Shown here piece by piece: positions 1 to 64,000 of a stretch of 64,000 nt of DNA. The notes beneath the pieces were generated by a model. It had not been told where the DNA came from. It searched no databases and saw only the letters and a list, made by a program, of their open reading frames with translations. Source of the DNA: Patescibacteria group bacterium. GTDB lineage: Bacteria > Patescibacteriota > Minisyncoccia > Minisyncoccales > PEYH01. The stretch is from assembly GCA_018900835.1 (NCBI GenBank), contig JAHIFQ010000015.1, positions 50,301 through 114,300 on the forward strand, given 5' to 3'. How positions within the stretch are numbered: position 1 is the first letter of the stretch; each line of letters opens with the position of its first letter. The translations under genes were made by a program, and so were the position numbers.

Positions 1-690
1 CCTAAAGGAACTGCAGTCAAGCTTACTATTTTCCGCGAGGGATGGAGTGATACTAAAGTATTTGAAATTTCAAGAGATGTGATAAAAATTCCTAATTTTC
101 AATGGGAAATTATTAATGGAGATATAGCAAAGATTAAAGTTTATCAATTTTCCAGCGGACTGGATTCTGATTTTTCAAAGATAGTTCCAAAGATTTTGGA
201 TTCTTCTGCGAAAAAAATTATTCTTGATTTGCGCAGTAATCCAGGAGGTCTTTTGTATGAAGCGCAGTTGATGGCTGGCTGGTTTTTGAATAAGGGTGAT
301 ATGGTTACCATTGAAAGCTTTGGAGAAGGTAGAGATGAGAAAGAGTATAGGGCAATTGGTAGCGGAGCTTTGTTTGAATATCCGACAGTTATACTTATCA
401 ACCAAGGAACAGCATCTGGCGCAGAAATTTTAGCAGCTGCTTTGAGAGATAATAGAGATGATGTAAAATTAATAGGAGAAAAGTCATTCGGCAAGGGCTC
501 TGTTCAGGAGCCAGTGGATTTGCGTGGAGGAGCTCTTCTCAAGGTTACAGTAGCTCACTGGCTTACTCCTAACAGAGAGATGATTAATGAGATTGGGCTT
601 ACCCCGGATATAGAAATAAAAATAACTGAAGATGACTATAAGGAAAACAGAGACCCACAATTAGATAAGGCGCTTGAGGAATTGAAATAA
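1..690 (+). CDS. C-terminal processing (S41) peptidase, 5'-partial (continues upstream of window)
   Basis: Frame 1 is open from nt 1. LDLRSNPGGLL motif and tail-specific protease catalytic-region architecture. Confidence 0.7.
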   Translation, partial: PKGTAVKLTIFREGWSDTKVFEISRDVIKIPNFQWEIINGDIAKIKVYQFSSGLDSDFSKIVPKILDSSAKKIILDLRSNPGGLLYEAQLMAGWFLNKGDMVTIESFGEGRDEKEYRAIGSGALFEYPTVILINQGTASGAEILAAALRDNRDDVKLIGEKSFGKGSVQEPVDLRGGALLKVTVAHWLTPNREMINEIGLTPDIEIKITEDDYKENRDPQLDKALEELK

Positions 691-721
691 TAATTAGGTT
701 TTAAAATAGCAGGATAGAAAT

Positions 722-1189
722 ATGAAAGTAATTCTACTCAAAGACATAGAAAATTTAGGCAAGAAATACGAGGTAAAATCCATTAAAAATGGCTATGCCA
801 GGAATTTTTTGATTCCAAATGGTTTAGCGAAGCTTGCAACCTCTTCAGCCATAACTGAACTCAAGGAGATAAAAAAGAAAGAAGAATTATTAGCAGAAAA
901 ACATTTGATTGAAACCCAGGAAATTGCTTCAAAGTTTGATGGTCAGGGAATTGAGTTTTTCGTCAAAACAGGGGAGGACGGACAATTATTTGAATCAATT
1001 ACGCCTTTGAAGATTTCTAAAAAATTATGCGAAATGGGGTTTGAAATAAAAAAAGACCAGATTATTCTGGAAAAGCCGATAAAAGAATTAGGAGAATTTC
1101 CTGTGAAAATAATGCTTGACCACCATTTGGAAGCCAAGATTACTCTTATTGTTGAGCCAGAATCACCAAGAGAGCCATCTGAAGAATAA
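722..1189 (+). CDS. rplI: 50S ribosomal protein L9
   Basis: MKVILLKDIENLGKKYEVKSIKNGYARNFLIPNGLA is a typical L9 N-terminus. ~150 aa. Confidence 0.9.
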   Translation: MKVILLKDIENLGKKYEVKSIKNGYARNFLIPNGLAKLATSSAITELKEIKKKEELLAEKHLIETQEIASKFDGQGIEFFVKTGEDGQLFESITPLKISKKLCEMGFEIKKDQIILEKPIKELGEFPVKIMLDHHLEAKITLIVEPESPREPSEE

Positions 1190-1462
1190 TTATTCCACAG
1201 ATACTACTTTTGCTCTTCGCTGGGTTCCGTTGAATCTTCTTATCCGTTTGGTTGAAAACTTAACCAAACCTTCTTTGTTTGCGTAGAGAGTGTCATCTTT
1301 CCCTTTTCCAACATTTTTACCAGGCACATATTTGGTTCCTCTTTGTCGTATAATAATCATTCCTGGCTTGACGCTTTGGTCGGCGTTAACCTTGACCCCT
1401 AAATATTTGGGCCTTGAATCTCTTCCTAAACTTGTTGAACCAGAAGATTTTGTTTTAGACAT
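1190..1462 (-). CDS. rpmA: 50S ribosomal protein L27
   Basis: [17 protein letters not shown]...IIIRQRGTK matches the L27 consensus. 90 aa. Confidence 0.9.
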
Positions 1463-1520
1463 ATTAGAAAAATTTAACGAGTAAACGAGTTTTAATTTTT
1501 CTTATACCCGCCTTGGGCGG

Positions 1521-1721
1521 GTGGCTAAATTAAAAATTAAACGAGAAAAATTAAAAACAAAAAACTATATTTGTATGCTATCAAAAATTGTTAAATTAGT
1601 CAATAAAAACAAAGATGTTATCTTGTTGGCTCTGATAATATTTTTGGCAAGTTTATTTATTTTTTCTCTGATTTGGATTTTCATAGAACTTGGGTCAAGC
1701 AAACCGATTGAGATATATTAA
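1521..1721 (+). CDS. small hydrophobic hypothetical protein (66 aa, 1 TM)
   Basis: ORF only; hydrophobic C-terminal half. GC hairpin cccgccttgggcggg lies just upstream (1508-1522). Confidence 0.2.
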   Translation: MAKLKIKREKLKTKNYICMLSKIVKLVNKNKDVILLALIIFLASLFIFSLIWIFIELGSSKPIEIY

Positions 1722-1730
1722 ATCCACTCA

Positions 1731-3053
1731 ATGCGCCTTAGGCGCATTTTGGTTGATAAAAATGCGCAAATATGCCAGAATTTAATCAATATGGATGATT
1801 TGTTTGATAAAAATTTAGAAGAGGCGTTAAGGAAAGATGCCCCTTTGGCAGACCGCATTAGGCCTGAGGATTTTGACTATTTTTTCGGCCAAGAAGAATT
1901 GGTAGGGGAAAGCAGTCCTTTGCGCCGGGCTATTCAAAATGATAATCTAACTTCTTTGATATTTTGGGGACCACCGGGTTCGGGCAAGACAACTTTGGCA
2001 AGGATAATCGCTAAAAAAACAAAAGCAGATTTTGTGAAATTTTCTGCTGTTGTTACTGGGATAAATGATGTTAGGAAGGCGATTGAAAAAGCTAGAGAAA
2101 GGTTAAAATTTAAAAGACAAAAAACAATCCTTTTTATTGACGAGATTCATCGTTTTAATAAAGCTCAACAGGACGCTTTTTTACCTTATGTAGAGGATGG
2201 CACGATTGTTTTGATAGGAGCTACAACAGAAAACCCTTCTTTTTCAGTGATATCACCGCTCTTATCCCGTTCAGCGGTCTATGTGTTAAAGCCATTATCA
2301 AGAGATGCGTTGAAAAGTATTTTATTGCAGGCCTTGAAAAATAAAGATAGGGGATTCGGCAATTCCGAGATAAAAGTTGAAGAAAAGGCGTTTGAACGAT
2401 TGATTAATTTTGCTGACGGAGATGCGCGGGTTGGATTAAATGGCTTGGAGTTTATAGTTAACCATTTGAAAGCGGAAAAAAAGAATATTATAAAAGCGGA
2501 TGAGGTTTCTGAAATATTAAAAGAACATGCTCTGCGTTATGACAAAAAAGGAGAAGAGCATTACAATATAATCTCTGCGTTTATAAAAAGTATGAGGGAT
2601 TCTGACCCAAATGGCGCGCTTTACTGGTTGGCGAGAATGGTGGAGTCAGGGGAAGACCCAAGATTTATTGCGCGTAGAATGGTAATTTTTGCTTCCGAAG
2701 ATATTGGCAACGCTGACCCGCAGGCGATACAAATGGCAACAGCTATTGCTCACGCTGTTGAATATGTGGGTTTTCCTGAAGCACAAATTAATTTAGCCCA
2801 TGGAGTGACTTATCTTGCCACTGCTCCTAAAAGCAATGCTTCTTACTCTGCTTTGTTAGAAGCAAAAGAAGATGCTAAAAAAGGCGCTTTTGGGGTACCT
2901 CTGTATTTGCGAAATGCAGTCACTAATTTGATGAAAAAAATTGGGTATGGAAAGGGTTATCAATATGCCCACAATGTACCGGGCAAAAAGCCAGAACAAA
3001 CTCATTTCCCAGAAGAAATAGGGGAAAAACAATATTACCATCCAGAAAAATAG
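1731..3053 (+). CDS. rarA: Replication-associated recombination protein A (AAA+ ATPase RarA/MgsA)
   Basis: Walker A GPPGSGKTTLARIIA, Walker B ILFIDEIHRFNK. ~440 aa with MgsA C-terminal domain. Confidence 0.85.
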   Translation: MRLRRILVDKNAQICQNLINMDDLFDKNLEEALRKDAPLADRIRPEDFDYFFGQEELVGESSPLRRAIQNDNLTSLIFWGPPGSGKTTLARIIAKKTKADFVKFSAVVTGINDVRKAIEKARERLKFKRQKTILFIDEIHRFNKAQQDAFLPYVEDGTIVLIGATTENPSFSVISPLLSRSAVYVLKPLSRDALKSILLQALKNKDRGFGNSEIKVEEKAFERLINFADGDARVGLNGLEFIVNHLKAEKKNIIKADEVSEILKEHALRYDKKGEEHYNIISAFIKSMRDSDPNGALYWLARMVESGEDPRFIARRMVIFASEDIGNADPQAIQMATAIAHAVEYVGFPEAQINLAHGVTYLATAPKSNASYSALLEAKEDAKKGAFGVPLYLRNAVTNLMKKIGYGKGYQYAHNVPGKKPEQTHFPEEIGEKQYYHPEK

Positions 3054-3121
3054 CATTCTTTTTTCTAAGGTGATAGAATATAATAAAGGTCAAAAGATAA
3101 TTAATAAATTACATTAAAAAA

Positions 3122-3571
3122 ATGATAAATAAATTATTGAAGAATCGTTTGTTTATGTTGTTTATTGTTATAATACTCTTAGCATCAGCAATCTTTATTG
3201 CTATTGATTTCATTTGTTGGCCTGAAAAAACAGTTTCACCAACAAGTAGCGAGAACTATATTTTCACCGAGGCAAATGAGGGTGCTGTTCAGGTTTCGGT
3301 TGGACATGAATTTGTAGTGTTGCTTGAAACAAACCCAACTACTGGCTTTCAGTGGGGATTACAGCTGGACCCTAATTATATTGATTTTAAGGGGAAAGAA
3401 TATATTGCAGATGAATCAGCAGAGGAAATAGTCGGAGCCGGAGGTCATGAAAAGTTTACATTTACAGCAATGACCATAGGCCAGTCAGAAATAATCTTTG
3501 CTTATACTAGGCCGTGGGAAAGCATAGAGCCGAAAAAGGTTATTACATACAGCATTGTCGCAGTTGAATAA
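3122..3571 (+). CDS. Chagasin-family (I42) cysteine-peptidase inhibitor, membrane-anchored
   Basis: N-terminal TM then NPTTGFQW (chagasin NPTTG motif) and a GAGG loop. ~110-aa inhibitor domain. Confidence 0.6.
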   Translation: MINKLLKNRLFMLFIVIILLASAIFIAIDFICWPEKTVSPTSSENYIFTEANEGAVQVSVGHEFVVLLETNPTTGFQWGLQLDPNYIDFKGKEYIADESAEEIVGAGGHEKFTFTAMTIGQSEIIFAYTRPWESIEPKKVITYSIVAVE

Positions 3572-3577
3572 TAATAT

Positions 3578-4171
3578 ATGGATAACCAATTTATTGATTT
3601 AGAATATCAGAGGACTAAAATTGTCCGATATTTGGACAGTTTGGATGATGAAGAGAGGAGAAGGGCATTTCGTGCAATGGATTTGGCAGAGGAACAGCAT
3701 GCCGGACAATTTCGTTCAAGCGGGATTTCTTACATCATTCATCCTATCCGCGTTGCCCTTATTTTAGTTGAAGAATTAGGGATAGATGATAATGATTTGC
3801 TATGTGCCGGTTTTTTGCATGATGTCATAGAAGACGGGGTCTTGACAGTTACACGTCTAAATAATCTATTCGGTCCGGAGGTTAGCCGTATTGTTGAAAA
3901 ATTAACGCGTTATAAGTCGGTGGGTGAGTCGGAAGAAGAAAAATTAGAAAATAAGAAAAGAAAAGCGCAGGAGATAAGCAAGGCGGACGAAAATGTGCGG
4001 ATAATAAAACTTTGCGATGTTTTGGATAACGCTCGGTCAAATAACTTTATTCCCGAAACATCTCTGGATTTCCATAAGATTTTCCGTTGGAAGGAAGAAA
4101 CAAAATCTTATCTTCCGATCGCCGAAAAAACAAATCAAAGGATTTATGAGTTATTAAATCAGCTTGAATAA
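3578..4171 (+). CDS. HD-domain (p)ppGpp hydrolase-like protein (SpoT/RelA HD domain only; small alarmone hydrolase)
   Basis: HAGQFRSSGISYIIHPIRVALIL...GFLHDVIEDG...IIKLCDVLDNAR matches the Rel/Spo HD-domain motifs. No synthetase domain. Confidence 0.7.
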   Translation: MDNQFIDLEYQRTKIVRYLDSLDDEERRRAFRAMDLAEEQHAGQFRSSGISYIIHPIRVALILVEELGIDDNDLLCAGFLHDVIEDGVLTVTRLNNLFGPEVSRIVEKLTRYKSVGESEEEKLENKKRKAQEISKADENVRIIKLCDVLDNARSNNFIPETSLDFHKIFRWKEETKSYLPIAEKTNQRIYELLNQLE

Positions 4172-4538
4172 TATTATGATAGAAGAATATCGTTTTGGGA
4201 AAATGATGATTGAAGGCGATGAATATAATTATGATGTGGAAGTTGACTGGGAGGGAGAGGTTTTGGAATGGACGAGAAAGAACAGTCATATAATAGATAA
4301 GGAAGATATAGAAAGGGCGCTGGAAAAAGAGCCAGAGATAATTGTTGTCGGCACTGGCGAGTCAGGAGTCGCGCAGGTGACAGAGGACGCAAAACAAAAG
4401 TGCAAGGAAGCCGGAGTGGAGCTGATAATAGATATCACTGAAGAAGCAGTAAAAACATTTAATGTAATCTGCGCAGAGTCATTGGAAGAAGATGGTGAGC
4501 AAGCGGAGGTCATAGGGCTTTTCCATTTGACCTGTTAA
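4164..4538 (+). CDS. Mth938-like domain protein (DUF498 family)
   Basis: IIVVGTGESG ... C-terminal FHLTC is characteristic of Mth938-like proteins. Overlaps upstream gene by 8 nt. Confidence 0.55.
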   Translation: MNNIMIEEYRFGKMMIEGDEYNYDVEVDWEGEVLEWTRKNSHIIDKEDIERALEKEPEIIVVGTGESGVAQVTEDAKQKCKEAGVELIIDITEEAVKTFNVICAESLEEDGEQAEVIGLFHLTC

Positions 4539-4593
4539 TCATTAAGCAATTTTAATATGAAGAAAATTATTTTTGAGATATTAATTTTACATT

Positions 4594-5367
4594 ATGTCTG
4601 ATTATTACAAAGCAAAAAGGGATTATAGGATTTTTAAGCCGGGACAGTCGGGAGCGTTTAAAGTGAGCCGTTCAAAAATTGGCTTATTTATGGAATGTCC
4701 AAGGTGTTTTTATATGGATTGTTGCTTGGGCGTAAGCCGTCCGCCGGGATTTCCTTTTACTCTAAACAGCGCAGTTGACAAGCTTTTGAAAAAAGAATTT
4801 GATGTCCATCGGATTGCCAAAACCAGCCATCCTTTAATGGAAGAATATGGGATTGACGCAGTGCCGTTTCAAGACAAGCGGATTGACGAGTGGCGGGATA
4901 CGAGGAGGGGGATTCAATATATCCACGAGCCGACAAATCTTTTGATAATGGGCGCAATTGATGATATCTGGGTTAATCCGCAGGGAGAACTGCATATTGT
5001 GGATTACAAGGCAACATCAAAAGCTGGAGAAATAACATTGGATGCAGAGTGGCAGATTGGGTATAAAAGACAGATGGAGGTCTATCAATGGCTTTTTAGA
5101 CGAAATGAATTTAGTGTTTCTGATACATCATATTTTGTTTATTGTAATGGGAAGACCGATACAGAGGCATTTGATAAAAAGATTGAGTTTGATATTTCAG
5201 TAATTCCATACAAAGGAGATGACGCTTGGGTAGAACAAGCTATTCATGATATTAAAGAATGCCTTGAAAAGGACGCGATTCCGGAAATGGCGTCTGATTG
5301 CGATTATTGCAGTTATAGAAAAGCAGCTGCTCAAGAAAGCTACAAGTTTTCAAAGAAAAATAAATGA
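4594..5367 (+). CDS. Cas4-like PD-(D/E)XK nuclease with Cys cluster (paralog A)
   Basis: N-terminal CPRCF..CC, motif II GAIDD, motif III IVDYK, QxxxY-like QIGYKRQMEVY, C-terminal CDYC. Confidence 0.55.
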   Translation: MSDYYKAKRDYRIFKPGQSGAFKVSRSKIGLFMECPRCFYMDCCLGVSRPPGFPFTLNSAVDKLLKKEFDVHRIAKTSHPLMEEYGIDAVPFQDKRIDEWRDTRRGIQYIHEPTNLLIMGAIDDIWVNPQGELHIVDYKATSKAGEITLDAEWQIGYKRQMEVYQWLFRRNEFSVSDTSYFVYCNGKTDTEAFDKKIEFDISVIPYKGDDAWVEQAIHDIKECLEKDAIPEMASDCDYCSYRKAAAQESYKFSKKNK

Positions 5368-6029
5368 TAAAGATTTCGCCTAATTCTTTGAATCTGTATT
5401 TTGAATGTCCGTTTTGTTTTTGGCTGGAAAAGAATAGGGGAATCAAAAGACCTGCGCCGTTTCCTTATGAGTTAAACTTGGCGGTTGACCAGGTTTTGAG
5501 GCGTGATTTTGACAAACATAGAGCAAAAGATAGAAAGCATCCTTTACTTGAAGCAAACAATATTCCTGCCAAGCTTTTTTCAAACCAAAAACTTTTGAAC
5601 GAATGGCGGAACAAGTCCAAGGGATTGGAATATTATGACGAAAAAACAGGGGCAGTCATTTTCGGAGTGCTTGATGATGTGTTGGATTTTGGGAAAGGGA
5701 AACTGGCGCCGTTTGATTATAAGTCAACAGGAAGCAGTGTGCCCAAGGTCTATGACAGGTTTCAGCTTCAGATGGATGTTTACACTTTTCTTTTGGAGAA
5801 GAACGGATACGCCACTCCAAGAAAAGGCGTTTTAGTATTTTATACTGTTGATAAGGACGATTCTTTTGATGACCGATTGCCGTTCAAAAAAGAGATTCAT
5901 ATTATTGATACTGACCCATCATATATTTTAAGAACATTCCGAGAAGCGATTAAGTTTTTGAAAAAACCTGCTCCATTGGCTCACAGCCCGGAATGCGAAT
6001 TCGGCAGGTGGGCCGAGCTTTTAAAATAA
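5364..6029 (+). CDS. Cas4-like PD-(D/E)XK nuclease (paralog B), overlaps paralog A by 4 nt
   Basis: CPFCF, RPAPFPYELNLAVD, GVLDDV, FDYKSTG, QLQMDVY. Clear paralog of 4594-5367. Confidence 0.55.
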   Translation: MIKISPNSLNLYFECPFCFWLEKNRGIKRPAPFPYELNLAVDQVLRRDFDKHRAKDRKHPLLEANNIPAKLFSNQKLLNEWRNKSKGLEYYDEKTGAVIFGVLDDVLDFGKGKLAPFDYKSTGSSVPKVYDRFQLQMDVYTFLLEKNGYATPRKGVLVFYTVDKDDSFDDRLPFKKEIHIIDTDPSYILRTFREAIKFLKKPAPLAHSPECEFGRWAELLK

Positions 6030-6043
6030 TCTTTAGAATCACA

Positions 6044-6070
6044 ATGTTTAGAGGTTCAACCTCTAAACAT
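6044..6070. repeat. Palindromic element family 2 (ATGTTTAGAGGTT-C-AACCTCTAAACAT), copy A
   Basis: Perfect 13+1+13 palindrome. Identical copies at 7433-7459 and 42206-42232. Confidence 0.85.
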
Positions 6071-6077
6071 CGAATGA

Positions 6078-6100
6078 TTTTGGAAACCAGGTTTCCAAAA
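6078..6100. repeat. Palindromic element family 3 (TTTTGGAAACC-A-GGTTTCCAAAA), adjacent to family-2 copy
   Basis: 11+1+11 palindrome. Second copy at 46657-46679. Confidence 0.8.
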
Positions 6101-6180
6101 TGGTGGTTTCCAGAATGGCAACAAAAACCATACTTGACACCATTTTTACCATTTTAATTATTTTAATTAAATATTAATAT

Positions 6181-6639
6181 ATGAAAACAAAAAGTAAAAT
6201 CATTATTCTAGTATTTACGTTAATTATTTTAATAATTGGGACAATTGTTTTTATAGAAGACTTTAAATATGAAAAACATGGTAATGGATGGAATGTCAGT
6301 CCGGCATTTGGAATAACAGAATTTTTATATAGAAAAATGTGTATCATCCAGAATGGGAGAGGAGTTAGCCTTGGATTTTCTGCTCGTTATTACTGTGATT
6401 TTATGTTTGAAGATGCTGGCAAAGAATGCATCAACCATGAACAATGTAAAGGAATATGTACTATGAGTAAAGAGGATGCTGAAATCTATTGCCCCGATTA
6501 TGCAAGTGCCATTTTTATTACAGAGCCTAATTGTGAGAATGCTAAAGGAATATGTTCCAAGTACCCTAGTCACGGATTTGGTGAGTCTATTTTAGTTAAC
6601 AATGGGTTTGTGACTAGAAACCTTTTAAATTATGATTAA
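6181..6639 (+). CDS. Cys-rich secreted/membrane-anchored hypothetical protein
   Basis: N-terminal hydrophobic segment and ≥10 Cys in the C-terminal 100 aa. Confidence 0.4.
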   Translation: MKTKSKIIILVFTLIILIIGTIVFIEDFKYEKHGNGWNVSPAFGITEFLYRKMCIIQNGRGVSLGFSARYYCDFMFEDAGKECINHEQCKGICTMSKEDAEIYCPDYASAIFITEPNCENAKGICSKYPSHGFGESILVNNGFVTRNLLNYD

Positions 6640-6798
6640 ATTGTCTTAGAAATAGATTAATTTAATTATTATGGAAGAAAAAATGGTGTTAACTCTGGTT
6701 TTTAACGCTATTTTTTAATAAATTGCGCCTCGGGAAAACCCGAGGAAAAACCATAATGTTTTTTTGAAATCTGAATAAGCTTAATCCGATAAAATATC

Positions 6799-7335
6799 AT
6801 GTTATCAATCATTATTTCATATATATTTTTTATAATCGCTCTAATATTTTTGTTGTCTCTTACGGTTTCCAGTTTTTCGATTGCTCCGTGGGTTCCTTGT
6901 AAAAAGAAGGACTTGGAGCGGATTAATCGTTTGGCCGGATTAAAATCCGGTGAGTTATTTTGTGAATTGGGCTGCGGTGATGGGCGAGTTTGTAGATATA
7001 TTGCCAAAAAGAATCCCGAATCACGAATAGTTGGCATTGAATTATCTCTGCCGATTTTTTTGTGGGCGAAATTGATAGAATTATTTTTTAAGTCAGATAA
7101 TATGAAAATAAAATTTGGCAATGCTCTTAAGTATAATCTTTCAGAAATGGATGTAATATATACTTATGCTTTAGTACAATCTATTAATGGTAAATTAAAA
7201 AATAAATTTGAGAAAGAAATGAAAAATGGGGCAAAAGTTTTGTCTTATGCCTTTATCATTAATGAGTGGAAAGGGAAGACATATTTTGATAGGCCTGATA
7301 GCAAAAGCTTGCCGATTTATATTTATGAATTTTAA
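6799..7335 (+). CDS. Class I SAM-dependent methyltransferase with N-terminal TM segment
   Basis: ELGCGDGRV glycine-rich SAM-binding motif I. Confidence 0.55.
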   Translation: MLSIIISYIFFIIALIFLLSLTVSSFSIAPWVPCKKKDLERINRLAGLKSGELFCELGCGDGRVCRYIAKKNPESRIVGIELSLPIFLWAKLIELFFKSDNMKIKFGNALKYNLSEMDVIYTYALVQSINGKLKNKFEKEMKNGAKVLSYAFIINEWKGKTYFDRPDSKSLPIYIYEF

Positions 7336-7431
7336 ATTGTTGTATGGAACCAAAAAACGCCCTCCCAGCGTCTTTGGACAAAGAACTATTTGAAAAAATC
7401 TCCGATAAAATCAGAGAAATATAATTGGCTC

Positions 7432-7460
7432 AATGTTTAGAGGTTCAACCTCTAAACATT
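7432..7460. repeat. Palindromic element family 2, copy B (plus partial direct repeat CTCTAAACAT at 7464-7473)
   Basis: Identical to 6043-6070 core. Confidence 0.85.
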
Positions 7461-7474
7461 TTTCTCTAAACATC

Positions 7475-7640
7475 TCGAGTCAGAGAAGGGTCAGAGGGTG
7501 AATGCATAGCATCCACCCTCATTAACACGCGCGTTGCGCCGAAGCGCAATTCAAAAGAACGGTTGAGTCGGTCATGCCTCTCCAGGCAGTGGTAGATTGA
7601 GAAAAATAGGACAAAGGAGTTTAGGGTGAGGCAGGGGACC
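7475..7640. ncRNA. GC-rich structured intergenic element (candidate ncRNA / cis-regulatory leader), identity unknown
   Basis: ~55% GC island in a ~35% GC intergenic region. On the minus strand it carries GAGGGTG..CACCCTC and GCGC-UUCG-GCGC stem-loops. No ORF. Confidence 0.3.
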
Positions 7641-7757
7641 GATTCAATTATATTTTAACTTATCAACAACATCTGTCAAGCGGAATAATCCACAATAATG
7701 ACCAATATATCTTTTTAGGTCATTTTTTGTTAGAATAAAGGAAATAATATTGGAATT

Positions 7758-9467
7758 ATGAAAAAAGCGCTTTTAACAGCAATTATTTTTGTTTCTCTGT
7801 TTGGAGCAGGTTTTGTGATGGCTTATGAGGCAATAGATAGTTTTGATGTGATTATTAAAGTTAATTCTGACAGCACTCTTAATATTGAAGAACAAATTAA
7901 ATATAATTTTGGACTTGCTGACAAACACGGCATTTACAGGGATATTCCTATAAAGTATCAGGCAAGGGGAGGAAATTATAATCTTAGAATTTCTGATATT
8001 GAAGTGGTCAATGAAAATGGGCAGCCATATAAATTTGCCATTTCCTCTGAAGGCGAATACAAGAGAATCAAAATTGGCGATGCAGACAAATATGTTACTG
8101 GGCAGAAGACATATATTATAAGATATAAGATTGGGAGGGCGATAAATTATTTTCAGGACTACGATGAAATCTATTGGAATGCCACAGGCAATGAATGGCA
8201 AGTGCCTATTTTAGAATCATCAGCAAAAGTGATTTTGCCGGAAGCAACTAATATTCAATCAATTAAGGCAGATTGTTTTGCCGGAGCAATTGGAAGCATA
8301 GAGAAATGTTCCAGCGTTATTATCTCATCAGAGCCATCAGGAATGATTGAGTTTTCCCAGACAGCGCTGTCCTCATATCAGGGCTTAACCATAGTTGTTG
8401 GGGTGCCGAAAGGAGTAATTACGCCACCTTCCAAGTTTTCTGGAGCAATAGAGTTTTTGCGAGATAATTTGATTTTATTCCTACCAATAGTAGTATTCAT
8501 TATTTTCTTCACTATCTGGTGGAAAAAAGGCAAAGACCCGAAAGGCAGAAAAACAATTATTGCTCAATATTATGCGCCTGATAACTTGACTCCCGCAGAA
8601 GTAGGAACAATTATTGACGAAAGGGTTCATAATAAAGATATTTCAGCAGAGATAATACATTTGGCGATTAAGGGATATTTAAAAATTAAACGGAATGAAA
8701 AAAAGATTTTATTCGCCAAATCAATTGATTATGAACTTATCAAACTCAAAGAAGATGATGGCTTGCAAAATGATTTTGACCAAAAATTGTTCAAAAGCAT
8801 CTTCAAGACAAAAAACGAAGTAAAGCTTTCTGATTTAAAGAAGGATTTTTTCAAAAGCGTTAAAGAAATCAGGGACTTGATTTACAAATCAGTTACAAAA
8901 AATGGCTATTTTGTAAGCCATCCGAATAAGGCGCGTATAAGTTATATTTCTATTGGCATTATTTTTCTTTTGCCCCTTATGTTCGGAGCTGGGCTTCTTA
9001 GCAAGTCCACAGTAGTTATCAGTTTGTTAATAACAGGTCTCTTAATAATGGTTTTTGGTTTGATTATGCCGAAAAGGACATTAAAAGGAGTTTTAGCCAA
9101 AGAACATATTTTGGGATTAAAGGACTATATAGAAACAGCAGAAAAAGAGAGGATTAAGTTTCATAATGCGCCTCAAAAAAATCCAGAATTATTTGAAAAA
9201 CTTTTGCCAATGGCAATGGTCTTAGGAGTAGAAAAGGAATGGGCAGTTCAATTTAAGGATATTTATCTTAACCAACCAAGCTGGTATGAGGGGCCAGTTG
9301 GTACTGGTTTTAACTCTATCATTTTTGTCGGAAATCTTAATTTTTTCGCATCAGCAGTTCGTGGGTCAATGGCTGCTCCGGGCGGGGCAGCAGGTGGAAA
9401 GAGCGGTTTTGGGGGAGGTGGTTTTTCAGGAGGCGGATTCGGTGGCGGAGGAGGTGGAAGTTGGTAA
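7758..9467 (+). CDS. DUF2207-like membrane protein with Gly-rich C-terminal tail
   Basis: Signal/TM at N-terminus, several TM helices in the middle, C-terminal GGGFSGGGFGGGGGGSW tail typical of DUF2207 proteins. Confidence 0.5.
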   Translation: MKKALLTAIIFVSLFGAGFVMAYEAIDSFDVIIKVNSDSTLNIEEQIKYNFGLADKHGIYRDIPIKYQARGGNYNLRISDIEVVNENGQPYKFAISSEGEYKRIKIGDADKYVTGQKTYIIRYKIGRAINYFQDYDEIYWNATGNEWQVPILESSAKVILPEATNIQSIKADCFAGAIGSIEKCSSVIISSEPSGMIEFSQTALSSYQGLTIVVGVPKGVITPPSKFSGAIEFLRDNLILFLPIVVFIIFFTIWWKKGKDPKGRKTIIAQYYAPDNLTPAEVGTIIDERVHNKDISAEIIHLAIKGYLKIKRNEKKILFAKSIDYELIKLKEDDGLQNDFDQKLFKSIFKTKNEVKLSDLKKDFFKSVKEIRDLIYKSVTKNGYFVSHPNKARISYISIGIIFLLPLMFGAGLLSKSTVVISLLITGLLIMVFGLIMPKRTLKGVLAKEHILGLKDYIETAEKERIKFHNAPQKNPELFEKLLPMAMVLGVEKEWAVQFKDIYLNQPSWYEGPVGTGFNSIIFVGNLNFFASAVRGSMAAPGGAAGGKSGFGGGGFSGGGFGGGGGGSW

Positions 9468-9475
9468 TAAAATAA

Positions 9476-10201
9476 ATGCGTATGTTAGATAATAATTTCA
9501 GGCAGTTTATAAAAGAGCAAATTGCTTTGCCGGAAAAGAAATGGAACAGCGTTTTTGTTGATTATATTCAAAAAAAACATCAGGAATTACATAGAGAAGT
9601 GGAGAATTTTTCTTCGGAGCAGAAGCTGGAAAAAGAATTCCAAAGATATCTTGAATGTCTCGATATCAGCAAAGATGATTTGATAGGTAAGCGCATTCTT
9701 GATTTAGGTTGCGGGGAAGGGGATTTTATTAAGCATTGTTTGGGGCAAGGGATAAGTAAAGAGGCCTATGGTTTGGATATTCTTATTGAGCCAGAGGAGA
9801 TAAATTCCGGCTATCGTCAATTTTTTCTAAAACACGATTTTGAGAAAGCAATTCCGCTTAAAGATTTTGACTATATTTTTTCAGTGTCAGCTATTGATGC
9901 TCCTTATTCTAAAGAAATAGACGGGAACTTAAGGGAAACAATAATTTTAGCATTGGTTGCCTTGAAGCACGAAGGGGAAATTAGGATTTTCTCTGTGCGC
10001 AAAGCTCCGCCATCTAGCGGTTTGACAGGAATTGATTTTTCCCGAAAAAAATGGATAGAGCTTTTAGATGATTTAAAAACGAAAAATTGGATTAACTATG
10101 AGCTAAGGCCGATTGATATTAGAGTGGCTGGCAACAAGCCGGATGTTTGGCTTGAAGAAGTTTTGATAATAAGAAAAGAGCTGGTGAAAATTGATTTTTA
10201 A
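9476..10201 (+). CDS. SAM-dependent methyltransferase
   Basis: ILDLGCGEGDF motif I. Confidence 0.5.
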   Translation: MRMLDNNFRQFIKEQIALPEKKWNSVFVDYIQKKHQELHREVENFSSEQKLEKEFQRYLECLDISKDDLIGKRILDLGCGEGDFIKHCLGQGISKEAYGLDILIEPEEINSGYRQFFLKHDFEKAIPLKDFDYIFSVSAIDAPYSKEIDGNLRETIILALVALKHEGEIRIFSVRKAPPSSGLTGIDFSRKKWIELLDDLKTKNWINYELRPIDIRVAGNKPDVWLEEVLIIRKELVKIDF

Positions 10202-10219
10202 AATAATTATCATAAAAAT

Positions 10220-10684
10220 ATGAAAATATATTTAATAATAATTCCATTAATTACTGTAATAGTTGCTTTGTCTGGAAGTTTTGTGACAAGCAGGGGAATG
10301 GATTGGTATAATCAGATTAACTTGCCTGCTTGGACCCCTTCTGGCGATATTATCGGAATCGCTTGGACCCTGATATTTATCCTTGCAACATATTCGGCTA
10401 TTTTATTTTGGAACAGGGGATTTAGAAATAAAAGATTTTGGATAGTCATTGCTTTATTCTTGCTCAATGGGGCGCTGAATGCTCTTTGGTCGTTTCTTTT
10501 CTTTGGGTTGCATTTTGTGGGCGCGTCTATTTTAGAAATGATAGCGCTTGAGACAACCATTATTTGTTTGATATTTCTAATCAAGCCAACTTCAAGATTG
10601 GCATCAATTTTATTATATCCCTATGCCATCTGGGTTGCTTTTGCAACATATTTGGCTTATTCTATTTTAATGCTTAATATGTAA
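10220..10684 (+). CDS. tspO: TspO/MBR family tryptophan-rich sensory protein
   Basis: ~150 aa, 5 TM helices, conserved LNALWSFLFF motif, Trp-rich. Confidence 0.75.
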   Translation: MKIYLIIIPLITVIVALSGSFVTSRGMDWYNQINLPAWTPSGDIIGIAWTLIFILATYSAILFWNRGFRNKRFWIVIALFLLNGALNALWSFLFFGLHFVGASILEMIALETTIICLIFLIKPTSRLASILLYPYAIWVAFATYLAYSILMLNM

Positions 10685-10697
10685 TTGATTTAATAAT

Positions 10698-11423
10698 ATG
10701 AAGAAAAACTTTCTAATTTCTTTAATTGTTCTTTTCTCTTTAATCATCATTGCCTTTATTGTTTGGGCAATATTGTCAATGAATTCTTTGAAGTGTGGAG
10801 AAAACAGAGCCAAGGAGATAGCGGCCAATTGGATTTTAGAGAATTCAATGACATATAAGTTTGATGGTTATGGTCTGGCGCTTGATAGCGTAGAGGATAT
10901 GGATTGTGATAAATGTTATGAGTTTTCGTTCTGGTTCAATGCTCGTCATTCCGGCTATGGCAACAGGATAAATATGGTTTTAGCTCAAATTATTACTCCG
11001 CATAAAATGGTAATTAAAATTAATCAATGCAAAATTATGGAAGCAATTACTGATGGTCAATTTGATGAAATTAAAAATGAGCCAATTATTCCTTCTTCGC
11101 TCGGGATAGAGATTTTAAAACAAGGACAAGGAGCGCAGGCAAAAACAGGGGATAAGATTAGCGTTAATTATTCTGGAAAGTTGTTAAATGGAGAGGAGTT
11201 TGATTCCAATTTTGGCAAGGACAGTCCTTTTGTCTTTACTCTCGGAGCAGGACAAGTTATTCAGGGTTGGGATTTTGGCCTGCTTGGTATGCAGATTGGA
11301 GAGAGGCGAAAAATCACAATCCCGTCGGACTTGGGTTATGGCAGCAGGGGCGCTGGCGCAGGACTTATTCCTCCTGATTCAACATTGATTTTTGAGGTTG
11401 AACTTTTAAACATTAATAATTAA
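10698..11423 (+). CDS. FKBP-type peptidyl-prolyl cis-trans isomerase, membrane-anchored
   Basis: C-terminal FKBP domain: FDSNFGKDSPFVFTLGAGQVIQGWDFGLLGMQIGERRKITIPSDLGYG. Confidence 0.85.
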   Translation: MKKNFLISLIVLFSLIIIAFIVWAILSMNSLKCGENRAKEIAANWILENSMTYKFDGYGLALDSVEDMDCDKCYEFSFWFNARHSGYGNRINMVLAQIITPHKMVIKINQCKIMEAITDGQFDEIKNEPIIPSSLGIEILKQGQGAQAKTGDKISVNYSGKLLNGEEFDSNFGKDSPFVFTLGAGQVIQGWDFGLLGMQIGERRKITIPSDLGYGSRGAGAGLIPPDSTLIFEVELLNINN

Positions 11424-11436
11424 TTTTTACAAAAAA

Positions 11437-12231
11437 ATGAGCGATAAAAATTTATTAATATTAGGAATAGCAGGCATAATTGCGATAATGGTTTTATCTT
11501 ATGTCTTATTCCCCGGAGCCAAGCGGTTTGTTGACGAAGATAGCAATGGGCTTAATATTGCTAATCAAGTAGGGACGAGCGATAAGATATTGACCACAGA
11601 GAATCAGGAGATTATAAAAGAAACGCCTATTTATACTGAAAACATTTCTTATCCCAAAATTGTAAATATGCAGGATATTAATGCGCAGGAGAAAACGAAT
11701 AAGGCCATAGAGGATTTTGTTCTTGAACGGGTAGCTAATTTTGAAGAGCAGATAATGTCAGAAGATGTTTTTGAAGATTTTCAGGATTATTTACAGATAC
11801 AGTATCTTGTTACTCTTTTAAACGAATCATTGGTTAGCATAAGTTTTTCAGCATCAGAAAATTTTGGCGGGGCGCACCCCAATAATTATGCAATAACTTT
11901 TAATTACGATATTACTGGCGCTAAGAAGGTTGAATTATGGGATATTTTCAAGAAAGGAGTGGATTATAAGGGAGTTATAAGCGAAATTTGCCAAGAGAAA
12001 CTATTGGTCCAATTCGGCGAGGATGAAGCGCTGGAATCGTGGATAAAAGAGGGGACAGAACCGAAAGAAGGAAGTTTTGAGAATTTTGTATTGACCAATG
12101 CTTCATTAGTAATTTCTTTTAATCCATACGAAGTCGGACCATATGCCATAGGAATCCAAACAGTAGAGATATTTTTCACTGACATAGAGCAGTATTTGGA
12201 TACACAGGGATTGTTGGTAGATTTGATATAA
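11437..12231 (+). CDS. Membrane-anchored hypothetical protein (possibly DUF3298/DUF4163-like)
   Basis: N-terminal TM. No diagnostic motif recognised. Confidence 0.35.
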   Translation: MSDKNLLILGIAGIIAIMVLSYVLFPGAKRFVDEDSNGLNIANQVGTSDKILTTENQEIIKETPIYTENISYPKIVNMQDINAQEKTNKAIEDFVLERVANFEEQIMSEDVFEDFQDYLQIQYLVTLLNESLVSISFSASENFGGAHPNNYAITFNYDITGAKKVELWDIFKKGVDYKGVISEICQEKLLVQFGEDEALESWIKEGTEPKEGSFENFVLTNASLVISFNPYEVGPYAIGIQTVEIFFTDIEQYLDTQGLLVDLI

Positions 12232-12277
12232 AGACAACTCAACTAAAAATCACAGATTATAAAATGCCAAGTTGCTA

Positions 12278-12306
12278 TTGACGCTTGGCGTTTTTAGTGT
12301 TATGAT
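12278..12306 (+). promoter_or_regulatory. Sigma70-like promoter TTGACG-17-TATGAT upstream of GGDEF gene
   Basis: -35 at 12278-12283, -10 at 12301-12306. RBS AAGGAGG at 12345-12351 then TTG start. Confidence 0.5.
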
Positions 12307-12358
12307 TTAGACATCCTTTGTGTATCTAAAAATCAGAGGACCATAAGGAGGTTGAACT

Positions 12359-13027
12359 TTGAAAATTGATAAGGTTATAGAAGAAGCGATATTGGGCGCA
12401 TTAAGAGACCCCGAACTTTTTAAAAAGATGTTTCGGGCGTTTTTGCAAAAACAAAAGCAGGTAGTTGAGGCGCTGTTTGCCTTGACGGACACAGAGCCGG
12501 AATTCGTAGAAGAAGAACCAATGTTGGGAGTGTTATTGTATGCGTTAGAGCATGGCGAAGACCTGTTCAATGACCCTTTAACAAGGGTCCGAGACGGACG
12601 GCTTTTCAGGGATGGGGTCTATGATAAGCTCATTGCTGAAGCCGAACGATACAAGCATCCGTTGAGCGTAGTAATCATTGATGTAGATGATTTTAAGGCC
12701 ATCAATGACACCTTCGGCCATTTGGCTGGAGATAGAGCGTTGGAACGAGTTGCTTCAATCCTTTCCAAGGAAGCGAAGCGTGGCATAGATATTGTTATTC
12801 GCCACGGCGGAGATGAGTTTTTGCTCATTCTTCCTCATACAGAGGCAACAGGCGCTGGAGTCCTGATGGGCCGAATAGAGAAAGTGTTATCAACGCTATC
12901 TCCGAGGGTCTCAATCAGCTTCGGAATTAATTCCTGGATTCCGGGAAGTGATTCGATTAGCCTGGGCGCGATGGTGAAGGCAGCAGATATGGCCATGTAT
13001 AAGCATAAGCAGGGCAAACGCACATAG
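12359..13027 (+). CDS. GGDEF-domain diguanylate cyclase (GC-rich, likely horizontally acquired)
   Basis: VIIDVDDFKAINDTFGHLAGD...RHGGDEFLLIL carries the GGDEF signature. ~50% GC versus ~35% in flanks. Confidence 0.8.
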   Translation: MKIDKVIEEAILGALRDPELFKKMFRAFLQKQKQVVEALFALTDTEPEFVEEEPMLGVLLYALEHGEDLFNDPLTRVRDGRLFRDGVYDKLIAEAERYKHPLSVVIIDVDDFKAINDTFGHLAGDRALERVASILSKEAKRGIDIVIRHGGDEFLLILPHTEATGAGVLMGRIEKVLSTLSPRVSISFGINSWIPGSDSISLGAMVKAADMAMYKHKQGKRT

Positions 13028-13044
13028 CGGTTCAACCCACACAC

Positions 13045-13079
13045 AATGCGGCGGAAGAGATTTTATCTCCCGCCGCATT
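13045..13079 (+). terminator. Rho-independent terminator hairpin (AATGCGGCGG...CCGCCGCATT + T-run)
   Basis: 10-bp perfect stem followed by ATTCTTTT. Confidence 0.6.
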
Positions 13080-13155
13080 ATTCTTTTACATATCTATATT
13101 ATGCGACATCACTAATAAAATAGGTGGTCGAGAGTAGTGGGGAATAAGTCATATT

Positions 13156-14091
13156 TTATCCGTGATATTTTCTATGTATTTCTTTTAAATGAGGTCTGGT
13201 GACATGGGTATAAATCTGGGTGGTGACAATATTCCTATGTCCCAAGAATTCTTGCACAACCCTTAAATCAACGCCTTTCATTAATAAGTCAGTGGCAAAG
13301 CTATGTCTTAATGTATGCGGAGTCGTGGTTATTGGTAATCCTGCCAGCACAACATATTTTTTTATTATCCGCTCAATTGTTCTAGTGGTAATCCTCCCTT
13401 GGACTTTTGGCCCCCTATAGGTCACAAACAAAGCTCTTTCTTTGTCTGCTCGTTTCACAAGATATTGTTGAAGCCAATCAATTGTTCTTTGTGACAGGAA
13501 AACTGTTCTTGGATGGCCTCCTTTGCCAACAATGCCAATTTCCAAGTCCTTTGTGGTCGGTTTAATAGTTATCTGGTCCCGATTAAGAGCAACTAATTCA
13601 GCAACCCTTAATCCAGTGGAAAATAGTGTTTCTAAAATTGTTCGGTCTCTTAATCCGTTTATGTCGTTTAAATTAGGGATTGCTAAGAGTTTTTCAACCT
13701 GTTCTAATGTAAGAAAATTAACAGTCCGCTCCTGTGATTGTTTGGTTAATTTTATTTTTTCCGGTGGCAGGGAAATGATGTCCTTATCAGCGAAATAGGT
13801 TAAGAGTGAACGCAGAGCGATTAAGTAGTAGTTTTGAGTATTTCGCTTAAGCGGTTTTTTGTCTTTTTTTAGGTATTGGCGCGATAAAAATGTCTTATAT
13901 TTGAAAATATGGTCAGGAGTCATTTGGTGGGGTTTAAGGTTTTCTAATTTGTTTATTTTTGACCATTCTAAGAATTTTTGTAAAAACCTAGAATAGTTTT
14001 CTTGCGACTTATATGCAAGTCCTTTTTCAATATCAGTCCAGTCCAAAAAATCATTTATATGTTTTATAATTGGTTTTTCTGAATTATGCAT
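13156..14091 (-). CDS. Tyrosine site-specific recombinase (XerC/XerD-like phage-integrase family)
   Basis: C-terminal HTLRHSFATDLLMKGVDLRVVQEFLGHRNIVTTQIYTH with R..H..R..Y catalytic residues. 311 aa. Confidence 0.85.
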   Translation of the reverse strand: MHNSEKPIIKHINDFLDWTDIEKGLAYKSQENYSRFLQKFLEWSKINKLENLKPHQMTPDHIFKYKTFLSRQYLKKDKKPLKRNTQNYYLIALRSLLTYFADKDIISLPPEKIKLTKQSQERTVNFLTLEQVEKLLAIPNLNDINGLRDRTILETLFSTGLRVAELVALNRDQITIKPTTKDLEIGIVGKGGHPRTVFLSQRTIDWLQQYLVKRADKERALFVTYRGPKVQGRITTRTIERIIKKYVVLAGLPITTTPHTLRHSFATDLLMKGVDLRVVQEFLGHRNIVTTQIYTHVTRPHLKEIHRKYHG

Positions 14092-14109
14092 ATGTGTTAT
14101 TTTTAAAAA

Positions 14110-14294
14110 TTATGATAGGGAAGTAATTTGCGACTCACAATCAATATAGAGCACATTTTGCGATGTCAGGGCGCCATATTTTGCGACGTTTTAATGAATG
14201 TCGCAAAATATGGCGAACCTTAACGGACAAGCATTGTCCGTTAAGGTATATTGTGCGACAACCATATATCTATAATAATCCCTTATGATAGGGG
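14110..14294. repeat. Repeat cluster upstream of recombinase gene
   Basis: 16-bp inverted repeat CGCCATATTTTGCGAC / GTCGCAAAATATGGCG (14172-14215). 13+3+13 palindrome CCTTAACGGACAA-GCA-TTGTCCGTTAAGG (14218-14246). TTGCGA(C) direct repeats. TATGATAGGG direct repeats at 14111 and 14285. Confidence 0.7.
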
Positions 14295-14355
14295 TTGTCA
14301 AGAAGCTTTATATCACTCCCCTTATAATTATCAGTTATTTTAAGTTCAAAGGGGA

Positions 14356-14718
14356 TTATTGTATTCTGATTTCTTGATTTAAATAATTATTCAAATCATA
14401 CCAGCTTTTATTAAACCATGGCTTTGCCTGAAGAGACCACCAAGCGCCAATTTTTTGCCCAATATTTTCAAAAAAGGACTTAAACCATCCATTCCCCTCT
14501 CCAAATCGCTTTATTGTTTCAAAAGTTCCTTTAAAGCTGTCTTTTATTTTTTGCCAGAATGACTGGGCATCTTCGCGACTTGGTGGAGACAAGCTTAACC
14601 CAGTAGTTGTTGCATTTTGGGCTGCTGACACGAAAGATACAAAATAAGCATTGCCGAATAATAATGCTGCGCAAAACAGCGCAAAAAGAGTAATTTTTAA
14701 ACCACACTCCCCTTTCAT
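14356..14718 (-). CDS. Secreted hypothetical protein (signal peptide)
   Basis: N-terminal hydrophobic signal-like segment. No motif recognised. Confidence 0.4.
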   Translation of the reverse strand: MKGECGLKITLFALFCAALLFGNAYFVSFVSAAQNATTTGLSLSPPSREDAQSFWQKIKDSFKGTFETIKRFGEGNGWFKSFFENIGQKIGAWWSLQAKPWFNKSWYDLNNYLNQEIRIQ

Positions 14719-14726
14719 ATTTAAAT

Positions 14727-16310
14727 TTATTCTAATTTTTCCTTTGCTTGTTTTAATCTTAGCAATGTTTTTTCTTTTCCCAAAATTTCTGCTATGGCAA
14801 ATGGCGGGGCTGAGGATTTTTTGCCAGAAAGAGCAACCCTAAAAGGCCATAAAAGATAGCCCTTATCCCCTTCTGGACCCATTTCTGTCGCCTTTTCCAC
14901 GAGGATTTCCTCAAGATTGTTTCTACCCCAATCATTGGGCTTTATCGCCTCTACGACCCCTTCTAGGGCATCTATTGCCTTCTTAGTGTCTGCCTTTGCC
15001 ATGTCTTTCCAGAATAGCAATTCCATCTGGTAATCCAATTCTTTTTTAAAGAAAAAATCAACCAATTCTGGCAGTTCAGATAAATATTTTAACCGTTCTT
15101 GATATAAGGCAATAATATTCTCCAGCGCAATTGGGTCTATTTTTTCCTTGGTTTCTGTTACCAGATATGTTTCCTCAATTTCTATTCCGCCTATGCCTGC
15201 CAAATGTCCACCTGTCTCAAAAATTGGCTGAATCAAATTTGCCTCTATTAAATAAGTGGTAGATAATTCCGTAAGCTTTTTTGGCGACTTGTTACGGATA
15301 TAAAAGCCGTTTATCCAATCAAGTTTTTGGATGTTAAAAACAGCGGATGATTTTTGACAGTGTTCTAAAGAAAATTCTTCTACCAAATGATTGATTGCGT
15401 ATATTTCTCTATCAGTATCAGGATTCCACCCCAAAAACGCCATAAAGTTTATCATTGCTTCTGACAAATATCCTTTCTCTCTATATTCATTTACCGACAC
15501 AGCCCCATGTCTCTTGCTCAATTTACTCCTGTCAGCCCCGAGAATAAGTGGCAAATGCGCGTAGTCGGGATGAGGCAATCCAAGAGCATCCTGTAAAAGA
15601 ATTTGTTTCGGCGTGTTTGAAATATGGTCTTCGCCCCTGATTACATGGCTGATTTTCATTTCATAATCATCAATCACCGCAGCCAAGTTATATAACGGCG
15701 TTTTGATGTCTTTAGCAATAGCCATATCTCCCAATAGAGCGCTGTTGAACTCTATTTTTCCTTTTATTAGGTCTTGAAAAACCACATTTTGAGCTGGAGT
15801 TCTGAATCTTATCACTGATGGCCTTCTCTCTTTTAGATATTGTTCAGCAGTTTCTTTTGGAATATCGCTGCATTTTCCGTCATACTTTGGCGCTTGCCCA
15901 ATACTCATCTGGTATTGGCGCTGGGCTTCTAAGTCCTCCTTACTGCAAAAACAGTAATAAGCAGTCCCCTGCTCCAACATTTTCTTAATATATGATTCGT
16001 AAATATCAATTCGTTCGCTTTGTCTATAAGGACCAAAATCCCCGATATATTCTTTAGCGTCATCAGGATTGACTCCTTCATCCCAAGGAATTTTTAGCCA
16101 TTTTAATCCCTCAAAAACATCGTCTTCATATTCTTTTTGAGAACGCTCTTTATCCGTGTCCTCTATGCGCAAAACAAAACTGCCATTGTATTTTTTGGCA
16201 AAAAGATAATTGAATAGCGCAGTCCTGGCTGTTCCAATATGTAAAAATCCTGTTGGCGAAGGCGCTATTCTTACTCTCGGATTTTCAATTTTTTTAGCAA
16301 TTGCTTCCAT
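14727..16310 (-). CDS. gltX: Glutamyl-tRNA synthetase
   Basis: Class I HIGH region SPTGFLHIGTARTALFNYLFA and KLSKR (KMSKS-like). Confidence 0.85.
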   Translation of the reverse strand: MEAIAKKIENPRVRIAPSPTGFLHIGTARTALFNYLFAKKYNGSFVLRIEDTDKERSQKEYEDDVFEGLKWLKIPWDEGVNPDDAKEYIGDFGPYRQSERIDIYESYIKKMLEQGTAYYCFCSKEDLEAQRQYQMSIGQAPKYDGKCSDIPKETAEQYLKERRPSVIRFRTPAQNVVFQDLIKGKIEFNSALLGDMAIAKDIKTPLYNLAAVIDDYEMKISHVIRGEDHISNTPKQILLQDALGLPHPDYAHLPLILGADRSKLSKRHGAVSVNEYREKGYLSEAMINFMAFLGWNPDTDREIYAINHLVEEFSLEHCQKSSAVFNIQKLDWINGFYIRNKSPKKLTELSTTYLIEANLIQPIFETGGHLAGIGGIEIEETYLVTETKEKIDPIALENIIALYQERLKYLSELPELVDFFFKKELDYQMELLFWKDMAKADTKKAIDALEGVVEAIKPNDWGRNNLEEILVEKATEMGPEGDKGYLLWPFRVALSGKKSSAPPFAIAEILGKEKTLLRLKQAKEKLE

Positions 16311-16334
16311 AGTTTCATTCTATTTGAATTATCG

Positions 16335-17489
16335 TTATTTTTCAAGCGCATCTGGATATAAGTATTTTGTCAAGTGTTCAGCGATCGTTTTTGCCGCATC
16401 TGGCTTAGCGAACCCCAGGGCTGCCTTGCTCATTGCCAGAAGTTTTTCCGGCTGTGAGAAGATAAGCATTATTTTCGAGAATAAAAGAGCTGGAGTAGGA
16501 TTTTTGGGCTCCATAATAATTGTAGCTCCAGTAGAAGCATAAGCATTGGCATTTTTCGCCTGATGGTCTTGAGATGATTCTGGCAAAGGAATAATGATGC
16601 TCGGCTTTCCTGTTGCAGCGATTTCAAAAATAGCGCCCGAGCCAGCCCTACTGATTATCAAATGAGCTGATTTGTACGCTTGTTTCATCTCGTCTTCTGT
16701 TAGGAAATCAAAAAGATGGTATCTTTTCGCCAATTGTTGTTCTTTGATTATTATGTCTGCCATTACTTTTGCTTCTTCGTAATTTTTTAATCCGCATTGA
16801 TGGATAATCTCAAAGTTTTTAAGCAAATCAGGAAGAGCAGTAAGAGCCAATTCGTTCATCTCCTTGGCTCCTTGCGACCCACCACATATAAATATCACTG
16901 GCTTATCTCCGGACAAATTAAATAATTTCTTACCCTCTTCCTTATTGCCTGAAAGCAAATCGCTTCTTATAGGATTGCCAACGCATAACACCTTGGACGG
17001 AATAACATTATCAATTTTCGTTTCTTGGAAAGATGTAAAAATAATTGTTGCTGTTTTGGCAAACAATCTTGTTGTTTTGCCAGGCACCATATCTGATTCA
17101 TGCAAAAACAAAGGGATTTTTAATGCTCTGGCAACGATATTGACTGGTACTGCCCCATAACCACCTTTGCTGAAAACAATATCAGGAGATATTATTCTGA
17201 CAAAAATAAAGGACTGGATAAATCCAATAGGAATTTTGAATATTAGGTCAATTATATTTTGAATAATGCTTTTTGGAGTGATATATCGTCTGATTTTCCC
17301 TGCCAAGATTGCTTTCATCTCAACATTTTCTTTTCTAAGAAGTTCCTGCGTGATTTTTCCATTAGGACCGATAAAATATATCTTGATTTTTTTATCCTTT
17401 AAAACAGGACTGTTTTTCAATTCTCTAATAATAGCGATTATCGGGAAAAGATGACCTCCAGTTCCTCCGCCAGTAAAGAGTATTTTCAT
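16335..17489 (-). CDS. murG: UDP-GlcNAc:undecaprenyl-PP-MurNAc-pentapeptide GlcNAc transferase
   Basis: MKILFTGGGTGGHLFP N-terminus. GT28 architecture. Confidence 0.85.
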   Translation of the reverse strand: MKILFTGGGTGGHLFPIIAIIRELKNSPVLKDKKIKIYFIGPNGKITQELLRKENVEMKAILAGKIRRYITPKSIIQNIIDLIFKIPIGFIQSFIFVRIISPDIVFSKGGYGAVPVNIVARALKIPLFLHESDMVPGKTTRLFAKTATIIFTSFQETKIDNVIPSKVLCVGNPIRSDLLSGNKEEGKKLFNLSGDKPVIFICGGSQGAKEMNELALTALPDLLKNFEIIHQCGLKNYEEAKVMADIIIKEQQLAKRYHLFDFLTEDEMKQAYKSAHLIISRAGSGAIFEIAATGKPSIIIPLPESSQDHQAKNANAYASTGATIIMEPKNPTPALLFSKIMLIFSQPEKLLAMSKAALGFAKPDAAKTIAEHLTKYLYPDALEK

Positions 17490-17507
17490 GTTTTTTAAAT
17501 TTTTAAT

Positions 17508-18617
17508 TTAAAAATTATTTTTAGGTTGTTTTGATATATTCAACAACAAACCGATTGCTATTAGTTCCATTACTAAATGAGAGCTTCCATAACTCACTAA
17601 TGGCAACGGAATTCCTGTGAGTGGCAAAATTCCTATCATAGCGCCGATATTAATAAATGCTTGGAGTGTTATCCAAAATGTAATACCTATCGCTATAAGC
17701 TTAAAAAATATTTCCGAAGATTGTTTTGCTATTTTAAAACCCTGCCAAGCAAATATCAAAAATAATGATATTAATATGATGGCTCCAATAAATCCTGTTT
17801 CCTCTGCAAATACAGCGAATATACTGTCAGTCATTGGAGCAGGAAGAAATCCAGATTTTTGAACGCTCAATCCAAGTCCCTGCCCTATTATGCTGCCAGA
17901 GCCAATAGCTATAAGCGCTTGTTTCATTTGGTACCCGATTCCTAATGGTTGGGCGTCAGGCCGCAGGAAAACCAAGAGCCGATTTAGTCGGTATGGCGCG
18001 GTCTTGATTAATATAGCCAAGGCCCCGATTCCAGACAAAATCAGCAACCCGGTTTGCCAAAAAGGGGTTTCAGCGCTGAAGTACATTACCAATGTAATCG
18101 CTGCGATTGTGGCTAATGTGCTGATGTCCGGCTGTTTGATTAATAGAACGCAGACAACAGTTAAAATTATTATGAATGGCAAAAACAATTGGACCCTTTT
18201 TTTATTTTGCTCCTTATGCTTAGTGAGCCAGGCAGCAAGATAGACAATAAAGATTAATTTTAATAATTCGGACGGCTGAATCGTAATTGGTCCCAAGGAG
18301 ACCCAACGGTTTGCCCCGCCTATTGGTACGCCGATTTTTGGCACGAATACAAGCATCATTAATATTATCACCCCGAAGAGCGCTGGCAGGGATATTTTTC
18401 TTAATGACTTTAAATTGATTTTATACGCCAGGAAGCCCAGTATAAGTCCTGGAAAATATCCGTATTTTATTTGGTGCATCAGGTATTGGAAAGAATTTCC
18501 ATAAACTTTTTGAGATACTGTTAAGGAAACGCTGGCAAGAATCGCAAATCCTAAAATCAATAAAAGAGAGATAGTGAGCGAAAGTATTAGGTCGGGCTTG
18601 TTTTTTTGTTTTTTCAT
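17508..18617 (-). CDS. ftsW: SEDS-family peptidoglycan polymerase/flippase (FtsW/RodA)
   Basis: ~10 TM helices. dcw-cluster position between murD and murG. Confidence 0.75.
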   Translation of the reverse strand: MKKQKNKPDLILSLTISLLLILGFAILASVSLTVSQKVYGNSFQYLMHQIKYGYFPGLILGFLAYKINLKSLRKISLPALFGVIILMMLVFVPKIGVPIGGANRWVSLGPITIQPSELLKLIFIVYLAAWLTKHKEQNKKRVQLFLPFIIILTVVCVLLIKQPDISTLATIAAITLVMYFSAETPFWQTGLLILSGIGALAILIKTAPYRLNRLLVFLRPDAQPLGIGYQMKQALIAIGSGSIIGQGLGLSVQKSGFLPAPMTDSIFAVFAEETGFIGAIILISLFLIFAWQGFKIAKQSSEIFFKLIAIGITFWITLQAFINIGAMIGILPLTGIPLPLVSYGSSHLVMELIAIGLLLNISKQPKNNF

Positions 18618-19981
18618 TTAGCGAATTGCTTAACGAATTTTTGAAATTGGTCTCCCCTGTCTTTATAGTCCTTGAATATTCCAAAACTTGCGCAACCCGG
18701 AGACAGCGCGCAGATTCCTTTTCTGGCAGTATGTTGATAGCATGCCTTGACCGCATCTCTCATATTATCTACAAGAATAAATTTTGGTTTTTCATCTGTT
18801 TCACCCATTGTTTCCATAATGGCTTGCTTGATTCTCTTGCCTGCGGGCGGAAAAACAATAATTGTTTTAATGCGGTGTTTGATAATTATTTTGGCTAATG
18901 AAGAGAAATTCAGTCCCCTTTCATGGCCTCCCAATATAATGGTCTGTGGGTTGATGGCTTTTATAGCGCTTATGGCAGCGATTGGCTCGGTTGCAAAGCT
19001 GTCGTCATAAAAAATAATTTCTTTAAATTTTCCTATTTTCTGTAAACAATGCTTTTGAGTTCTGTAATCAGATATTGATTTTTTGATTTTTGAAAAAGGA
19101 ATATTAAATAAGCGGGCAGCGCATATTGCAGACATTATATCATATATGAAATGTTCTCCTTGCAGATGAATATCCTTCACTTTTGTAACCTTTTTTCCTT
19201 GATAAAATATTGCCTCTTGATTAAAATAGCAGTCGTTTGAATCATCTTTGCCAAAAGTGATTTTTCTGGCTTTGGTTTTTTCTGCTAAAGTTTTCAACCG
19301 AGGAGAATCAGAATTGAAAATAAAAAAATCGTTTTTTTTCTGCCAAAGGGTAATATTCTTTTTTGCCGCAAAGTATTCTTCGGTGTCTTTGTAATAATCT
19401 AAATGCCCCTCATGAATATTTAAAAATATTGCGATATATGGACTCACTTTTATATCCTCTAATTGATGAGAAGATATTTCAAAAATAAATGTTTTTTTGG
19501 ATTTTCCGTCTTTAAAATAGTTTAAAACCGGCTTCCCGATGTTCCCGATAAGCTCTGCCTCATGATTGCTTTCTTCAAAAATTTTATAAAGCAAGCTCAC
19601 AGTAGTGCCCTTGCCTTTTGTGGCGGTTACGCCGATAGTTTGTTTTGAATAATTTTGTAGAAAAATATCAGTTTGAGAGGCGATAGTTTGATTATTAGAA
19701 ATATATGGGGCGAATATTTTTCTAGAGATGCCCGGGGTTTTGATTATAACATCATAATCCCCTATTGATTTCAAATAATTATTCCCTAAATGCAGCTTTG
19801 TATTCTCATCTTTCTTGATTTTTCTTTTCAGAGTTTTTGATAATTCTCTAAACTCTAATTTATCTGCTAAGCCAATAATTTTATCAGGAAAAATTTTCCG
19901 TAGAAACTTAAAACTTGACTCTCCTTCTCGGCCAAGCCCTAAAATCAGAATTTTTTTGTTTTCAAGCTGTGTTAGCTTCAT
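18614..19981 (-). CDS. murD: UDP-N-acetylmuramoylalanine--glutamate ligase
   Basis: ILGLGREGES N-terminus, GVTATKGKGTT P-loop. Mur ligase architecture. Confidence 0.8.
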   Translation of the reverse strand: MKLTQLENKKILILGLGREGESSFKFLRKIFPDKIIGLADKLEFRELSKTLKRKIKKDENTKLHLGNNYLKSIGDYDVIIKTPGISRKIFAPYISNNQTIASQTDIFLQNYSKQTIGVTATKGKGTTVSLLYKIFEESNHEAELIGNIGKPVLNYFKDGKSKKTFIFEISSHQLEDIKVSPYIAIFLNIHEGHLDYYKDTEEYFAAKKNITLWQKKNDFFIFNSDSPRLKTLAEKTKARKITFGKDDSNDCYFNQEAIFYQGKKVTKVKDIHLQGEHFIYDIMSAICAARLFNIPFSKIKKSISDYRTQKHCLQKIGKFKEIIFYDDSFATEPIAAISAIKAINPQTIILGGHERGLNFSSLAKIIIKHRIKTIIVFPPAGKRIKQAIMETMGETDEKPKFILVDNMRDAVKACYQHTARKGICALSPGCASFGIFKDYKDRGDQFQKFVKQFAK

Positions 19982-21234
19982 CTCTTTATTGTTTCGCTTA
20001 TTTTTTTCAGAACAATAGGTAGGTTGTGCCTTTCTTTTTCAATACAGGACTTAATTATTTTCTTTGATTCAGAGATTGTTCCCACGCATTCAAATGGCTT
20101 AAACGCTTTTTCCCCAATCAATTGCTCCATCAATGGGACAAGCTTTTTGTCTTCAAAAAGGTTTTTTCCAAATATTTTTATCATGTCTTTTTTTTCCACA
20201 AAAGCATAAAGAGCGCTGAACACAAATAGGCATTTTGCGCACTTCCCGCACCATCTCTTGGATGCGTTTTTTGTTTTATACGCATTATTGCAACTTAAAA
20301 AAAATGGGTGATATTGTTTTAATCCAGCAAATTTTTTGATAATCTCTATTTCTGACAACTTCCTCAATGGGCTGTAAATCTTAATATTTTTCAAAAGATA
20401 TTTTTTAGCGTAATTTTGCATCATTTTTTCAAATTCAGATGACTTTGACCATTGATGGTTTATCCATTTGCCTTGGTATTTTACATTTCCTTCGTCAGCG
20501 CTTTTTTCCCATGAAAAAGCAATAGTCCCGTAGTCAAATATTTCCGCCAAAAGGATAGACAAGAAAGAAAGAAACGCTGAAAAAGGCACATGGCCATTTA
20601 AGAGCCCTTTCTTGTTAAGGGCGAAGAGCTTGCTATCTAACTTTCTTTCAATAAAAATATTTTCTTTAAGCCGAGCGATTCTTATAATATCTTTTTGCGG
20701 TTTAATAGCATTGAGGACAAATGAGCCAATATTCTTTTTTTGTTTGTCAAGCATTTTTAGCGTTACTGGAGCGTCTTTTCCCCCGCCAATAGGAACCAGA
20801 ACCCTTTTATTATTCAGCTTTTTCTCTAATGGTTTGAATTGTGGTTTGTTTTTATTTACTATTATTTCTAAAAATTTTGGTTTTCTGAAATCAATTTTAT
20901 TTTCATAAAAATACTGGCCCATTCCATTGATAATGATTCTTTTTAAAAAAGTAATCTGTTGTTTATCAAGATTGCCTGCCTCAATCTTTATTATCGGAGA
21001 GCAGGTCAATTTCCAATAATTGAGCATTTCAATCAATCCAAGATGGAATACTAAATTATCAATATCTTTGAGTTCTGATTTCTCAATGTTCTTGATTATG
21101 ATTTCTGTCGTAAATTTCAAATCCGGGTTAATTGAAAAATTAAACCAGATTTTCAAATCTGTTCCGACTGTTTTATAGTCAAATCCCTTATAAACAAATT
21201 CTTTATGCTTTTTTTGGATTTCTCCGGCGTTCAT
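19978..21234 (-). CDS. Unknown PP-loop-like ATPase-fold protein with C-terminal Cys motif, translationally coupled to murD (candidate MurL-like glycopeptidyl-glutamate epimerase)
   Basis: VPIGGGKDAP (degenerate SGGxDS PP-loop), C-terminal CGKCAKC. 4-nt overlap with murD start inside the dcw cluster. Confidence 0.3.
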   Translation of the reverse strand: MNAGEIQKKHKEFVYKGFDYKTVGTDLKIWFNFSINPDLKFTTEIIIKNIEKSELKDIDNLVFHLGLIEMLNYWKLTCSPIIKIEAGNLDKQQITFLKRIIINGMGQYFYENKIDFRKPKFLEIIVNKNKPQFKPLEKKLNNKRVLVPIGGGKDAPVTLKMLDKQKKNIGSFVLNAIKPQKDIIRIARLKENIFIERKLDSKLFALNKKGLLNGHVPFSAFLSFLSILLAEIFDYGTIAFSWEKSADEGNVKYQGKWINHQWSKSSEFEKMMQNYAKKYLLKNIKIYSPLRKLSEIEIIKKFAGLKQYHPFFLSCNNAYKTKNASKRWCGKCAKCLFVFSALYAFVEKKDMIKIFGKNLFEDKKLVPLMEQLIGEKAFKPFECVGTISESKKIIKSCIEKERHNLPIVLKKISETIKR

Positions 21235-21368
21235 TTTGCCTTTTTATTTAGTTAACTATTTTTTAATTCTATCATTTTACCCCTAAATGTCTATTAAGAT
21301 TGATATTAAAATAGAATTGCCCCGACCTTGCGTCGGGGCAAAACTATTTTCGTAACTTAGATTACCGA

Positions 21369-21566
21369 TTAAATTCGGGTTACTTTCACCGCATTTTCTC
21401 CTTTTGGAGAATCAGCTTTTTCGAAAGATACTTTATCACCTTCTCTAAGCTCATCATAGCTTACGCCAACGAGCTCATTACCGTGAAAAAATAAATCTTT
21501 CTCTTCGCCTTCGATTGCAATGAATCCGAATCCCTTATCAGTAAGTTTTTTGATTGTTCCTTCCAT
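21369..21566 (-). CDS. Cold-shock protein (CspA family)
   Basis: KGFGFI (RNP1) and FFHGNEL (RNP2-like) motifs. 65 aa. Long A/T-rich 5'UTR 21567-21741. Confidence 0.85.
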   Translation of the reverse strand: MEGTIKKLTDKGFGFIAIEGEEKDLFFHGNELVGVSYDELREGDKVSFEKADSPKGENAVKVTRI

Positions 21567-21741
21567 ATAAGTAAAGATTAGATTAATTTATAATTTTTTA
21601 AGAGTTCATCCAAAAAGGATTCACTCTAAAGATTAGCGTCCTCAAGAAACTCGACGACTTTTCACTAGACAACTATACTTGTACGTACAGGATAGCACAG
21701 CAATTAAATCTTGTCAAATTTTTTACAAAGAAATACCCTTT

Positions 21742-22833
21742 TTAGCCCAGCAAACGGATGGCGACTCCGATAATGGCGGCAATTAGGCCGATGACCCAGA
21801 ACCTCATTGTGATTTTGTAATGTGGCCAGCCCTTAGCTTCAAAGTGATAATGAAGCGGAGCAGCCAGAAAAATTTTGCGTTTGAGAAATTTTTTTGATAA
21901 TTGTTGAAGTATAACTGAACCAGCTTCTGCCACTAAAAGAAGTCCAATAATCGGCAAAACCAAAACCGAATCAGTAAGAAAAGCTACGACCGTAAGGGCA
22001 GTGCAAAGCCCCATTGTCCCTGACTCTCCCATATAGAATCTGGCAGGAGGGATATTAAACCAGAGAAATGCGAGTAAAGCGCCTGCAACTACTGCGCAAA
22101 AAGCAGCGACATCTATCTGCCCTCTGAAAAGAGCAATAATAGCGTAAGCCCCAAAGATTGTTGAAAAACTGCTTCCAGCCAGACCGTCTATTCCATCTAT
22201 CACTCCCCCAGCATATACAGCCATCATTACAAACACGAAAAATGGAATATACCAAGCGCCTATTAATAATTCTCCATTTCCAGGGATGTGCAAACTTATC
22301 CATCCGAGCTTTGAGTAAAACCACCATCCGCCTATTAGCCCTATTAAAAAAACTGAACCTAAGCGGTATTTTAAACTTAATCCACCGCCAATGTATTTCC
22401 CTTTGCCCCTCACCTGAAGCAGGTCATCTACTAATCCAACGATTGATGCTGCTACCATTGCAAATAAAGGCAACCAGGTCTGGGAACGGCTTAAAAAATT
22501 TAATTTTTGGATAAATGTGCCGTTAAATTCAGTCAAAAGAAAAAATACAACTGCCAATATCGGCGGAATGGTCCAAATCAAAATTCCTCCCAACCGAGGA
22601 GTTTTTACTTCTTGGTCTGAATGAAATTTTTTAAATACAGGCATTTCTTTCCCATCAATAGATTTCTCCCTGCCTGTTTTTTTCCAAAGTTTGTACTTAT
22701 AAAGAAAGTGAGTAAGAAAAGGCGTCGCTAATATTGCGACGATAAAAGAGATGGCTCCTAATGTTAAAATTTTAAGCACACTAAATGTAAGGTCAGCATT
22801 CTGAAGGTTTTGAATTATGCTTATCCCTACCAT
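21742..22833 (-). CDS. mraY: Phospho-N-acetylmuramoyl-pentapeptide transferase
   Basis: Multi-TM. VDDLLQVRGK and MGESGTMGL (MGDxGS-like) motifs. Confidence 0.8.
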   Translation of the reverse strand: MVGISIIQNLQNADLTFSVLKILTLGAISFIVAILATPFLTHFLYKYKLWKKTGREKSIDGKEMPVFKKFHSDQEVKTPRLGGILIWTIPPILAVVFFLLTEFNGTFIQKLNFLSRSQTWLPLFAMVAASIVGLVDDLLQVRGKGKYIGGGLSLKYRLGSVFLIGLIGGWWFYSKLGWISLHIPGNGELLIGAWYIPFFVFVMMAVYAGGVIDGIDGLAGSSFSTIFGAYAIIALFRGQIDVAAFCAVVAGALLAFLWFNIPPARFYMGESGTMGLCTALTVVAFLTDSVLVLPIIGLLLVAEAGSVILQQLSKKFLKRKIFLAAPLHYHFEAKGWPHYKITMRFWVIGLIAAIIGVAIRLLG

Positions 22834-23840
22834 ACGAAAGCAGTATTAATCCAATTAATAATATTTTCCATATCCTTGAATCGGTCGCTTGACCCTAATA
22901 CTATATTTATAACATGCCCACCATTTTTCGGTTGAGGCATTATCACTAACAGGCATTGCCCGGCAATTGGAGTTTGCCCTGTTTTGGCTCCGAATGTATT
23001 GGGGAATTCGCTAAGTAATTTATTGGTGCTTATCGCTTCATGATGAACCCGTCCGTTAGCAAGAGTAATTGGGTATTTTGGGTTTCTAGTAATCTCAAAT
23101 ATTCTTGCTATCTCGGGATTCGTATCTGCTTCTTGAAGAATATGTCTTACCATCATTGCTAAATCATTCGCAGTTGAATAATTATATCCTCCTCCAAAAA
23201 AATCAGGGTCCAGACCAATCGGGTCTATAAAATGAGTGTATTTCAAGCCGATTTCCTTAACTTTTTTATTCATAAGATTGACAAACTGTTGTTCTCCCAT
23301 AATTTCTGCTAAAGCTCTGGCAGCATCGTTGCTTGATTCAATAAGAATTGAGTGAAGCAATTGGTCAACAGTGAATTTTTCACCCACCCAGAATCCGCCA
23401 ATAATTTCTTCAGTGTCAACAGCTCTTTGGGATATAACAACCTCTTGGTCAAGCTCATAATTCTGCAGAACAATATAGGCAGTGAGCAGTTTAGTCAAGC
23501 TGGCGATTGGCATTATTTCGTCAGGCGACTTATCAAATATCATTCGTGGGCTCCCAGAATCAGTCACTAAACTTATGGCTGATTTGGCTTTCAGTCCCTC
23601 CAATTCTCCTGTTTTCCAATTCCTAAACGGTTTTAAAAAAGAATAATCCACTGGCGCGCTCACCACGGCAGCAGTATAAATATCTTTCGTTTTTTTCCAA
23701 TAAAGATATTCATTGGCAATTTTTCCCAAAGCAATACTCCCTGAAATTGAGGCGAGCAATAATCCTCCTGCCACAATATTTTTGGTTTTTGGTAGGTTAA
23801 ACTTAAATTTTGCCTTTGGATACCAGGTTTCCAAATTCAT
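22827..23840 (-). CDS. D-alanyl-D-alanine carboxypeptidase (S11, PBP5-like)
   Basis: SxxK (ASLTK), SxN (SSND), KTG (AKTGQT) active-site triad motifs. Confidence 0.75.
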   Translation of the reverse strand: MNLETWYPKAKFKFNLPKTKNIVAGGLLLASISGSIALGKIANEYLYWKKTKDIYTAAVVSAPVDYSFLKPFRNWKTGELEGLKAKSAISLVTDSGSPRMIFDKSPDEIMPIASLTKLLTAYIVLQNYELDQEVVISQRAVDTEEIIGGFWVGEKFTVDQLLHSILIESSNDAARALAEIMGEQQFVNLMNKKVKEIGLKYTHFIDPIGLDPDFFGGGYNYSTANDLAMMVRHILQEADTNPEIARIFEITRNPKYPITLANGRVHHEAISTNKLLSEFPNTFGAKTGQTPIAGQCLLVIMPQPKNGGHVINIVLGSSDRFKDMENIINWINTAFVW

Positions 23841-23845
23841 TTGGT

Positions 23846-25273
23846 CTAATCTTTTTTTATTATTTTAATTCCGAGTTCTCTTAACTGGTTATCTGAAACA
23901 GAAGAAGGAGCGTCCATTACAGAGGTGATGCCAGAAGTAGCAGTTGGAAAAGCAACTGTTTCCCTGATGCTCTTTTCGTTGAGTATGGTTTGTAATAGCC
24001 GATCAAATCCCGCGGCAATTCCTCCATGAGGCGGAACGCCATATTCAAATGCTTCTAAAATGTGTCCGAACCTTTCTTCTACTGCTTCTGGTTTATGCCC
24101 CAAGACCTCAAATGTTTTCTTTAAAACTTCTCTCTCGTGGGTTCTTATTGAACCGCCCATTACTTCCACTCCATTTAATGCCAAGTCGTATTGTTTAGCA
24201 ATCAACCCAAGAACCTCTTTTCTTCCTTTTGGGCTCCTCAATTCCTCAACGCTCATTGTTTTGAATTTTTTAAGGTCTTCATCGCCAAGCGCAGTAAATG
24301 GGTGGTGGACTGCGTCGATTGAACCATCTTCAAGAACCTCAAACATTGGAAAGTCCAATACCCAACAAAAAGCTAATTCTCCACTCTCCTTATCTTTCCT
24401 TAAATCCGGTTTATCGCTTTTATATTTTTTCATCGCTTCTGCGTATGTGATTCTTGGGAAAGGTTTTTCTTGTATCTTTTTATTAAAAATATTTTCTGCT
24501 AAATCAATCATCATTTCTTCTATTAGGGCAAAAACATCTTCTTGTTCCACAAAACTCATTTCTATATCCATTTGCGTATGTTCAAATAACCGGTCAGCCC
24601 TTAAATCCTCGTCTCTAAACACATGGGGAAATTGGAAATATTTTTCAACACCAGCCACCATCAGTAATTGCTTATATTGCTGTGGGCTTTGAGGCAAGGC
24701 ATAAAATTTTCCTGACTGTAGGCGGGAAGGCACCAAAAAATCCCTTGCTCCTTCTGGCGTTGACTTAGTCAAAATCGGGGTTTCAATTTCAAGAAATCCC
24801 CTGTCACTCAAAAAGTTTCTCATAAAAATAGCTGTCTTTTGGCGGGCAATCAGATTGTTTTTCATTCGCTCTCTTCGCAAGTCAAGATACCTGTATTTTA
24901 ATCGCTTTTCTTCTTTAATTTCATAGCCATCATTGTCAATCGGGAAAGGCAGTGTTTTTGCTTCAGACAAAACATTGATTTCTTCGGCACATAATTCTAT
25001 TGCCCCTGTCTCAATATTCTTATTCTCGGTATTGCCTTCTCGTTTTTTGATTGTTCCAGTTATTTCAATCACCCATTCTGGCCTTAATTTTTTCGCTGTT
25101 TCTAAAATACTTCCGCTTAAGTTGGGCAAAAAAATCACCTGCAAAAGCCCAGACCTGTCCCGCAAATCAATAAAAATCAGTTTTCCGTGCGAACGGTATG
25201 TGTGAATCCATCCTGATACTTTCACTTTTTCGCCAATATGTTGCGAGGTCTCTGCAATAAGCGTCCTTTTCAT
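23846..25273 (-). CDS. aspS: Aspartyl-tRNA synthetase, compact (archaeal/non-discriminating-type, no GAD insertion)
   Basis: FLEIETPILTKSTPEGARDFLVPSR, FRDEDLRADR. N-terminal OB fold. 475 aa. Confidence 0.8.
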   Translation of the reverse strand: MKRTLIAETSQHIGEKVKVSGWIHTYRSHGKLIFIDLRDRSGLLQVIFLPNLSGSILETAKKLRPEWVIEITGTIKKREGNTENKNIETGAIELCAEEINVLSEAKTLPFPIDNDGYEIKEEKRLKYRYLDLRRERMKNNLIARQKTAIFMRNFLSDRGFLEIETPILTKSTPEGARDFLVPSRLQSGKFYALPQSPQQYKQLLMVAGVEKYFQFPHVFRDEDLRADRLFEHTQMDIEMSFVEQEDVFALIEEMMIDLAENIFNKKIQEKPFPRITYAEAMKKYKSDKPDLRKDKESGELAFCWVLDFPMFEVLEDGSIDAVHHPFTALGDEDLKKFKTMSVEELRSPKGRKEVLGLIAKQYDLALNGVEVMGGSIRTHEREVLKKTFEVLGHKPEAVEERFGHILEAFEYGVPPHGGIAAGFDRLLQTILNEKSIRETVAFPTATSGITSVMDAPSSVSDNQLRELGIKIIKKD

Positions 25274-25287
25274 ATTGATGTATTATA

Positions 25288-25647
25288 TTAAATTAATTTT
25301 TTAACTAATTCCACAAGTTCTGTCGGCGTATAATCGGTTTTTAGGAAATAATCAGTTGCGCCCAGTTCCTTGGCTTTCTGTCGATATTCCTTGCCTTCTA
25401 AATTAGAAAGAATGAGAACAGGGATTTTATTTCCGGACTTGCGTAATCTTTCCAGATACAAAAGACCATTTTCTGCTGGAAGAATGATGTCCAAAACCAT
25501 TAAATCAATATCTTCATTTTTTAAGATTTCATCCCCGTCTTTGGAGGTTATCGCAGTGATGACTGTTATGTCTTTTGTTTCCCGAAACTTAGTGACATAA
25601 ATATCTCTCGTCATCTTTTCATCCTCAACCAAAAGTATCTTCTTCAT
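25288..25647 (-). CDS. Stand-alone response-regulator receiver (CheY-like REC) domain protein
   Basis: LLVEDE...DLMVLDIILP...K architecture. 119 aa. Confidence 0.75.
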   Translation of the reverse strand: MKKILLVEDEKMTRDIYVTKFRETKDITVITAITSKDGDEILKNEDIDLMVLDIILPAENGLLYLERLRKSGNKIPVLILSNLEGKEYRQKAKELGATDYFLKTDYTPTELVELVKKLI

Positions 25648-25734
25648 ATTTTTGGACGCTCCCCCAAGCGTTTGCTAATGTTTATTTATTTTACACGAAA
25701 TCAAAAAAAACGCCAGTACAATTAAGCAATGATA

Positions 25735-25762
25735 TTGCGAAAATTAGGAGTTTTGCTATAAT
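25735..25762 (+). promoter_or_regulatory. Sigma70-like promoter TTGCGA-16-TGcTATAAT (extended -10) for valS
   Basis: -35 at 25735-25740, -10 at 25757-25762 with TG at -15/-14. TTG start at 25773. Confidence 0.5.
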
Positions 25763-25772
25763 TGAATTACTT

Positions 25773-28145
25773 TTGAAAAATATGCAGAAACAATATGATT
25801 TTAAAAAACAGGAACTGAAATGGCAAAAGTTCTGGGAAAAAGAGGGCTTATACAAATTTAATCCTAAAAAATCAGGCAAGATTTTTTCCATAGACACAGA
25901 CCCGCCTACTTTGAGCGGGAAAATGCATATTGGCCATGTTTCTTCATACACACACGAGGATATTATCGCCCGCTATCACAGGATGAAAGGAGAAAACGTC
26001 TTTTTTCCTTTTGGGGTTGATAATAATGGCCTGCCAACTGAAAAATTGGTTGAGTCTATTAATGGCGTTACTTTGTTTGAGGTTGGCAGGAAGAATTTTG
26101 TTCAGCTTTGCCAAAAAACGATTAGCAAGATTTTGCCGGAATTTGTCTCTGGTTGGAAAAGAATTGGCGCATCTTGTGATTTCTCAAACATTTACTCAAC
26201 CATTAGTCCAGAAGTACAGAAAATCAGCCAACAGCACTTTTTGGAACTTTTTAAACAAAATAGGATATACCAGAAAGAATCCCCTACTCTTTTCTGCCCG
26301 TCTTGCCAAACCGCCATTGCGCAGGCAGAACTTGAAGACAAGGAAAAGCAAACTATTTTTAATGATATATATTTTGAACTGGAAAACAAAAAGAAAATAA
26401 TAATTTCAACTACTCGGCCAGAGCTTTTGCCAAGCTGTGTTGCTCTTTTCGTTCATCCGCAAGACAAAAGATATATGGATTTAGTCGGAAAAACCGTTAT
26501 TGTCCCGCTTTTTAAGCAAAAAGTTAAAATTTTACAAGATAACAAAGTTGATAGAGAAAAAGGAAGCGGAATTGTAATGTGCTGCACATTTGGAGATACC
26601 GCTGATTTGGATTGGTATTTTAAACATAATTTACCTTTAAGAATATCAATTACCAAGCAGGGAGAACTTAATGAGCTTGCCAAAGAGTTTAAAGGATTTT
26701 CTGTAAAGTCAGCGCGCAAGATGATTATAGAAAAACTTAAAGAAAAGGGACTGCTGGCTTCCCAGAAGACCATCAATCATTCGGTTAATGTCCACGAGAG
26801 ATGCGGGACAGAAATAGAGATTCTGCCTACCAAGCAATGGTTCATAAAGTATCTTGATTTAAAGGAGCAGTTTTTAAAACAATCGGATAAATTGAATTGG
26901 TATCCCAAATATATGAAAATCCGATTGGATAATTGGATTAATGGCCTGCGTTGGGACTGGTGTATTTCAAGACAGAGATATTTTGGTATTCCAATACCAG
27001 CTTGGCATTGCAAAAAATGCGGAAAAGTTATTACAGCGTCAATCAATGACTTACCAGTTGACCCGCTTCACTCAAACCCTACAAAAAAGTGCAGCTGTGG
27101 GAGCAATGAATTTGTTCCAGAAACAGATGTTTTGGACACTTGGGCAACAAGTTCTCTTTCCCCGCAAATTGCCTTGTCTTTAGTAAAAGACAAGAAAACA
27201 AGAGAGAAAATATTTCCAATGTCTTTGAGGCCACAGGCACATGATATTATTAATTTTTGGTTATTTTATACACTTGCCCGTTCTTATCTGCATTACAAAA
27301 AACTTCCATGGCATGATGTTTTTATCTCTGGACATGTTCTTGATTCAAAAGGAGAAAAAATGTCTAAATCAAAAGGCAATACAATAGACCCTGAAACGAT
27401 TCTGGAAGAATATGGCACTGATGCTGTTCGCTATTGGGCAAGCCAAGCAGGAATGGGAGATGATTTTAGATTCAGCGAAGAGGAAATCCGACAAGGCAAA
27501 AGGACTGCTACCAAGATTTGGAATGCTTCCAGATTCGCGCTTATGCATTTGACAAATTATTCATTGAAAAGCAGTGATGCCAAAAATTTGGAAGATGAGG
27601 ATAAATGGATTCTCACAAAACTAAATACTACTGTTAAGGATTATGTTAGCAAAATGGATTCATATCAATATCCGAGAGCCAAGGAGATTATAGACAGCTT
27701 TTTCTGGAAGGATTTTTGCGATAATTATCTTGAAATTGTGAAAACAAGGGTTTATGAGCCGAAAAACGAGGAAACATTAAAAGCAGCACAATTTACGATT
27801 TATATCGTTGTCTTAGGAATATTAAAACTTTATGCGCCAATTATGCCTTTTGTAACAGAGGAAGTGTATCAGGATTATTTCAGAAAAACAGAAAAAACAA
27901 AAAGTATACATTTAACGCTTTTGCCGAATATAGAGAAACAGTTTAATTTCCCAACAGTTGCCAGCGATTTTGAAACAGCGGTTGATGCTATTGCCCAAAT
28001 CAGAAAATACAAATCAGAGAACCAACTCTCAATGAAGGCAGAGATTGAGTCGGTGTCAATAAAAGTCAAAAACAAAACAAAAATAAAAAAATACTTGCCC
28101 TTGATTAGCAAATTAATGTCAGTTAAGGCGATAAAATTAGTATAA
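25773..28145 (+). CDS. valS: Valyl-tRNA synthetase (compact)
   Basis: HIGH (KMHIGHVSSY), WCISRQRYFG, KMSKSKGN, KIWNASRFALMH (ValRS-type). 790 aa. Confidence 0.75.
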   Translation: MKNMQKQYDFKKQELKWQKFWEKEGLYKFNPKKSGKIFSIDTDPPTLSGKMHIGHVSSYTHEDIIARYHRMKGENVFFPFGVDNNGLPTEKLVESINGVTLFEVGRKNFVQLCQKTISKILPEFVSGWKRIGASCDFSNIYSTISPEVQKISQQHFLELFKQNRIYQKESPTLFCPSCQTAIAQAELEDKEKQTIFNDIYFELENKKKIIISTTRPELLPSCVALFVHPQDKRYMDLVGKTVIVPLFKQKVKILQDNKVDREKGSGIVMCCTFGDTADLDWYFKHNLPLRISITKQGELNELAKEFKGFSVKSARKMIIEKLKEKGLLASQKTINHSVNVHERCGTEIEILPTKQWFIKYLDLKEQFLKQSDKLNWYPKYMKIRLDNWINGLRWDWCISRQRYFGIPIPAWHCKKCGKVITASINDLPVDPLHSNPTKKCSCGSNEFVPETDVLDTWATSSLSPQIALSLVKDKKTREKIFPMSLRPQAHDIINFWLFYTLARSYLHYKKLPWHDVFISGHVLDSKGEKMSKSKGNTIDPETILEEYGTDAVRYWASQAGMGDDFRFSEEEIRQGKRTATKIWNASRFALMHLTNYSLKSSDAKNLEDEDKWILTKLNTTVKDYVSKMDSYQYPRAKEIIDSFFWKDFCDNYLEIVKTRVYEPKNEETLKAAQFTIYIVVLGILKLYAPIMPFVTEEVYQDYFRKTEKTKSIHLTLLPNIEKQFNFPTVASDFETAVDAIAQIRKYKSENQLSMKAEIESVSIKVKNKTKIKKYLPLISKLMSVKAIKLV

Positions 28146-28173
28146 TTTCCATATATTAATATTACAAAATAAA

Positions 28174-28199
28174 AACAGCGGAGGACCCGCTGTTTTTAT
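28174..28199. terminator. Bidirectional rho-independent terminator (AACAGCGG-loop-CCGCTGTT flanked by A- and T-runs)
   Basis: 8-bp GC stem, T-tract 28193-28199. Confidence 0.6.
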
Positions 28200-28305
28200 T
28201 ATTTCATCTTTTGATAATTCAGTATTTCATTTTCATTGATTGTTTGACAAGCGATAGGGTTTCTGTTGCTCTTTATTGATGTCTGTTGAGGAAATAAGGA
28301 TATAG

Positions 28306-28659
28306 TTAAAGTAGTTTTTTCCTGCCTTTTTGGATTTGTGCCACAAGTGGTTTGAGCGGAGATAAATCTTCTTTGATCGTTTTCCAAAGAACTTTTTTAT
28401 CCACGCCGAAATATTCGTGTACTAATTTATTGCGCATTCCGGTCATAATTTTCCATGGAATATCAGAATGTTGTTTTTTTATATCTGAAGGGATACGCCT
28501 TGCAGCCTCGCCTATTATTTCGAAGTTTCTAATAGTTGCGTCTACTGTCTTAAGGTCTTTTGAGAATTCGCTAAAATCTAATTTTTCCGTATATCTTTCT
28601 ATTTTTTCTATTGCCTCAAGAATATCATCAATATATACTTTATAATCCCTTTCAGACAT
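28306..28659 (-). CDS. hepT: HepT-like HEPN toxin (DUF86) of a type VII TA pair
   Basis: RNKLVHEY (Rx4-6H HEPN motif). Likely start at MSERDYK. Overlaps mntA stop by 8 nt. Confidence 0.7.
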   Translation of the reverse strand: MSERDYKVYIDDILEAIEKIERYTEKLDFSEFSKDLKTVDATIRNFEIIGEAARRIPSDIKKQHSDIPWKIMTGMRNKLVHEYFGVDKKVLWKTIKEDLSPLKPLVAQIQKGRKKLL

Positions 28660-28945
28660 AAACAGTTTCTTTAATGATTCCGTCCTTGATTCTGGATTTA
28701 AGCGCATCTTTCATTACTAAATCAACTTTTAGTTTTAGTTGTATTTTTAGATAATTTTCAAGCCCGATGAAGCTGAACAAACTGATTGGTTCCGAGAACT
28801 CTACTAAGAGATCTAAATCGCTAGATTTTTTCTGTTTATTTTTTACATAAGAGCCAAAAACACCGATTTTTTTTACTTTAAACTTGTCTTTTAAAATCGG
28901 CTCTAATTCTTTAAGGTTTTTTTGAATCTGAATAAGCTTAGCCAT
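28652..28945 (-). CDS. mntA: MNT-type nucleotidyltransferase antitoxin
   Basis: GVFGSYVKNKQKKSSDLDLLVEF (GSx9-13DxD NTase motif). 97 aa. Confidence 0.7.
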   Translation of the reverse strand: MAKLIQIQKNLKELEPILKDKFKVKKIGVFGSYVKNKQKKSSDLDLLVEFSEPISLFSFIGLENYLKIQLKLKVDLVMKDALKSRIKDGIIKETVYV

Positions 28946-28963
28946 ACTACTATTATAACTTAA

Positions 28964-29965
28964 TTAAAGGCGATAATCTATGCTCATTGCTTGTTTCACG
29001 AGCGCTAGTGTTTCTACTGCTCTTTTTTGGGTCTTTTTTCTCCCTTGTTCCAAAATCTCTTTTATCAAATTTGGTTTTTTGGCAAATTGGCTTCGCTTCT
29101 TGCGAATTGGGTCTAAAAATTCGTTCAACATCTCTGCCAACTGTTTTTTGCAGGCAACGCATCCGATTTTGCCTGTTTCGCATAAGGATTTAATGTCCAA
29201 AGCTTTTTCTGGGAAAAAAGCTAAATAATATTGATAAATATTACAAATTTCTGGTCTACCCGGGTCATCTATTCGTATTTTTTTAGTATCAGTAATTGCT
29301 TTCATCACTTTTTCTTCCACAATCTTGGGACTGTCAGATAAGAATATGGCATTGTTTCTTGATTTTGACATTTTCTGGCCATCTAATCCGGGTAAAGTTG
29401 GCGTTTGTCCGATTATTGCTTCTGGGACAGGAAACACTTTGCCGAATAAACGATTGAATGTTGTAGCGATTTCCCTCGTAATTTCAATATGTGGCAATTG
29501 GTCTTTGCCCACTGGTACTGCATCAGCTCTTACGCACAAGATATCAGCTGCCTGGGATACAGGATAACCAATAAATCCCAAACTCGCTTTTTTAGTGCCT
29601 GACGCTCTTATCTCGTCTTTGACGGTCGGGTTTCTCTCCACTCGCGCCATTGTTATCAGCATTGAAAACAAAAGTGTTAATTCCGCGATTTCCGGTATTT
29701 GGGATTGGATAAATATGGTTGATTTACTCGGGTCAATGCCAACAGATAAATAATCCAGCACAATTTCTTTGATGTTTTTTTCTATATTTTCAACCTTAGA
29801 CAATTGGTCTGATAGAACCTGATAATCAGCAATGATAAAATATGAGTCGTATTTGTCTTGAAGTTCCACTCTGTTTTTAAGCGAACCGACATAATGGCCA
29901 AGATGTAATGGTCCAGTCGGCCTATCCCCTGTTAAAATCGTTTTTTTCATAAAATTACTTGACAA
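28964..29965 (-). CDS. trpS: Tryptophanyl-tRNA synthetase
   Basis: ILTGDRPTGPLHLGHYVG (HIGH) and KMSKS (KMSKSRNNAI). 333 aa. Confidence 0.85.
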   Translation of the reverse strand: MSSNFMKKTILTGDRPTGPLHLGHYVGSLKNRVELQDKYDSYFIIADYQVLSDQLSKVENIEKNIKEIVLDYLSVGIDPSKSTIFIQSQIPEIAELTLLFSMLITMARVERNPTVKDEIRASGTKKASLGFIGYPVSQAADILCVRADAVPVGKDQLPHIEITREIATTFNRLFGKVFPVPEAIIGQTPTLPGLDGQKMSKSRNNAIFLSDSPKIVEEKVMKAITDTKKIRIDDPGRPEICNIYQYYLAFFPEKALDIKSLCETGKIGCVACKKQLAEMLNEFLDPIRKKRSQFAKKPNLIKEILEQGRKKTQKRAVETLALVKQAMSIDYRL

Positions 29966-29996
29966 ATTTTTATTTATTTATTAGGCTTATAACATT

Positions 29997-30205
29997 ACGG
30001 AGGTAGCTCAGGGGTAGAGCACTCTTCTAACACCGATTAAGGTAGCGCAATTCTAATCCACCAAGACTGTTGGTGCGAGAAAAGGATAAGCGAACCTAGC
30101 TTGATGTCTGGCAGTCACCATGAAGGACTGATAGTCCCAGCTCAAGTTCGGAAGAACAAGAGAGGCCCGGGATTCGAATTCTCGCCTCCGCACCAGCACA
30201 CTACT
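29997..30205 (+). tRNA. tRNA gene interrupted by a ~134-nt insertion at anticodon-loop position 37/38 (candidate intron). Apparent anticodon AAC/Val-like but junction ambiguous. CCA encoded.
   Basis: 5' half 29997-30032: acceptor ACGGAGG, U8A9, D-arm GCTC-AGGGGTA-GAGC, stem CTCTT, loop CTAACA. 3' half 30167-30205: C-AAGAG, AGGCC, T-arm CGGGA-TTCGAAT-TCTCG, acceptor CCTCCGC, A73, CCA. A1xC72 mismatch. Confidence 0.5.
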
Positions 30206-30210
30206 AAGAA

Positions 30211-30282
30211 GTGGCGATAGCTCGCTGGCAAGAGCACTCGGACATATCCGATAGATTGAAGGTTCAAATCCTTCTCGCCACT
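30211..30282 (+). tRNA. tRNA-like gene with aberrant anticodon arm (5-bp stem TCGGA/TCCGA around a 4-nt loop CATA). Possible pseudogene or non-canonical tRNA.
   Basis: Perfect acceptor GTGGCGA/TCGCCAC, T8A9, D-arm GCTC..GAGC, T-arm GAAGG-TTCAAAT-CCTTC. No canonical 7-nt anticodon loop can be drawn. Confidence 0.4.
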
Positions 30283-30324
30283 TCAGCGCATTACAAGGGA
30301 TCTCTATGAGATCCCTTTTCTCTT

Positions 30325-31167
30325 TTATTTAAACAACTTAATTTTTTCTTCTACTTTTTTCTGAACTGCTTCAATGACTTTCGGATAAACTTCGTATGGC
30401 TTAATTGTTTTCTTTTTTAACTCCTTTTGCAAGGCCTGCTTCCAAACAATTCGCAATTCAGTATTGATATTTATTTTAACAATTCCATTTTTAATGGCTT
30501 TCTTGATATCGTTCTCATCAGTCCCTGACCCCCCGTGCAGAACTAAAAATACTTTAATCTCTTTATTGATTTTTTTCAACAAATCAATATTAAGCCTTAT
30601 TTTATTCCGATATGTTCCGTGAACATTACCAATATTTATTGCCAATGAATCAATGCCAGTGGCTTTTACGAATTTCTTCGCCTTTTCTATATCCTCATAA
30701 AATGACTCTTTTGCCTTGAAGCTTTTTTTATGGGTTTCCGAGCTTCCTTTGATTGATTTTATCTCGCCCTCAACCAATACCCCTTTTCTATGCGCATATT
30801 CAACGACTTTTCTCGTTTGTTTTATATTCTCCTCGAATTTCAAACCAGACCCGTCAAAGTGAACAGAGTCATATCCGTATTGAATCGCCGTTTTAATGAT
30901 GTTTATGCTTTTCCCGTGGTCTAAATGCAGAAAAAGATTAGGGTAAGGTTTTCTAAAATTGTCCATAAATTTTCTGATTCCTTCTATGCCCAAAAAATCC
31001 GCCTCGCTTTCGCTGGTTCCAAGTATAACAGGGACATTTTTCTTCATTGCTGCCTTGACTATTCCATTAAATTGAACAATTGAGGAAAAATTGAATTGAC
31101 CTATCGCCCATTTCTCCTTATGAGCTTTCTGTAAAAAATATTTAAGAGAATTATTTTTAGAGCTCAT
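30325..31167 (-). CDS. fba: Class II fructose-bisphosphate aldolase
   Basis: Class II aldolase motifs: HLDHG, VLHGGSGT, ININTE. Confidence 0.8.
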   Translation of the reverse strand: MSSKNNSLKYFLQKAHKEKWAIGQFNFSSIVQFNGIVKAAMKKNVPVILGTSESEADFLGIEGIRKFMDNFRKPYPNLFLHLDHGKSINIIKTAIQYGYDSVHFDGSGLKFEENIKQTRKVVEYAHRKGVLVEGEIKSIKGSSETHKKSFKAKESFYEDIEKAKKFVKATGIDSLAINIGNVHGTYRNKIRLNIDLLKKINKEIKVFLVLHGGSGTDENDIKKAIKNGIVKININTELRIVWKQALQKELKKKTIKPYEVYPKVIEAVQKKVEEKIKLFK

Positions 31168-32101
31168 ATTTTTTGATTTTAATTTTCTGATACTTCTGAC
31201 CCTTTTTCAATAATCCGTCTTTTGCTCCCCATTCTTTGACACAAGCAACAGTATTTGCGCTTCCAAATTGGATTGCTTCTATCATGTTTTTCTTTTTTAT
31301 GAGCCATGCCACAAGGCCAGAACCAAAAGCGTCTCCTGCTCCAGTCAAATCAGAAATCTTACTTTTAAAAACATCCCCTTTATAAACAAATTTTCCGTCA
31401 AAAGCCATAAGTCCATTCTCCCCTCCTGTCACGAATAATCCCTTTAAAAATGGTTTGATTTCCCGGAATATATCCTCTGTCTTGCGGTTTCCAAAAAGCA
31501 TTTTTGTTTCTTTTTCATTAGTAAGCAGGATATCAATTTTTGGCAACAGGGCTTTAAAAGATTTTTTGTACATTTCAATTTGTTCTCTGCTAGGGTTGAT
31601 AGCCACCTTTATTTTATTCTTATGCGCAAAATCAATAATTTGTTTTGTCTTTTTGGCGCATTCGCCAGCAAGAGGGGCTAAATAAAACCAGTGCGCTTTC
31701 AATTTATCAAAATTAAAGTTTTTAGGGATATAATTTGAGGCATCCCTGTAAGCAAGAATGACCTTGCCCTTTTCTTTTTTACTAAGAATAACAGAATGAT
31801 TTGTGGTTTTATTGTTTAAAGAATTTAGAAATTCTGTTGATATTTTTCGTTTTTTCAAGTCCAAAAGCACAGAAAAACCAGCATAGTCCTTGCCAACGCT
31901 CCCACAAAAAGCGACTTTCAATCCTTGTAGGGCAAAAGTCGCTGCAGTATTAGTCCCTCCTCCGCCAGTGCGAATAATCAAATTTTCTACATCCATCTTA
32001 TCGCCCAATGGAAAGCAGAATTTCCGGTCAAAAAACTCCTTTGAAAAAACGAATATGTCTTCGCTGGCAGACCCAAATGTTATTACATCATATTTTTGCA
32101 T
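31157..32101 (-). CDS. PfkB-family carbohydrate kinase (ribokinase/phosphofructokinase-B-like)
   Basis: DLTGAGDAF PfkB signature 2. GG dipeptide near N-terminus. Confidence 0.7.
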   Translation of the reverse strand: MQKYDVITFGSASEDIFVFSKEFFDRKFCFPLGDKMDVENLIIRTGGGGTNTAATFALQGLKVAFCGSVGKDYAGFSVLLDLKKRKISTEFLNSLNNKTTNHSVILSKKEKGKVILAYRDASNYIPKNFNFDKLKAHWFYLAPLAGECAKKTKQIIDFAHKNKIKVAINPSREQIEMYKKSFKALLPKIDILLTNEKETKMLFGNRKTEDIFREIKPFLKGLFVTGGENGLMAFDGKFVYKGDVFKSKISDLTGAGDAFGSGLVAWLIKKKNMIEAIQFGSANTVACVKEWGAKDGLLKKGQKYQKIKIKKYEL

Positions 32102-32144
32102 AATCCTTATATTTATTCATAATCCTTTTTGCTTTTTTCTATTT

Positions 32145-32167
32145 CCGCCGAGATCGTTTCTCGGCGG
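32145..32167. repeat. REP palindrome (family 1: GCCGAGA-TCGTT-TCTCGGC), copy flanking RAYT 3' side
   Basis: CCGCCGAGATCGTTTCTCGGCGG. Same element at 32701-32719, 32928-32946 (reverse orientation) and 58837-58855. Confidence 0.85.
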
Positions 32168-32184
32168 ATTTCAGTTAGATTCTC

Positions 32185-32904
32185 CTATTCTATTACTACC
32201 TCTTCAAAATCAACTAATTCTTTTTTAAACTTAAGCCAATTATTAACAAATTCTCGGCAACCATCTGCACCTTCCATTATTTTCTCTAAAAATTCCCTAT
32301 TTGTCAAAGAAGGGAAATTTTTCTTTCCTAAATAATCTGGATAACTTGACCATTTATATTTATTTTCTAAAAAATCAATTGCCGCATCTATGTTTTCTAT
32401 TTGCACTCCTTTGTTTTTCCATTCCAGAATTATTAATGACATTGGATTTGTGTGTATATAAACAAACACAGTTTCTAATCGCTCTTCTGTCTCGATACGA
32501 ACTATCCTGTATCTTCCTTGAAAAAGATGTCCATTCCTCTCATATTTTTTATTATAGTAACCACTATAACCTGCTCCAATCTTATGCATTAATTTGCTGA
32601 TTCCGTTATCGCAAGTTTGTTTTATTAACAAATGAATATGATTTGGCATTAGGCAAAATGCCAAAATTTCTACCAAAAGTTTCCTTTTCTTTCTATTCTC
32701 GCCGAGATCGTTTCTCGGCAGAGATAGCGGAGATAAGTTTCTTCTATAATCTCTGGATACTGGATTTTCGTCGTTAAATTCAAAAAGGTTGTTTATCATT
32801 CGAAAATAATCTTTATCGCCACGAAAAAGGTCTATCCCCTCTATTGTTCGGGTGACGATATGATATATTTCTCCATTTACTATTTCAGGTCTTTTTGATG
32901 GCAT
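32185..32904 (-). mobile_element. REP-associated tyrosine transposase (RAYT; IS200/IS605 TnpA Y1 HuH family)
   Basis: HuH motif LMPNHIHLLI and catalytic Tyr region YSGYYNKKYERNGHLFQGRY. Flanked by REP palindromes. Carries one REP in-frame (LPRNDLGE). Confidence 0.75.
32701..32719. repeat. REP family 1 copy inside RAYT coding sequence (in-frame)
   Basis: GCCGAGATCGTTTCTCGGC. Confidence 0.85.
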
Positions 32905-32919
32905 TCATCTATTATTGAT

Positions 32920-35334
32920 TCAATCTTGCCGAGAAACGATCTCGGCAGATTGTTTTTTATCTTTTAAGCTTATCAGTGTTTTGACCACAGCGTCAGGGCT
33001 TAAAGACATTGATTCAATCCCCTCTTTTGCCAAAAATTCCGCGAAATCAGGAAATGTAGACGGCGCTTCTCCGCAAATGCCCACATATTTTTTCCTTGCC
33101 AAACATTTTTTTATCACTATTTTCAATGACTCCTTCACTGCCTCGTTTCTCTCGTCAGCAATATGCGCAATTTGGGCATTGTCCCTATCTATTCCCATTG
33201 TAAGCTGGGTCAAATCATTGGACCCAATGCTCATTCCGTCAAAAATATCCAAAAACTTATCAGCTAAAATTACATTAGACGGAATTTCACACATCACATA
33301 TATTTTCAATCCGTCCTTTTCTTGCTTAAGACCGAATTTCTTCATCAACTCAATTACCCTTGCTCCTTCTTCTGGAGTTCGGCAAAAAGGAACCATCACT
33401 GAAACATTTTTTAATCCGAATATATCTCTTACTCTTTTGATTGCTTCGCATTCCATTCCAAATGCAGGCGCATATTTTTCGTCATAATACCGCGAAGCGC
33501 CTCTCCAGCCAATCATTGGATTTTCTTCTATTGGCTCGTACTCTTTACCACCTATCAATTGAGCATACTCGTTTGTTTTAAAATCAGAAAATCTAACTAT
33601 CGCTTCTTGCGGATAAAAAGCAGCTGCAATTTGAGCAATGCCTTCTGCCAACTCCTTTACAAAATATTCCTTTTTGTCCTTATGCTCTACGGTTAATTCT
33701 TCAATTTGCTTTTTTAATTTTCCATCCCTTATTTTATTGAAATTATATAGCGCCATTGGGTGACATTTTATTTTCTGTGCGATAATAAATTCTTCTCGCG
33801 CCAAACCAACTCCATTTACTGGCAAAAAAGATGTCTTGAAAGCTAATTCTGGCGCTCCGATGTTGACGCTAATTTTTATTTTCGTTTTAGGCACTTTTTT
33901 AAGATTGTATACTTTGACTTCATAAGGAATCTTGCCAGCATAAATCCTGCCATTTAATCCTTGGGTGCAGTCAATTGTTATGTATTGTCCGTTCTTTAAA
34001 ATCTTAGTAGCTTTTTCTGTTCCCACAATACAAGGTATTCCTAATTCTCTGCTTACTATCGCTGCGTGTGCGGTCTTAGAGCCCTCGTCTGTTACAATTG
34101 CTGATGCCATTTGCATAACTGGAACCCAATCAGGGTCTGTCATCTTAGTAACCAGAATTTCTCCTTTCTTAAATTCGCTCATCTTCTTTACATCAGAAAC
34201 AATCCGCACTTTTCCTTCGCCGATTTTATCTCCAATAGCAATACCCTTGAGTATTGGCTCTACTTTGGCATGAATTGAATATTCTGTGTATGTTGTTTTC
34301 GTTTCCGAGCGATGAACTGTTTCTGGCCTTGATTGGACAATAAAAAGTTTTCCTGTTTTTCCATCTTTCGCCCATTCCAAATCCTGTGGCATCCATTTTT
34401 TATTTAACCCGGAATAATAATCTTCAATCGTGCATGCCCATTTCGCCAAAGTAACAATATCATTATCAGATAAAGAAAATTTTAATTGCTCTTCCTTTTT
34501 TACAGGAATTTCTTTTAGTCCGCCATTAACACTATAAATTAGTTTCTTCGTTTTCCTGCCAAGATTTTTGACAATTATGGATTTGTATCCTTCTTTGAGA
34601 GTTGGCTTGAAAACGAAAAATTCGTCAGGAGTTATTTGTCCTTTTACAATCATTTCTCCCACTCCCCAGATAGAATTAATTAATACCACATTAGGAAATC
34701 CTGTTTCCGTGTCCAATGTGAACATTACACCTGAAGAGCCGATTCCGGAATTGACCATTTTCTGCACACCAACGGATAAGGCAATCTGCAAATGGTCAAA
34801 ACCCTTCTCCTGCCTGTAAGCAATTGCTCTGTCTGTGAAAAGCGATGAAATACATTTTTTGACTGCTCTTAAAACCTCTTGTTCTCCTTTAATATTTAAA
34901 TATGTTTCCTGCTGACCAGCAAAACTGGCTGTTGGCAAGTCCTCTGCAGTTGCAGAGCTTCGCACAGCAACAACAACATCTTTCTCTTTGTATATTTGGC
35001 AGAGTTTTCTGTAATACTTAATAATCTTCCTTTCCAATTTTTTGGGGAGTTCCGCTCCTAAAATCAATTCCCGAGATTTCTTGCCAGTTTCCTGCAAGCT
35101 CTTGATATTATTGGGTTTAAAGTTTTTGAAAACTTTTTTTAATTGGTCATAAACGCCGGTCTCTTTTAAAAAGAGAAAATAGGCATGAGAGGTGAGCGCA
35201 AACCCATTCGGAATATTTATTCCTTCAGGAACCAAATGTCTAAACATTTCTCCAAGAGAAGCATTTTTTCCTCCGACTAAAGGAACATCCTTGATTCCAA
35301 CATTTTTAAACCAAACAATATATTTTTTAAGCAT
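32920..35334 (-). CDS. ppsA: Phosphoenolpyruvate synthase (PEP-utilising enzyme)
   Basis: N-terminal VGGKNASLGEM, phospho-His region TSHAAIVSRELGIPCIVG, C-terminal PEP-utilisers TIM barrel. 804 aa. Confidence 0.8.
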   Translation of the reverse strand: MLKKYIVWFKNVGIKDVPLVGGKNASLGEMFRHLVPEGINIPNGFALTSHAYFLFLKETGVYDQLKKVFKNFKPNNIKSLQETGKKSRELILGAELPKKLERKIIKYYRKLCQIYKEKDVVVAVRSSATAEDLPTASFAGQQETYLNIKGEQEVLRAVKKCISSLFTDRAIAYRQEKGFDHLQIALSVGVQKMVNSGIGSSGVMFTLDTETGFPNVVLINSIWGVGEMIVKGQITPDEFFVFKPTLKEGYKSIIVKNLGRKTKKLIYSVNGGLKEIPVKKEEQLKFSLSDNDIVTLAKWACTIEDYYSGLNKKWMPQDLEWAKDGKTGKLFIVQSRPETVHRSETKTTYTEYSIHAKVEPILKGIAIGDKIGEGKVRIVSDVKKMSEFKKGEILVTKMTDPDWVPVMQMASAIVTDEGSKTAHAAIVSRELGIPCIVGTEKATKILKNGQYITIDCTQGLNGRIYAGKIPYEVKVYNLKKVPKTKIKISVNIGAPELAFKTSFLPVNGVGLAREEFIIAQKIKCHPMALYNFNKIRDGKLKKQIEELTVEHKDKKEYFVKELAEGIAQIAAAFYPQEAIVRFSDFKTNEYAQLIGGKEYEPIEENPMIGWRGASRYYDEKYAPAFGMECEAIKRVRDIFGLKNVSVMVPFCRTPEEGARVIELMKKFGLKQEKDGLKIYVMCEIPSNVILADKFLDIFDGMSIGSNDLTQLTMGIDRDNAQIAHIADERNEAVKESLKIVIKKCLARKKYVGICGEAPSTFPDFAEFLAKEGIESMSLSPDAVVKTLISLKDKKQSAEIVSRQD
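32928..32946. repeat. REP family 1 copy (reverse orientation) forming the last codons of ppsA (…SAEIVSRQD*)
   Basis: GCCGAGAAACGATCTCGGC. ppsA stop codon lies 6 nt beyond. Confidence 0.85.
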
Positions 35335-35343
35335 AGATAATTA

Positions 35344-36714
35344 TTAATTACTGATTAATGATTTTATCGCAATCACTGCCCTTCGCGGGTCAGGATAATT
35401 CGGGATATGATTCTTTTCCAAAATTTTCACTGCTGGCTCGGTTAATTCACCTCCTATAAAAGCAGCAACAATCGGTTTTTGGGGCCATTTCTTTTGCGCC
35501 TCTATTATAATTTTAGCATTTTTAATTGGTTCAGTCATTGTTTGCGGAGTTTGAATTACAATTAAACCATTAATATCTTTTTGAGCCATGATCGCGCTTA
35601 TAGCAATTTCGTATCTGTTAGAAAGCGCATCCCCGACTATATCCATTGGATTGCTTTTAGAATATCCGGGGTGCATTAGTTTTGAATTCTCTATTTTTTT
35701 TAATGTTGCCTGATTTGGTTTAGGCAAATTTATTCCAAATTGATAGCAATAATCAGCAGCAAGGATTCCAGCCCCTCCGCCATTAGTTATGATAGCAATT
35801 CCATTTTTGCATTTTGCATGCCATGATAATACCTTGGCAATATCTAAAAGTTCTTCTATAGAGGAGACCTCTATAAGTCCAGCTTGTTTAAAAGCAACAG
35901 AATATATTTGGCTCTCTCCTGCCAAAGCGCCAGTATGTGAAGAAACCGCTTTTTTTGAATTAGGATTTTTTCCTCCTTTCAAGATTAAAACTGGTTTCTT
36001 TATGGCTGTTTCTTTTGCTGCTTCAAAAAATTGTCTGCCGTTTTTCAGTCCCTCTAAATACAGGGCGATTACCTTTGTTTTTGAGTCGTTTTTCGCCCAA
36101 TTCAAAAAGTCCACCAAATTCAGGCCAGCTTCATTTCCATAAGATATTATGGCAGAAAAACCCCAGGACTTGCCATTTGAGGCATCAATAATAGCGTCTA
36201 TAAGAGCCCCTGATTGGGATATAAGGGCGATGTTGCCTTTGCTCGGGGTTAGCGGCGCAAAGGAGGCATTGAGCCCTGTACAAGGCCTTAAAATGCCCAA
36301 GCAATTAGGGCCCACAAACGCTGTGTTGGCGCGGGTTAAGGCCTGTTTTACCTTATCCTGTAAAACAGCACCTTTTGTGCCTGTTTCAGCAAATCCAGAA
36401 GAGATAATAATGACTGATTTTACCTTTTTTTGAATGCATTGTTCTGTTACTTTCAACACGACTTGGGCTGGCACAGCGATTACTGCCAAGTCAATCTCTC
36501 CTTTTATTTCCAAAACAGAAGGCAATGTTTTAATGCCAAAAACTTTTTTCCTGTTGGGGTTTACTAAAAAGATTTTTCTCCTCGCCCCGGCTTTGGCGGA
36601 TGTCTCTTTTCCTGATAATAGATTTTTCACCAATCCCCTGCCCACCGAGCCAATTTTGTCGGTTGCACCGATAACAGCGATTGTTTTTGGATTGAAAAGA
36701 TAATTTAATTTCAT
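35344..36714 (-). CDS. Acetyl-CoA synthetase (ADP-forming) alpha subunit (CoA-binding + ligase-CoA domains)
   Basis: TIAVIGATDKIGSVG CoA-binding Rossmann fold. Succinyl-CoA-synthetase-like domains. 456 aa. Confidence 0.7.
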   Translation of the reverse strand: MKLNYLFNPKTIAVIGATDKIGSVGRGLVKNLLSGKETSAKAGARRKIFLVNPNRKKVFGIKTLPSVLEIKGEIDLAVIAVPAQVVLKVTEQCIQKKVKSVIIISSGFAETGTKGAVLQDKVKQALTRANTAFVGPNCLGILRPCTGLNASFAPLTPSKGNIALISQSGALIDAIIDASNGKSWGFSAIISYGNEAGLNLVDFLNWAKNDSKTKVIALYLEGLKNGRQFFEAAKETAIKKPVLILKGGKNPNSKKAVSSHTGALAGESQIYSVAFKQAGLIEVSSIEELLDIAKVLSWHAKCKNGIAIITNGGGAGILAADYCYQFGINLPKPNQATLKKIENSKLMHPGYSKSNPMDIVGDALSNRYEIAISAIMAQKDINGLIVIQTPQTMTEPIKNAKIIIEAQKKWPQKPIVAAFIGGELTEPAVKILEKNHIPNYPDPRRAVIAIKSLISN

Positions 36715-37337
36715 AAGATAATTTTTGCATCAATAACCATTGCCCCTTTCTTGTTCGCTATTACAGGATTCAGGTCAATTTCCTTGATTCTTTGTTCTCT
36801 TGAAATCATCAAAGAAAGTGATAATAAAATCTCCTCTAATTTTAGGAGATTAACCAACTCTCTATTCCTATATCCCTTAAGAATTTTATTTCCTTGAATT
36901 TCGCTTATCATTTCTTTCGCCTCTTTCTTGTTAATGGGCGCGAGTCGGAACGAAATATCTTTCAATATTTCTACAAATATTCCGCCAAGACCGAAAGCCA
37001 CTACTGGCCCGAAAACAGAATCTCTTTTGGCGCCAATGATAATTTGCTCTCCAAAAATCATTTTCTGAATAATAATTTCGGTTTTTTTGGCTTTAGCGAT
37101 TTTCTCAATTTTTACCCACGAAGTTAATAAATCCTTTTCATTTTTAATATCTATAATCACTCCCCAAATATCTGTCTTATGGATTATTTTCGGAGAAAAA
37201 ATTTTTAAAACCACTGGAAATTCATTCTGTTTTGAAAACAAAATTGCCTCCTTAACGGTTTTAACAATCTTGGCCTTAACTTGCGGAATTTTGTATTTCG
37301 CAAGCAGTTTTTTTGTTTCTTCAAGTCCCAGAAGCAT
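36711..37337 (-). CDS. Acetyl-CoA synthetase (ADP-forming) beta subunit (ATP-grasp)
   Basis: ATP-grasp_5-like. 4-nt overlap with alpha subunit. Confidence 0.65.
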   Translation of the reverse strand: MLLGLEETKKLLAKYKIPQVKAKIVKTVKEAILFSKQNEFPVVLKIFSPKIIHKTDIWGVIIDIKNEKDLLTSWVKIEKIAKAKKTEIIIQKMIFGEQIIIGAKRDSVFGPVVAFGLGGIFVEILKDISFRLAPINKKEAKEMISEIQGNKILKGYRNRELVNLLKLEEILLSLSLMISREQRIKEIDLNPVIANKKGAMVIDAKIIL

Positions 37338-37445
37338 ATTTTAATTCAAGAGTATATTAATTTCTTTAATTGTATCTCATATTTCCAAAAATGAAAACAA
37401 AACCGCAAAATTAGCGGTTTTGTTTTTGTGTAATATAAATATAAT

Positions 37446-37631
37446 TTAGGAAATCTTTTCTTTTTTTCTTTTTTTGTTTTCGGATTCTATGAATTTATGT
37501 TTTTCTAAAAATTTTAAAATGGGAGCTCCGCATTTTTCACAAAGTTCAACTATACGAAAAAACCCGACTCCAGCGGTCACCGGTGTTCCTTTAATTTGCT
37601 TTTTACATATGTCACATTTGATTATTCTCAT
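37446..37631 (-). CDS. Small zinc-ribbon protein (CxxC…CxxC), coupled to gapA
   Basis: CDICKK…CEKCG. 4-nt overlap with gapA stop. Confidence 0.4.
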   Translation of the reverse strand: MRIIKCDICKKQIKGTPVTAGVGFFRIVELCEKCGAPILKFLEKHKFIESENKKRKKEKIS

Positions 37632-38590
37632 AATTTTTTTCCCACAAGCTCCGCAAATTCGGCTAATCGAGCTGCGTAGGCATATTCATTATCATACCAA
37701 GCAATCACTTTTACCAAATTCTCATTAACTTTTGTAGATAAAGAATCAATAATTGCAGAATAAGGGTTTCCTTTGAAATCCATTGAAACCAACGGCTCAT
37801 CTTCAACCGCTAAAATATTCTTTAACTCTTTTTTAGCAGCTGATTTGAAAACAGAATTGACATCCTTTGCTGTTGTCTTTTTATCCACAAGGCAAACAAA
37901 ATCAATCAGAGAAACTGTTGTAGTTGGCACTCTTATTGCCATACCATCCAACTTGCCTTTCATATTTGGCATAATTTTGCAAATTGCATTTGTTGCTCCT
38001 GTTGTAGTAGGAATCATATTCATTCCCGCAGTCCTTGCTCTTCTTAAATCATTATGAACTAAATCAAGTATTCTTTGGTCATTGGTATAACTGTGGACAG
38101 TTGTCATAAAGCCCTTTTGAATACCAAAATTGTCATCCAGAACCTTAACAACTGGAGCCAAACAATTAGTAGTACAGGAACCCATATCAACAATATCTTC
38201 ATCTCCTAAAGCATCGTCGTTCACTCCCATAACATAACCCTTGATATCATCTGTTTTGGCAGGAGCGGAAATAATTACTTTTTTAGCGCCTGCTTTTATG
38301 TGTTTTGAGGCGAGTTCTCTTGTCTTAAAAGCGCCCGTGCATTCCAAAACAATATCAACGCCCAAATCCTTCCAAGGAAGTTTTTCTGGGTCTGGTTCAG
38401 AAAAAAACTTGGCTTCCACTTTTTTGTCATAGATTCCGTAAGAAGAATCATACTTAAAAAGATGAAGCAAAGTTTCTCGGTCTGCCAAGTCATTTATAGC
38501 AACGACCTCAATGTTTAAATCGCTTTGCAGAATATGGCGCAAAGTAAGTCGGCCAATTCTTCCAAAGCCGTTTATAGCTATTTTTACCAT
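37628..38590 (-). CDS. gapA: Glyceraldehyde-3-phosphate dehydrogenase
   Basis: KIAINGFGRIGR and SCTTNCLAP active-site motifs. Likely start at MVKIAING. Upstream in-frame Mets lie inside a hairpin. Confidence 0.85.
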   Translation of the reverse strand: MVKIAINGFGRIGRLTLRHILQSDLNIEVVAINDLADRETLLHLFKYDSSYGIYDKKVEAKFFSEPDPEKLPWKDLGVDIVLECTGAFKTRELASKHIKAGAKKVIISAPAKTDDIKGYVMGVNDDALGDEDIVDMGSCTTNCLAPVVKVLDDNFGIQKGFMTTVHSYTNDQRILDLVHNDLRRARTAGMNMIPTTTGATNAICKIMPNMKGKLDGMAIRVPTTTVSLIDFVCLVDKKTTAKDVNSVFKSAAKKELKNILAVEDEPLVSMDFKGNPYSAIIDSLSTKVNENLVKVIAWYDNEYAYAARLAEFAELVGKKL

Positions 38591-38639
38591 GGGCGTTTTT
38601 ACGAGACCCGGCCTCATCAACGAGGCCGGGTCTCGTTGA

Positions 38640-38879
38640 TTAATCTTTAAGGCGGAGTAACTCCATTATTTTTTGCTTATCAAAACCAATCACAATCTCA
38701 TCATCAATTTCTGTTACAGGCACTGCCATTTTGCCTGTTTTTTCAAAGATATAGTTTTGCGCCTCCTCATTGTCGCTCACATCAATAACTTCAAACTTTA
38801 CACCCTTCTCATATAGGAATTGTTTCAATATCTCGCAATAAGGACAACTTGGAGTTGAATATATCTTCACAATAGCCAT
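38640..38879 (-). CDS. Glutaredoxin-like protein (CPYC active site)
   Basis: IYSTPSCPYCEILKQFL. 79 aa. Confidence 0.75.
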   Translation of the reverse strand: MAIVKIYSTPSCPYCEILKQFLYEKGVKFEVIDVSDNEEAQNYIFEKTGKMAVPVTEIDDEIVIGFDKQKIMELLRLKD

Positions 38880-38908
38880 AACAAATAATTAATAATTATT
38901 TATCATTT

Positions 38909-39919
38909 TTATTCACAGCTTCCTGGGTCAACCGCATTCCCGGTTTCATCTATTATTTGACTGCATTCATCAGGAGCATTATTAAAGGCAGAACAAATAG
39001 CATTTTTGTAGTCCTCTGCGCCTCTGGCGCCATCATAAATTATTCCATTGATGACTATGGTTGGAGAACCCGCTATCTTATCTGTCTCCAAACCTTTATG
39101 ACTAGCTGGATTTTGCACAGAATATTGCTGGCTTGTAAGCTCGCTCTCGTGCGCCAATATATCTGTTGCTTCATTCAGCTCGCATCGCTTAATCCTATCC
39201 ACATCAACCCCTGCTCCTCTGGCGATTGATTCCCATTTGCTATCAACATCCTGATAAGTCGCTTGGTCATTAATCGCTTCAATAAAATTCCACAATTTAT
39301 CTGGCTGATATTTCTGGACGCATAATTCTCTTATTCCCTGATTTAACTCCTGAATTCCATGCATTGAACAATACTGTTCTTCTTTATCATAGCAATAGTC
39401 GGGAAAATTATAACCTTGATCTTTACTATAAAGGATATAATGAAGCTGTATGTCCACCTTGTCCCCCAAAAGCTTGGCAACAGGACTCATCAGAGCTTCT
39501 GCCTGATTGCCATAAGGGCAAAATGACATCACAAACAAACCAACTTCCGGCTTGTCTGTTTGGGTGAGCTCCTTTTCTTCAGGAGGATTCATATCAAAAG
39601 AATTGAGAAATAAAATTTTTCCGTCTTTTGTGACATAGACCTTTTCGTTCTGTCCCATAACATCAAATCTTATTTCATAAACGCCGTTCTTTTCATCGCT
39701 CCCAGTCAAAGTAAATTCCGTGCCCGGAGAAGCTAAATTTTCTTCAATGTAGGTAATTGCTTTCTGCGCCGCATCATCCTTAGTCAATTCTCCGCTTACT
39801 CCTGTGCTATTATTGAAAGTTAGGGCGCCAGGAACGAAATTCTGATACAGCAAAATCGCTAACAAGATTGCCGAAATTCCTCCCAAAAAGATAGTTGATG
39901 ACCCCTTTTCTTTGTCCAT
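38909..39919 (-). CDS. Secreted Cys-rich protein, possibly thioredoxin/DsbA-like fold
   Basis: N-terminal TM/signal. VMSFCPYG and multiple C-terminal Cys pairs. Confidence 0.35.
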   Translation of the reverse strand: MDKEKGSSTIFLGGISAILLAILLYQNFVPGALTFNNSTGVSGELTKDDAAQKAITYIEENLASPGTEFTLTGSDEKNGVYEIRFDVMGQNEKVYVTKDGKILFLNSFDMNPPEEKELTQTDKPEVGLFVMSFCPYGNQAEALMSPVAKLLGDKVDIQLHYILYSKDQGYNFPDYCYDKEEQYCSMHGIQELNQGIRELCVQKYQPDKLWNFIEAINDQATYQDVDSKWESIARGAGVDVDRIKRCELNEATDILAHESELTSQQYSVQNPASHKGLETDKIAGSPTIVINGIIYDGARGAEDYKNAICSAFNNAPDECSQIIDETGNAVDPGSCE

Positions 39920-39986
39920 AGTATTAACAGTTAATGATTATTAATTAATTGTCGGTTAATTGTAATTGATAATTTTAACACAATAC

Positions 39987-40745
39987 CTAATTTTTGAAAA
40001 CCTTTCCTTGATTAATCACCTCTTTGGTGGCTTGCTTAATCTTTTGCGAATCGCCGAGATAGTAATGCTGAATCGGTTTTAGATTTTCATCCAATTCATA
40101 AACAAGCGGGATGCCAGTGGGGATATTTAATTTCGGGATTTCTTCGGGAGAGATATTATCAAGATGTCTTATCAATGCTCTCAAGCTGTTCCCATGCGCG
40201 CAGATTAAAACCTTTTTTCCTGATTTAATCGCTGGAATTATTTTCTCTTCCCAATACGGGAGCAATCTTTTCTCTGTATCTTTAAGCGATTCAGCTAAAG
40301 GGATTTCTTCTTCTTTAAGGTCTTGGTACAAAGGGTCTTTGCCTGGATATCTTTCATCCTCTTCTGTGATGGCTGGCGGTCTTTGGTCATAGCTTCTTCT
40401 CCATAACAGAACTTGTTTTTCTCCATATTTTTCAGCTGTATCCGCCTTGTTTAAGCCCTGCAATGCGCCGTAATGCCTTTCATTTAAACGCCAGGACTTT
40501 TCCACAGGCATATTTTCCAAACCCATCTCTGCCAAAACAATCTCCAATGTTTTAGTTGCCTTTTTCAAAACTGATGTGAATGCCATATCAAAAAAATATT
40601 CTTCTTGCTTAAGGATTTTTCCTGCCTCAATCGCTTCTTGCTCGCCTTTTTCTGTTAGACCAACATCAGTCCATCCGGTAAAGCGATTTTCCTTATTCCA
40701 AACACTTTCCCCATGCCTTAATAAAACCAATTTATACATTTTCAT
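39987..40745 (-). CDS. gpmA: 2,3-bisphosphoglycerate-dependent phosphoglycerate mutase
   Basis: [22 protein letters not shown] (RHGE phosphohistidine motif). Confidence 0.85.
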
Positions 40746-40772
40746 CGATAAATTTAAGAGTAAATCATTCTA

Positions 40773-41408
40773 TTATTCTATTATTACATCGTCAACGGAA
40801 TAAAGAAATTGAGAACTGTCAATCATCAGATTATATATGTCTATATACTGATTGTCTAAAAGCGTAATTTCTAAATAGCCGTTTTCCACGGGCACAATGA
40901 CATCTGTAATGATATCCCCTGCCTTGAATCCCATAGACGCATCGCGGAGATATTCTGTTTTATACTGCGGAACTTCTACCTCTAAATCGCCGACCATAAT
41001 TTTGTCTAAAACAACATTTTTGTCCTCATCTGTCTTGCGAAAAGGAACAATAATTTCCTCATATTGCTGAATTGTCCGGAAATTAATAGCAAACATCAAA
41101 TCCTTTGCCATAGTAATACTACAATCATTGGCCTTCAGGGCTTCAACTTTTTCCTTGGGTCCGAACACTATGGTCTTGGCGCATTTATCATTTGCCCAGA
41201 TTTCAGGATACTTTATTTCATACCCATACTCTTCATTGGTATATGTCTGCCAATTTGTAATATCTTCTACTATTGGCGCTGGTGTTGGATTTGGTGATAG
41301 AGTTTCTCCCTCTGGCCAAAACTGCCAAATTAAGAAAGCTGTAACAATAATTCCGAAAACAAAGACAAGATACAAAATGTTTTTACTTTTCATTTTCTTT
41401 TTCTTCAA
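40773..41408 (-). CDS. Membrane-anchored hypothetical protein, paralog of 42590-43231
   Basis: WQFW TM anchor, Pro/Thr linker, TNEEYGYEIKYPEIW motif shared with the paralog. Confidence 0.45.
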   Translation of the reverse strand: MKKKKMKSKNILYLVFVFGIIVTAFLIWQFWPEGETLSPNPTPAPIVEDITNWQTYTNEEYGYEIKYPEIWANDKCAKTIVFGPKEKVEALKANDCSITMAKDLMFAINFRTIQQYEEIIVPFRKTDEDKNVVLDKIMVGDLEVEVPQYKTEYLRDASMGFKAGDIITDVIVPVENGYLEITLLDNQYIDIYNLMIDSSQFLYSVDDVIIE

Positions 41409-42609
41409 TTAATAATAATCTATTATACTTTGCCAGTCGTTCAGGCATAACTGGCGCGCCTGATTTAATGAAATCAGCGCCAACCCCGATTGCAAAGTCA
41501 GCAATGAAATCATCCATTGTTTCTCCTGAACGATGAGAAACCATTATTTTCCATTGATGCGCTTTTGCCAATTTTATTGCCTCTATTGCTTCGCTAACTG
41601 TTCCTATTTGATTTACTTTAATAATTACTCCGTTGCAAGCTGTTTTTTCAATCGCTTCTTGTATTCTCAATGGATTTGTGACCAATAAATCATCCCCGAT
41701 AATTGTCATCTTACTCCCCATCTTATTATAAATCCCTTGAAATCCCTGCCAATCATCTTCTGCAAAAGGATCTTCAAAACCAATAATAGGATATTTTACA
41801 ATCAAATTATTATAAAATTCAAGCAATGCGCTTCTGCTGAAAGGCAGGCCTTCAAGCTGATAATTTTCTCCATCTTGGAAATGAGTGGCAGCACAATCAA
41901 GAAGAAATCCAACTTCTTTTTTATTAAACCCAGCTTTAACCACCGCTTCTTGCAAAAAATCCAATGCTTCAATAGTAGAGGGAATCATCGGAGCAAATCC
42001 TCCTTCATCCCCTATCGGAAGTTTATCAAACTTCCTGCTTAAAATTCCTTTTAGTGATTGATAAATATCTTTTGCTGACTGAAAATTTTCTGAAAAACTA
42101 TTCATTTGGGGAACAATCATAAACTCTTGAATATCTAAATCATTATTAGCGTGAGCTCCCCCATTGATGATATTAAAACAAGCTAAAGGCATCTTAAAAT
42201 TTTCAATGTTTAGAGGTTCAACCTCTAAACATTGGGAGATGTGTTTGTAGAGAGGGATGTTTTTAGTTTGAGCGCCGAGCTTGGAAATTGCCATTGAGAC
42301 CCCGACAATTGCGTTGCCACCAAGCACCGATTTATCAGCTGTTCCATCAATCTCAAGCATTAAATTATCTATTTCTTTTTGATTTGTTGGGTCCTTGCCA
42401 ATTAATTGCGGGGCAATGATTTCATTTACATTTTTAATCGCTTTTGGAACATCTATGACTTTTGCTTCCAGCTTACCAGTGGAAGCGCCAGAAGGAACCC
42501 CTGCTTTAACAGAAAAATCAGAGGTTTCTGCTATAACCTCTATTGTCGGATTCTTTCGCGAATCCAATATTATCTGCGCTGTAATTGATTTAATCTTCAC
42601 CATTTTCAT
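41383..42609 (-). CDS. eno: Enolase, carrying an in-frame palindromic-element insertion
   Basis: SITAQIILDSRKNPTIEV N-terminus, NIINGGAHA, KVNQIGTVSEAIEA. Likely start MVKIKSI. Confidence 0.85.
   Translation of the reverse strand: MKMVKIKSITAQIILDSRKNPTIEVIAETSDFSVKAGVPSGASTGKLEAKVIDVPKAIKNVNEIIAPQLIGKDPTNQKEIDNLMLEIDGTADKSVLGGNAIVGVSMAISKLGAQTKNIPLYKHISQCLEVEPLNIENFKMPLACFNIINGGAHANNDLDIQEFMIVPQMNSFSENFQSAKDIYQSLKGILSRKFDKLPIGDEGGFAPMIPSTIEALDFLQEAVVKAGFNKKEVGFLLDCAATHFQDGENYQLEGLPFSRSALLEFYNNLIVKYPIIGFEDPFAEDDWQGFQGIYNKMGSKMTIIGDDLLVTNPLRIQEAIEKTACNGVIIKVNQIGTVSEAIEAIKLAKAHQWKIMVSHRSGETMDDFIADFAIGVGADFIKSGAPVMPERLAKYNRLLLIEEKENEK
42204..42234. repeat. Palindromic element family 2, copy C, in-frame inside eno (encodes ~QCLEVEPLNIE)
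   Basis: CAATGTTTAGAGGTTCAACCTCTAAACATTG (15+1+15). Confidence 0.85.
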
Positions 42610-43231
42610 TAATAAACTTAAATGTGGAAAGGATTTGTTCAAATGTATTAAGCTCCGGACTACAGTTTGGATAATAACTAATTTCAATTATATTAATGTC
42701 TTTTTTGAATAACACGATTATATTATCGTTGGGATATCCTCCTATTTGGTAAAATTTTAAAGCTTCTTGGTCACTAACGATTGTTTTTTCGAGTTGCGCT
42801 TCTTTAGAATTGAAATAAGATTTACCGCTTTCTTGATGCACATCGGTCCCAAATTCAGCCTCAGTAGAATTATCTGCGAACCACTCTTCTAAACTCTTAT
42901 TTAATGGGTTTGACTTAATATAAATAATAAACTCGCATCCTCCAGATGGATTCTCTTTGTATTCTTCGTTTCTAAAAAGAACATAGTCAGATTTTTCGCT
43001 GATATAATAAAAGTTCGGATACCTTATCTCATATCCATATTCCTCGTTTCTGTATGTCTCCCAATCCGTGGTTTCGTCAATGGGCGGAGTTGATGTTGGT
43101 GTAGTTGCGGACACTGGTGGTGTTGGGGACGGTATTTCTTCTCCTGGCCCTGACCAGAACTGCCAGACCAAAATTCCGCCGATGATTACGACAAAAAGAC
43201 AAATGATTAAAATGCCGATAGGTTTAATCAT
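42590..43231 (-). CDS. Membrane-anchored hypothetical protein, paralog of 40773-41408
   Basis: WQFW, PTPPVSATTPTSTPP linker, RNEEYGYEIRYPNFY. Confidence 0.45.
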   Translation of the reverse strand: MIKPIGILIICLFVVIIGGILVWQFWSGPGEEIPSPTPPVSATTPTSTPPIDETTDWETYRNEEYGYEIRYPNFYYISEKSDYVLFRNEEYKENPSGGCEFIIYIKSNPLNKSLEEWFADNSTEAEFGTDVHQESGKSYFNSKEAQLEKTIVSDQEALKFYQIGGYPNDNIIVLFKKDINIIEISYYPNCSPELNTFEQILSTFKFINENGED

Positions 43232-43267
43232 ATTATTATTGATTATTGATAAATGATTATTTATTAA

Positions 43268-44200
43268 TTATTTATTCAAGTCGCGGAGATAATCATAAAC
43301 AGAAAGCGCTGCCTTGGCGCCTTCTCCTGCAGCAATAACAATTTGATTGTATTTCACATCCGTGACATCCCCGGCGGAGAACAGTCCTGGTGTTTTTGTC
43401 TGGCAGGTCTTGGGGTCAATAACAATCTCGTCTTTCTCATTGAAATCAACCATTTCTTTAATAAACGAAGTGGCTGGCTGAGTGCCGACTGACACAAAAA
43501 CCCCTTCCACATTAAGATTTTTCTTTTGTTTGCTTTTCACATCCTGATAAGTTATCTTTTCAACCTTATTCCCTCCTTCAATGCTTTTAAGCGCAGATGA
43601 AGTAAGAATTTCAATTTTCTCATTATTCCGCGCTCTTTCCTGTTCCAATTCATCCGCAGCCAATTTGTCTTGAAATTCAAGCAAATAAACCTTGGAAGCG
43701 TAATTGGTCAACTCTATCGCTGCCTTAACCCCAGAGTTGCCTCCGCCAATAACAGCCACTGGCTTGTCTTTGAAAAACGGAGCGTCACAGGTTGTGCAAT
43801 AAGTTACGCCCTTACTGATAAACTCTTTTTCTCCCGGAACTTCAAGCGGTCTTGGGTCTGCTCCTGTGGCAATAATCACAGAAAGAGAAATAAATCGGTC
43901 GCCTTTTTTGGTAATAAGTTCAAAAATTTGATTTTCCTTATCAATCTTGATAACTTCGTCGTCAATGATTTTCGCTCCATATTTTTTAATATGGTCTTCA
44001 AATTTCTTAGCCAAATCCATTCCATTAATATCAGGCATACCCGGATAATTTTCCACAGACACTGCCCACTTCATTTGTCCTTGAAAATCCTTGGAAATAA
44101 TCAATGTTCTTAATTTCTTCCTTAGAGCGTAAATACCGGCAGTGACGCCTGCCGGACCTCCACCGATAATTATTAAATCATATAAAACCTGATTTTCCAT
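43268..44200 (-). CDS. trxB: Thioredoxin-disulfide reductase-like FAD/NAD(P)-binding flavoprotein
   Basis: DLIIIGGGPAGVTAG FAD motif, CTTC redox pair, second GGGNSG NADPH motif. Confidence 0.7.
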   Translation of the reverse strand: MENQVLYDLIIIGGGPAGVTAGIYALRKKLRTLIISKDFQGQMKWAVSVENYPGMPDINGMDLAKKFEDHIKKYGAKIIDDEVIKIDKENQIFELITKKGDRFISLSVIIATGADPRPLEVPGEKEFISKGVTYCTTCDAPFFKDKPVAVIGGGNSGVKAAIELTNYASKVYLLEFQDKLAADELEQERARNNEKIEILTSSALKSIEGGNKVEKITYQDVKSKQKKNLNVEGVFVSVGTQPATSFIKEMVDFNEKDEIVIDPKTCQTKTPGLFSAGDVTDVKYNQIVIAAGEGAKAALSVYDYLRDLNK

Positions 44201-44202
44201 AT

Positions 44203-45090
44203 TTAAATTAAATTATTTTCTTTTGCGAATTTTTTAAGTTCCGCTCCGTAGCGCGGGTCTTTTAAGGTCAAATAAAGGTCGGTTTTCAGCCAAGCCATTT
44301 TGTTCCCGCACTCAAGCCATTTTCCCTCAAATTCATAGCCATATATGCTTTTGCCTGCTTGAAGCATTTTGTCAAAAGTATCAGCCAAAATAATCTCCTG
44401 TTTTTCATTGGGTTTGGCTATTTTTAGAAAATCAAAGACCTCTGGAGTTAATATATATTTCCCAACAATAGCCAAGTCAGACGGTTCTTCGCCTGGTTTG
44501 GGTTTTTCAACAATTTTCTTTACCTTATAAACCCGGTTAGCGATTTTTTCCACTTGGACTACTCCGTATGAAGGAAGTAATTCTTTCGGCAGACGGCAAA
44601 GCGCTAAAACTGGTCTTTGGCAGGTTGCGTAAACATTTATAAGCTGCTGTAAGCAAGGAACATCTGAATCAACTATGTCGTCGCCAAAAAGCACTCCGAC
44701 TGGCTCTTTTCTTATTTTCGGAAGCGCCTGTAATATAGCATGCCCATCGCCCAACGGCCTCTCTTGTATTACTGAAGAAAATGTTATGCCTTTAATCAGT
44801 TCTTCTAATCCCTCCAAAGCGTCAATTGCTTCTGTTTTTTTTCTGCTGTGAAGAATCTTTTTTAATGATATTGGAGAATTCTTAAAATAATCAAGAATAA
44901 TTTTTTTGTCTTTGTTGGTTACGAAAATTATTTCTTCAATTCCTGACGCTTTTGCCTCTTCAACAATAAACTGTATTGCTGGCATATCAACAACTGGCCA
45001 AATTTCTTTTGGCATTATTGTTGATAACGGTAAAAACCGTGTGCCTAATCCTGCAATCGGCAGAATCGCTTTTTTAATTTCGCTGTTCAT
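44203..45090 (-). CDS. galU: UTP--glucose-1-phosphate uridylyltransferase
   Basis: KAILPIAGLGTRFLPLSTIMPKEIWPVVD. Confidence 0.75.
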   Translation of the reverse strand: MNSEIKKAILPIAGLGTRFLPLSTIMPKEIWPVVDMPAIQFIVEEAKASGIEEIIFVTNKDKKIILDYFKNSPISLKKILHSRKKTEAIDALEGLEELIKGITFSSVIQERPLGDGHAILQALPKIRKEPVGVLFGDDIVDSDVPCLQQLINVYATCQRPVLALCRLPKELLPSYGVVQVEKIANRVYKVKKIVEKPKPGEEPSDLAIVGKYILTPEVFDFLKIAKPNEKQEIILADTFDKMLQAGKSIYGYEFEGKWLECGNKMAWLKTDLYLTLKDPRYGAELKKFAKENNLI

Positions 45091-45143
45091 ATGTTCATAA
45101 AAGATAATTATTTATAAATTACAGAGGTCAGTCCTTTATTATG

Positions 45144-46553
45144 TTATCGATTATTGACCTTGCGGAGGAATGCTGGAATTTCCCACTTATTTTCTTCTTC
45201 AAGCATCTTTTTTTCATCATCAACCGCCTGCTTCTGCAAATCCAAAGCATTCCTGCGAATATTTGTCTTTTTGACAATCTGAAGCTTTTTAACCTTGTTC
45301 TTCTTTTTTATTATTTTTGGCTTCTCTTCTTTGTTGTCTGGTGCCTGTGGTATTTTTACTTCCTCTAATTTTTCCTTAGGTTTAGCGATACTTGCTTCAG
45401 AGGGCATTTTTTCTTCTTCCTTTTTCTGCTCCGACTCATTAATCGCCCCTGCTTTGATTTCATCTTTCTGTTTTCTTATTATTTTCTTTTTTGGCTTGGG
45501 CTTTTCCTTTGCGCCGCAACCAACAGCCATTAAAGTAATTTTTAATTTTCCTTGATGTTGAGCGTCCTGCATTACTCCAAAAATGATTTTTGCCTGCGGG
45601 TTATAGGCCTCAATTTTTTTGCAGATTTCCTCAACTTCGCTCATCTTCATATCTTTGGAGCCCACGATGTTGAATAGCATTCTTTCAACCCCTGAAATAT
45701 CATAATTCATCAAAGGATTATTTAAAACCGCTTCTGCCACCTTTTCTGCTCTGCTTGCGCCGCTGAACTCTTGCGAATTGAGATAAGTTAATTGGCCTTC
45801 TTTTTCTAATACAGCCCTAAAATCGGAAAAATCAAGATTAATCAGACCAGGGAGATACAATGTTTCAATAAAGCCCTCTAAAATCTCGACTAATGCATTA
45901 TTCATCACTGACAATGACTTATGAATCGGTGTTTTTTCGTCAATAATTTTAAAAATCCTTTGGTTTGGAATTATGGTAAAAGCATTTATGTTCTGCTTTA
46001 TTTTCTCAAGAGAAGCCCTAGCTATTCTTCCCCTTTCATTGCCTTCAAATGCGAAAGGCATGGTAAATATCCCGAGTGATAAAATACTCAAACTCTTAGC
46101 AATTTCCGCAAACACTGGCGTTGCCCCAGAGCCAGTTCCTCCACCTAAGCAGGAAATGAATATACAAAAATCACAATTTTTTAAAAGTTTCTCTATTGAT
46201 TTCTTATCTTGTAAAGCGGATTTTTCTCCAAGTTCAATATTCATTCCACAGCCAAGCCCTCTTGTTATCTCCTTGCCGAAATAAAAAGCTCCTGCTTGTT
46301 TAGGAACCATTTTGATTGCTTGATAATCAACATTAGCAACAATGAACTTAATCTTGTTTAAGTGAGGCAATTTTTTTCTGTATATTGTTTTGGCGATTTC
46401 TCCAACAATGGAACCGCCTCCCCCGCCAATTCCAATTATACCTATCCTTGGATGGAAAAATGTTTCCTGTTTCAGCTTCTTAGGCACGACACCCACAACC
46501 TTGGCCTTTGCTCTAATTTTGGATTTTTCGTTTTGGATTTTGGATTTGGACAT
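45144..46553 (-). CDS. ftsZ: Cell division GTPase FtsZ
   Basis: IGIGGGGGSIVGEIA tubulin signature, GGGTGSGA. Lys/Glu-rich C-terminal tail. Confidence 0.85.
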   Translation of the reverse strand: MSKSKIQNEKSKIRAKAKVVGVVPKKLKQETFFHPRIGIIGIGGGGGSIVGEIAKTIYRKKLPHLNKIKFIVANVDYQAIKMVPKQAGAFYFGKEITRGLGCGMNIELGEKSALQDKKSIEKLLKNCDFCIFISCLGGGTGSGATPVFAEIAKSLSILSLGIFTMPFAFEGNERGRIARASLEKIKQNINAFTIIPNQRIFKIIDEKTPIHKSLSVMNNALVEILEGFIETLYLPGLINLDFSDFRAVLEKEGQLTYLNSQEFSGASRAEKVAEAVLNNPLMNYDISGVERMLFNIVGSKDMKMSEVEEICKKIEAYNPQAKIIFGVMQDAQHQGKLKITLMAVGCGAKEKPKPKKKIIRKQKDEIKAGAINESEQKKEEEKMPSEASIAKPKEKLEEVKIPQAPDNKEEKPKIIKKKNKVKKLQIVKKTNIRRNALDLQKQAVDDEKKMLEEENKWEIPAFLRKVNNR

Positions 46554-46656
46554 TTATTTGGACATTTATTTGGATTTTGGGATTTGAAATTTCTATCTTC
46601 AATTTAACCCTAAAAATCAATTCAGTCAATGTTGTAGGCCAATTCGAGAAACCCAT

Positions 46657-46679
46657 TTTGGAAACCTGGTTTCCAAAAG
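46657..46679. repeat. Palindromic element family 3 copy (with degenerate family-2 remnant CAATGTTGTAGG at 46627-46638)
   Basis: TTTTGGAAACC-T-GGTTTCCAAAA. Confidence 0.75.
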
Positions 46680-46682
46680 ATA

Positions 46683-47927
46683 TTAAATAAGGACTTTTTG
46701 CTTGATGAGATTCTTTTTTTCCAGTTCAGAGAAAATTCTGACTTTTCCGAACACGCCATCATAACCCGGTTCAATATTCACCCTTCCTTGTCTTGCCCTT
46801 ATTATTCCTTCGGCGATATGAATTGAAGCAATGTTTTCCAAATCGCTTTGCTCAACATTAAGCAGGATATTAAATTCATTTTTAAACTCGTTTATCAGTT
46901 TGTCATATTCAATAACAACTTTCTTCGCGCTTACTCCGCAACCAAGGGCTTCAGCAATAACCTCTTTCAGTGGAATCAAGCTCTTGAATGGGACAGCTCC
47001 TTTAGGAATGAATCCTTCTTCTTTGTCAGATAGTTTGCTTATCCGGTTCACAACCCCAAGAGTAAGTGGCTTTCCGCAGACAGGGCAAACATTATTGTAT
47101 TTTTTTGATTCTATTGGGGACAAAGAAATTTCGCAAGCCCTATGCCCGTCATAATGGTATTTTCCCTCTTCAGGGAAAAACTCAATGGTGTAGAGAAATT
47201 TTTTAGGGTCCTTGGATTTAATCGCTTCAATAATTCCGGCATAACTCAAATCCGTGTCAAAAACATTTGCCTCTCTGCCTAATTTTTCCGGCGAATGAGC
47301 GTCAGAATTTGAAATCAAAGCCACTCGCCTGCCATCAGGAATCCTCCATATCATTGAAGGGTCAGCAGACAGGCCTGTTTCTAAGGCGAAAATGTATTTA
47401 GAATAATCGTCAAAACATTCTTCTATTGAATCAAATCCTGATTTTGAGCCAAAAATAGCAAACCACGGAGTCATACAATGAGCTGGCACAAAAAGGCAAT
47501 TCTCATCCGCTTCCAATACAATTTTTAAAAGTTCTTTTGAATTTAATCCCAAAATAGGCCTTCCATCTGAATGAATATTTCCTATTTTTGAAAGCGTCTT
47601 ATTGATCTTCTCAACTGCTTCCAGCGAAGGAGCAAAAATAATATTATGGACTTTTCGCACCTTTTCCTTATATGAATAAATACAGCTTATTTCCGAACTT
47701 AATAAAAAACGAATCTCATCTTGAGATTTTTTTAACTTAAACAGACCTTGCTCTGCTGGTTCTAATTTTTCTTCAATTTCTTTAATCCATTCAGGATGAG
47801 TAAAGTCCCCTGTGCCAACAACCCGTATCCCCTTAATTTTAGCTGATTCAGCAATATGCTCTAAATCCGCGCTTGGAGAAGTGGCGCGAGAGTATTTTGA
47901 GTGGATATGGAGGTCAGCTATAAACAT
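46683..47927 (-). CDS. PHP-domain metal-dependent phosphoesterase, endonuclease Q-like (TIGR00375-like) with C-terminal Cys cluster
   Basis: MFIADLHIHSKYSRATS PHP motif I. C-terminal NNVCPVCGKPL. Confidence 0.4.
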   Translation of the reverse strand: MFIADLHIHSKYSRATSPSADLEHIAESAKIKGIRVVGTGDFTHPEWIKEIEEKLEPAEQGLFKLKKSQDEIRFLLSSEISCIYSYKEKVRKVHNIIFAPSLEAVEKINKTLSKIGNIHSDGRPILGLNSKELLKIVLEADENCLFVPAHCMTPWFAIFGSKSGFDSIEECFDDYSKYIFALETGLSADPSMIWRIPDGRRVALISNSDAHSPEKLGREANVFDTDLSYAGIIEAIKSKDPKKFLYTIEFFPEEGKYHYDGHRACEISLSPIESKKYNNVCPVCGKPLTLGVVNRISKLSDKEEGFIPKGAVPFKSLIPLKEVIAEALGCGVSAKKVVIEYDKLINEFKNEFNILLNVEQSDLENIASIHIAEGIIRARQGRVNIEPGYDGVFGKVRIFSELEKKNLIKQKVLI

Positions 47928-48009
47928 AGAATATGAATTTCTAATTTTTAATTTTTAATCAATGATTTAATGACTTAATGTTTCAAAATTCAAAATTCAA
48001 AATTGTAAA

Positions 48010-48564
48010 TTATAATTCAATCTCTTTGCTTATTTCCTTCATCGCATCTAAAGAAATCTTTACAAACTCTTCCAGCGACAGTCCGAGAAGCAGTTCACAT
48101 TTTCCAATTATCTCTCGGTTAGCTCCTCTGGCAAACGCCTTTTCCTTAAATCTATTCAGCACATTTTCCGTGGTAAGCTCTTTGATATTTTTTGACGGAA
48201 GAACCAAGGTAGAGGCAACAATTAATCCGCTTATCGGGTCGCAGACAAACAATGCTTTTGCCATAAGCCCTTCTGGCGCGATAGAGTGCGCTTCATTATG
48301 CGTTTTAACTGCCTCACAGATTTCTTCGCCGAAGCCCAAGTTCTTGAGCATTTCTGCGCCAATTAAAGAGTGCTTTAGCGGAGCGTCTTTTGTCTTTTCA
48401 TAATCAATATCATGCAACAATCCAGCAATCCCCCATTTTTCAGAATCTCCGCCCAATCGCTTGGCAAGCCCTCGCATAATCGCTTCAACTGCCAAACAAT
48501 GCTTGAGAAGATTGTTGTTAAACAAATTCTCTTTTAATAATTTATGCGCTTCCTCTCTGTTCAT
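48010..48564 (-). CDS. HD-domain phosphohydrolase (YqeK/HDIG-like)
   Basis: H…HD motif: HCLAVE … GLLHDIDYEKT. Confidence 0.55.
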   Translation of the reverse strand: MNREEAHKLLKENLFNNNLLKHCLAVEAIMRGLAKRLGGDSEKWGIAGLLHDIDYEKTKDAPLKHSLIGAEMLKNLGFGEEICEAVKTHNEAHSIAPEGLMAKALFVCDPISGLIVASTLVLPSKNIKELTTENVLNRFKEKAFARGANREIIGKCELLLGLSLEEFVKISLDAMKEISKEIEL

Positions 48565-49343
48565 AATAATGACTGGATAATTTTTGTTTTTGGATAATTT
48601 TCTATTTGTTTAAGATGGCTCTTGTTGCACCATTCCCAAAGCCGTTTAGCGCCGATAAACCCATCAATATCGTGATTAAAATCCTTCAATTCCTTAAACT
48701 CAAACTCCCCTCTTGCTGGCGAAAATTTATGATAGCAACTTGTCTTGCCTCCTCTAATTAAAATTTTTCCTCCTTTTACTCTTTTCTTTGCTCCACAAAA
48801 CTTACATTCCTCAAATTGGTCTAATCGAAGAATCCATCTTGTTTTTGCCATCCTTTTTGAAGGAACGGATTTGTTATAGGCGCCCATATATGCGGCAAGT
48901 TGCAAGGAATATTCGTCCCAAATGCCAGAACCGGTCTTAATATCTAAGACACCCAAAACACCTTTAATTTCAACTAATGCATCAAGAGTGCCTGCATACC
49001 GGTCTTCTAAATCATAAACCTTTCTTTCTACATCATTTTGGACATCCAAAATTTTTGCCTTGTACTCTTTTTTCCATTTTTTAAACGCTTGAATTGACGG
49101 AATAATTATCGGGTCAACTTCATATTCCTCCCCAGTTAAAAATTTTTCCACTGCCTGATGTGTAGCTGTCCCCCAACTGGCTGCATTATCAAGTGTTTGT
49201 TGCGCTGCCATAAAATTTGGCTGTTGGGCATAGTACCTTAAAAGCCCGGGCTTAAAGACCACATTCGTGATGCTCGTTACTCTTGGCAACCAATAACTCT
49301 CTATATCATATCCGTTTTTTTCTTTGAATTCCTGTAGGGACAC
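48561..49343 (-). CDS. PD-(D/E)XK-family nuclease with C-terminal zinc-ribbon-like Cys pairs
   Basis: GTLDALVEIKG, VLDIKTG, QLAAY (QxxxY), CKFCG…CYHK. Confidence 0.5.
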   Translation of the reverse strand: MSLQEFKEKNGYDIESYWLPRVTSITNVVFKPGLLRYYAQQPNFMAAQQTLDNAASWGTATHQAVEKFLTGEEYEVDPIIIPSIQAFKKWKKEYKAKILDVQNDVERKVYDLEDRYAGTLDALVEIKGVLGVLDIKTGSGIWDEYSLQLAAYMGAYNKSVPSKRMAKTRWILRLDQFEECKFCGAKKRVKGGKILIRGGKTSCYHKFSPARGEFEFKELKDFNHDIDGFIGAKRLWEWCNKSHLKQIENYPKTKIIQSLL

Positions 49344-49444
49344 GTTCCTTCGCTTCGCTCAGTCAAGCGCAAAGTGCAAAACGCAAAATGCAAAACTGCG
49401 AAGCAAAAATTAAAAATTAAAAACAAAAAATAAAAAAGAAAAAT

Positions 49445-49738
49445 TTAATCTTTTTTCTTGATGATGATTTTATAAACATTGTCCAGAAAATCTCCGCCTG
49501 CGTAGCCGACCACAAAAGCAATGGAAGCGGAAAAACCAATGGTCAAAATATCGTTGCTGATATTATTGATTGCTATCGCGCACAATGTTCCCACTATTCC
49601 TGATAAAAACATCATTGAAAAAAAATAAGGCAGATTAAAGCCAACATTTTTATATGAATACTGGTGCTTAATATAGCCCATTAATCCGCGCACCACTCCC
49701 CCTCCAAACCCAGCAATGATAATTAAAAAATAATCCAT
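49445..49738 (-). CDS. Small membrane protein (3 TM), hypothetical
   Basis: Hydrophobic. No motif recognised. Confidence 0.4.
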   Translation of the reverse strand: MDYFLIIIAGFGGGVVRGLMGYIKHQYSYKNVGFNLPYFFSMMFLSGIVGTLCAIAINNISNDILTIGFSASIAFVVGYAGGDFLDNVYKIIIKKKD

Positions 49739-49835
49739 AATCGATGGTGTTAATTATTAGAATATCTTATCATGGTTTCTCAAAAAGAAAAACCGCCGAC
49801 TATTCTGTTTCCAAAGATTCAGAAATTGTCGGCAG

Positions 49836-50090
49836 TCAGATGAGGCGGAGTTGGCCTCTTTCTCGCGAGTATGCAATCGCTGCTGCTCGCCTGAAGGCGC
49901 TTGTAGGGATTTTGTACGACATGTTCCTTTTGCCACTATCTGCGCTACTTGCGACAGAGACAGGCCTAAGCTTCCTCCCCCACGGCTTCCAAAAGGTGAC
50001 GGTTACAGGATAGGGGTTTTTATAGACCTCCATCTTGATGAGAATGCCTTCTTCCGTTTTATCAACAGATAAAACATCAGATAATGCCAT
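49836..50090 (-). CDS. GC-rich small protein (84 aa from ATG) with consensus promoter, strong SD and terminator
   Basis: AAGGAGG-7nt-ATG. ~52% GC. Terminator GCCGAC…GTCGGC+T-run at ~49790-49835. Several overlapping ORFs on both strands typical of a GC-rich insert. Confidence 0.5.
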   Translation of the reverse strand: MALSDVLSVDKTEEGILIKMEVYKNPYPVTVTFWKPWGRKLRPVSVASSADSGKRNMSYKIPTSAFRRAAAIAYSRERGQLRLI

Positions 50091-50143
50091 GACGATCACC
50101 TCCTTCTGGATTTTTCCAGATATAGTCCCAATGATCTGTCTTC

Positions 50144-50171
50144 ATTATACACCCAAAATCCCCATTGTCAA
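50144..50171 (-). promoter_or_regulatory. Near-consensus sigma70 promoter TTGACA-16-TATAAT (minus strand) driving the 84-aa gene
   Basis: Plus-strand TGTCAA at 50166-50171 and ATTATA at 50144-50149. Confidence 0.6.
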
Positions 50172-50173
50172 CC

Positions 50174-50202
50174 AAAATTACGAGGCCAGGCCTCGTAATT
50201 TT
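50174..50202. terminator. 14+1+14 perfect palindrome AAAATTACGAGGCC-A-GGCCTCGTAATTTT, terminator of upstream operon
   Basis: Immediately 3' of the stop of 50208-50831. A/T runs on both sides. Confidence 0.6.
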
Positions 50203-50207
50203 ATCTC

Positions 50208-50831
50208 TTATCTTAATGGTTTTTTGAAAAGATGTTTAGGATAAATTCTTTTAAGGAAATCTGTAAAGTCCTGCATTTCTTTTCTATAAGCTATTAATTT
50301 TTCTTGCGCTTTTTCTTCATTAAGCCCCTTAAAAACTTCTGCTCCGTTGCTCTCGATCTCAAAGCCATAACCAACTCCTCTGAATCCGAGCATATCTTCA
50401 AAATCACTTTTTCTTTCTCTATAAAAAAGGTTCAATAAATCTATAAGCTGTCCTTTCATTGCCATGCTTTGAGCTGTGACCCTTTCTCTAATCTCCTCAT
50501 TGTCATACCAGTCCTCGATTTCAGGGGTTTCGGGCTGAACCATAATCCCAGGGGTAAGCCTTGCGCCTTCTTCCAAGTGCCCCTCACAAGATTGAGTGGT
50601 TTTTATATCAAAGGCGTTAAACATAACTACTGCTTCTTTGATTCCTTCGTCAATCGGCATTCCGAGTTTATCCGTCATTTTATCAATCTTCTCTCTGATG
50701 CCTTTTAGTTCCTTATCAGCTTCTTTTTGCTCGTGTTCTCCTAATTCTTCCTTGGTCATTGTAAGTTCAGGCTTGCCGTCGTCTCTGCTGCTCACACCCT
50801 CATATTGTGGTTTTTCTAGACTTCTTGGCAT
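50208..50831 (-). CDS. Hypothetical protein, last gene of ATPase operon
   Basis: ORF only. Acidic N-terminus. Confidence 0.4.
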   Translation of the reverse strand: MPRSLEKPQYEGVSSRDDGKPELTMTKEELGEHEQKEADKELKGIREKIDKMTDKLGMPIDEGIKEAVVMFNAFDIKTTQSCEGHLEEGARLTPGIMVQPETPEIEDWYDNEEIRERVTAQSMAMKGQLIDLLNLFYRERKSDFEDMLGFRGVGYGFEIESNGAEVFKGLNEEKAQEKLIAYRKEMQDFTDFLKRIYPKHLFKKPLR

Positions 50832-50890
50832 AAATATTATTTAATTATCCTCGTGTAATTTATTAAAATAATTATTTAATTTAATATTTC

Positions 50891-53317
50891 TTATAAGTTT
50901 GACCTTTTAGCAATCTCTCTTTCCACTAAACTTTTTAATTTCCCGTATTTTAAACTGGAGATCTTTTTTATGGACTCCACCTGTTTTAAATTACCATCTT
51001 TCGGCTTATAGGTCATAAACTTGAATGCATTAGAAACCTTACCGTCAATTAACATTTTAATTACTAAATTGAAATTATCTAAATTAACAAGGTCAAATCG
51101 TGAAAACTCTGGTTCAAACTGTTTTTCTAAAAGTTCTGCATCATCAGCGCTAATCCTGTATGCCCCTATCGTCCCCACATTACCAAGCACAGCGTCTCTA
51201 ATCTTATCTTCTAATTGAGGGATATATTGATGCGCTAAAATAAGGTTTAGCCGATATTTCCGGGCTTCGGAAAGAATAGTGGTGATGCTGTCAGTGGTAA
51301 AATTCTGGAACTCATCAATATAAAGGTAGAAATCAGCTCTCTCCTCTTGTTTAACCCTTGCCCTTTTCATTGCTGCCATCTGCATCTTGGAAACCAATAT
51401 TAAACCAAGTAAGGAACTATTTACTTCGCCTGTTAGTCCCTTGGATAAATTAGCTAAAAATATCTTCTTTCCATCCATGATTTCCCCCAAATCAAAGCCA
51501 GAGTGAGATTGCCCTATTATGTTTCTCATCATCTCGTTCTCAATAAAGCGACCGACCTTAGAGACAACATAGCCCAGCATATCTGAACGAGTGGCTCCTG
51601 TTGTTTGTTTCCATTCTTTCAACCAGAAATTTTTTACTATTGGGTCTTCAACCTTCATTAATTTCTTTTGCATAAAGTCATCATCTGTGAACATCCTCGG
51701 AATCTCCACCAAAGTTCCTGGGTTATCTTTATCAGCCATTAGGGCTAACATCGCATTTCTCATATAGTGTTCAAACATCGGACCGATTATTTCTGGCGGA
51801 AAAAGTTTGTGAAAAATAGCAATCATTTCTTGAACAGCAAAATCTTTCTGTTCCGGAGTATCGTATTCAAGCATATTAAGTCCAATAGGCCTTTCCATAT
51901 CAGATGGCTCGAATAGCACCACATCATCTACTCTTTCTTTAGGAATGTTGGCTAAAGTGGCTTCAATAAGCTCACCATGAGGGTCTATTATTCCAAGGCC
52001 TTCGCCATTAAGAATGTCTTGGCGAATCATCTCCTGTAATAAACTGGTTTTGCCGGTTCCGGTTTGTCCGACAAGATAGAAATGGCGACGCCTGTCTTCC
52101 CTGGTTGAAAAATATATATCTTTTTCCTCGCCCCTGAAAGTGACTTGCCCAATCAGATTTAATCCCTTGTCCGGGAGCTCGCTTGGCGGAGCAGCCACCC
52201 CCGACTTAGCTGTTTTGATATAGGGGGTTTCAATATAATGAGTGGGAAAATGATAAATACTAGCTAACTCTTCAATATTGAGAATATTTCCTTGAATAGG
52301 ACTAAAGTTTCTAAAACTAAAATCATAAATGAGCTTCTTCAGCCGCTTCTTTTTGGCCATTACAACATCAAAGCCATTCATAGAATAAAGAGAGAACTGT
52401 CCGAATGCTCCTCGAAGATGGCCTAAAATTTCTTCAGCCCTTATCTGGGTCTCGGCTGCAGCCATCAACCTTATATTCACATCAAAAACCTGTTTTTGAA
52501 CTTTGCTCTGGATGGCCTCAATAATTTTTTCATCTACTGGCAGTTCTTTTTTATTGTCTTGTTCTGGTTTATTTTTTTTCTGGCCAGTGATAATACTGTT
52601 CAATTCAAATAAAAATTCCACCAACCAAGAGCGGGAGGATTCTGCGATAGCCAACTTGATAGGTTTTCCTTCTCGGATATTACCCAATATCTTATCGCCA
52701 ACCTTGGACCATTTCTTTTTGGTAAACGGTCTTATAACCACCTGCACTGCCGCGCCTTCATCGTGGCGAATCTTGCTTAGGGTATTGGTTATTGTGGCTA
52801 ATGCGTCTTTCTCTAAATTCTTATAAGTGCTAATCGGGAAAAAAGAAGGACCAGATAATTTCAAATAACAACCAGCTGTAGCGCCGGCAGGTTCAAATAT
52901 AGTATAGTCCTGGGGCACTTTTTCCACCAAAGCCCTTGAATAAACTCCTTGAACATACTTCTCAAACGCTGTTTCTAAAAATGTAGGGACTGCGACATAA
53001 AAAGATATATCTGACCCTCCAATTTGAGAAGCTATTTCAAAAGCCATTCTTGGCGGTCCGTAAACAGTTCTTTTCCAAAAATTCGGTGTTTTCAAAGATA
53101 AAAAGGTGCTGAAAATCTGCTCCATTTGGGCAATCAATACTTCTTCTCCTTGCTCTATCATTTCCTCTTTCTTAAATTCGTATTTTGGCATAGTCACTAA
53201 AAAAAGAGCCATATCAAAGCTCTCTAAAAGTCGCCCTTTATTCTTTATCTTATTATAGAAAAACATTCCGACTCCTAACGCGATTATGGCTAAAATAAAT
53301 ATTATTAGAAAAACCAT
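50891..53317 (-). CDS. Membrane-anchored FtsK/HerA-superfamily ATPase, VirD4/TraG (type IV coupling protein)-like
   Basis: N-terminal TM. Walker A LVGQTGTGKTSLL, Walker B YLYIDEFQNF, RKYRLNLILAHQYIPQL resembling the T4CP hhQSxxQL motif. 808 aa. Confidence 0.45.
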   Translation of the reverse strand: MVFLIIFILAIIALGVGMFFYNKIKNKGRLLESFDMALFLVTMPKYEFKKEEMIEQGEEVLIAQMEQIFSTFLSLKTPNFWKRTVYGPPRMAFEIASQIGGSDISFYVAVPTFLETAFEKYVQGVYSRALVEKVPQDYTIFEPAGATAGCYLKLSGPSFFPISTYKNLEKDALATITNTLSKIRHDEGAAVQVVIRPFTKKKWSKVGDKILGNIREGKPIKLAIAESSRSWLVEFLFELNSIITGQKKNKPEQDNKKELPVDEKIIEAIQSKVQKQVFDVNIRLMAAAETQIRAEEILGHLRGAFGQFSLYSMNGFDVVMAKKKRLKKLIYDFSFRNFSPIQGNILNIEELASIYHFPTHYIETPYIKTAKSGVAAPPSELPDKGLNLIGQVTFRGEEKDIYFSTREDRRRHFYLVGQTGTGKTSLLQEMIRQDILNGEGLGIIDPHGELIEATLANIPKERVDDVVLFEPSDMERPIGLNMLEYDTPEQKDFAVQEMIAIFHKLFPPEIIGPMFEHYMRNAMLALMADKDNPGTLVEIPRMFTDDDFMQKKLMKVEDPIVKNFWLKEWKQTTGATRSDMLGYVVSKVGRFIENEMMRNIIGQSHSGFDLGEIMDGKKIFLANLSKGLTGEVNSSLLGLILVSKMQMAAMKRARVKQEERADFYLYIDEFQNFTTDSITTILSEARKYRLNLILAHQYIPQLEDKIRDAVLGNVGTIGAYRISADDAELLEKQFEPEFSRFDLVNLDNFNLVIKMLIDGKVSNAFKFMTYKPKDGNLKQVESIKKISSLKYGKLKSLVEREIAKRSNL

Positions 53318-53322
53318 ATCAT

Positions 53323-53736
53323 TTACTTGGTAATTTTTTTATAAAAACCATCCTTGATTAGTAAATCATGAAAAATGTCAAGCATATAAGCGTCATCCAT
53401 TGCCCGAGCAGTTGCAACTGCAAAAGGAATTCCCTTTGTTTGCGCCAAGCCGAAAAGGCCCCTTAGCTTACCCTCTGCATCAAGCTTCTTGATATCCTGC
53501 GCTTTCTCCTCGGCTTCATCCTGCAATTGCGGAGTTGACTCTATTAATTCTATTTCTTCTTCCAATTTTGCCATTATTGCCTTTTCTTCTTCCGGAGAAA
53601 TCTTCTCTTTCTTTCCTTTTTCTATCTCCCTCTCAGCGGTCTCTATTTGTTCCGATTCAAAATCCTCGGCTAAACGCCTTTTAATTTCTTCTATATCACT
53701 AACTTTGCCCTCTCTTTTTTCAGGAATTTTCTCCAT
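53323..53736 (-). CDS. Acidic (Glu-rich) hypothetical protein
   Basis: ORF. 4-nt gap to ATPase gene. Confidence 0.35.
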   Translation of the reverse strand: MEKIPEKREGKVSDIEEIKRRLAEDFESEQIETAEREIEKGKKEKISPEEEKAIMAKLEEEIELIESTPQLQDEAEEKAQDIKKLDAEGKLRGLFGLAQTKGIPFAVATARAMDDAYMLDIFHDLLIKDGFYKKITK

Positions 53737-54142
53737 AAATTTAACAGCTTATAAACTATTCCTGCTCTCCTCCTTTTTCCTGTTCTGCCTGTCTCTTAAC
53801 GACGCCTTCATTAAAAATCTTCAACACGACTTTATTCTTACTTTATACCATTAAAACCCTGGAGTCAATAATCCTATTAAGCCCCTGTCCCTAAGTCCAT
53901 CTCTCACGCCTTCTGAATCAAAAAACTTAGACCCTCTTTCTTTTATGTCTGCCAAGATGCTCTCTGCGCTCATTTTCTCTTCCCTCGTCACCTCTTGACT
54001 GACATCTTTATCCAAAAATCGGAGCTTCTTTATCTGGATTAAATTGTTCTCTGTTTCTCATAATATGTGAATAATATGATTAAAAAATATAATTATTTAT
54101 CTGTAAGTACTCGCTTCCCGAGCACTTGTTCAACAAGAAACC

Positions 54143-54499
54143 TTACGCGCTGGACATCAGTTTTATTCCGAGTCCTGCAATTTTGCCTCCACCCAATATT
54201 AATATCCAGGCAAAGATAGACCAACTTATCAAGTTCATTAATTTGAACAAAATCCCCGGAGGAAAAATCTTTGTCAATTGGTCGCTTATTGTCTGCTCCA
54301 CCTGCTTTTGAATATCCTGCGCGCTCGTTGTGCTTAATGAACCATCCTTGTCTAATCCAAAATCAATCTCATCAGAACGGAACACCTGCGGAAGCGCCTG
54401 ATTGCCTTTAAAAATATTATACGATGAATACAAACCCCAAGAGATAATAAGGAGGCCTAATATCAAAAGAATAATTCCAATAATTTTATTGCCTACCAT
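54143..54499 (-). CDS. Small 2-TM membrane protein (pilin/VirB2-like topology, speculative)
   Basis: Hydrophobic segments at ~5-25 and ~85-110. Confidence 0.3.
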   Translation of the reverse strand: MVGNKIIGIILLILGLLIISWGLYSSYNIFKGNQALPQVFRSDEIDFGLDKDGSLSTTSAQDIQKQVEQTISDQLTKIFPPGILFKLMNLISWSIFAWILILGGGKIAGLGIKLMSSA

Positions 54500-54533
54500 A
54501 ATTTTGATTTAATAAATGATTAATAATAAATAA

Positions 54534-57500
54534 TTAGCCCGATTTGCGGAACTCGCAAATGTTTTTAAAGTCGCAGGATTGGCATTGCCAACCCGGAGCT
54601 GCCTTGAAATCGCTATTCTCAATCTTTTCAATTTTACATAAGACCTCTTGCTTGAATTTCTCTCTCTCTCGCTCATTGCTTTGAAAGGTAATTTTTTCGT
54701 TGTTCTGAAGATAATAATAACTTAAATATTCCGGCATTTTGCCAAAAATCTGTTCTCCTGCCAGTTGGTAAATAAGCAATTGTTCTTTCTCATCTTTCGT
54801 GAGCTTATCTTTGCCTTTGCCTGTTTTGTAATCAATTATTTCAAGTTCTCCATCAGGTAATTCATCAACTCTGTCTATTTTGCCTTTTATGCTATTATCC
54901 TTAATTTTCAAGAAAAAATCCAATTCTAAACATGGCTTACTATTCAAAGATAAAATCTTTGGCTGTTCTTTGAGAAATTTTTCCAAAAAATCTTTTAAAG
55001 TATCTTTCCCTAATTTAAAATATTCCTGCTTCTGTTTTTTATCCTCATACCACTCATCAATCCAATTTCTTTCATAAAAAACAATCATCTTCTTAAATTG
55101 CTCGGAAAAATCAATCTCTTTCTTAGCGCTTGGTTGAGCCGAGTTTTTGAAAAGCCCTTCTTGATTTTCTTCTTTGTTTTCAAGATAATCTCCTAAAAAT
55201 TGGCGTAAAGTATTGTGTATTGTTTTTCCAAAACTGAAAAATGCTGTGCCGATTCGCGGAATCTTTAAAATGTGGGAAAACTTGTACTGTAGGGGACATT
55301 TATCAAAAGCAGCGAATTGAGAATAGGAAAAATGCGGAGGGATATTATATTTTGTTCTTCTCTTCTCTTTTGTTTCTACTTGTCCTGATTCTAATGATAC
55401 TTTCTCTCCAGTTTGCTCTTCTGGCTTTTTAAAATTTATCTCTTCTAAAAATCTAGATAATTTTTTCTTTCGCGCTCCTCCATAATCATCCGCCGAGGTA
55501 AAGAACAGCCCTTTTTTCGCCCGAGTCATTGCTACATAAAACAATCTTCTTTCTTCCTGTAAATGGACATCTCCGCTCGGCACAATCTCTTTCACCAATT
55601 TACATGGAATTTCTATCGCCTCCTTTCTTTCATTGGTTGGAAATCTCCTATCCACAAGATTGATTATAAAAACGAATTTGAATTCAAGTCCTTTGGCAGA
55701 ATGTATGGTCATTATTTTCACCGCATCAGGACCCTTCTCTATATCCATTTCCAACGACCCGGCTTCCCCTGATTCAAGCTCCATATTCATTGCCATCATA
55801 AAATTGGCAAGGGTTGGCTCTGGGTTGCTTTCTTCAAATGATTTTATCTTTTTATAAAATTGGGTTATCAAATTAATATCCCTCTCGCTCTCCTGTTTTA
55901 CCATTTCCTTTAAATATCCTGAATCGTTCAAAAAAGCGAGAAAAACATCCCCTATGCTTTTCTCCCTTATCAATTTAGAATGTTTTTTAATCAAATCCAT
56001 TAGAAATCCAATTTTCTGTACTGTGTTTTTTGAAATCCCTGACACCAAAGGCAAATCCTGCAATGTTTCGTATGTTGATTGGGTTTTTTTCTTGCTGAAT
56101 TGATTTATTTTAACCAATTCTTCAATCCCCACTTCAAACAATGGCAAACTCAAAAGCCGATTCAAGGCAGAACTTTCATGATAATTATCAAGTAATCTGA
56201 AATAGGAAACAATGTCTAAAATAACTGGCTGGGAGTAAAGTCCTTTTGAAGCCAAAAATTCGTATGGAATTCTTTGTCTTTCTAATTCTTTGAAAAATGG
56301 AGTTGCCGAATCATTCGCCCTTACCAACACAACAAAATCAGAAAAACTTGTCTCTTTGTCTTTACGCATAATTTCAGTAATTTTCTTTGCAACGCCCTCT
56401 GCTTCTCTTCCAAGGGTTGCGAAATGAAGATGCTCAATCAGTCCCGCTGAATCATCTTTGGCTCTTAACTTTTTATCTATCTTTTTAAACGAGGAAAGCT
56501 CAATACCTTTTTCCTTTGCCTCAACAGCAATTTCTTTATCTTGATTCAATTGGTATTCAAGCCGATTTGGATTATTCAACTGGATAAAATTATACGCTAA
56601 ATCAAGAATATTCTGGGTTGAACGATAATTCTCCACAAGGATTATTTCTTTTGACTCTGGAAAGTCCTTTTTGAATTGCAGGACATTATTGAAAGACGCA
56701 CCCATGAAGCGAAACACACTTTGGTCATCGTCTGCGCAAACAGTAAGATTATTTTTCGGCTTAGCCAAAATTTTAATCAACTCATATTGCGCCCAATTAG
56801 TATCTTGAAACTCATCAATCAAAATATATTTAAATTGGCTTCTATATTTTTTCAAAATAGTTGGCCTCTCCTTAAATAATTTCAAGCAATAATTTATCAA
56901 ATCCCCGAAGTCCAAAGCATTGTTTTCCAAAAGCAAGCGTTGGTAAATATGATAAGCGTTAGCCAGTTCGCTTATTCTCTGCTGTTCTATTTCTATTTCT
57001 TTTTGGGATTTTTTTTCTTTTTTATCCATTACTCTACTCCCGAAAATACCATCATCAAAATTCCTCTTAATATCATCTGCGTATTGGAGATAATCCTCTG
57101 GAAAAATAGCTTCGTCTTTGCACTTGGCAAAATGATTAATCAAAGAATGAATAAATTTTGAAGGATTCCCAAGAGGACGGTAATAATCAAGATTAAATTT
57201 ATCTAAATTTTGCCTCACTAAAACCCAGCCCCCTGTTTGGTCAAGCAATTTGAAATTAGTAGGCAAGCCAATGTCTAATCCATGCTCTTTTAAAACTCTT
57301 TCGCAAAAAGAATGGAAAGTGGAAATCCAAAGGTCTAAATAACCAAAAGGCAAAAGCCGGTCAACTCTTTCCTCCATCTCGCCTGCTGCTTTTTCAGTGA
57401 ATGACAGCGCTAAAATTTCCTGTGATTCTGCTAATTTGTTCTCTATTAAATTGGCTATGCAACGAGTGATTACTGTGGTCTTGCCAGTTCCTGCTCCTGC

Positions 57501-57608
57501 AACAATTAAAAGAGGCCCTTTGTTATGCAAAACCGCGTCTTTCTGCTCTGGGTTCAATTGCTCAAGATATTTTGATTTTTTGTTTTCAAGAGGCATATTA
57601 TTGCTCAA
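54534..57608 (-). CDS. UvrD/PcrA-like SF1 helicase fused to C-terminal Cas4/AddB-like PD-(D/E)XK Fe-S nuclease
   Basis: Walker A AGAGTGKTTVITR, YILIDEFQDTN, helicase motifs through VMTIHSAKGLEF. C-terminal EIIDYKTGK, QLLIYQ, C-x18-CQSC-x5-C. Confidence 0.7.
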   Translation of the reverse strand: MSNNMPLENKKSKYLEQLNPEQKDAVLHNKGPLLIVAGAGTGKTTVITRCIANLIENKLAESQEILALSFTEKAAGEMEERVDRLLPFGYLDLWISTFHSFCERVLKEHGLDIGLPTNFKLLDQTGGWVLVRQNLDKFNLDYYRPLGNPSKFIHSLINHFAKCKDEAIFPEDYLQYADDIKRNFDDGIFGSRVMDKKEKKSQKEIEIEQQRISELANAYHIYQRLLLENNALDFGDLINYCLKLFKERPTILKKYRSQFKYILIDEFQDTNWAQYELIKILAKPKNNLTVCADDDQSVFRFMGASFNNVLQFKKDFPESKEIILVENYRSTQNILDLAYNFIQLNNPNRLEYQLNQDKEIAVEAKEKGIELSSFKKIDKKLRAKDDSAGLIEHLHFATLGREAEGVAKKITEIMRKDKETSFSDFVVLVRANDSATPFFKELERQRIPYEFLASKGLYSQPVILDIVSYFRLLDNYHESSALNRLLSLPLFEVGIEELVKINQFSKKKTQSTYETLQDLPLVSGISKNTVQKIGFLMDLIKKHSKLIREKSIGDVFLAFLNDSGYLKEMVKQESERDINLITQFYKKIKSFEESNPEPTLANFMMAMNMELESGEAGSLEMDIEKGPDAVKIMTIHSAKGLEFKFVFIINLVDRRFPTNERKEAIEIPCKLVKEIVPSGDVHLQEERRLFYVAMTRAKKGLFFTSADDYGGARKKKLSRFLEEINFKKPEEQTGEKVSLESGQVETKEKRRTKYNIPPHFSYSQFAAFDKCPLQYKFSHILKIPRIGTAFFSFGKTIHNTLRQFLGDYLENKEENQEGLFKNSAQPSAKKEIDFSEQFKKMIVFYERNWIDEWYEDKKQKQEYFKLGKDTLKDFLEKFLKEQPKILSLNSKPCLELDFFLKIKDNSIKGKIDRVDELPDGELEIIDYKTGKGKDKLTKDEKEQLLIYQLAGEQIFGKMPEYLSYYYLQNNEKITFQSNEREREKFKQEVLCKIEKIENSDFKAAPGWQCQSCDFKNICEFRKSG

Positions 57609-57700
57609 TATTACCTCAATTTCCCTTATGTTTCAATCAAAAAAAGTAGCGCTGCAGACCGGATGTCTGACAGCGCCATAGCAACCTCTTGCGCAGGCCT

Positions 57701-57955
57701 TCATGAGGATTTTGCGAGGAGAATCGTCTCCACGAGATCAACAATCTTCTTGAGCGTGGTACATTCTTGAGCCTGCTCATCAGGGAGATAGATAGAGAGC
57801 TCATCTTCAATCTCCATGATGATTTCAACCGCATCCAATGAATCAGCGCCGAGATTTTCTCTCAAGTCGTCTGAATCTCCTGGCTCCTCTGTGAGATACA
57901 GTTGAGCCATAACGATTCCCACAACTTTTTTTCGGATATCTTCTCTGGTCATCAC
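57701..57955 (-). CDS. acpP: Acyl carrier protein
   Basis: LGADSLDAVEI phosphopantetheine-attachment motif. 84 aa. Confidence 0.8.
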   Translation of the reverse strand: MMTREDIRKKVVGIVMAQLYLTEEPGDSDDLRENLGADSLDAVEIIMEIEDELSIYLPDEQAQECTTLKKIVDLVETILLAKSS

Positions 57956-58020
57956 TCACCTCCTTGGCCAATGGTCCTTGTTCTGTTTATACCCTAAAAC
58001 AATTTTGATAATCTGTCAAA

Positions 58021-59220
58021 TTAAATTCTTTTGCTTTTTATTTTATCCCTTATCCCCTCAAGCTTGGTTTCCAAAAAGAAAAGATTGTGTATTGTTAAAA
58101 GTTTTCCAGCCAACATCTCTTTTGCCCTGAAAAGGAAATTAATTTGGGCGATTGTATATTTTTGGCAAACAGGACATTCACAGTTCTTGTCAATTGGTTC
58201 AAACTTATTCTTCAGCTTTCCAGCATCAAGATTCAAATATCCTTTTGAAGTCATTGCTGTACCGTGCCTTGCAATTCTGGTTGGTAAGGCGCAATCAAAT
58301 AAATCAATTCCCAATTTGACAATTTCTTCCAAAACATCCAAGTCCCCTATGCCCAAAAGATGATGAGGTCTCTGCCAGTCAATGTCCTCATTGACCCATG
58401 ATATTGTTTTGTACATATCTTTTTTGCTTTTGCCCAATGCTCCGCCAATAGCAATTCCGAAAACAGGCAAATCATTTACAAATTTGGTTGATTGTTCGCG
58501 TAAGTCCTTAAAAACTCCGCCCTGAATAATACCAAAAATCTGTTGATTAGATTTATTGCCTCCCACGCCTGAGTTGGAAGCTGTTTTTAAAAACCTTTTA
58601 AACCATTGATGGCTTATTTCCATTTCTTTTTCCGCTTCTTTACGGCTATCCATTGGACTGCCACAAACATCTAAAAGATAAATAAAATCAGCCCCCAATT
58701 GCTTTTGAATTTTAAAAGAAAGTTCTGGCGTAAGCAAAATTTCCCTTCCATCTCTTGGGGATTTAAACCTTGCTCCTCTCTGGCTGATTTTCAAAAGATT
58801 TTTTCCTTTTTTGCGTAAAGCAGAATTTTCTTTCTGCCGAGAAACGATCTCGGCGGATTTTTCTTGAGGAAAAATAGAACCGATTTTCCCCAAACCAAAC
58901 TCGCTTCCTTTGCCTAAAGAAAAAACCTGAAAACCGCCGGAATCAGTAAAAATCGGTTTATCAAAATTAAAAAATTTGTGGAGCCCGCCAATCTGCTCAA
59001 CCTCGTTCGCCCTATCCAAGTCTAAAAAATGGAATGTATTAGTAATTTGGCATTGGGCTTTTGTTTGCTGTGTTTCCCCTGAACTCAAACCGCCTTTAAT
59101 CACGCCCAAAGTTGCCACTGGAATAAATGCTGGTGTTTTTATCTTGCCGTGGGGCGTAATAATCTCTCCAATCCGCGCCCTGCTCTTTTTTGATTTCTCC
59201 TGTATTTCAAATTTGAACAT
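58021..59220 (-). CDS. tgt: Queuine tRNA-ribosyltransferase, with in-frame REP insertion
   Basis: TPHGKIKTPAFIPVAT, DSGGFQVFSLG, LLGIGDLD, zinc site CECPVCQ. ~30-aa insertion containing SAEIVSRQ. Confidence 0.8.
   Translation of the reverse strand: MFKFEIQEKSKKSRARIGEIITPHGKIKTPAFIPVATLGVIKGGLSSGETQQTKAQCQITNTFHFLDLDRANEVEQIGGLHKFFNFDKPIFTDSGGFQVFSLGKGSEFGLGKIGSIFPQEKSAEIVSRQKENSALRKKGKNLLKISQRGARFKSPRDGREILLTPELSFKIQKQLGADFIYLLDVCGSPMDSRKEAEKEMEISHQWFKRFLKTASNSGVGGNKSNQQIFGIIQGGVFKDLREQSTKFVNDLPVFGIAIGGALGKSKKDMYKTISWVNEDIDWQRPHHLLGIGDLDVLEEIVKLGIDLFDCALPTRIARHGTAMTSKGYLNLDAGKLKNKFEPIDKNCECPVCQKYTIAQINFLFRAKEMLAGKLLTIHNLFFLETKLEGIRDKIKSKRI
58837..58855. repeat. REP family 1 copy in-frame inside tgt
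   Basis: GCCGAGAAACGATCTCGGC encodes AEIVSRQ on the minus strand. Confidence 0.85.
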
Positions 59221-59264
59221 AGAACTATTGACAAATTAAATCTCATGATATAGGATAATAATAT

Positions 59265-59480
59265 CACAGCGGGAATCGATATGGGAGTTGCGGCGCTCGG
59301 AAGAACAGCGCTTGCGGGGTAGGCACTCGCTTAGCCGAATCTGGCAGGGGTTACGGCACCTCTTAAATAAAGCTGGCACACACAAGGAGCCAATGAGGCA
59401 CCACACCGAGTCGGAGAGTATCCGGCCAACACCCATACCCGCTGCATCCGCGTCACCCTTTACAGGTTGGCGCGTTTTCT
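59265..59480 (+). ncRNA. GC-rich structured element, candidate ncRNA of unknown class
   Basis: ~58% GC. Stems GCGCU-CGGAAGAAC-AGCGC, CGCGTCACC…GGTTGGCGCG then TTTTCTTTT. Upstream TTGACA…TATAGG. ORF 59288-59536 judged spurious. Confidence 0.3.
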
Positions 59481-59487
59481 TTTATCT

Positions 59488-59520
59488 GAATTTCTTTTTT
59501 TCTAAATCTCTGACTTCTTT
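59488..59520. repeat. 33-bp direct repeat, copy 1 (duplicate of the last 11 codons of metalloprotease gene 59730-60107)
   Basis: GAATTTCTTTTTTTCTAAATCTCTGACTTCTTT, identical to 59746-59778. Followed by CAT (relic start codon on minus strand). Confidence 0.85.
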
Positions 59521-59587
59521 CTTAAACATTTTTTAAATGTGGATAACTGTTATTGACAAAAAACTGATTAATGATAAGGTATAAATA

Positions 59588-59690
59588 GTGCTTGTGGGCG
59601 TAAGCCCCGTTCAGCTAAGGTTTTCCTAAGCTGAAGGCAAGCACTACGAAGAAGCTGATACACATCGGCTTTTTTGTTTTTTATTGATCC
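59588..59690 (+). ncRNA. Compact candidate sRNA with intrinsic terminator
   Basis: Closing stem AGTGCTTG/CAAGCACT enclosing GGGC-GUAA-GCCC (GNRA tetraloop) and an 11-bp hairpin TTCAGCTAAGG/CCTAAGCTGAA. Terminator AGCTGAT-ACAC-ATCGGCT+TTTTTTGTTTTTT. Upstream TTGACA (59553) and TATAAAT (59580) with non-canonical spacing. Confidence 0.4.
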
Positions 59691-59729
59691 TCTATCCCCT
59701 TGTCCGCTAATTGTCTGCATAATATAAAA

Positions 59730-60107
59730 TTATTTGAATTTCTTTTTTTCTAAATCTCTGACTTCTTTTTCACTCATCCCGAAATGGTGGGCAATCTCGT
59801 GCCAAACAGTTCGCTTAACTTTTTCTTTTATTTCCTCTGGGGTTTTGGCAACTGTTTCAATACTACCCTGAAACAATGTAATCTTATCAGGCAAGACATT
59901 AGCGTAAAATGCTCCTCTTTTGGTTTGCGGAATACCCTGATACAAACCGAAAAGCAAACCGCCTGTTGGCACTCTCGCCTGCCTTAACTGCTCTGGAGAT
60001 GGCCAGTCCTCAACCAAAATATCCACATTTTTCATTTTGTCTCTGAATTTCTCTGGAATTTCCGCTATCCCCTGCCTCACTAATTCTTCAAAATCTTCCT
60101 GCCTCAT
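59730..60107 (-). CDS. Minimal zinc metallopeptidase (Zincin_1/DUF1025-like, HExxH)
   Basis: C-terminal HEIAHHFGM. ~125 aa. Confidence 0.55.
   Translation of the reverse strand: MRQEDFEELVRQGIAEIPEKFRDKMKNVDILVEDWPSPEQLRQARVPTGGLLFGLYQGIPQTKRGAFYANVLPDKITLFQGSIETVAKTPEEIKEKVKRTVWHEIAHHFGMSEKEVRDLEKKKFK
59746..59778. repeat. 33-bp direct repeat, copy 2 (genuine 3' end of metalloprotease CDS)
   Basis: Identical to 59488-59520. Confidence 0.85.
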
Positions 60108-60214
60108 ATTTATTTTATATTTTACATCTCATCTCTCATATTTCTTCGGTAATTCTAACCCAAATCCTTCCAAAAAGCAAAAATAGAAATTAATTTCTAC
60201 ATAGTTCTGTCGTA

Positions 60215-60275
60215 GCCAACATCTAATAAAAAATATCCGTGGGCGCCTCGAAAGTGAGGGAGGATACCTCAAGGC
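60215..60275. repeat. Large GC-rich hairpin (17-bp perfect arms AAATATCCGTGGGCGCC / GGCGCCCACGGATATTT, 25-nt loop containing GAGGGAGG)
   Basis: Seen directly in an AT-rich intergenic region upstream of the metalloprotease gene. Confidence 0.6.
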
Positions 60276-60577
60276 GCCCACGGATATTTCTTTTATGTTC
60301 TATTGGTTAAACAATCAAATAAACAAAAAACGCAAAGCCGAAGCTTGCGTCCAGAGACATTATCCCGGGAGTGATTTTATCAAATGACCTCCTCTTGCTT
60401 TTGTTTGTTGATAATAATGAAAAGTACTCCTTTGATTCGTATCATATATTGTATTGTATCTCCAAAACCAGTCAAGAAAGTTATCCACAACCATTCTGAA
60501 TTCTAATTTAAGTAAACAATCGCAAGAAAAACCCGGCCTCTTTTGAGTCCGGGTTTCATTGCTTTATAAAAAAATGC

Positions 60578-61369
60578 TCATTCTATCGTTTTATCAAAAA
60601 TATCCAAATAATCAATATTTTTGTCATCCAAAAGAAAGGGTTTTAATTTTTTCTTAAAATCCTTGATGTTTAATTTTACTTTTCTTTTATAAACATCAGT
60701 TAATTTTTCAAACAATTCTTTCTCTGTTTTAACTTTCATCTCAGAAAAAAGTTTTGGATGAGGTTTAACCCTATAAGACAGGAGCCAAGCAATATCGTAA
60801 AAATCTCTTGGCTGAATATCTTTTCTAGTGAGGGCGGCTCGAATCTTTTGAGATAAAAGAAAGCTTTTTGTGTTTGTAATAACAGGCCGAAGAAAGCCAA
60901 ATCTTTTTAAAATAACGACTTCCGTCTCTGGTCTGGTCTTTGGTGTAGTGTAATTAATTTTAACATTTAATTTTTCATTCTTATCGGTGGTAATTCCTAA
61001 ATCAAAAAGCAATTTGGGGAATTTAAAACTCCCAATTCCAGAATTATTTGTTTTCTTAAAATTGAATTCCGCTTCAAGATTCTCCTTTTTGAACTCCGAG
61101 GATATTTCCTTGAACAGCGACCTTATTTTCTCGTGAGAAAGACCTAAATTATCAAAATCTAAATCCTCGGAAAATCTATCTATATTCCTTAAAATTCTTA
61201 AACTAGTTTCTCCAATAAAAGAGAGCTTTTCCGATTTTGGCTGGTTATAGAGATGATAAATCGTCTTACATTGGAGATATTCTCTAATTAAAGCCCTTTT
61301 CTTTGTCTCGGGAACCTCTAAGCTTTTGCCTTCTTCTAAAATTGTTTGCCACAAAAATTCACTAATCAT
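60578..61369 (-). CDS. abiEii: AbiEii/AbiGii-family nucleotidyltransferase toxin (type IV TA / abortive infection)
   Basis: FIGETSLRILRNIDRFSEDLDF matches the GGTAL..R.S.DLD AbiEii motif. Confidence 0.6.
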   Translation of the reverse strand: MISEFLWQTILEEGKSLEVPETKKRALIREYLQCKTIYHLYNQPKSEKLSFIGETSLRILRNIDRFSEDLDFDNLGLSHEKIRSLFKEISSEFKKENLEAEFNFKKTNNSGIGSFKFPKLLFDLGITTDKNEKLNVKINYTTPKTRPETEVVILKRFGFLRPVITNTKSFLLSQKIRAALTRKDIQPRDFYDIAWLLSYRVKPHPKLFSEMKVKTEKELFEKLTDVYKRKVKLNIKDFKKKLKPFLLDDKNIDYLDIFDKTIE

Positions 61370-61995
61370 TTTTTATATTCTTTAAATAAGTTTTCCATAG
61401 ATAAATGGAATTTTTTGTTATTTGAAGAAACTAATTTTTGCCACTTCTTTAAATCGCTCCATTTGAAATCCTCGCCAATATCCAGACGCATTTCCTTAAA
61501 ACAATTCTTCGGATCAAAACCCTTTCCGAAGCTTCGTAGATATAAAAAATCAAATAGCGCTTTCTCCGGGACCGCTATCCTATAAGAGTATGGGGAATCA
61601 GCGTCTACCTTTCTATGACCAAAGAAAAGTTCTGGTTTGATATGACGATAAATAAATAAACCGTAGTTCTCCGTTTTGATTGTTAATGTTTTCTTAAGAG
61701 AGATAGAAGTGGTGGCAAAAGGAATATCTGGAATAATCCCATAATAATTTAAAGCGGTTTCGCAAGAGATATAAGAAGGAAAGAAAAAATCAGCCAAAAC
61801 TAAAACATCTTTTATCTGATAATCGCTAAATTTATAAATCCCTCTTTTCAATCTTTCCAGATGCCCTCTTTTTGTCCAGACGCTCAATTGGAAAATTATG
61901 GTTCTCCTATTTTCATTGGCGAACCATTTAAAAATATCATCTAATCTAAAAATAGGATAATCTTGTAATTTTTTCTTTAATTCAAAATAGGTCAT
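61366..61995 (-). CDS. abiEi: AbiEi-family antitoxin-like protein (N-terminal wHTH)
   Basis: 4-nt overlap upstream of AbiEii gene. ~200 aa with N-terminal basic wHTH-like region. Confidence 0.45.
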   Translation of the reverse strand: MTYFELKKKLQDYPIFRLDDIFKWFANENRRTIIFQLSVWTKRGHLERLKRGIYKFSDYQIKDVLVLADFFFPSYISCETALNYYGIIPDIPFATTSISLKKTLTIKTENYGLFIYRHIKPELFFGHRKVDADSPYSYRIAVPEKALFDFLYLRSFGKGFDPKNCFKEMRLDIGEDFKWSDLKKWQKLVSSNNKKFHLSMENLFKEYKK

Positions 61996-62054
61996 TTCTG
62001 AAAGTTATACTTTTTTATAACTAATAGAATTATATCTATTGTGTCAATATTAAA

Positions 62055-62714
62055 CTAATTTTGGCTCTTTTTCTCCCTGATTCTAACCAAAAAATCCCCA
62101 ATAACATCTTGGGCATAGACGATTTGACTTAACCAAGAGAGAAAAATCCCTGTGATAATCAATGAAAAGCCCAAATAAAGGGAAATCCCGTCAGCTCCTC
62201 TTAATTGCGAAATGGTTAATACTGTGAAACCGGATAAATAAAAAAGAAACTTGATTCTTCCCAAAATATTCGGCTCTGGAAGCTTCACTCTTCGGTCAAG
62301 CAAAATCCAGAGGCCGTAAATAACCAATAGTATCTCCGGCAAAACGATATGCAGTATTAAATTGGGAGCGATAATGCTTTTGGAAAATAAATACCACAAA
62401 ACCCCCACAGCTAAAACTTTATCAGCAACAGGGTCAAAAACTTTTCCAAAATTAGTAATCTGATTTCTTTTTCTAGCTAATGACCCATCTATTAAATCTC
62501 CCAAAAACCCGGCTATTATTAGAAAAAGAACTAGACCTGTTCCGACTATTTTGGGGAAATAAAGAAGCCATGAAAAAGAAAAACGAATAGCTGTGATATG
62601 GTTTGGCCTTAACCAATAAGGGACAAATCCCAAGAACTTTATTAAAAAATCATCCCTTATTCGGGTTTCCGCAATTGTCCATCGCTTTATTGTTGAAAAA
62701 CAATCATTAAACAT
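62055..62714 (-). CDS. CDP-alcohol phosphatidyltransferase (PgsA-like)
   Basis: DLIDGSLARKRNQITNFGKVFDPVADK (D-x2-DG-x2-AR…G-x3-D-x3-D). Multi-TM. Confidence 0.75.
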   Translation of the reverse strand: MFNDCFSTIKRWTIAETRIRDDFLIKFLGFVPYWLRPNHITAIRFSFSWLLYFPKIVGTGLVLFLIIAGFLGDLIDGSLARKRNQITNFGKVFDPVADKVLAVGVLWYLFSKSIIAPNLILHIVLPEILLVIYGLWILLDRRVKLPEPNILGRIKFLFYLSGFTVLTISQLRGADGISLYLGFSLIITGIFLSWLSQIVYAQDVIGDFLVRIREKKSQN

Positions 62715-62767
62715 AGCAACCCTGATTTTTTCTTAAATCATTGGCCATTGTTGTCGCTTCCGACAAT

Positions 62768-63397
62768 TCAGGCATATTTATTATAATCCAAACTTTTTAA
62801 GATTGATTTTCTTAATTGGGCTATTTTATAGTCAGAAAGATTGAGTTCAGGCACTGCTCTCTGTAAAGAAACTATTTTTATCAATTCTTGGCCTAACTCC
62901 TGTAAATTATATTTTTTAATAATGCTTTTATATCTCTTCCAATCAATTATGCCAATGGATAGAAGCGAAAAAATATCAATCAAGTCCTTTTTGCCTTTAT
63001 TGCTGCCTTGCCGCGAGGAAAAAGCATAAAGTTTTAACACAAGTAACGCTTCCGGCATTGGCACTGAAAATCCTTCAACATTGTGCGAATAATTTGATAT
63101 TATGTCTTCAACGGGAATCGCTATTTCAGAAAAATGAGGAAGATAAATATCAATATCTATGTCTTCATTCTTTATCTCGTATTTTTTAAGCCGTTCGTTC
63201 TTAAAAATTTCAAACTTTCGTTTCAGCACCGCTAATTGGTCATAGTCAATAATAATATCAATGTCCTTTGATTTCAAATTTTTAGCATAAATAAAAATCG
63301 CCCAACCGCCAATGAGAATAAAATTAAATTTGCCCTTCAATTCTTGAAGAATCTTGAAACTCTTTTCGGTTATTAAATCGTGATAAAACTCAGGCAT
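62768..63397 (-). CDS. Pol-beta-superfamily nucleotidyltransferase-fold protein (possible toxin or antitoxin of a second NTase/HTH pair)
   Basis: ILIGGWAIFIY…SKDIDIIID (hGGxA…DhDh NTase motif). Confidence 0.4.
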   Translation of the reverse strand: MPEFYHDLITEKSFKILQELKGKFNFILIGGWAIFIYAKNLKSKDIDIIIDYDQLAVLKRKFEIFKNERLKKYEIKNEDIDIDIYLPHFSEIAIPVEDIISNYSHNVEGFSVPMPEALLVLKLYAFSSRQGSNKGKKDLIDIFSLLSIGIIDWKRYKSIIKKYNLQELGQELIKIVSLQRAVPELNLSDYKIAQLRKSILKSLDYNKYA

Positions 63398-63420
63398 AAT
63401 TTATATTTTTTACATTACAT

Positions 63421-64000
63421 TTATGAATGGAAGAGCTTTTGTTTTAAAGCATTTAAAAAATCTTTAGCATACCATTCCGGTAAATTCCACAAATCAACAA
63501 ATGTTTGGCAATCTGGCGTTATTTTGCCAAAATTCTCTTGCCATTCGTCAGATGATATGACTATAAGATTAGTTGTCCCTTTTTTGAATGGAAAGCGGGA
63601 TTTTATATCAGCCAATTTCTCTTTTTCAGAATAAACATAGACCTTATCATAATCAGCAGGAGCGTCTTTGTATTTTTTTAAATAAGCCGTAAAAGCGCCG
63701 AACATTATATGAGGAGGCATTTCGCCTTCTATGTTCTTTACATTCTTATCTATGTGGGTTTGATAAATAATATCCTTTTGTAGGTTGCGGAAAGTAGCCC
63801 ACAAATAAAGCCATTTTTCCACATCAACAACTTTAAATCCCCTGCCTCCTGTTTCAATACAACCAGAATTGCGAGGAACCTTTAAAGCATTAAAAACCGT
63901 ACTCAAGGAAAATTTATACTTTTGAGCTATTTGTTTTTGGGTAAATTCAAATCTCTTGTTTTCTATGGCTTGAGATAGAATTTCCCGCCAAATTATTTCC
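63421..64000 (-). CDS. HTH DNA-binding protein, 5'-partial (continues beyond window end)
   Basis: Frame open to window edge. FTQKQIAQKYKFSLSTVFNAL classic helix-turn-helix. Track start MSTVF is internal. Confidence 0.5.
   Translation of the reverse strand, partial: EIIWREILSQAIENKRFEFTQKQIAQKYKFSLSTVFNALKVPRNSGCIETGGRGFKVVDVEKWLYLWATFRNLQKDIIYQTHIDKNVKNIEGEMPPHIMFGAFTAYLKKYKDAPADYDKVYVYSEKEKLADIKSRFPFKKGTTNLIVISSDEWQENFGKITPDCQTFVDLWNLPEWYAKDFLNALKQKLFHS

Follow-up and report, generated by a model that had tools for sequence, protein, structure and literature searches.

Palindromic repeats and their placement in the window

The stretch of DNA analysed here (64,000 nucleotides, hereafter the window) belongs to a metagenomic contig of 169 kb from a Patescibacteria group bacterium (record positions about 84354-148353). 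It contains three families of short hairpin repeats, termed A, B and C, and one gene for a RAYT-like Y1/HuH transposase, located as follows.

6043-6070, no strand: REP A copy 1; intergenic, exact 28-mer, hairpin with a 13-bp stem
6078-6118, plus strand: REP B copy 1 with tail; palindrome 6078-6100, third half-site GGTTTCCAGAA at 6105-6115
7432-7473, no strand: REP A copy 2 with half-site; intergenic, palindrome 7432-7460, extra half-site CTCTAAACAT at 7464-7473
23814-23836, no strand: decayed REP B; 3 mismatches, 10 nt downstream of the aspS stop codon
32144-32168, no strand: REP C in the 3' flank of the RAYT gene, TCCGCCGAGA-TCGTT-TCTCGGCGGA
32185-32904, minus strand: RAYT-like Y1/HuH transposase gene, 239 aa; Pfam Y1_Tnp 51.8 bits, cut-off 23
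32698-32722, minus strand: REP C in-frame inside the RAYT gene; peptide LSLPRNDLGE
32927-32951, no strand: REP C in the 5' flank of the RAYT gene, inverted; C-terminus (..QSAEIVSRQD*) of a PEP-utilising enzyme ORF, 32920-35334
42204-42234, minus strand: REP A copy 3; 31-nt consensus, in-frame in the enolase ORF 41383-42603 (minus strand)
46639-46678, minus strand: REP B copy 2 with tail; palindrome 46656-46678, half-site-like GGTTTCTCGAA at 46643-46653 (minus strand)
58833-58857, minus strand: REP C in-frame in tRNA-guanine transglycosylase (tgt; ORF 58021-59220, minus strand; PF01702 TGT); peptide KSAEIVSRQKE

The A core, AATGTTTAGAGGTTCAACCTCTAAACAT, has exact matches at 6043-6070, 7432-7459 and 42205-42232. 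The initial annotation had placed A at these three sites, with the copy in eno read in-frame as QCLEVEPLNIE, and the exact matches and the intact ORF bear this out. The perfect palindromes extend over 27 nt (6044-6070, stem 13), 29 nt (7432-7460, stem 14) and 31 nt (42204-42234, stem 15), the last being the full consensus, CAATG...CATTG. Palindrome B, TTTTGGAAACC-N-GGTTTCCAAAA, has exact copies at 6078-6100, as described before, and at 46656-46678, one base away from the 46657-46679 given previously. The centre base of this second copy is T, indicating the inverted orientation, and the 26 nt at 46653-46678 are 100% complementary to copy 1. The decayed copy at 23814-23836 had not been recorded. 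Perfect B palindromes measure 23-25 nt, and both copies in the window share a tail, TGG..GGTTTC[CT].GAA (within 6078-6118 and 46639-46678). Extra half-sites are frequent beside A and B copies at other loci as well.

The window thus holds three dispersed copies of A, two of B (plus the decayed one) and four of C, with none in shuffled sequences (for A, 0 matches in 100 dinucleotide-preserving shuffles; likewise none for B). Perfect hairpins with stems of at least 9 bp number 18, versus 2.25 expected from shuffles, and the folding z-scores of the palindromes range from -3.7 to -6.7. Folding the RNA forms had been proposed as a check; as a single strand, 6036-6108 forms two separate hairpins, one from A and one from B (-19.5 kcal/mol, z = -6.7).

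The intergenic copies follow a stop codon at 5-14 nt and precede the next promoter-like site, in keeping with where REPs are usually found. A copy 1 begins 14 nt past the stop codon (6027-6029) of a PD-(D/E)XK-like ORF (5364-6029), and B copy 2 sits between the stop of ORF 46683-47927 and a promoter-like site of ftsZ. The latter copy is missing from the same spacer of two relatives (L081 and L082), in comparison with which it is an insertion of ~40 nt consisting of the palindrome and the tail with its third half-site. The intergenic copies may contribute to mRNA 3'-end stability. A scan for intrinsic terminators at these copies found none, with no T-run after the stems, and an Rfam search of the whole window matched only a tRNA, leaving the palindromes without a match.

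Neither repeat is confined to these loci, an outcome that would have made the palindromes coincidental sequence or a conserved regulatory site. Exact copies of the 23-nt A core are present in 30 stretches, which come from about 15 Patescibacteria MAGs carrying the labels Parcubacteria, Vogelbacteria, 'Saccharibacteria' and, once, Nanoarchaeota, and B is present in 50 metagenome stretches; these loci were retrieved through exact 23-nt or 21-nt patterns and are therefore biased toward intact copies. A phage origin was also considered and rejected, since both A and B are absent from the viral contigs searched.

The consensus of A from 47 distinct copies is CAAT-GTTTAGAGGTT-S-AACCTCTAAAC-ATTG. Its outer pair 3 co-varies, being A:T in 19 copies and C:G in 8, while in the same 47 copies the flanks past outer pair 4 show no complementarity and no conservation. 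No target-site duplication was found in the flanks of A. The guide tetranucleotide of known REPs, GTAG or GTGG, is located 0-2 nt 5' of the hairpin foot (PMC6006769, PMC3733652); it is absent from this position in A, B and C. Copies of A are single, with no close inverted doublets (REPINs), and A copies pair up only around RAYT genes or at a distance of 670-780 nt; B has some adjacent or tandem copies. Real genes contain at least 12 of the roughly 50 A copies, so that the family is not restricted to extragenic positions. The hairpins are free of stops in two of three reading frames in either orientation, the third frame of A carrying TAG both ways.

RAYT-like transposases and the hairpins around and within their genes

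The transposase of the window scores above the cut-off for Pfam PF01797 (Y1_Tnp), and the HuH histidines H89/H91 as well as Y149 of the Y-I-H-x-N motif are invariant. In a Foldseek search with its AlphaFold (AF2) model, the best PDB match was 4ER8 (E 1.7e-5, TM 0.65 on target), the E. coli REP-associated tyrosine transposase TnpArep bound to a REP hairpin, followed by the TnpA structures of ISDra2 and IS608. At the sequence level the relationship is more distant. The best NCBIfam match is the REP_Tyr_transpos equivalog at 20-49 bits (49 bits for the window RAYT), below its cut-off of 80, and the alignment covers profile positions 41-136 only, the N-terminal part being split off by the hairpin-bearing linker. 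A phmmer search of the RAYT against PDB sequences gave no meaningful match, and a profile of the RAYT alignment gave weak PDB matches only (2XM3, E 0.005; 4ER8, E 0.83). We therefore call these proteins RAYT-like, as they have the same fold and the same gene-plus-hairpin arrangement with a divergent sequence. The family is large, with 5440 matches to an A-type query and 4772 representative clusters matching the window RAYT, both at E <= 1e-10.

The C copies flank the window RAYT in inverted orientation, and within the window neither A nor B has such an arrangement. The initial annotation had found no transposase cognate to A or B in the window, and this extends to a further 18.7 kb of the contig (9.3 and 9.4 kb past the two ends; 82.7 kb in total), where we found neither an A- or B-specific RAYT nor further A or B copies. 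The A and B copies of this window may thus be orphans. A second RAYT elsewhere had been suggested as a target for search; in other genomes, both families have one. A flanks ORFs of 230-250 aa in six loci (L005, L007, L011, L015, L019 and L020) that are homologs of the window RAYT (phmmer E 2e-46 to 2e-60), and B flanks RAYT homologs in four (L058, L067, L074 and L079), with E values of 1e-26 to 1e-60 over the A- and B-flanked genes together. The window RAYT is therefore of the same protein family as the A- or B-carrying RAYTs elsewhere. The earlier view of A and B as distinct from the RAYT-associated REP holds for their sequence and not for their kind, since each has its own RAYT of the same family. 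An A-type RAYT is present in three of the four genomes having at least three A-bearing stretches. The flanking hairpins are inverted, having opposite centre bases, in five of the six A loci (L005, L011, L015, L019 and L020), while L007 has the 5' flank and an internal A copy only. The B flanks are likewise inverted in L058, L067 and L079, and those of L074 share one centre base.

In addition to the flanking copies, the RAYT genes contain a copy of their own palindrome in-frame. Each of the six A-flanked ORFs has an internal A copy encoding QCLEVQPLNI, and an internal B copy encodes FGN[QL]VSK in L052, L058, L067, L070 and L079, the site being decayed to FGDLVSK in L074. In the window RAYT, the internal C copy is located where the A-type and B-type RAYTs carry theirs. 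Further palindromes follow the same pattern at the DNA level: AATCTTACGAGGTT-W-AACCTCGTAAGATT in L085 at 9944, 10173 (in the gene) and 10704, TCAACAATCGGAAG..CTTCCGATTGTTGA in L086 at 531, 775 (in the gene) and 1313, and CCCCAAGGC-N-GCCTTGGGG in L075 as one copy within the gene and one 3' of it. For six palindrome types, the DNA thus shows the transposase gene carrying its own palindrome in-frame just upstream of the HuH motif. L066 has flanking hairpins, a shorter linker and no internal copy. The internal copy is always placed in the linker that joins the first helix to the HuH-bearing strand; in the AF2 model of the window RAYT, whose pLDDT is 74, the REP accounts for residues 56-68, a loop with pLDDT <50.

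The peptides encoded at this site differ wholly between families (QCLEVQPLNI, FGNQVSK, LSLPRNDLGE, YEVKPRK). In nucleotide sequence the REP is more conserved than any other part of the six A-type RAYT genes, with an identity of 0.99 versus 0.60 overall and 0.42-0.48 directly beside the REP, the value of 0.99 including some ascertainment bias because the loci were found through the motif. Selection at the RAYT site acts on the DNA rather than on the peptide. In L019 the internal copy has a stem of 26 bp, whose extra arm complements the conserved basic-motif codons opposite.

To follow this site beyond the retrieved loci, we determined for each protein position the longest perfect hairpin that its codons could encode. 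In 72 of the 119 scored closest A-type RAYT homologs the best hairpin site lies 10-32 aa upstream of HuH, an interval of about 9% of the protein length. Possible stems of at least 15 bp are found in 51 of these 119 versus 8 of 120 shuffled sequences, on a high background in which enolase, SufS and shuffled RAYTs allow stems of 14-17 bp by chance, and the scan is taken as evidence only for positional enrichment and stems of at least 17 bp. In a more diverse set of 121 RAYT representatives, the best site falls in the linker 28 times, versus about 12 expected by chance. The self-embedded hairpin is common, though not universal, among RAYT homologs. The linker peptides form classes that are translations of related palindromes, including several compensatory variants of A: CLEVGPPNI corresponds to TGTTTGGAGGTC-G-GACCTCCAAACA, CLEVQLLNI to the change GAAG..CTTC, and SYEVQPRKI to TTACGAGGTT-C-AACCTCGTAA.

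In-frame copies in enolase, SufS and other genes

The enolase ORF (41383-42603, minus strand) is intact, and its 406-aa product is 100% identical to a public Patescibacteria enolase (P0001). The A copy encodes QCLEVEPLNIE 10 residues upstream of NIINGGAHA, and the stretch lies between the Pfam Enolase_N and Enolase_C matches, covered by neither. QCLEVEPLNI or variants of it are present in 9 of the 13 closest orthologs (67-84% identity), the others being unrelated or shorter there; the copy adds 3-5 aa relative to orthologs without the REP. At the nucleotide level the REP is identical to that of L084 at 30 of 30 positions and to that of L083 at 29 of 30, while the identity at third codon positions outside the REP is only 0.48 and 0.46, respectively. 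All 10 REP codons are identical, versus an identical-codon frequency of 0.54 in the rest of the gene. The REP has decayed in L082 and L091. In L092, the same codons carry TATTTGGAGGTT-G-AACCTCCAAATA, in which two compensatory double substitutions keep a perfect 12-bp stem. These comparisons show that the enolase copy is old and has been maintained as a hairpin at the DNA level. In the protein-level scan, more distant enolases also have peptides at this position that a palindrome could encode, and they make up 13 of the 21 proteins in which stems of at least 17 bp are possible. In the enolase of L081, an unrelated segment of 21 nt replaces the 24-nt REP core; as a candidate for another repeat this segment was rejected, being unique among 84 loci and unstructured.

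Other A copies are in-frame in UDP-GlcNAc 2-epimerase (L001), RecJ (L008), SufS (L026) and a large protein (L013), and one in alanine racemase (L030) is read in the second open frame, as MFRGSTSKH. B is found inside several long ORFs, including one gene common to L048, L051, L056 and L073.

The SufS site is informative in that the type of hairpin differs between close orthologs. L026 carries A, while the 79%-identical ortholog of L087 has a different perfect palindrome, ATATAGTGAGGTT-G-AACCTCACTATAT, in an identical codon register. The reading L.E[IV]P--G[VI]K, just two residues shorter, is found in about 55 other SufS orthologs. The REP-less SufS of L088 has TCC GAG GTC CCT GGA at this site, and the native GAG GTC CCT matches the GAGGTT..CCT centre of the REPs. 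From these lengths and the native sequence, the occupancy looks like the replacement of a similar native segment. The hairpin type at this site seems to change between lineages, and an occupancy that looks replacement-like is not explained by simple insertion.

Probable REP-type families with their own transposases and alternative explanations

The best example of replicators that persist in bacterial genomes for long periods by vertical inheritance is provided by REP-RAYT systems. With a probability of about 80%, we consider A and B to be independent REP-type families, each paired elsewhere with its own RAYT-like transposase, and the enolase copy to be an in-frame element. The initial description of REP-like hairpin repeats, mobile or maintained, agrees with this reading. 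The REP unit is a single perfect hairpin of 23-31 nt, AT-rich, with a stem of 11-15 bp and an effective loop of 1-3 nt, and a complete system comprises a RAYT gene that has the hairpin of its family on both sides and usually one more copy in-frame, shortly before the HuH strand. From its homology to E. coli TnpArep and the IS200/IS605 TnpA proteins, the transposase is predicted to recognise the hairpin on single-stranded DNA and to cut and rejoin beside it, by which copies would be spread and homogenised in trans. Since two of three frames are free of stop codons, the hairpins can persist in-frame in surface loops of proteins, enolase being such a case. The mobility of the hairpins is deduced from sequence comparison rather than from direct observation of an event.

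Judged from sequence, the elements would belong functionally with the REP-RAYT systems of Proteobacteria (E. coli TnpArep, 4ER8; Pseudomonas REPINs). Both consist of short dispersed hairpins located mostly just 3' of genes and of a Y1/HuH gene flanked by its own inverted hairpins, in several families each with its own transposase, and 4ER8 is the best structural match of the window RAYT. However, the stems here are AT-rich, there is no GTAG/GTGG guide, the hairpins are single rather than REPIN doublets, the hosts are Patescibacteria, and a quarter or more of the copies are in-frame in genes. The RAYT-like proteins also differ from the canonical RAYTs of 165 aa, having about 240 aa, a C-terminal extension and a long linker with its own in-frame hairpin, and from NCBIfam REP_Tyr_transpos, scoring below the equivalog cut-off.

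Intragenic REPs of the GTAG or CGTC types have been described in other phyla, including the CGTC-type RPE-4 and RPE-6 of Rickettsia (Di Nocera et al. 2013, PMC3733652). As in our case, those palindromes are in-frame in conserved genes, including DNA repair genes, which they do not destroy. By contrast, Rickettsia RPE-1 is 100-150 bp long without a known transposase, whereas the repeats here are of 23-31 nt, transposase-linked and from Patescibacteria. A REP inside a RAYT gene and orthologous slots of changing type are not reported in that paper (PMC3733652). In the literature searched, we found no report of REP-RAYT systems in CPR, of a REP inside a RAYT gene or of rewritten slots; intragenic REPs as such were already known.

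The IS200/IS605 elements (IS608, ISDra2) share with these systems a Y1 HuH transposase recognising subterminal single-stranded hairpins, supported here by structural and profile matches, and their seamless excision and site-specific reinsertion would give persistent slots. They differ in that the repeats here are spread apart from the gene, the RAYT-like gene occurs at most once per stretch examined, and we identified no conserved tetranucleotide target. The replacement-like occupancy of coding sites (SufS +2 aa, enolase +3-5 aa) is not predicted by classical peel-and-paste transposition and speaks against the main reading, as do the lack of an A- or B-specific RAYT in the 82.7 kb examined, the NCBIfam scores below the cut-off, the missing guide and the lack of close inverted doublets of A.

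A further, tentative proposal, to which we give clearly less than even odds, is that the hairpin occupies fixed in-frame slots, each rewritten to the hairpin type that the genome currently maintains. Such slots would be the RAYT linker before the HuH strand, the enolase inter-domain linker and one SufS loop. If so, the transposase may replace segments in a hairpin-targeted manner, or excise and reinsert hairpins repeatedly at a single site, and the internal copy could let the RAYT enzyme sense or regulate its own gene. A transposase gene with its own in-frame recognition hairpin would offer a handle on the co-evolution of hairpin and transposase specificity, with possible autoregulation, and housekeeping-gene slots with a lineage-dependent hairpin type would offer a handle on specificity matching in the same way. 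The known range of REP-RAYT systems would also widen to the Patescibacteria, ultra-small and gene-dense bacteria that have little space between genes and in which loops of proteins seem to act as landing sites.

We regard it as unlikely that the palindromes are primarily host functional sites, such as mRNA 3'-end stabilisers, terminators or sites for nucleoid or regulatory proteins, with a secondary link to RAYTs. The location of the intergenic copies after stops and before the next promoter would suit such a role, as would the DNA-level conservation and the compensatory changes at orthologous sites, which indicate that the hairpin is maintained, and Proteobacteria REPs have known secondary host roles (PMC3733652). 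However, the stems are not followed by a T-run, no terminator or Rfam match was found, and the A copies in coding sequence do not fit this role. At least five unrelated palindrome types each go with a different RAYT, and a regulator site is not expected both flanking and inside the transposase gene in every family.

Transposase-independent spread is another improbable origin. Here, template switching (quasipalindrome correction) together with microhomology-mediated copying would create, perfect and overwrite palindromes. This would account for the replacement-like occupancy with little net length change, for the native SufS GAG GTC CCT that already resembles the REP centre, for the extra arm of the 26-bp stem in L019, and for the compensatory double changes and the extra half-site repeats flanking many copies. 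It leaves unexplained, however, why each palindrome type flanks a different RAYT gene and why the same 23-31 nt recur within one genome and across distant genomes. Template switching could act alongside the RAYT and need not replace it.

The initial annotation proposed a composite MITE-like element of ~60 nt in which A and B move as one unit, on the basis of their spacing of 7 nt at 6043-6100 and of a supposed A remnant before the second B. We consider this very improbable. B is present in none of the 30 A-bearing genome stretches, the window is the sole stretch with both among 32 A-bearing and 51 B-bearing ones, and A and B each have their own RAYT. The string taken for the remnant, CAATGTTGTAGG, does exist at 46627-46638, but it aligns with the native ..ACA[A/G]CATTGAC.. 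of the B-less relatives L081 and L082 and overlaps a conserved promoter-like site, TTGACT-17-TAAATT, upstream of ftsZ; at 46627-46678, B is thus paired with native promoter sequence rather than with A. The MITE label does not suit a single hairpin of at most 31 nt without terminal inverted repeats or target-site duplication. Different REP types simply cluster in spacers, as B does beside a third type in L047.

Returning to the reading of A as a REP-type family, the idea that QCLEVEPLNIE is a functional enolase peptide, with its nucleotide identity to intergenic copies secondary, can be dismissed in spite of its occurrence in most of the closest orthologs, because these 28 nt also stand between genes at 6043-6070 and 7432-7459, the DNA recurs in loops of unrelated proteins and is read in a different frame in the alanine racemase of another genome, many enolase orthologs lack the peptide, close ones (P0004-P0007, P0015 and P0019) among them, and the codon identity is far over the synonymous expectation. 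The in-frame element that had been suspected in enolase therefore holds against a conserved enolase motif. For annotation, QCLEV[QE]PLNI, MFRGSTSKH and FGN.VSK in unrelated proteins represent translated repeats rather than motifs.

REP families within coding sequence and in other genomes

Besides the copy inside the RAYT-like gene, two copies of REP C, the third family of short REP-type hairpin repeats in the window, lie in coding sequence:

58833-58857, minus strand: within tgt (tRNA-guanine transglycosylase, ORF 58021-59220), translated in-frame as the peptide KSAEIVSRQKE
32927-32951: at the end of the PEP-utilising enzyme ORF (32920-35334), encoding the C-terminal residues QSAEIVSRQD*

In another genome (L083), the enolase contains REP A, and a hairpin at 5650-5670, of the type that flanks the RAYT-like transposase of L066 (TGTTAGGGTGCGACCCTAACA), is located directly 3' of the enolase stop codon; this genome therefore has at least two REP families. 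We also found an A-type RAYT with three exact REP A copies on a contig binned as Nanoarchaeota (L005, JAUYPG010000062.1), which indicates either a mis-binned Patescibacteria contig or a transfer between the two ultra-small-cell groups.

Solitary palindromes and a direct repeat

The window contains one perfect palindrome at 50174-50202, AAAATTACGAGGCC-A-GGCCTCGTAATTTT. Its translation would read YEA.PR, as in the linker motif SYEA[KS]PRKI, the peptide upstream of the HuH strand where the internal REP is translated, of some RAYT homologs (P0184, P0205). A palindrome of this type adjoins a REP B copy in a stretch from another genome (L047). The palindrome is probably a solitary copy of another REP family.

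Further single perfect hairpins and one repeat were observed in the window:

1730-1748: hairpin, AATGCGCCT-T-AGGCGCATT
14217-14247: hairpin with a 14-bp stem, ACCTTAACGGACAA..
38601-38636: hairpin with a GC-rich 15-bp stem, ACGAGACCCGGCCTC...
59482-59529 and 59730-59777: 48-nt direct repeat, copies 90% identical and 248 nt apart

The three hairpins may be terminators or solitary REPs of other families.

Inteins and surroundings of REP A

Among the relatives with synteny to the window, inteins (Intein_splicing, LAGLIDADG_3) are present in the PEP-utilising enzyme of L081 and in the UvrD-like helicase of both L081 and L082 (L081 18019-21215 and 1-1064; L082 1-1176). The PEP-utilising enzyme ORF of the window, at 804 aa, has no room for an intein.

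The 300-nt spacer behind the second REP A copy (7461-7757), in which neither an ORF nor an Rfam match was found, contains many more hairpins (GAGGGTG..CACCCTC, TTGCGC-CGAA-GCGCAA). Directly upstream of the intergenic spacer that holds the first copies of REP A and REP B, there are two neighbouring, overlapping PF12705 PD-(D/E)XK-type paralogs (4594-5367 and 5364-6029).

Follow-up and report, generated by a model that had tools for sequence, protein, structure and literature searches.

A Patescibacteria bacterium with a tiny genome probably builds its cell wall through the alternative MurD2/MurL pathway, since an ORF in its cell-wall gene cluster is, by homology, a clear relative of MurL, an ATP-using epimerase that converts L-Glu to D-Glu on a cell-wall precursor. 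We consider it highly likely that this murL and the adjacent MurD2-like murD together provide an alternative source of D-Glu, on the basis of homology, synteny, gene fusions, a residue signature in MurD and the fold. Enzyme chemistry is known for the Xanthomonas, Micromonospora, and Salinispora enzymes (PMC8788868), and by analogy we infer the same activity, including adenylation and the later steps, for the protein described here.

Gene neighbourhood of the murL ORF

The ORF occupies positions 19978–21234 on the minus strand of the window (the whole 64,000-nucleotide stretch analysed), starts with ATG and encodes 418 aa; NCBI annotates the product as "hypothetical". All features given below lie on the same strand. 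Upstream are mraY (21742–22833; Glycos_transf_4) and, between mraY and murL, csp (21369–21566), encoding a cold-shock protein of 65 aa with a CSD domain. Downstream, the TGA of murL and the ATG of murD (18614–19981; TIGR01087, 306 bits against a cut-off of 212) share the sequence ATGA at 19978–19981, a stop/start overlap of the kind associated with translational coupling. The murD end is in turn overlapped by the start of ftsW (17508–18617; FTSW_RODA_SPOVE, E = 1.8e-94), which is followed by murG (16335–17489; N-terminal and C-terminal Glyco_transf_28 domains). The original prediction had placed the ORF between csp/mraY and murD with a 4-nt overlap at the murD start, and had read IGGGKDA and CGKCAKC motifs in its 418 aa; all of these are present, on a strand that it had left unstated.

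A terminator-like hairpin (21317–21341; 10-bp stem with seven GC pairs and a T-rich tail) lies 3' of csp, between csp and murL, and a promoter-like site (TAGACA-16-TAGAAT with a TG; 21266–21293; consensus scan only) lies 32 nt 5' of the murL start. The 64-kb window also carries a tgt gene. Neither a glutamate racemase gene (murI) nor a D-amino-acid transaminase gene was found in the window when all ORFs of 239–337 aa, lengths typical of these enzymes, were scanned with Pfam for the Asp_Glu_race and class-IV aminotransferase families.

Assignment to the MurL family

The original prediction had proposed the ORF as a MurL candidate without established homology. That homology is now provided by the NCBIfam MurL model NF041275, which matches residues 12–408 over model positions 11–404 of 447 (E = 2.2e-75, 254 bits), and by the Pfam families PF26299 and PF26298 (MurL_N and MurL_epimerase_C), found on an identical protein among precomputed labels from a newer Pfam release. 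A first scan with an older Pfam set, which lacks the MurL families, had returned only sub-threshold QueC and WavE matches. The score of 254 bits is under the equivalog cut-off of NF041275 (700 bits, Xanthomonadales), but homologues from Actinomycetota, Gammaproteobacteria, Bacteroidales, Binatia, and a cultured Minisyncoccus score 232–272 bits against the same model; the cut-off therefore reflects one clade and not the limits of the family.

Comparison with the characterised MurL and MurD2 (XOO_1319/XOO_1320) was made through the NCBIfam model and through published residue numbers mapped on E. coli MurD. With the Xanthomonas oryzae MurL (2017; reviewed in PMC8788868 and PMC5808125), the window protein shares full-length homology to the model built on that enzyme, the two Pfam domains and an adjacent murD-type gene. 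It differs in coming from a Patescibacteria (CPR) MAG, in its short form without the C-terminal tail, in a Ser-to-Ala change in the PP-loop, and in the location of its gene inside the mraY–murG cluster, translationally coupled to murD. Its score of only ∼254 bits against the Xanthomonadales model thus places it on a distant branch.

Three motifs stand out in the protein. The PP-loop-like motif I149-G-G-G-K-D-A155 (residues 149–155; 20770–20790) was read from the sequence; the family consensus is GGGKDS, against GGGKDA in the window protein, and G152 and D154 are conserved in 78 of 79 homologues. Four cysteines, C315 and C329-x2-C332-x2-C335 (SCN...WCGKCAKC; 20230–20292), form a putative QueC-type Zn site and are present in all 79 homologues; CGKCAKC itself, read directly, spans residues 329–335 (20230–20250). 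The third motif, KPFECVGT (residues 379–386; 20077–20100), contains the conserved Cys383, a candidate catalytic residue. It shows no variation in the homologue alignment (A1); its invariance in the separate set of 79 homologues is partly circular, because the motif also served as a retrieval pattern for that set.

Predicted fold and comparison with QueC

The AlphaFold model of the window protein (pLDDT 92.6) has a QueC-like PP-loop core with the four-cysteine site, and Foldseek comparison places the PP-loop after the first strand of a Rossmann-like alpha/beta fold. The best Foldseek match is QueC (PDB 3bl5; E = 2.8e-5, TM 0.65 on the target; core residues ∼140–340), followed by TtuA, ThiI, MnmA, and argininosuccinate synthase. 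All five belong to the PP-loop enzymes and act by adenylating a substrate. QueC, the 7-cyano-7-deazaguanine synthase, is a PP-loop ATP pyrophosphatase with a Cys4 Zn site and likewise activates a carboxylate through adenylation. The description "PP-loop-like" made from the sequence was therefore right, as the fold is QueC-like.

Comparison by HHalign with one E. coli QueC sequence produced a plausible alignment along the full length, but at a low probability of 14% (E = 0.0019). With its single-sequence template, this alignment was used for motif correspondence only; it sets GGGKDA on the QueC PP-loop SGGQDS and the cysteines on TCY...GCGHCAAC. Unlike QueC, the window protein stays under both QueC thresholds, with partial matches to Pfam PF06508 (residues 266–337; 18.8 bits against a cut-off of 22, E = 0.0012) and to TIGR00364 (13.9 bits against 150, E = 0.03). 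MurL also differs from QueC in its substrate, in an additional N-terminal domain of 135 residues, in a helical region at the C-terminus, and in having Gly instead of Ser as the first PP-loop residue; the window motif GGGKDA deviates from the canonical SGGxDS. An identity as QueC or TilS (preQ0 synthase or tRNA-modifying enzyme) was rejected on the partial, sub-threshold QueC scores. A PDB sequence search with the ORF returned nothing relevant, only enolase at E ∼1.4, and no MurL structure. Formation of AMP in the MurL reaction has been published (PMC5808125), and the predicted PP-loop adenylating fold is consistent with this ATP-to-AMP requirement.

Specificity signature of the MurD partner

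At E. coli positions, the window MurD has E181/G182, F319, R348, A414, and F416. All 65 MurL-linked MurDs carry R348, F or Y at 416 and a hydrophobic residue in place of K319, and 59 of them carry E182. Among canonical D-Glu MurDs of solved structure (n = 5), K319 is present in all five, and D182 and K348 in four. Lys at 319 is thus found in 0/65 MurL-linked against 5/5 canonical MurDs, the latter being a small control set. This K319-loss signature was derived in the present analysis and agrees with the published result that K319T lets E. coli MurD take L-Glu (PMC8788868). R348 alone is insufficient for a MurD2 call, because the S. agalactiae MurD also has Arg at this position.

In X. oryzae MurD2 (XOO_1320), a UDP-MurNAc-L-Ala ligase that adds L-Glu, specificity for L-Glu is set by E197 and R358 (PMC8788868). 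Like MurD2, the window MurD has Arg at R358 (E. coli K348) and Phe at F435 (E. coli L416), and has lost Lys319. It differs at P433, where it has Ala and where mutagenesis showed the residue to be non-discriminating, and at the E197 equivalent (E. coli D182), where it has Gly, with a Glu one residue earlier (HEGH compared with xPEH), a pattern found otherwise only in the two closest relatives. Among the MurD specificity residues, to which the original prediction had pointed, two of three discriminating features (R348 and the lack of K319) therefore speak for L-Glu and one, Gly instead of Glu at 182, does not. By this residue pattern, we predict a MurD2-like, L-Glu-adding ligase.

The Gly at 182 also bears on an alternative that we consider unlikely, namely that the ORF encodes a MurL-family paralogue which applies the same adenylation chemistry to another modification of the stem-peptide Glu, while MurD is an ordinary D-Glu ligase. 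The alpha-carboxylate might, for instance, be amidated to give iso-glutamine, much as QueC and NAD synthetase convert adenylated carboxylates to amides. The QueC-like core fits such a role, as QueC, via adenylation, turns a carboxylate into an amide or nitrile, and so do the score below the MurL equivalog cut-off and the MurD without Glu at 182. However, the window protein equals homologues from other phyla in its score against the MurL model, and its MurD, with R348 and without K319, resembles MurL-linked MurDs and not the canonical ones examined. The conserved neighbourhood yielded no glutaminase or ammonia-donor partner, and epimerase activity is proven for family members as divergent as those of Xanthomonas and Micromonospora/Salinispora (PMC8788868).

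Sequence integrity of the window protein

Three traits would fit a decaying or inactive remnant: GGGKDA in place of GGGKDS, the short form of the protein, which is without ∼43 C-terminal positions of the MurL model, and the possibly drifted G182 in MurD. We regard this reading as very improbable, since the ORF is unbroken and keeps all 27 family-invariant residues of the 79-homologue comparison. Ala or Thr as the last PP-loop residue and a short C-terminus also recur in many lineages at 50–80% identity, which implies purifying selection. Six contigs carry an identical protein, three places among them being listed from separate samples, and the translational coupling of murL and murD is preserved.

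Synteny, gene fusions and distribution

Of 71 related loci from many phyla that have ≥ 1.6 kb of downstream sequence, 62 carry murD 3' of murL on the same strand, and the order dacA-mraY-murL-murD-ftsW-murG is common to 31 of 80 loci. Among the 150 best-scoring cluster representatives (50% identity), 31 (∼20%) have the length of a fusion protein. Most of these (28) consist of MurL followed by a MurD-like domain, full-length in 27 and C-terminally incomplete in one; the other three are single cases of MurD-MurL, MurE-MurL, and MurB-MurL. The possibility that the ORF encodes a PP-loop enzyme which modifies tRNA or nucleosides (QueC-, TilS-, or ThiI-like) and lies in the dcw cluster by chance, a kind of unrelated match that the original prediction had itself raised, is effectively refuted: the weak QueC matches (Pfam E = 0.0012, TIGR00364 E = 0.03), the TilS/MesJ or QueC names on some homologues and the tgt gene in the window would speak for it, but the QueC matches are partial and sub-threshold, the MurL match is better by ∼70 orders of magnitude, the N-terminal domain is specific to MurL, and the synteny with murD is kept across phyla along with fusions to MurD, MurE, and MurB.

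At E ≤ 1e-5 we found >2,200 homologues, and clustering at 50% identity gave at least 2,463 representatives; >590 GTDB species matches extend over many phyla. A spurious ORF was rejected on the same counts of homologues and cluster representatives. Some sources misname homologues as TilS/MesJ or QueC. The cultured Minisyncoccus archaeiphilus also carries a murL and murD pair, and MurL is encoded in the complete genomes CP179889.1, OY969803.1, OZ246399.1, and NZ_AP038758.1. Published distribution lists of MurD2/MurL are without Patescibacteria (CPR) (PMC8788868), and a literature search on MurL in CPR/Patescibacteria and on the status of murI in Parcubacteria turned up no relevant work; most other literature matches to "MurL" were typos for MurI or unrelated words. 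Judged by these sequence matches, the MurD2/MurL route appears to have a far wider distribution than the searched literature indicates.

Proposed reaction and comparison with other D-Glu routes

Under the proposed MurD2/MurL route, the predicted L-Glu-adding MurD would attach L-Glu and MurL would then flip it to D-Glu on the cell-wall precursor. The QueC-like PP-loop domain of MurL would adenylate the alpha-carboxylate of the terminal L-Glu, with ATP converted to AMP and PPi, and the activated N-acyl amino acid could then lose its C-alpha proton, either to an enzyme base, for which the invariant Cys383, His215, and His260 are candidates, or by an oxazolone route. With such a pathway, the cell would need neither free D-Glu nor a glutamate racemase. 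Like MurI and D-amino-acid aminotransferase, the canonical suppliers of D-Glu, it would yield D-Glu at stem-peptide position 2. MurI and D-amino-acid aminotransferase are unrelated to MurL in fold and chemistry and act on free amino acids, being cofactor-independent or PLP-dependent, whereas MurL works on a nucleotide-linked dipeptide and consumes ATP.

Implications

Across Patescibacteria (CPR), MurD2/MurL may rank as a major route by which D-Glu enters peptidoglycan, and possibly as the main one; it also seems to be common in several MAG lineages, among them Bacteroidales, Acidobacteriota, and Binatia. The recurrence of MurL-MurD, MurE-MurL, and MurB-MurL fusions is suggestive of substrate channelling. 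MurL itself would be a QueC-derived PP-loop adenylating enzyme bearing a putative Zn site, and the window clade, with G182 in its MurD, would have solved L-Glu recognition in a second structural way. Taken jointly as one reading, these four proposals seem to us evenly poised between right and wrong.

[quoted passage not shown] The QueC-like PP-loop/Cys4 assignment and the MurD signature (R348 and K319 loss) also name concrete residues for mutation. Published reviews limit MurD2/MurL to a few genera and hence present it as a narrow-spectrum drug target. With at least 2,463 clusters and >590 GTDB species matches, the view of the pathway's evolution changes, and so does the "narrow spectrum" argument. 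For the organism studied here, the MurL assignment accounts for the D-Glu step in the peptidoglycan pathway of a reduced CPR genome.

A MurL family protein coupled to murD

The original prediction described a PP-loop-like ORF overlapping the murD start and proposed it as MurL-like, and direct reading of the DNA matched every detail of its motifs and neighbours. The 418-aa ORF (19978..21234, −) carries IGGGKDA at residues 149–155 (20770-20790, −) and CGKCAKC at residues 329–335 (20230-20250, −), and its TGA overlaps the murD ATG in an ATGA (19978-19981, −). murD is the ORF that follows it, also on the minus strand (455 aa, 18614..19981, −; TIGR01087, 306 bits against a cut-off of 212), with ftsW and then murG beyond, while csp, a cold-shock gene (65 aa, CSD domain, 21369-21566, −), and mraY (21742-22833, −) lie upstream. 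Window G+C is 36.8%, and an identical protein is on record from a “Patescibacteria group bacterium” MAG (169-kb contig) as “hypothetical protein”.

The homology that had been left unestablished is now supported. NCBIfam NF041275, [quoted passage not shown], matches the ORF at full length (E = 2.2e-75, 253.9 bits; residues 12–408, model positions 11–404 of 447). Against the local copy of Pfam the ORF matched QueC and WavE alone, both below threshold, but precomputed annotation of the identical protein with a newer Pfam assigns PF26299 (MurL_N) and PF26298 (MurL_epimerase_C), a pair present on 120/120 homologues among the matches listed. Since both databases include curated MurL models, the ORF adds a new member, itself uncharacterised, to a known family. 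It very probably encodes a MurL epimerase that acts together with a MurD2-type (L-Glu-adding) ligase.

That the ORF is instead a MurL-like paralogue catalysing a different reaction, amidation for example, is unlikely. The ORF does score under the 700-bit equivalog cut-off of NF041275; that cut-off is tuned to Xanthomonadales, and homologues from one MAG each of Actinomycetota and Gammaproteobacteria, from Bacteroidales, from Binatia and from the cultured Minisyncoccus archaeiphilus reach 232–272 bits, a range that takes in the protein here. A relative at 58% identity is already named as epimerase by one source (JGI).

Partner MurD and L-Glu signature

In X. oryzae MurD2, D182, K348, A414 and L416 of E. 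coli MurD are replaced by E197, R358, P433 and F435; the E197D/R358K double mutant switches to D-Glu, and E. coli MurD K319T gains L-Glu acceptance (PMC8788868). With E. coli MurD as the reference for numbering (verified on K115, H183 and K198), we compared these positions between 65 MurL-linked MurDs and a small control set of five canonical D-Glu MurDs of solved structure. Position 348 is R in 65/65 MurL-linked proteins and K in 4/5 canonical ones (R in S. agalactiae); position 319 is L/I/F/M and never K (0/65) as against K in 5/5; position 182 is E in 59/65 as against D in 4/5. Position 416 is not discriminating (F/Y in 65/65; canonical L in two, F in two, W in one).

The proposed check of specificity residues came out mostly in favour: the window's MurD has R at 348, F rather than K at 319, and F at 416, but G at 182, where the published L-Glu determinant is Glu. 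Its motif reads HEGH (E181/G182) in place of the xPEH of 59/65 MurL-linked MurDs, with the Glu one residue earlier, a form common only to this protein and its two closest relatives among the 65. Fused MurD domains carry the signature of MurL-linked MurDs. Assignment of the window's MurD as MurD2-type is therefore well supported, with one published determinant not literally matched and a small control set.

Distribution, synteny and fusions

A scan with the MurL family alignment across one genome per GTDB species confirmed at least 590 relatives. The best 80 of these loci span Patescibacteria (Parcubacteria, Nealsonbacteria, Paceibacterota, Microgenomates, Gottesmanbacteria, Peregrinibacteria, Minisyncoccus) as well as Acidobacteriota, Bacteroidales, Binatia, Delta- and Gammaproteobacteria and Actinomycetota. 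Among the 71 of these 80 with at least 1.6 kb downstream, 62 have a murD homologue downstream on the same strand, within 400 nt of murL in 39, and the full order dacA-mraY-murL-murD-ftsW-murG occurs in 31/80.

In the window, csp with its own terminator-like hairpin (21341-21317, −; consensus match only) is inserted between mraY and murL, and a promoter-like site precedes the ORF (21293-21266, −; likewise consensus only). Since csp adjoins murL in only 1/80 of these best loci, murL-murD-ftsW-murG may be transcribed from its own promoter in this lineage.

Among 1.84 billion cluster representatives (50% identity), searched exhaustively, 2,463 relatives pass E ≤ 1e-3, and 1,067 of them pass E ≤ 1e-30. 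Of the top 150, 31 are 740–1,062 aa long, and 28 of these join MurL to a following MurD-like domain (full-length in 27, incomplete at its C-terminus in one; e.g. P0125, P0131 and P0138); the others are MurD-MurL (P0140), MurE-MurL (P0141) and MurB-MurL (P0229). The substrate of MurE is the product of MurL. Independently of homology, such fusions link the family to the cytoplasmic synthesis of UDP-MurNAc-peptides and suggest channelling between consecutive peptidoglycan steps.

Fold and proposed mechanism

The AlphaFold2 model of the ORF (34-sequence alignment; pLDDT 92.6, pTM 0.92) matched QueC (3bl5) best in a Foldseek search of the PDB (E = 2.8e-5, TM 0.65 on target), followed by TtuA, ThiI, MnmA, argininosuccinate synthase, Cap9 and YcfA, all substrate-adenylating PP-loop ATP pyrophosphatases; sequence search and Foldseek found no MurL structure in the PDB. 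With weak statistics against a single-sequence template, HHalign covered E. coli QueC end to end, placing VPIGGGKDA on the PP-loop VVFSGGQDS and SCN...WCGKCAKC on the cysteine site TCY...GCGHCAAC.

Decay into an inactive remnant is very improbable. Residues invariant in 79 homologues include the cysteines C315, C329, C332 and C335 as well as R197, N213-G214-H215, P217, E243, S245, H260-Q261, K264 and C383 (invariance of KPFECVGT is partly circular, this having been a retrieval pattern). A QueC- or tRNA-type enzyme, for all the likeness in fold, is the least credible reading; some MurL homologues are named TilS/MesJ (“tRNA(Ile)-lysidine synthase”) or QueC (“7-cyano-7-deazaguanine synthase”) (P0028, P0043, P0100), probably mis-annotations arising from the shared PP-loop fold.

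[quoted passage not shown] A QueC-like adenylating core would explain the AMP. On the modelled fold, MurL would adenylate the alpha-carboxylate of Glu, which could acidify the C-alpha-H or permit oxazolone formation; inversion at Glu and then hydrolysis would follow.

Other features of the window

The dcw cluster is fragmented, as ftsZ (45144-46553, −) lies ∼23 kb from the mraY-murL-murD-ftsW-murG block and murC, murE, murF and ddl are absent from the 64-kb window. An AbiEii nucleotidyltransferase toxin gene (type IV toxin-antitoxin/abortive infection; 60578-61369, −) is overlapped by an upstream ORF without Pfam match (61366-61995, −), probably the AbiEi antitoxin. A second toxin-antitoxin module (28306-28945, −), seen only through precomputed annotation of the locus, pairs a small MNT-like nucleotidyltransferase with a HepT-like protein. 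A GGDEF diguanylate-cyclase domain protein (222 aa, 12359-13027, +), on a contig of a small-genome Patescibacteria, adjoins a XerC-like integrase (13156-14091). An IS200-like Y1 transposase (PF01797, E = 1e-13; 32185-32904, −) sits between a pfkB-family kinase and an 804-aa ORF. Three ORFs belong to the PD-(D/E)XK nuclease superfamily, two adjacent and overlapping (4594-5367 and 5364-6029, +) and one at 48561-49343 (−). A split ADP-forming acyl-CoA synthetase occupies two overlapping ORFs (35344-37337, −), one for the CoA-binding/succinyl-CoA-ligase-like part (456 aa) and one for the ATP-grasp_5 part (208 aa).

Relation to published MurL

The MurL/MurD2 route is already known (Feng et al. 2017, covered by the reviews PMC8788868 and PMC5808125). 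The open literature searched terms its distribution limited: besides Xanthomonadales it names no more than a few Alphaproteobacteria and Micromonosporaceae, and elsewhere just vague “low similarity” matches. MurL in CPR is not mentioned there. Possibly implicit in the Pfam entries already, a far wider distribution of MurL, frequent fusions and a QueC-like fold are what the present data add to the published lists.

What the first reader, a model, noticed from the sequence alone, without database searches (positions are those of the whole stretch)
29997..30205. tRNA gene split by a ~134-nt insertion at the canonical 37/38 anticodon-loop position
A well-formed 5' tRNA half stops after CTCTT-CTAACA. 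The complementary 3' anticodon stem strand AAGAG, a 5-nt variable loop, T-arm, acceptor 3' strand and encoded CCA resume 134 nt later. The insertion point coincides with the canonical archaeal/eukaryal tRNA intron position. The insert is too short for a typical group I intron (≥200 nt), and I could not draw a clean bulge-helix-bulge. Oddities: A1xC72 mismatch and an implied anticodon AAC (A34), unusual for bacterial tRNA-Val. This could be an unusual bacterial tRNA intron, a mini-insertion that inactivated the gene, or a mis-parsed structure.
Basis: partly seen in the sequence, partly recalled or inferred. Interest (0 to 1): 0.75.

Follow-up and report, generated by a model that had tools for sequence, protein, structure and literature searches.

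The report
Aberrant tRNA gene with unclassifiable insert
A Patescibacteria (CPR) genome carries a young, species-specific pair of defective tRNA-like genes; one is split in its anticodon loop by a 124-base insert that matches no known intron class, so it is more likely a dead or non-decoding tRNA relic than a new kind of bacterial intron.

Summary
29997-30195 is a good cloverleaf with encoded CCA, interrupted in the anticodon loop. The net insert is 124 nt, not 134. Its position is ambiguous because AACA repeats at both junctions.

The insert is not a recognisable intron. Rfam, an nhmmer profile, a custom covariance model and a conserved-block test built from validated bacterial tRNA group I introns all fail. 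It is shorter than any of the 333 known bacterial tRNA group I introns (184-894 nt). No U(-1)/G(omega) pair leaves a 7-nt loop. The bulge-helix-bulge motif is imperfect. Every 7-nt register gives an A34 anticodon (AGA, AAA or AAC). The tRNA body also has A1xC72 and A53-U61.

The neighbouring tRNA (30211-30282) has a 6-nt anticodon loop. The two genes form a 374-bp cassette on the opposite strand, between fba and trpS, with a -35 box and a terminator. The cassette is identical in three independent assemblies. It is absent from the same site in all eight relatives examined, and no homologue turned up in any collection searched.

Best reading: a recently acquired, non-decoding tRNA-like pair. A small novel intron or a tRNA-scaffolded RNA is not excluded. 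There is no covariation or expression evidence.

The parts
29959..29987 (+). Possible promoter of the cassette: -35 TTGACA (29959-64), a 17-nt spacer, and a weak -10 TAGGCT (29982-87). It ends 10 nt before the tRNA 5' end.
   Evidence: Read from the sequence. The consensus scan did not flag it, because the -10 has only 3 of 6 matches. Inferred, weak.
29997..30028 (+). 5' exon of the split tRNA-like gene (positions 1-33): acceptor strand, D arm, anticodon-stem strand CUCUU, C32, U33.
   Evidence: ARAGORN -i; sequence. U8, A14, G15, G18, G19 and A21 are present. A1 is mismatched with C72.
30029..30152 (+). 124-nt intervening sequence, in ARAGORN's register. The equivalent registers run up to 30033-30156 or 30034-30157. 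Predicted fold: closing helix CCGA/UCGG (30033-36 / 30148-51) with two hairpin arms. GC is 47.6%.
   Evidence: z = -2.46 for the 129-nt stretch 30029-30157, which holds the insert plus 5 loop nt; GC in the top 4.5% of 124-nt windows. No Rfam family at E<=10. No match to the group I profile, covariance model or block tests.
30153..30195 (+). 3' exon: the rest of the loop, anticodon-stem strand AAGAG (30158-62), variable loop AGGCC, T arm with A53-U61, acceptor strand, A73, encoded CCA (30193-95).
30211..30282 (+). Second tRNA-like gene of the cassette, CAU-type. It has a 6-nt anticodon loop ACAUAU (30242-47) without U33, a C27xU43 mismatch, G14, and no encoded CCA.
   Evidence: Rfam tRNA 46.3 bits, against 64.5 and 66 bits for two native tRNAs on the same contig. 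ARAGORN finds it only below the default threshold. Fold. Not significantly similar (E = 0.08-0.3) to phage tRNA-Ile.
30295..30327 (+). Intrinsic terminator of the cassette: a 10-bp stem AAGGGAUCUC/GAGAUCCCUU followed by a U-rich tail.
   Evidence: A U tract follows the hairpin only on the + strand.
29951..30324 (.). The whole 374-bp intergenic cassette between trpS (28964-29950, -) and fba (30325-31167, -). It is absent from the same site in relatives.
   Evidence: Eight relatives with TrpRS 79-91% identical have fba and trpS overlapping or separated by up to 124 nt, with no tRNA between them.

Best explanation
The split tRNA is one half of a young, species-specific 374-bp cassette that holds two aberrant tRNA-like genes. 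The cassette was inserted, on the opposite strand, between two genes (fba and trpS) that are adjacent or overlapping in every relative examined.

The first gene is a genuine cloverleaf whose anticodon loop carries a 124-nt, GC-rich, moderately structured insert. That insert lacks the catalytic core and the splice-site rules of group I introns, is not a group II intron, and forms only an imperfect bulge-helix-bulge. No way of removing it restores a normal bacterial anticodon loop.

The most likely state is therefore a non-decoding relic. If transcribed, the RNA may fold into a tRNA-shaped body and be end-processed like a tRNA. It would not be spliced into a working decoder, and neither would its neighbour with the 6-nt loop.

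Shown: the anatomy, the negative class tests, the lineage-specific presence, and the reproducibility across assemblies.
Inferred: lack of splicing, lack of decoding function, and recent acquisition by transfer or duplication.
For: Absence elsewhere:
- The cassette is absent at the syntenic fba|trpS junction in eight relatives.
- No exon or cassette homologue was found in GTDB species genomes, JGI metagenomes or IMG/VR, nor among translated spurious ORFs.

Group I tests, all negative:
- Rfam at E<=10.
- An nhmmer profile of 14 bacterial tRNA group I introns taken from the supplementary tables of PMC13011429, including the experimentally assayed ones.
- A custom covariance model of the P7-P3'-P8-P7'-P9 core.
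- An ordered conserved-block score of 23.0, against 20.3 +/- 4.3 in shuffles (24% score as high) and 75-84 in the real introns scored.
- Length of 124 nt, against 184-894 nt for 333 bacterial tRNA group I introns, none of which sits at 37/38 (PMC13011429).

Splice and loop problems:
- The only U(-1)/G(omega) combinations give a loop without U33, or loops of 8 or 9 nt.
- All 7-nt registers have A34.

Departures from a working tRNA:
- A1xC72 and A53-U61.
- The spliced constructs survive ARAGORN thresholds only up to 112%, against 116-124% for the 14 control tRNAs from PMC13011429.
- The partner tRNA has a 6-nt loop and scores 46 bits, against 64.5-66 bits for native tRNAs of the same contig.

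No splicing endonuclease, RtcB ligase or homing endonuclease was found in the 61 window ORFs of at least 90 aa that were scanned (of 63), or in the roughly 9-10 kb fetched beyond each window end.
Against: - Both tRNA bodies are well preserved. In the split gene nearly all tertiary-interaction nucleotides are intact (U8-A14, G15-C48, G18/G19, U54-A58). The damage in both genes is concentrated in the anticodon loop, which random decay would rarely produce.
- The cassette keeps a -35 box and a clean intrinsic terminator.
- The insert is GC-rich for this genome (47.6% against 36.8%) and folds better than most shuffles (z = -2.46). That is what a functional structured RNA would look like.
- Patescibacteria have compact genomes and are known for unusual introns.
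- No second, intact copy of the same tRNA could be sought, because only about 83 kb of the genome was available.
Confidence: 0.5

Rival explanations
1. A functional, previously undescribed small tRNA intron. It would be self-splicing or protein-dependent, and would be removed to give a working tRNA. Candidates are tRNA-Val(AAC, read as IAC) with the intron at 37/38, or tRNA-Phe(GAA) spliced at U33|...G30150|GAAGA with an expanded loop.
For: - The cloverleaf with encoded CCA and intact tertiary nucleotides.
- The insert is structured and GC-rich.
- U33 followed by ...G|GAAGA mirrors the Phe(GAA) 33/34 group I arrangement in a Doudnabacteria genome (Table S3 of PMC13011429).
- GAUAGUCC resembles the P7 3' strand of group I introns.
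- Patescibacteria are rich in tRNA and rRNA introns.
Against: - There is no detectable ribozyme core.
- There is no room for P1 or an internal guide sequence next to the 5' splice site.
- U33/G30150 leaves a 9-nt loop. The 7-nt registers give A34 and lack U(-1)/G(omega).
- The gene is absent in relatives and there are no homologues anywhere, so nothing shows conservation.
- A53-U61 and A1xC72.
Confidence: 0.13
2. A tRNA-scaffolded or tRNA-like non-coding RNA that works unspliced. The tRNA body would provide RNase P/Z processing and stability, and the Y-shaped insert would be the functional part. The second tRNA-like gene would serve as a processing partner.
For: - The cassette has its own -35 box and terminator.
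- The lesions are confined to the anticodon loops while the bodies are kept.
- Insert GC and fold z-score.
- The predicted minimum-energy fold keeps the full cloverleaf, with the insert as a separate domain.
Against: - No homologues and no covariation are available.
- The fold of the whole precursor is not better than shuffles (z = -0.59).
- I know of no bacterial precedent (own knowledge).
- No associated protein gene is specific to the cassette. The neighbours are the same in relatives that lack it.
Confidence: 0.17
3. The insert is the deletion remnant of a group I intron at 33/34. The 6-nt loop of the neighbour is the scar of an imprecise loss of another 33/34 intron, a site used in CAU-anticodon tRNAs. 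This is a specific origin story, and it is compatible with the pseudogene reading.
For: - Group I introns at 33/34 occur in Met/Ile2(CAU) and Phe(GAA) tRNAs of Patescibacteria and other phyla.
- The missing nucleotide of tRNA 2 lies exactly at 32/33.
- GAUAGUCC, AAGACU and UAAUCC...CCAAG occur in the same order as the P4/P6, P7 and P7' elements.
Against: - The motifs were picked after the fact. The unbiased ordered-block score is not significant: 24% of shuffles and 6% of genomic windows score as high.
- The profile and the covariance model find nothing.
- Two J8/7 positions that are invariant in the 8-intron core alignment are not matched.
Confidence: 0.12
4. An archaeal-type protein-spliced (bulge-helix-bulge) intron at or near 37/38. 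It would be acquired from an archaeon or processed by an unrecognised bacterial endonuclease and ligase.
For: - One register places the junction at 37/38.
- A BHB-like geometry exists. The bulges are ACA (30030-32) and ACA (30156-58), separated by U-A, C-G, U-A and an AxA mismatch. They are flanked by a 4-bp outer helix (27-30/40-43) and the 4-bp helix CCGA/UCGG.
Against: - In the canonical register only 2 of the 4 central pairs form.
- In the shifted register, symmetric cuts leave CUCUUCUAACAAGAG, a 5-nt loop.
- 33 comparable motifs occur by chance in this 202-nt RNA.
- No EndA or RtcB was found in the roughly 83 kb examined.
- BHB introns are unknown in bacteria (PMC13011429 introduction).
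- The -35 box and the encoded CCA look bacterial.
Confidence: 0.03

Closest known systems
Group I introns in Patescibacteria tRNA genes (Nakagawa et al., mSystems 2026, PMC13011429; Williams 2020 bioRxiv, tFind)
   Same: The same phylum, the same target (the anticodon loop of a tRNA gene), the gene is missed by default tRNA finders, and ARAGORN -i mis-assigns the isotype.
   Different: - 124 nt against 184-894 nt.
- No catalytic core by four independent tests.
- No U(-1)/G(omega) pair compatible with a 7-nt loop.
- No sensible anticodon after removal.
- Not conserved in relatives.
Archaeal and eukaryal bulge-helix-bulge introns at position 37/38
   Same: One register puts the insert at 37/38. 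A relaxed two-bulge motif can be drawn.
   Different: - The central helix is imperfect.
- The symmetric cleavage product has a 5-nt loop.
- No splicing endonuclease or ligase was seen.
- The context is bacterial.
tRNA pseudogenes and disrupted tRNA genes, including aberrant tRNAs carried by mobile elements
   Same: - Lower scores than native tRNAs.
- Departures at near-universal positions (53-61, 1-72; G14 in the neighbour).
- A lineage-specific location, with no orthologues.
   Different: The lesions are confined to the anticodon loops of both genes, the stems are nearly intact, and expression signals are present. This is tidier than ordinary decay.
Unclassified intervening sequences in CPR rRNA genes (Brown et al. 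2015; Tsurumaki et al. 2024; known to me from the reference list of PMC13011429 and from memory, not read here)
   Same: Inserts in structured-RNA genes of the same phylum that do not fit group I or group II models.
   Different: Those are in rRNA. Many carry homing endonuclease genes or are shown to be absent from mature rRNA. Here there is neither a protein gene nor expression evidence.

Membership tests
Group I intron | Conserved catalytic core (P3-P9, with the P7 guanosine-binding site and J8/7) recognisable by covariance or profile models | tested here: not met
   No Rfam RF00028 hit at E<=10 on a 451-nt stretch. The nhmmer profile of 14 bacterial tRNA introns gave no hit at E<=100. The custom 3'-core model R1 gave no hit inside the insert, while noise reached 8.5 bits elsewhere. 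Block-chain score 23 against 75-84 for the real introns scored, not above shuffles.
Group I intron | U at -1 and G at omega, delimiting an intron whose removal leaves a 7-nt anticodon loop with the expected anticodon | tested here: not met
   The eight registers were enumerated. U31/G30150 gives the loop GAAGAAC, without U33. U33 with G30150 or G30151 gives 9- or 8-nt loops. The 7-nt registers that keep U33 end the intron in A.
Group I intron | Length sufficient for the core (the shortest bacterial tRNA example is 184 nt) | tested here: not met
   124 nt, against 184-894 nt in 333 introns (PMC13011429).
Group I intron | Guanosine-dependent self-splicing in vitro | not testable with these tools
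   Needs transcription and splicing assays.
Group II intron | Domain V/VI catalytic structure | tested here: not met
   No Rfam group II hit at the gathering threshold or at E<=10. 124 nt is far too short.
Bulge-helix-bulge (protein-spliced) tRNA intron | Two 3-nt bulges separated by a 4-bp helix at the exon-intron junctions, giving a normal mature loop | tested here: not met
   The canonical 37/38 register has 2 of 4 central pairs. The best shifted register has 3 of 4, but its product has a 5-nt loop. 33 similar motifs occur by chance in the precursor.
Bulge-helix-bulge (protein-spliced) tRNA intron | Splicing endonuclease (EndA) and RNA ligase (RtcB) encoded by the genome | tested here: inconclusive
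   None among the 61 window ORFs of at least 90 aa that were scanned (of 63), or in the gene calls for the roughly 9-10 kb fetched beyond each window end. The rest of the genome was not available.
Canonical decoding tRNA | Cloverleaf with conserved tertiary nucleotides | tested here: met
   ARAGORN -i. U8, A14, G15-C48, G18, G19, A21 and U54-A58 are present.
Canonical decoding tRNA | 7-nt anticodon loop with U33 and an anticodon used in bacteria; G53-C61; a paired 1-72 | tested here: not met
   All 7-nt registers give A34 (AGA, AAA or AAC). The T stem has A53-U61, and A1 is mismatched with C72. That A34 is rare and G53-C61 near-universal is established knowledge, not tested here.
tmRNA or other tRNA-like Rfam families | Match to the family model | tested here: not met
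   ARAGORN found no tmRNA. Rfam found nothing but the neighbouring tRNA.

The most novel reading that the evidence does not exclude
The 124-nt element is the first example of a new, very small class of bacterial tRNA intervening sequence. It would be neither group I, group II nor a standard BHB intron, and would be removed from the anticodon loop in a CPR bacterium by an unknown ribozyme or protein activity. Alternatively, it is a natural tRNA-scaffolded RNA.
Probability: 0.12. Interest if true: 0.8.

Novelty: new variant of a known kind. Interest (0 to 1): 0.33.

Why it matters
If the insert were spliced, it would be the smallest bacterial tRNA intron and the first outside groups I and II. 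That would bear on how introns persist in the reduced genomes of Patescibacteria, and on the proposed link between group I and BHB introns.

If it is a relic, as seems more likely, its value is practical:
- Intron-aware tRNA finders call it tRNA-Ser(AGA), which is almost certainly wrong.
- Such genes can distort tRNA-based completeness and codon-reading inferences for CPR genomes.
- It shows that aberrant tRNA-like cassettes can be gained between tightly packed housekeeping genes.

Tried and rejected
Class tests that failed:
- Group I: Rfam, an nhmmer profile (44), a custom covariance model (47-50), and an ordered-block PWM test (73-74). Rejected as unsupported. Only GAUAGUCC resembles P7.
- Group II, known self-cleaving ribozymes, tmRNA, T-box on the minus strand as a trpS leader: no Rfam hit on either strand.
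- BHB motif by brute force: imperfect, and the product is wrong.

Other origins of the insert:
- Repeat or MITE: no second copy in the window or in any fetched locus. There is only a 4-nt AACA direct repeat and no terminal inverted repeats. Excising one repeat copy would leave a 5-nt loop.

Searches for relatives:
- Exon 27-mer in JGI metagenomes.
- 5' half 21-mer and the intron-less pattern in GTDB genomes.
- Three patterns in IMG/VR.
- The 3' half of tRNA 2 in metagenomes: two unrelated hits.
- blastn against phages and E. coli genomes: only non-significant similarity to tRNA-Val, tRNA-Ile and tRNA-Thr.
- Translated-ORF searches of the cassette in the 5.8-billion-protein set.
- All of these were empty or uninformative, so the isotype could not be assigned by homology.

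Context and controls:
- Synteny in eight relatives: the cassette is absent in all.
- A link to the neighbouring MntA/HepT toxin-antitoxin pair or to the IS200-like transposase: rejected. Relatives carry those genes without the cassette.
- Assembly error: rejected, because the sequence is identical in independent assemblies.

Full report
**What is there.** The window is a low-GC (36.8%) chromosome segment of a Patescibacteria (Parcubacteria/Paceibacteria-like) bacterium. The TrpRS encoded at 28964-29950 matches proteins that their sources name as Patescibacteria or Parcubacteria. The other genes are ordinary housekeeping genes. Between trpS and the aldolase gene fba (30325-31167), both on the minus strand, lies a 374-bp spacer that carries two tRNA-like genes on the plus strand.

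**The first gene.** It is the one reported. The 5' half runs from 29997: ACGGAGG-UA-GCUC-AGGGGUA-GAGC-A-CUCUU-CU... The 3' half resumes with AAGAG at 30158, then AGGCC, CGGGA-UUCGAAU-UCUCG, CCUCCGC, A73 and CCA, ending at 30195. Default ARAGORN and Rfam at its gathering threshold miss it. ARAGORN with intron search calls it at 29997-30195 as 'tRNA-Ser(AGA)' with a 124-nt intron after U33. This is the only such call in the window, and 20 shuffled windows gave one call in total. The same sequence, base for base, is present in three independent assemblies.

The net insert is 124 nt, not 134. The gene ends at 30195. AACA occurs at both junctions (30029-32 and 30155-58), so the insertion point cannot be fixed. 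The three possible 7-nt loops are CUAGAAC, CUAAAAC and CUAACAC.

**Is it an intron of a known class?** A 2026 survey (PMC13011429) shows that group I introns are common in Patescibacteria tRNA genes. They are 184-894 nt long and obey the U(-1)/G(omega) rule. They occur at every loop position except 37/38. I took 14 bacterial tRNA group I introns from that paper's supplementary tables, including the experimentally assayed ones, and tested the insert in four ways:
- Rfam at E<=10 on a 451-nt stretch gives no group I or II hit and no ribozyme hit.
- An nhmmer profile of the 14 introns gives nothing at E<=100.
- A covariance model of the P7-P3'-P8-P7'-P9 core gives no hit inside the insert, while random noise elsewhere reaches 8.5 bits.
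- Conserved blocks defined without reference to this sequence, chained in order, score 23.0. Shuffles score 20.3 +/- 4.3 (24% as high), 5.9% of genomic windows score as high, and the real introns scored reach 75-84.

Only GAUAGUCC resembles the P7 3' strand. Two J8/7 positions that are invariant in the 8-intron core alignment are not matched. No U(-1)/G(omega) pair leaves a normal loop. U31/G30150 gives GAAGAAC, which lacks U33. U33 with G30150 or G30151 gives 9- or 8-nt loops.

The arrangement U33|...G|GAAGA does mirror a Doudnabacteria tRNA-Phe(GAA) 33/34 intron, but two extra bases (AC) then precede the stem.

A brute-force search for bulge-helix-bulge geometry finds only 2 of 4 central pairs in the canonical 37/38 register. 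A shifted register has 3 of 4, with two ACA bulges, but symmetric cleavage there would leave a 5-nt loop. Thirty-three comparable motifs occur in the precursor by chance. No EndA, RtcB or homing endonuclease is encoded in the roughly 83 kb I could examine.

**Is it a working tRNA?**
- Every 7-nt register gives A34 (AGA, AAA or AAC). By established knowledge, bacteria use A34 essentially only in tRNA-Arg(ACG).
- The T stem closes with A53-U61 instead of G53-C61.
- Position 1-72 is an AxC mismatch.
- Spliced constructs survive ARAGORN thresholds up to 112%, whereas the 14 control tRNAs from the paper survive to 116-124%.
- On the other hand, nearly all tertiary-interaction nucleotides are intact.

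**The neighbour and the cassette.** The second gene (30211-30282) is recognised by Rfam at 46.3 bits. It has a 6-nt anticodon loop ACAUAU without U33, a C27xU43 mismatch and G14. ARAGORN accepts it only below the default threshold. Two native tRNAs on the same contig, Lys-UUU and Gln-UUG, score 64.5 and 66 bits and have normal loops. The pair is preceded by a perfect -35 box with a weak -10. It is followed by a clean intrinsic terminator that works only on the plus strand.

**Comparative evidence.** In eight relatives whose TrpRS is 79-91% identical, fba and trpS overlap or are separated by 0-124 nt, with no tRNA and no similarity to the cassette. The cassette is therefore a gain in this lineage. 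The searches for relatives, and their outcomes, are listed under what was tried and rejected. All were empty or uninformative. Consequently there is no covariation evidence, and the isotype cannot be assigned.

**Points in favour of function.**
- The insert has 47.6% GC, in the top 4.5% of 124-nt windows and above nearly all intergenic spacers.
- The 129-nt stretch that holds it folds better than 198 of 200 shuffles (z = -2.46). The whole precursor does not (z = -0.59).
- Both genes are damaged precisely in the anticodon loop while their stems are almost intact, which random decay would rarely produce.

**Verdict.** The most probable reading (about 0.5) is a recently acquired pair of non-decoding tRNA-like genes, the first inactivated by, or carrying, an unclassifiable insert. 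Rival readings are:
- a tRNA-scaffolded RNA that works unspliced (about 0.17);
- a genuinely new small intron (about 0.13);
- a decayed group I intron as the origin of the insert (about 0.12, compatible with the main reading);
- BHB splicing (about 0.03).

The feature is real and odd. Without conservation or expression evidence it does not yet amount to a new intron class. RNA data across the junction and a full tRNA census of the genome would settle the question.

Noticed in passing
window 30211-30282: The adjacent tRNA-like gene (CAU-type) has a 6-nt anticodon loop ACAUAU lacking U33, a C27xU43 mismatch and G14. Rfam scores it 46 bits, against about 65 bits for native tRNAs. The missing base lies at the 33/34 site where group I introns sit in CAU tRNAs of other Patescibacteria.
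   Followed up: partly
L012 3104-3205 (human-gut metagenome contig UOJQ01000235): A tRNA with the same acceptor and T arm as tRNA 2, but with a 34-nt 'anticodon loop', i.e. a 27-nt insert that extends the anticodon arm. Rfam scores it 38.6 bits. ARAGORN calls it Met(CAT) with an intron at position 37. Another short, unclassified insert in a tRNA gene of a non-archaeal-looking contig.
   Followed up: partly
window 30326 (L002, L003): Contigs from two independent Logan runs both end at the same base, inside the fba stop codon at the right edge of the cassette. This hints at a polymorphism or a second context for the cassette in those samples.
   Followed up: no
window 30029-30032 and 30155-30158: A 4-nt direct repeat AACA flanks the insert and forms two symmetric ACA bulges in a relaxed BHB-like fold. 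Removing one copy together with the insert would leave a 5-nt loop.
   Followed up: yes
window 28306-28945; L004-L009: An MntA/HepT (nucleotidyltransferase/HEPN RNase) toxin-antitoxin pair follows trpS. Relatives carry HicAB at this spot, with or without MntA/HepT, so this is a variable toxin-antitoxin hotspot next to the cassette.
   Followed up: partly
window 32185-32904: An IS200-like Y1 transposase gene (239 aa, partial domain match) lies 2 kb from the cassette. It is also present in relatives that lack the cassette, so it is probably unrelated.
   Followed up: partly
L006-L009, about 1877-2000: In some relatives the fba-trpS spacer holds two GC-rich hairpins (GTTAGGGTCTGACCCTAAC and ACGAGGCCGGGCCTCGT). 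This intergenic site is variable across the group.
   Followed up: no
window 49739-50207, 57609-58020, 59221-59729: Intergenic gaps of 400-500 nt with raised GC (0.43-0.44) and no Rfam hit. At least one holds a small acyl-carrier-protein gene, according to the gene calls for L018. The others were not examined.
   Followed up: no

Follow-up and report, generated by a model that had tools for sequence, protein, structure and literature searches.

A tRNA-like gene with a short anticodon loop in a two-gene block between trpS and the aldolase gene of a Patescibacteria bacterium

Between trpS and the class-II fructose-bisphosphate aldolase gene (FBA) of a Patescibacteria/CPR bacterium with a G+C content of ~37%, two tRNA-like genes are located next to each other, and the second of them (30211–30282, plus strand) has an anticodon loop of fewer than seven nucleotides. 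This raises the question whether the gene still decodes, whether it is a remnant or a tRNA-shaped RNA kept for another purpose, whether it is a scar of integration, or whether the short loop is an error of the assembly. All positions refer to the window, i.e. the whole 64-kb stretch of DNA that was analysed. Both neighboring ORFs are located on the minus strand, trpS at 28964–29950 with its ATG at 29950 and FBA at 30325–31167 with its stop codon at 30325–30327. The distance of the tRNA-like gene to the trpS start is 260 nt. The TrpRS encoded in the window shares 73% identity with a Paceibacterota MAG protein, and closer homologues are labelled Parcubacteria or Patescibacteria.

A tRNA-derived gene with an altered anticodon arm

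On the plus strand the gene reads GTGGCGA-TA-GCTC-GCTGGCAA-GAGC-AC-TCGGA-CATA-TCCGA-TAGATT-GAAGG-TTCAAAT-CCTTC-TCGCCAC-T, with an acceptor stem at 30211–30217/30275–30281 in which 7/7 pairs are formed, a D arm at 30220–30235, an anticodon-arm hairpin (stem 30238–30242/30247–30251, loop CAUA at 30243–30246), a T arm at 30258–30274 with the canonical TTCAAAT loop, and U as the discriminator base at 30282. Model scoring, which the initial annotation had proposed as a check, resulted in an end-to-end match to the Rfam tRNA family (RF00005) with 46.3 bits, above the gathering score of 29 (E = 1e-6 for the 64-kb window). It was the sole Rfam match within the window. The MFE fold is a cloverleaf of −28.6 kcal/mol (z = −4.6) with 21/21 stem pairs intact, and 0/200 dinucleotide shuffles equalled it. 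As both the Rfam score and the cloverleaf fold exceed chance, 30211–30282 is a real, clearly tRNA-derived gene. Rfam alignment and MFE fold both contain the 7-bp acceptor, the D and T arms and the G18G19/T-loop elbow; acceptor, T arm and G18G19, i.e. the top half of a tRNA, are intact. Since all 21 stem pairs are preserved and the G+C content is 0.51 in comparison to 0.37 for the genome, any decay of the gene would have to be very recent or limited to the loops. CCA is not encoded (the next letters are TCA), and position −1 is an A.

For comparison, two ordinary tRNA genes are located on the same contig ~9 kb past each window end, tRNA-Lys(UUU) and tRNA-Gln(UUG). Both were called by ARAGORN, have A14 and an anticodon loop of 7 nt, and reach 64.5 and 66 bits versus 46.3 for the tRNA-like gene. 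Over the 64-kb window ARAGORN made zero tRNA calls, the tRNA-like gene included. CCA is encoded in one of the two ordinary genes and missing in the other, and its lack in the tRNA-like gene is therefore uninformative. No paralogue of the tRNA-like gene was found in ~83 kb of the genome (the window and ~9 kb on each side). A census of loop lengths covered 238 distinct class-I tRNA-like sequences from the retrieved DNA: 229 have a 7-nt loop and two a 6-nt loop, namely the gene described here and a sequence on an indel-ridden contig, which also carries a truncated tRNA-His with several missing bases.

In the MFE fold the anticodon arm is UCGGA/CAUA/UCCGA, with 5 bp of stem and a loop of 4 nt. The Rfam alignment divides the same region, in tRNA numbering, into CUCGG/ACAUAU/CCGAU with a 6-nt loop and a C27·U43 mismatch. 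The loop is reduced to 4 nt because the outer bases A and U of the 6-nt loop pair with each other; a pair-probability calculation gave 0.79 for this closing A-U pair. The initial annotation had read the arm as TCGGA-CATA-TCCGA and three nucleotides short. The 4-nt loop holds for the MFE fold, but the gene has 72 nt versus 73 for a standard class-I tRNA of the same build, leaving 1 nt missing, in the loop. The related suggestion of a 3-nt deletion in a CAU-type loop could not be upheld, as the net deficit is 1 nt and a CAU parentage is not demonstrable, the best matches being weak ones to tRNA-Ile(GAU). In addition, acceptor stem, D-arm and T-arm had all been described as canonical. This is correct for the acceptor and the T arm but not for the D arm, in which G14 (30224) takes the place of the near-universal A; positions 15/48 are C/U and not purine/pyrimidine. 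Both core tertiary partners, U8-A14 and R15-Y48, are non-standard. G14 alone is no proof of decay, because two phage tRNAs of otherwise normal look (L292, L295) also carry it in a similar D loop.

In comparison to a canonical bacterial elongator tRNA (RF00005) the gene has retained the 7-bp acceptor, the 4-bp D stem, G18G19, the 5-bp T stem, TTCAAAT and a variable region of 5 nt. It differs in its 6-nt (folded 4-nt) loop, G14, C15/U48, C27·U43 and the absence of U33, and the combination of a 5-bp stem with a 7-nt loop, U33 and purine 37 is not present. We therefore rejected a filing as canonical decoding tRNA, given the deviating anticodon loop and core pairs, the lacking ARAGORN call and a score ~20 bits low. 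Judging from its sequence, the gene is almost certainly unable to read codons because it has no usable anticodon loop, neither one of 7 nt nor a U33.

A working decoder with an unusual loop, be it a CAU (Met/Ile2-type) or UAU tRNA or a frameshift-promoting tRNA, is highly improbable in our view. We are not aware of any natural 6-nt anticodon loop described as functional, and none came up in a search of the literature. In model bacteria Met and Ile identity relies on A73, and U73 of the tRNA-like gene is unsuited to either. Furthermore, U33 is missing, the outer loop bases pair to a tetraloop, and G14/C15 disturb the core. Its absence at the syntenic junction of all 8 relatives (see below) also means that it is not an essential isoacceptor for the clade. 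On the other hand, the loop contains CAU followed by A, resembling an anticodon and A37, the remaining cloverleaf is intact, and natural tRNAs with 8- and 9-nt anticodon loops exist (PMC7609411). Loops of these lengths were also present in our census, a 9-nt loop (AGCTACTCG) in a tRNA-like gene of L093 (431–495) and an 8-nt loop (CTGACTAA-type) in a recurrent tRNA-like family (L113, L125, L133, L141, L143, L200).

With regard to the parentage of the gene, blastn against phages, plasmids and E. coli genomes revealed weak generic tRNA similarity only. The best full-length matches were phage tRNA-Ile(GAU) with 74–77% identity and E = 0.02–0.7, too weak for naming the parent isotype. The 5' acceptor strand and the D arm are His-like: when metagenome DNA was scanned with a pattern of this strand, the D arm and the T loop, allowing any loop length, 93 of the 119 matches were tRNA-His. 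None of the matches had G14 or a 6-nt loop. A tRNA-His identity was rejected, since the gene has A at −1, U at 73 and no GUG, as opposed to G-1/C73/GUG. During this survey we also noticed sequences with a tRNA-His-type acceptor end (G-1, C73, GGTGGCTG...CAGCCACC) and the loop TTTGTAA (UGU, Thr) in L121, L152, L155, L161 and L192; L176 and L205 feature the loop TCAGTAA on the same type of scaffold.

Single-base deletions are a common class of error, and the other 6-nt-loop case of the survey sits on a contig with a truncated, indel-marked tRNA-His. A sequencing or assembly artefact concealing a true loop of 7 nt is nonetheless extremely unlikely. The loop contains no homopolymer run, and assemblies from three other samples (ENA ERZ27247124, Logan SRR9644739 and Logan SRR6976411), whose contigs we reached by way of the TrpRS and FBA encoded in the window, show 100% identity to the window over 29951–30326. 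They were produced by two or more assembly pipelines (ENA contigs, Logan contigs) and match base for base. An assembly error, which the initial annotation had named as a way to refute its observation, is thus ruled out at assembly level. NCBI assembly GCA_018898995.1 is identical to the window over 1–11189, the range to which this comparison was limited. Wherever the assemblies of this genome share DNA, they agree at 100% identity, leaving no population variation from which selection could be judged. The independent Logan contigs L082 and L083 both terminate at window position 30326, the base after the block terminator, in the FBA stop codon. This shared end may be a branch of the assembly graph caused by strain variation.

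The two-gene block and its insert-bearing partner

The tRNA-like gene belongs to a lineage-specific block of ~375 nt (29951–30324), which fills the space between the trpS start and the FBA stop. The block is oriented opposite to FBA and trpS and is inserted in an otherwise tight junction. At its beginning a promoter-like site (29959–29987, plus strand) can be read from the sequence, consisting of TTGACA (29959–29964), a 17-nt spacer and TAGGCT (29982–29987). The first of these hexamers (-35) matches the consensus perfectly; the second (-10) retains T1, A2 and T6. A consensus promoter scanner, for which ≥4/6 matches per hexamer were required, did not report the site. The 46-nt region in which it is located has a G+C content of 15%. 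Transcription from this candidate promoter is predicted to start ~0–3 nt ahead of the first tRNA.

This partner gene (29997–30195, plus strand) was detected by a custom scan for acceptor, D and T arms and received neither an Rfam nor an ARAGORN call. Its 5' part (29997–30033) is separated from the 3' part, which extends to 30195 and includes an encoded CCA, by a 124-nt insert in the anticodon loop (~30034–30157). When the insert is removed at 37/38, the loop reads CUAACAC with the anticodon AAC. The predicted fold preserves the cloverleaf, with an extended anticodon arm and a structured insert. The gene has an A1·C72 mismatch, and A53-U61 replaces G53-C61. The partner is also abnormal, in three ways, which is consistent with a block outside the core decoding set. 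If the tRNA-like gene is a disabled tRNA copy, its main value is a caveat for annotation: Rfam-type models would report a tRNA that presumably cannot decode, and ARAGORN misses the gene together with its partner.

No Rfam match to intron, ribozyme or riboswitch families, group I introns included, was found on 29900–30400 at permissive thresholds, and a group I intron would, in our judgement, need more than the 124 nt of the insert. It contains TTAAGGTAGCGCAATTC, which we take to be a 16/17 match to the universally conserved 23S rRNA segment CUAAGGUAGCGAAAUUC (I-CeuI site region). In the literature that we searched, neither tRNA introns nor anticodon loops of reduced length are described for this group. 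The insert raises the question how, or whether, such inserts get removed in bacteria. The partner insert and the pair as a whole are leads of greater interest than the short-loop gene alone.

Further interrupted tRNAs were observed in the retrieved DNA. On the minus strand of L166 (~181 nt, 506 nt from the reverse-complement start) the anticodon loop of a tRNA-Gly(UCC) is split by a ~110-nt insert, and within this insert lies another complete gene for tRNA-Gly(UCC). The outer gene also occurs without interruption on a different contig of the same metagenome, on the minus strand of L090 at 8910. Likewise, L147 (minus strand, ~159 nt from 86 in the reverse complement) and L234 (minus strand at 8903) carry tRNAs with anticodon-arm inserts of ~40–90 nt, that of L147 with the inverted repeat TGCCGAC/GTCGGCA on its two sides. 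Such short anticodon-arm inserts, judged too short for group I introns, may be commoner in tRNAs than annotated.

From the CCA of the partner to the 5' end of the tRNA-like gene there are 15 nt (GCACACTACTAAGAA, 30196–30210, plus strand). Twelve nt past the tRNA-like gene a terminator scan identified an intrinsic terminator (30295–30327, plus strand) of the form AAGGGATCTC-TAT-GAGATCCCTT followed by a T-run, with a 10-bp stem containing 5 G-C pairs. It adjoins the FBA stop codon on the opposite strand. On the FBA-trpS strand the terminator has no T-run, which makes read-through antisense to the block plausible. In the window genome trpS must be expressed either by such read-through or from a new promoter. 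A 91-aa open antisense frame across the block, which we searched in protein space for spurious ORFs, gave no match. Elsewhere in the window the perfect palindrome AATGTTTAGAGGTTCAACCTCTAAACATT occurs in 3 copies (6042–6070, 7431–7459, 42203–42233) and looks REP-like or like a shared terminator. This palindrome is unrelated to the block terminator.

Distribution and origin of the block

Relatives were collected by TrpRS similarity from genome contigs and from a protein database with contig look-ups, and only the syntenic junction was compared. The block is absent from this junction in 8/8 relatives with TrpRS identities of 91, 88, 87, 87, 79, 77, 75 and 73%. In all eight the gene order PPDK, PfkB, FBA, trpS, followed by toxin-antitoxin genes and/or valS, is kept, apart from one relative in which FBA is missing. 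There trpS overlaps its upstream gene or is 0–154 nt apart from it, with no spacer containing a tRNA; FBA and trpS in particular overlap or are separated by 0–128 nt. As the synteny search for orthologues returned none of the relatives with the block, there was no basis for a comparative alignment. On this pattern, a single recent gain in this lineage would be the most economical explanation. With regard to the same gene cluster, the PPDK of relative L308 (1–679) has 1344 aa with intein-splicing and LAGLIDADG domains, i.e. an intein; the PPDK of the window has 804 aa and no intein.

Searches of viral contigs were likewise negative. The exact 15-mer of the anticodon arm occurred at 71 loci, none of them in a tRNA context; a pattern for the short loop that left the stems free, one for the T arm and acceptor, and scans with the partner insert and with the partner 3' half returned 0 matches each. 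Among the metagenome, viral and protein-space searches and the eight relatives, the tRNA-like gene is confined to one clonal lineage.

The anticodon loop of tRNA genes is a common crossover site of integrases. Here the lesion lies exactly within the anticodon loop, the partner has an insert in its own anticodon loop, and the block is an insertion at a variable junction. These points are consistent with a scar of integration or excision, either an att relic or a hybrid from aberrant recombination in the anticodon loop, and integrating elements are documented to yield tRNA fragments (PMC9897764). However, the gene is of full length with 7/7 acceptor pairs, and the window contains neither a duplicated half-tRNA nor direct repeats. 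A further copy of some part of the block, as might be expected for a repeat or MITE, was present neither in the window nor in the loci compared. In addition, the flanking ORFs that were scanned encode no integrase gene or domain, and relatives that lack the block have a Y1 transposase-like gene as well. We therefore consider a scar very unlikely, and the integration-site relic put forward in the initial annotation is not supported, given a full-length gene with a perfect 7-bp acceptor, no integrase among the flanking ORFs scanned and no second partial copy. The Y1 (IS200-like) transposase homologue (239 aa, 32185–32904) is located 1.9 kb from the block, and its position is kept in some of the relatives.

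On the other side of trpS, toxin-antitoxin pairs have been swapped in the interval to valS (window 28306–28945, minus strand; L207, L210, L214). This interval harbors MNT/HepT in the window genome, MNT/HepT and HicAB in one relative, and only HicAB in two others. A link of the block to the adjacent MNT/HepT pair was rejected, as relatives carry the pair without the block.

A probable non-decoding remnant or possibly a selected RNA

The initial annotation had left open whether the gene is a pseudogene or a tRNA-like structural RNA. Both options are supported by an intact top half, a loop of <7 nt, a score ~20 bits low and the restriction to one lineage. The explanation that we prefer, with confidence evenly balanced, is that of a decoding-incapable tRNA remnant (pseudo-tRNA) inside a two-gene insertion. 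The gene is tRNA-derived, carries a decoding lesion and is absent at the syntenic junction in 8 relatives, as expected for a pseudo-tRNA. Like the tRNA pseudogenes and partial tRNAs reported from prokaryotes, it derives from a tRNA, carries a lesion that disables it, scores low and occurs patchily; unlike these, it is of full length with intact stems, belongs to an apparently complete transcription unit and has no adjoining integrated element (PMC9897764).

As a pseudo-tRNA the gene would be transcribed as the second cistron of a unit consisting of promoter, insert-bearing tRNA, 15-nt spacer, tRNA-like gene and terminator. With acceptor stem, T arm and G18G19/T-loop elbow intact, the transcript would be treated as a tRNA by RNase P, 3'-end and CCA-adding enzymes. 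Cleavage by RNase P at 30210/30211 would, as a side effect, release the partner with a short, accessible trailer of 15 nt. The anticodon arm would collapse to the 5-bp stem with its 4-nt loop and offer no anticodon to the ribosome, and efficient charging is unlikely, as those acceptor and anticodon identity elements that were checkable are absent. The remnant is probably still transcribed and cut out: the parts recognised by RNase P, 3'-end and CCA enzymes are intact, and it is the part needed by the ribosome and most synthetases that is broken.

At most, the tRNA-like gene might serve as a processing handle for its partner. Its cloverleaf lies 15 nt 3' of the partner CCA, and position and fold are compatible with a handle for RNase P. 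The closest functional analogy would be found in elements of the mascRNA type. The mascRNA of MALAT1 and mitochondrial 'tRNA punctuation' are tRNA-like elements for 3'-end processing in eukaryotic or organellar systems. They share with the present gene a cloverleaf whose anticodon arm is reduced and a position immediately behind another RNA, where the RNase P cut would set the upstream 3' end. In contrast to these elements, any normal tRNA would do equally well at this position, and the processing is a prediction only.

What speaks against a remnant, apart from the intact stem pairs, the high G+C content and the occurrence of G14 in normal-looking phage tRNAs, is the unit itself: with 375 nt, a perfect -35 hexamer and a strong terminator, it has the look of something maintained, not decayed, in a small and compact genome. 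An alternative is a selected, non-decoding tRNA-like RNA, with the partner and the short-loop gene forming a functional module, which we regard as rather unlikely. Such a module might titrate a tRNA-binding enzyme or toxin as a decoy or sponge, serve as a carrier for non-ribosomal aminoacyl transfer, have a regulatory role, or be a cis-antisense element. The latter is conceivable since transcription of the unit runs against the FBA-trpS message and read-through would be complementary to the whole block; the terminator without T-run on that strand makes such read-through plausible. Several features are compatible with selection, namely the intact top half, the non-standard anticodon arm in both genes, the own promoter-like site and terminator, and the G+C content elevated above that of the genome. 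Furthermore, viral contigs hold a conserved tRNA-like family with covarying stems in which a 4-nt loop takes the place of the anticodon loop. On the opposite side, the gene is known from a single clonal lineage and has no homologue on which covariation or conservation could be tested, and there is no link to the MNT/HepT pair, which is found in relatives that do not have the block.

A bacterial precedent for a non-translational role is tRNAOther of B. cereus, a pseudo-tRNA that has a Trp anticodon and regulates trpS1 by a T-box mechanism (PMC3399842). Both are bacterial tRNA-like genes outside translation with a connection to trpS. The comparison covers such descriptive features. The tRNA-like gene differs from tRNAOther in that it has no Trp anticodon (no CCA in the loop) and no T box. 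A T-box effector of this type was rejected, since no T-box was found in the window at the Rfam gathering score and there are ≤46 nt of intergenic sequence upstream of trpS. Together with the absence of any other riboswitch in the window, this also weighs against a selected RNA. If the gene nevertheless owes its maintenance to a function, it would offer a compact bacterial case of a tRNA scaffold reused without its anticodon in a streamlined genome with little spare DNA, and non-translational roles of tRNA-shaped RNAs would become testable in Patescibacteria.

The most far-reaching version, which we put forward as a speculation with a small chance of being correct, is that the pair is a dedicated module of anticodon-disabled tRNA-like RNAs, acquired and kept by this CPR lineage for a non-decoding job such as titration of an enzyme or toxin, non-ribosomal carriage of amino acids or an antisense brake on FBA-trpS. 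Should this be true, the pair would, together with the viral tetraloop family and the insert-bearing and nested tRNAs, point to an unrecognised class of anticodon-less tRNA-shaped RNAs in uncultivated bacteria and phages.

The viral family is conserved and GC-rich and was found in L286 (7437–7489), L287, L288, L289, L291 and L296–L300. Its members possess a D loop with G14, a T stem of 6 bp and, in place of the usual anticodon arm, a 5-bp stem with a 4-nt loop; loop and stem vary (GCAA, CUAG, UUCG, GCAG). ARAGORN called 0/9 of the members tested, and Rfam reported none at the gathering score in the 6 that were scanned. The G14-type D arm and the 5-bp stem with 4-nt loop are shared with the tRNA-like gene. 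In contrast to the latter, the family is a separate, GC-rich sequence family below the Rfam tRNA threshold, and it is probably an analogue at most. In L286 the element is located at the 3' end of a small phage ORF, ~200 nt upstream of the large terminase gene.
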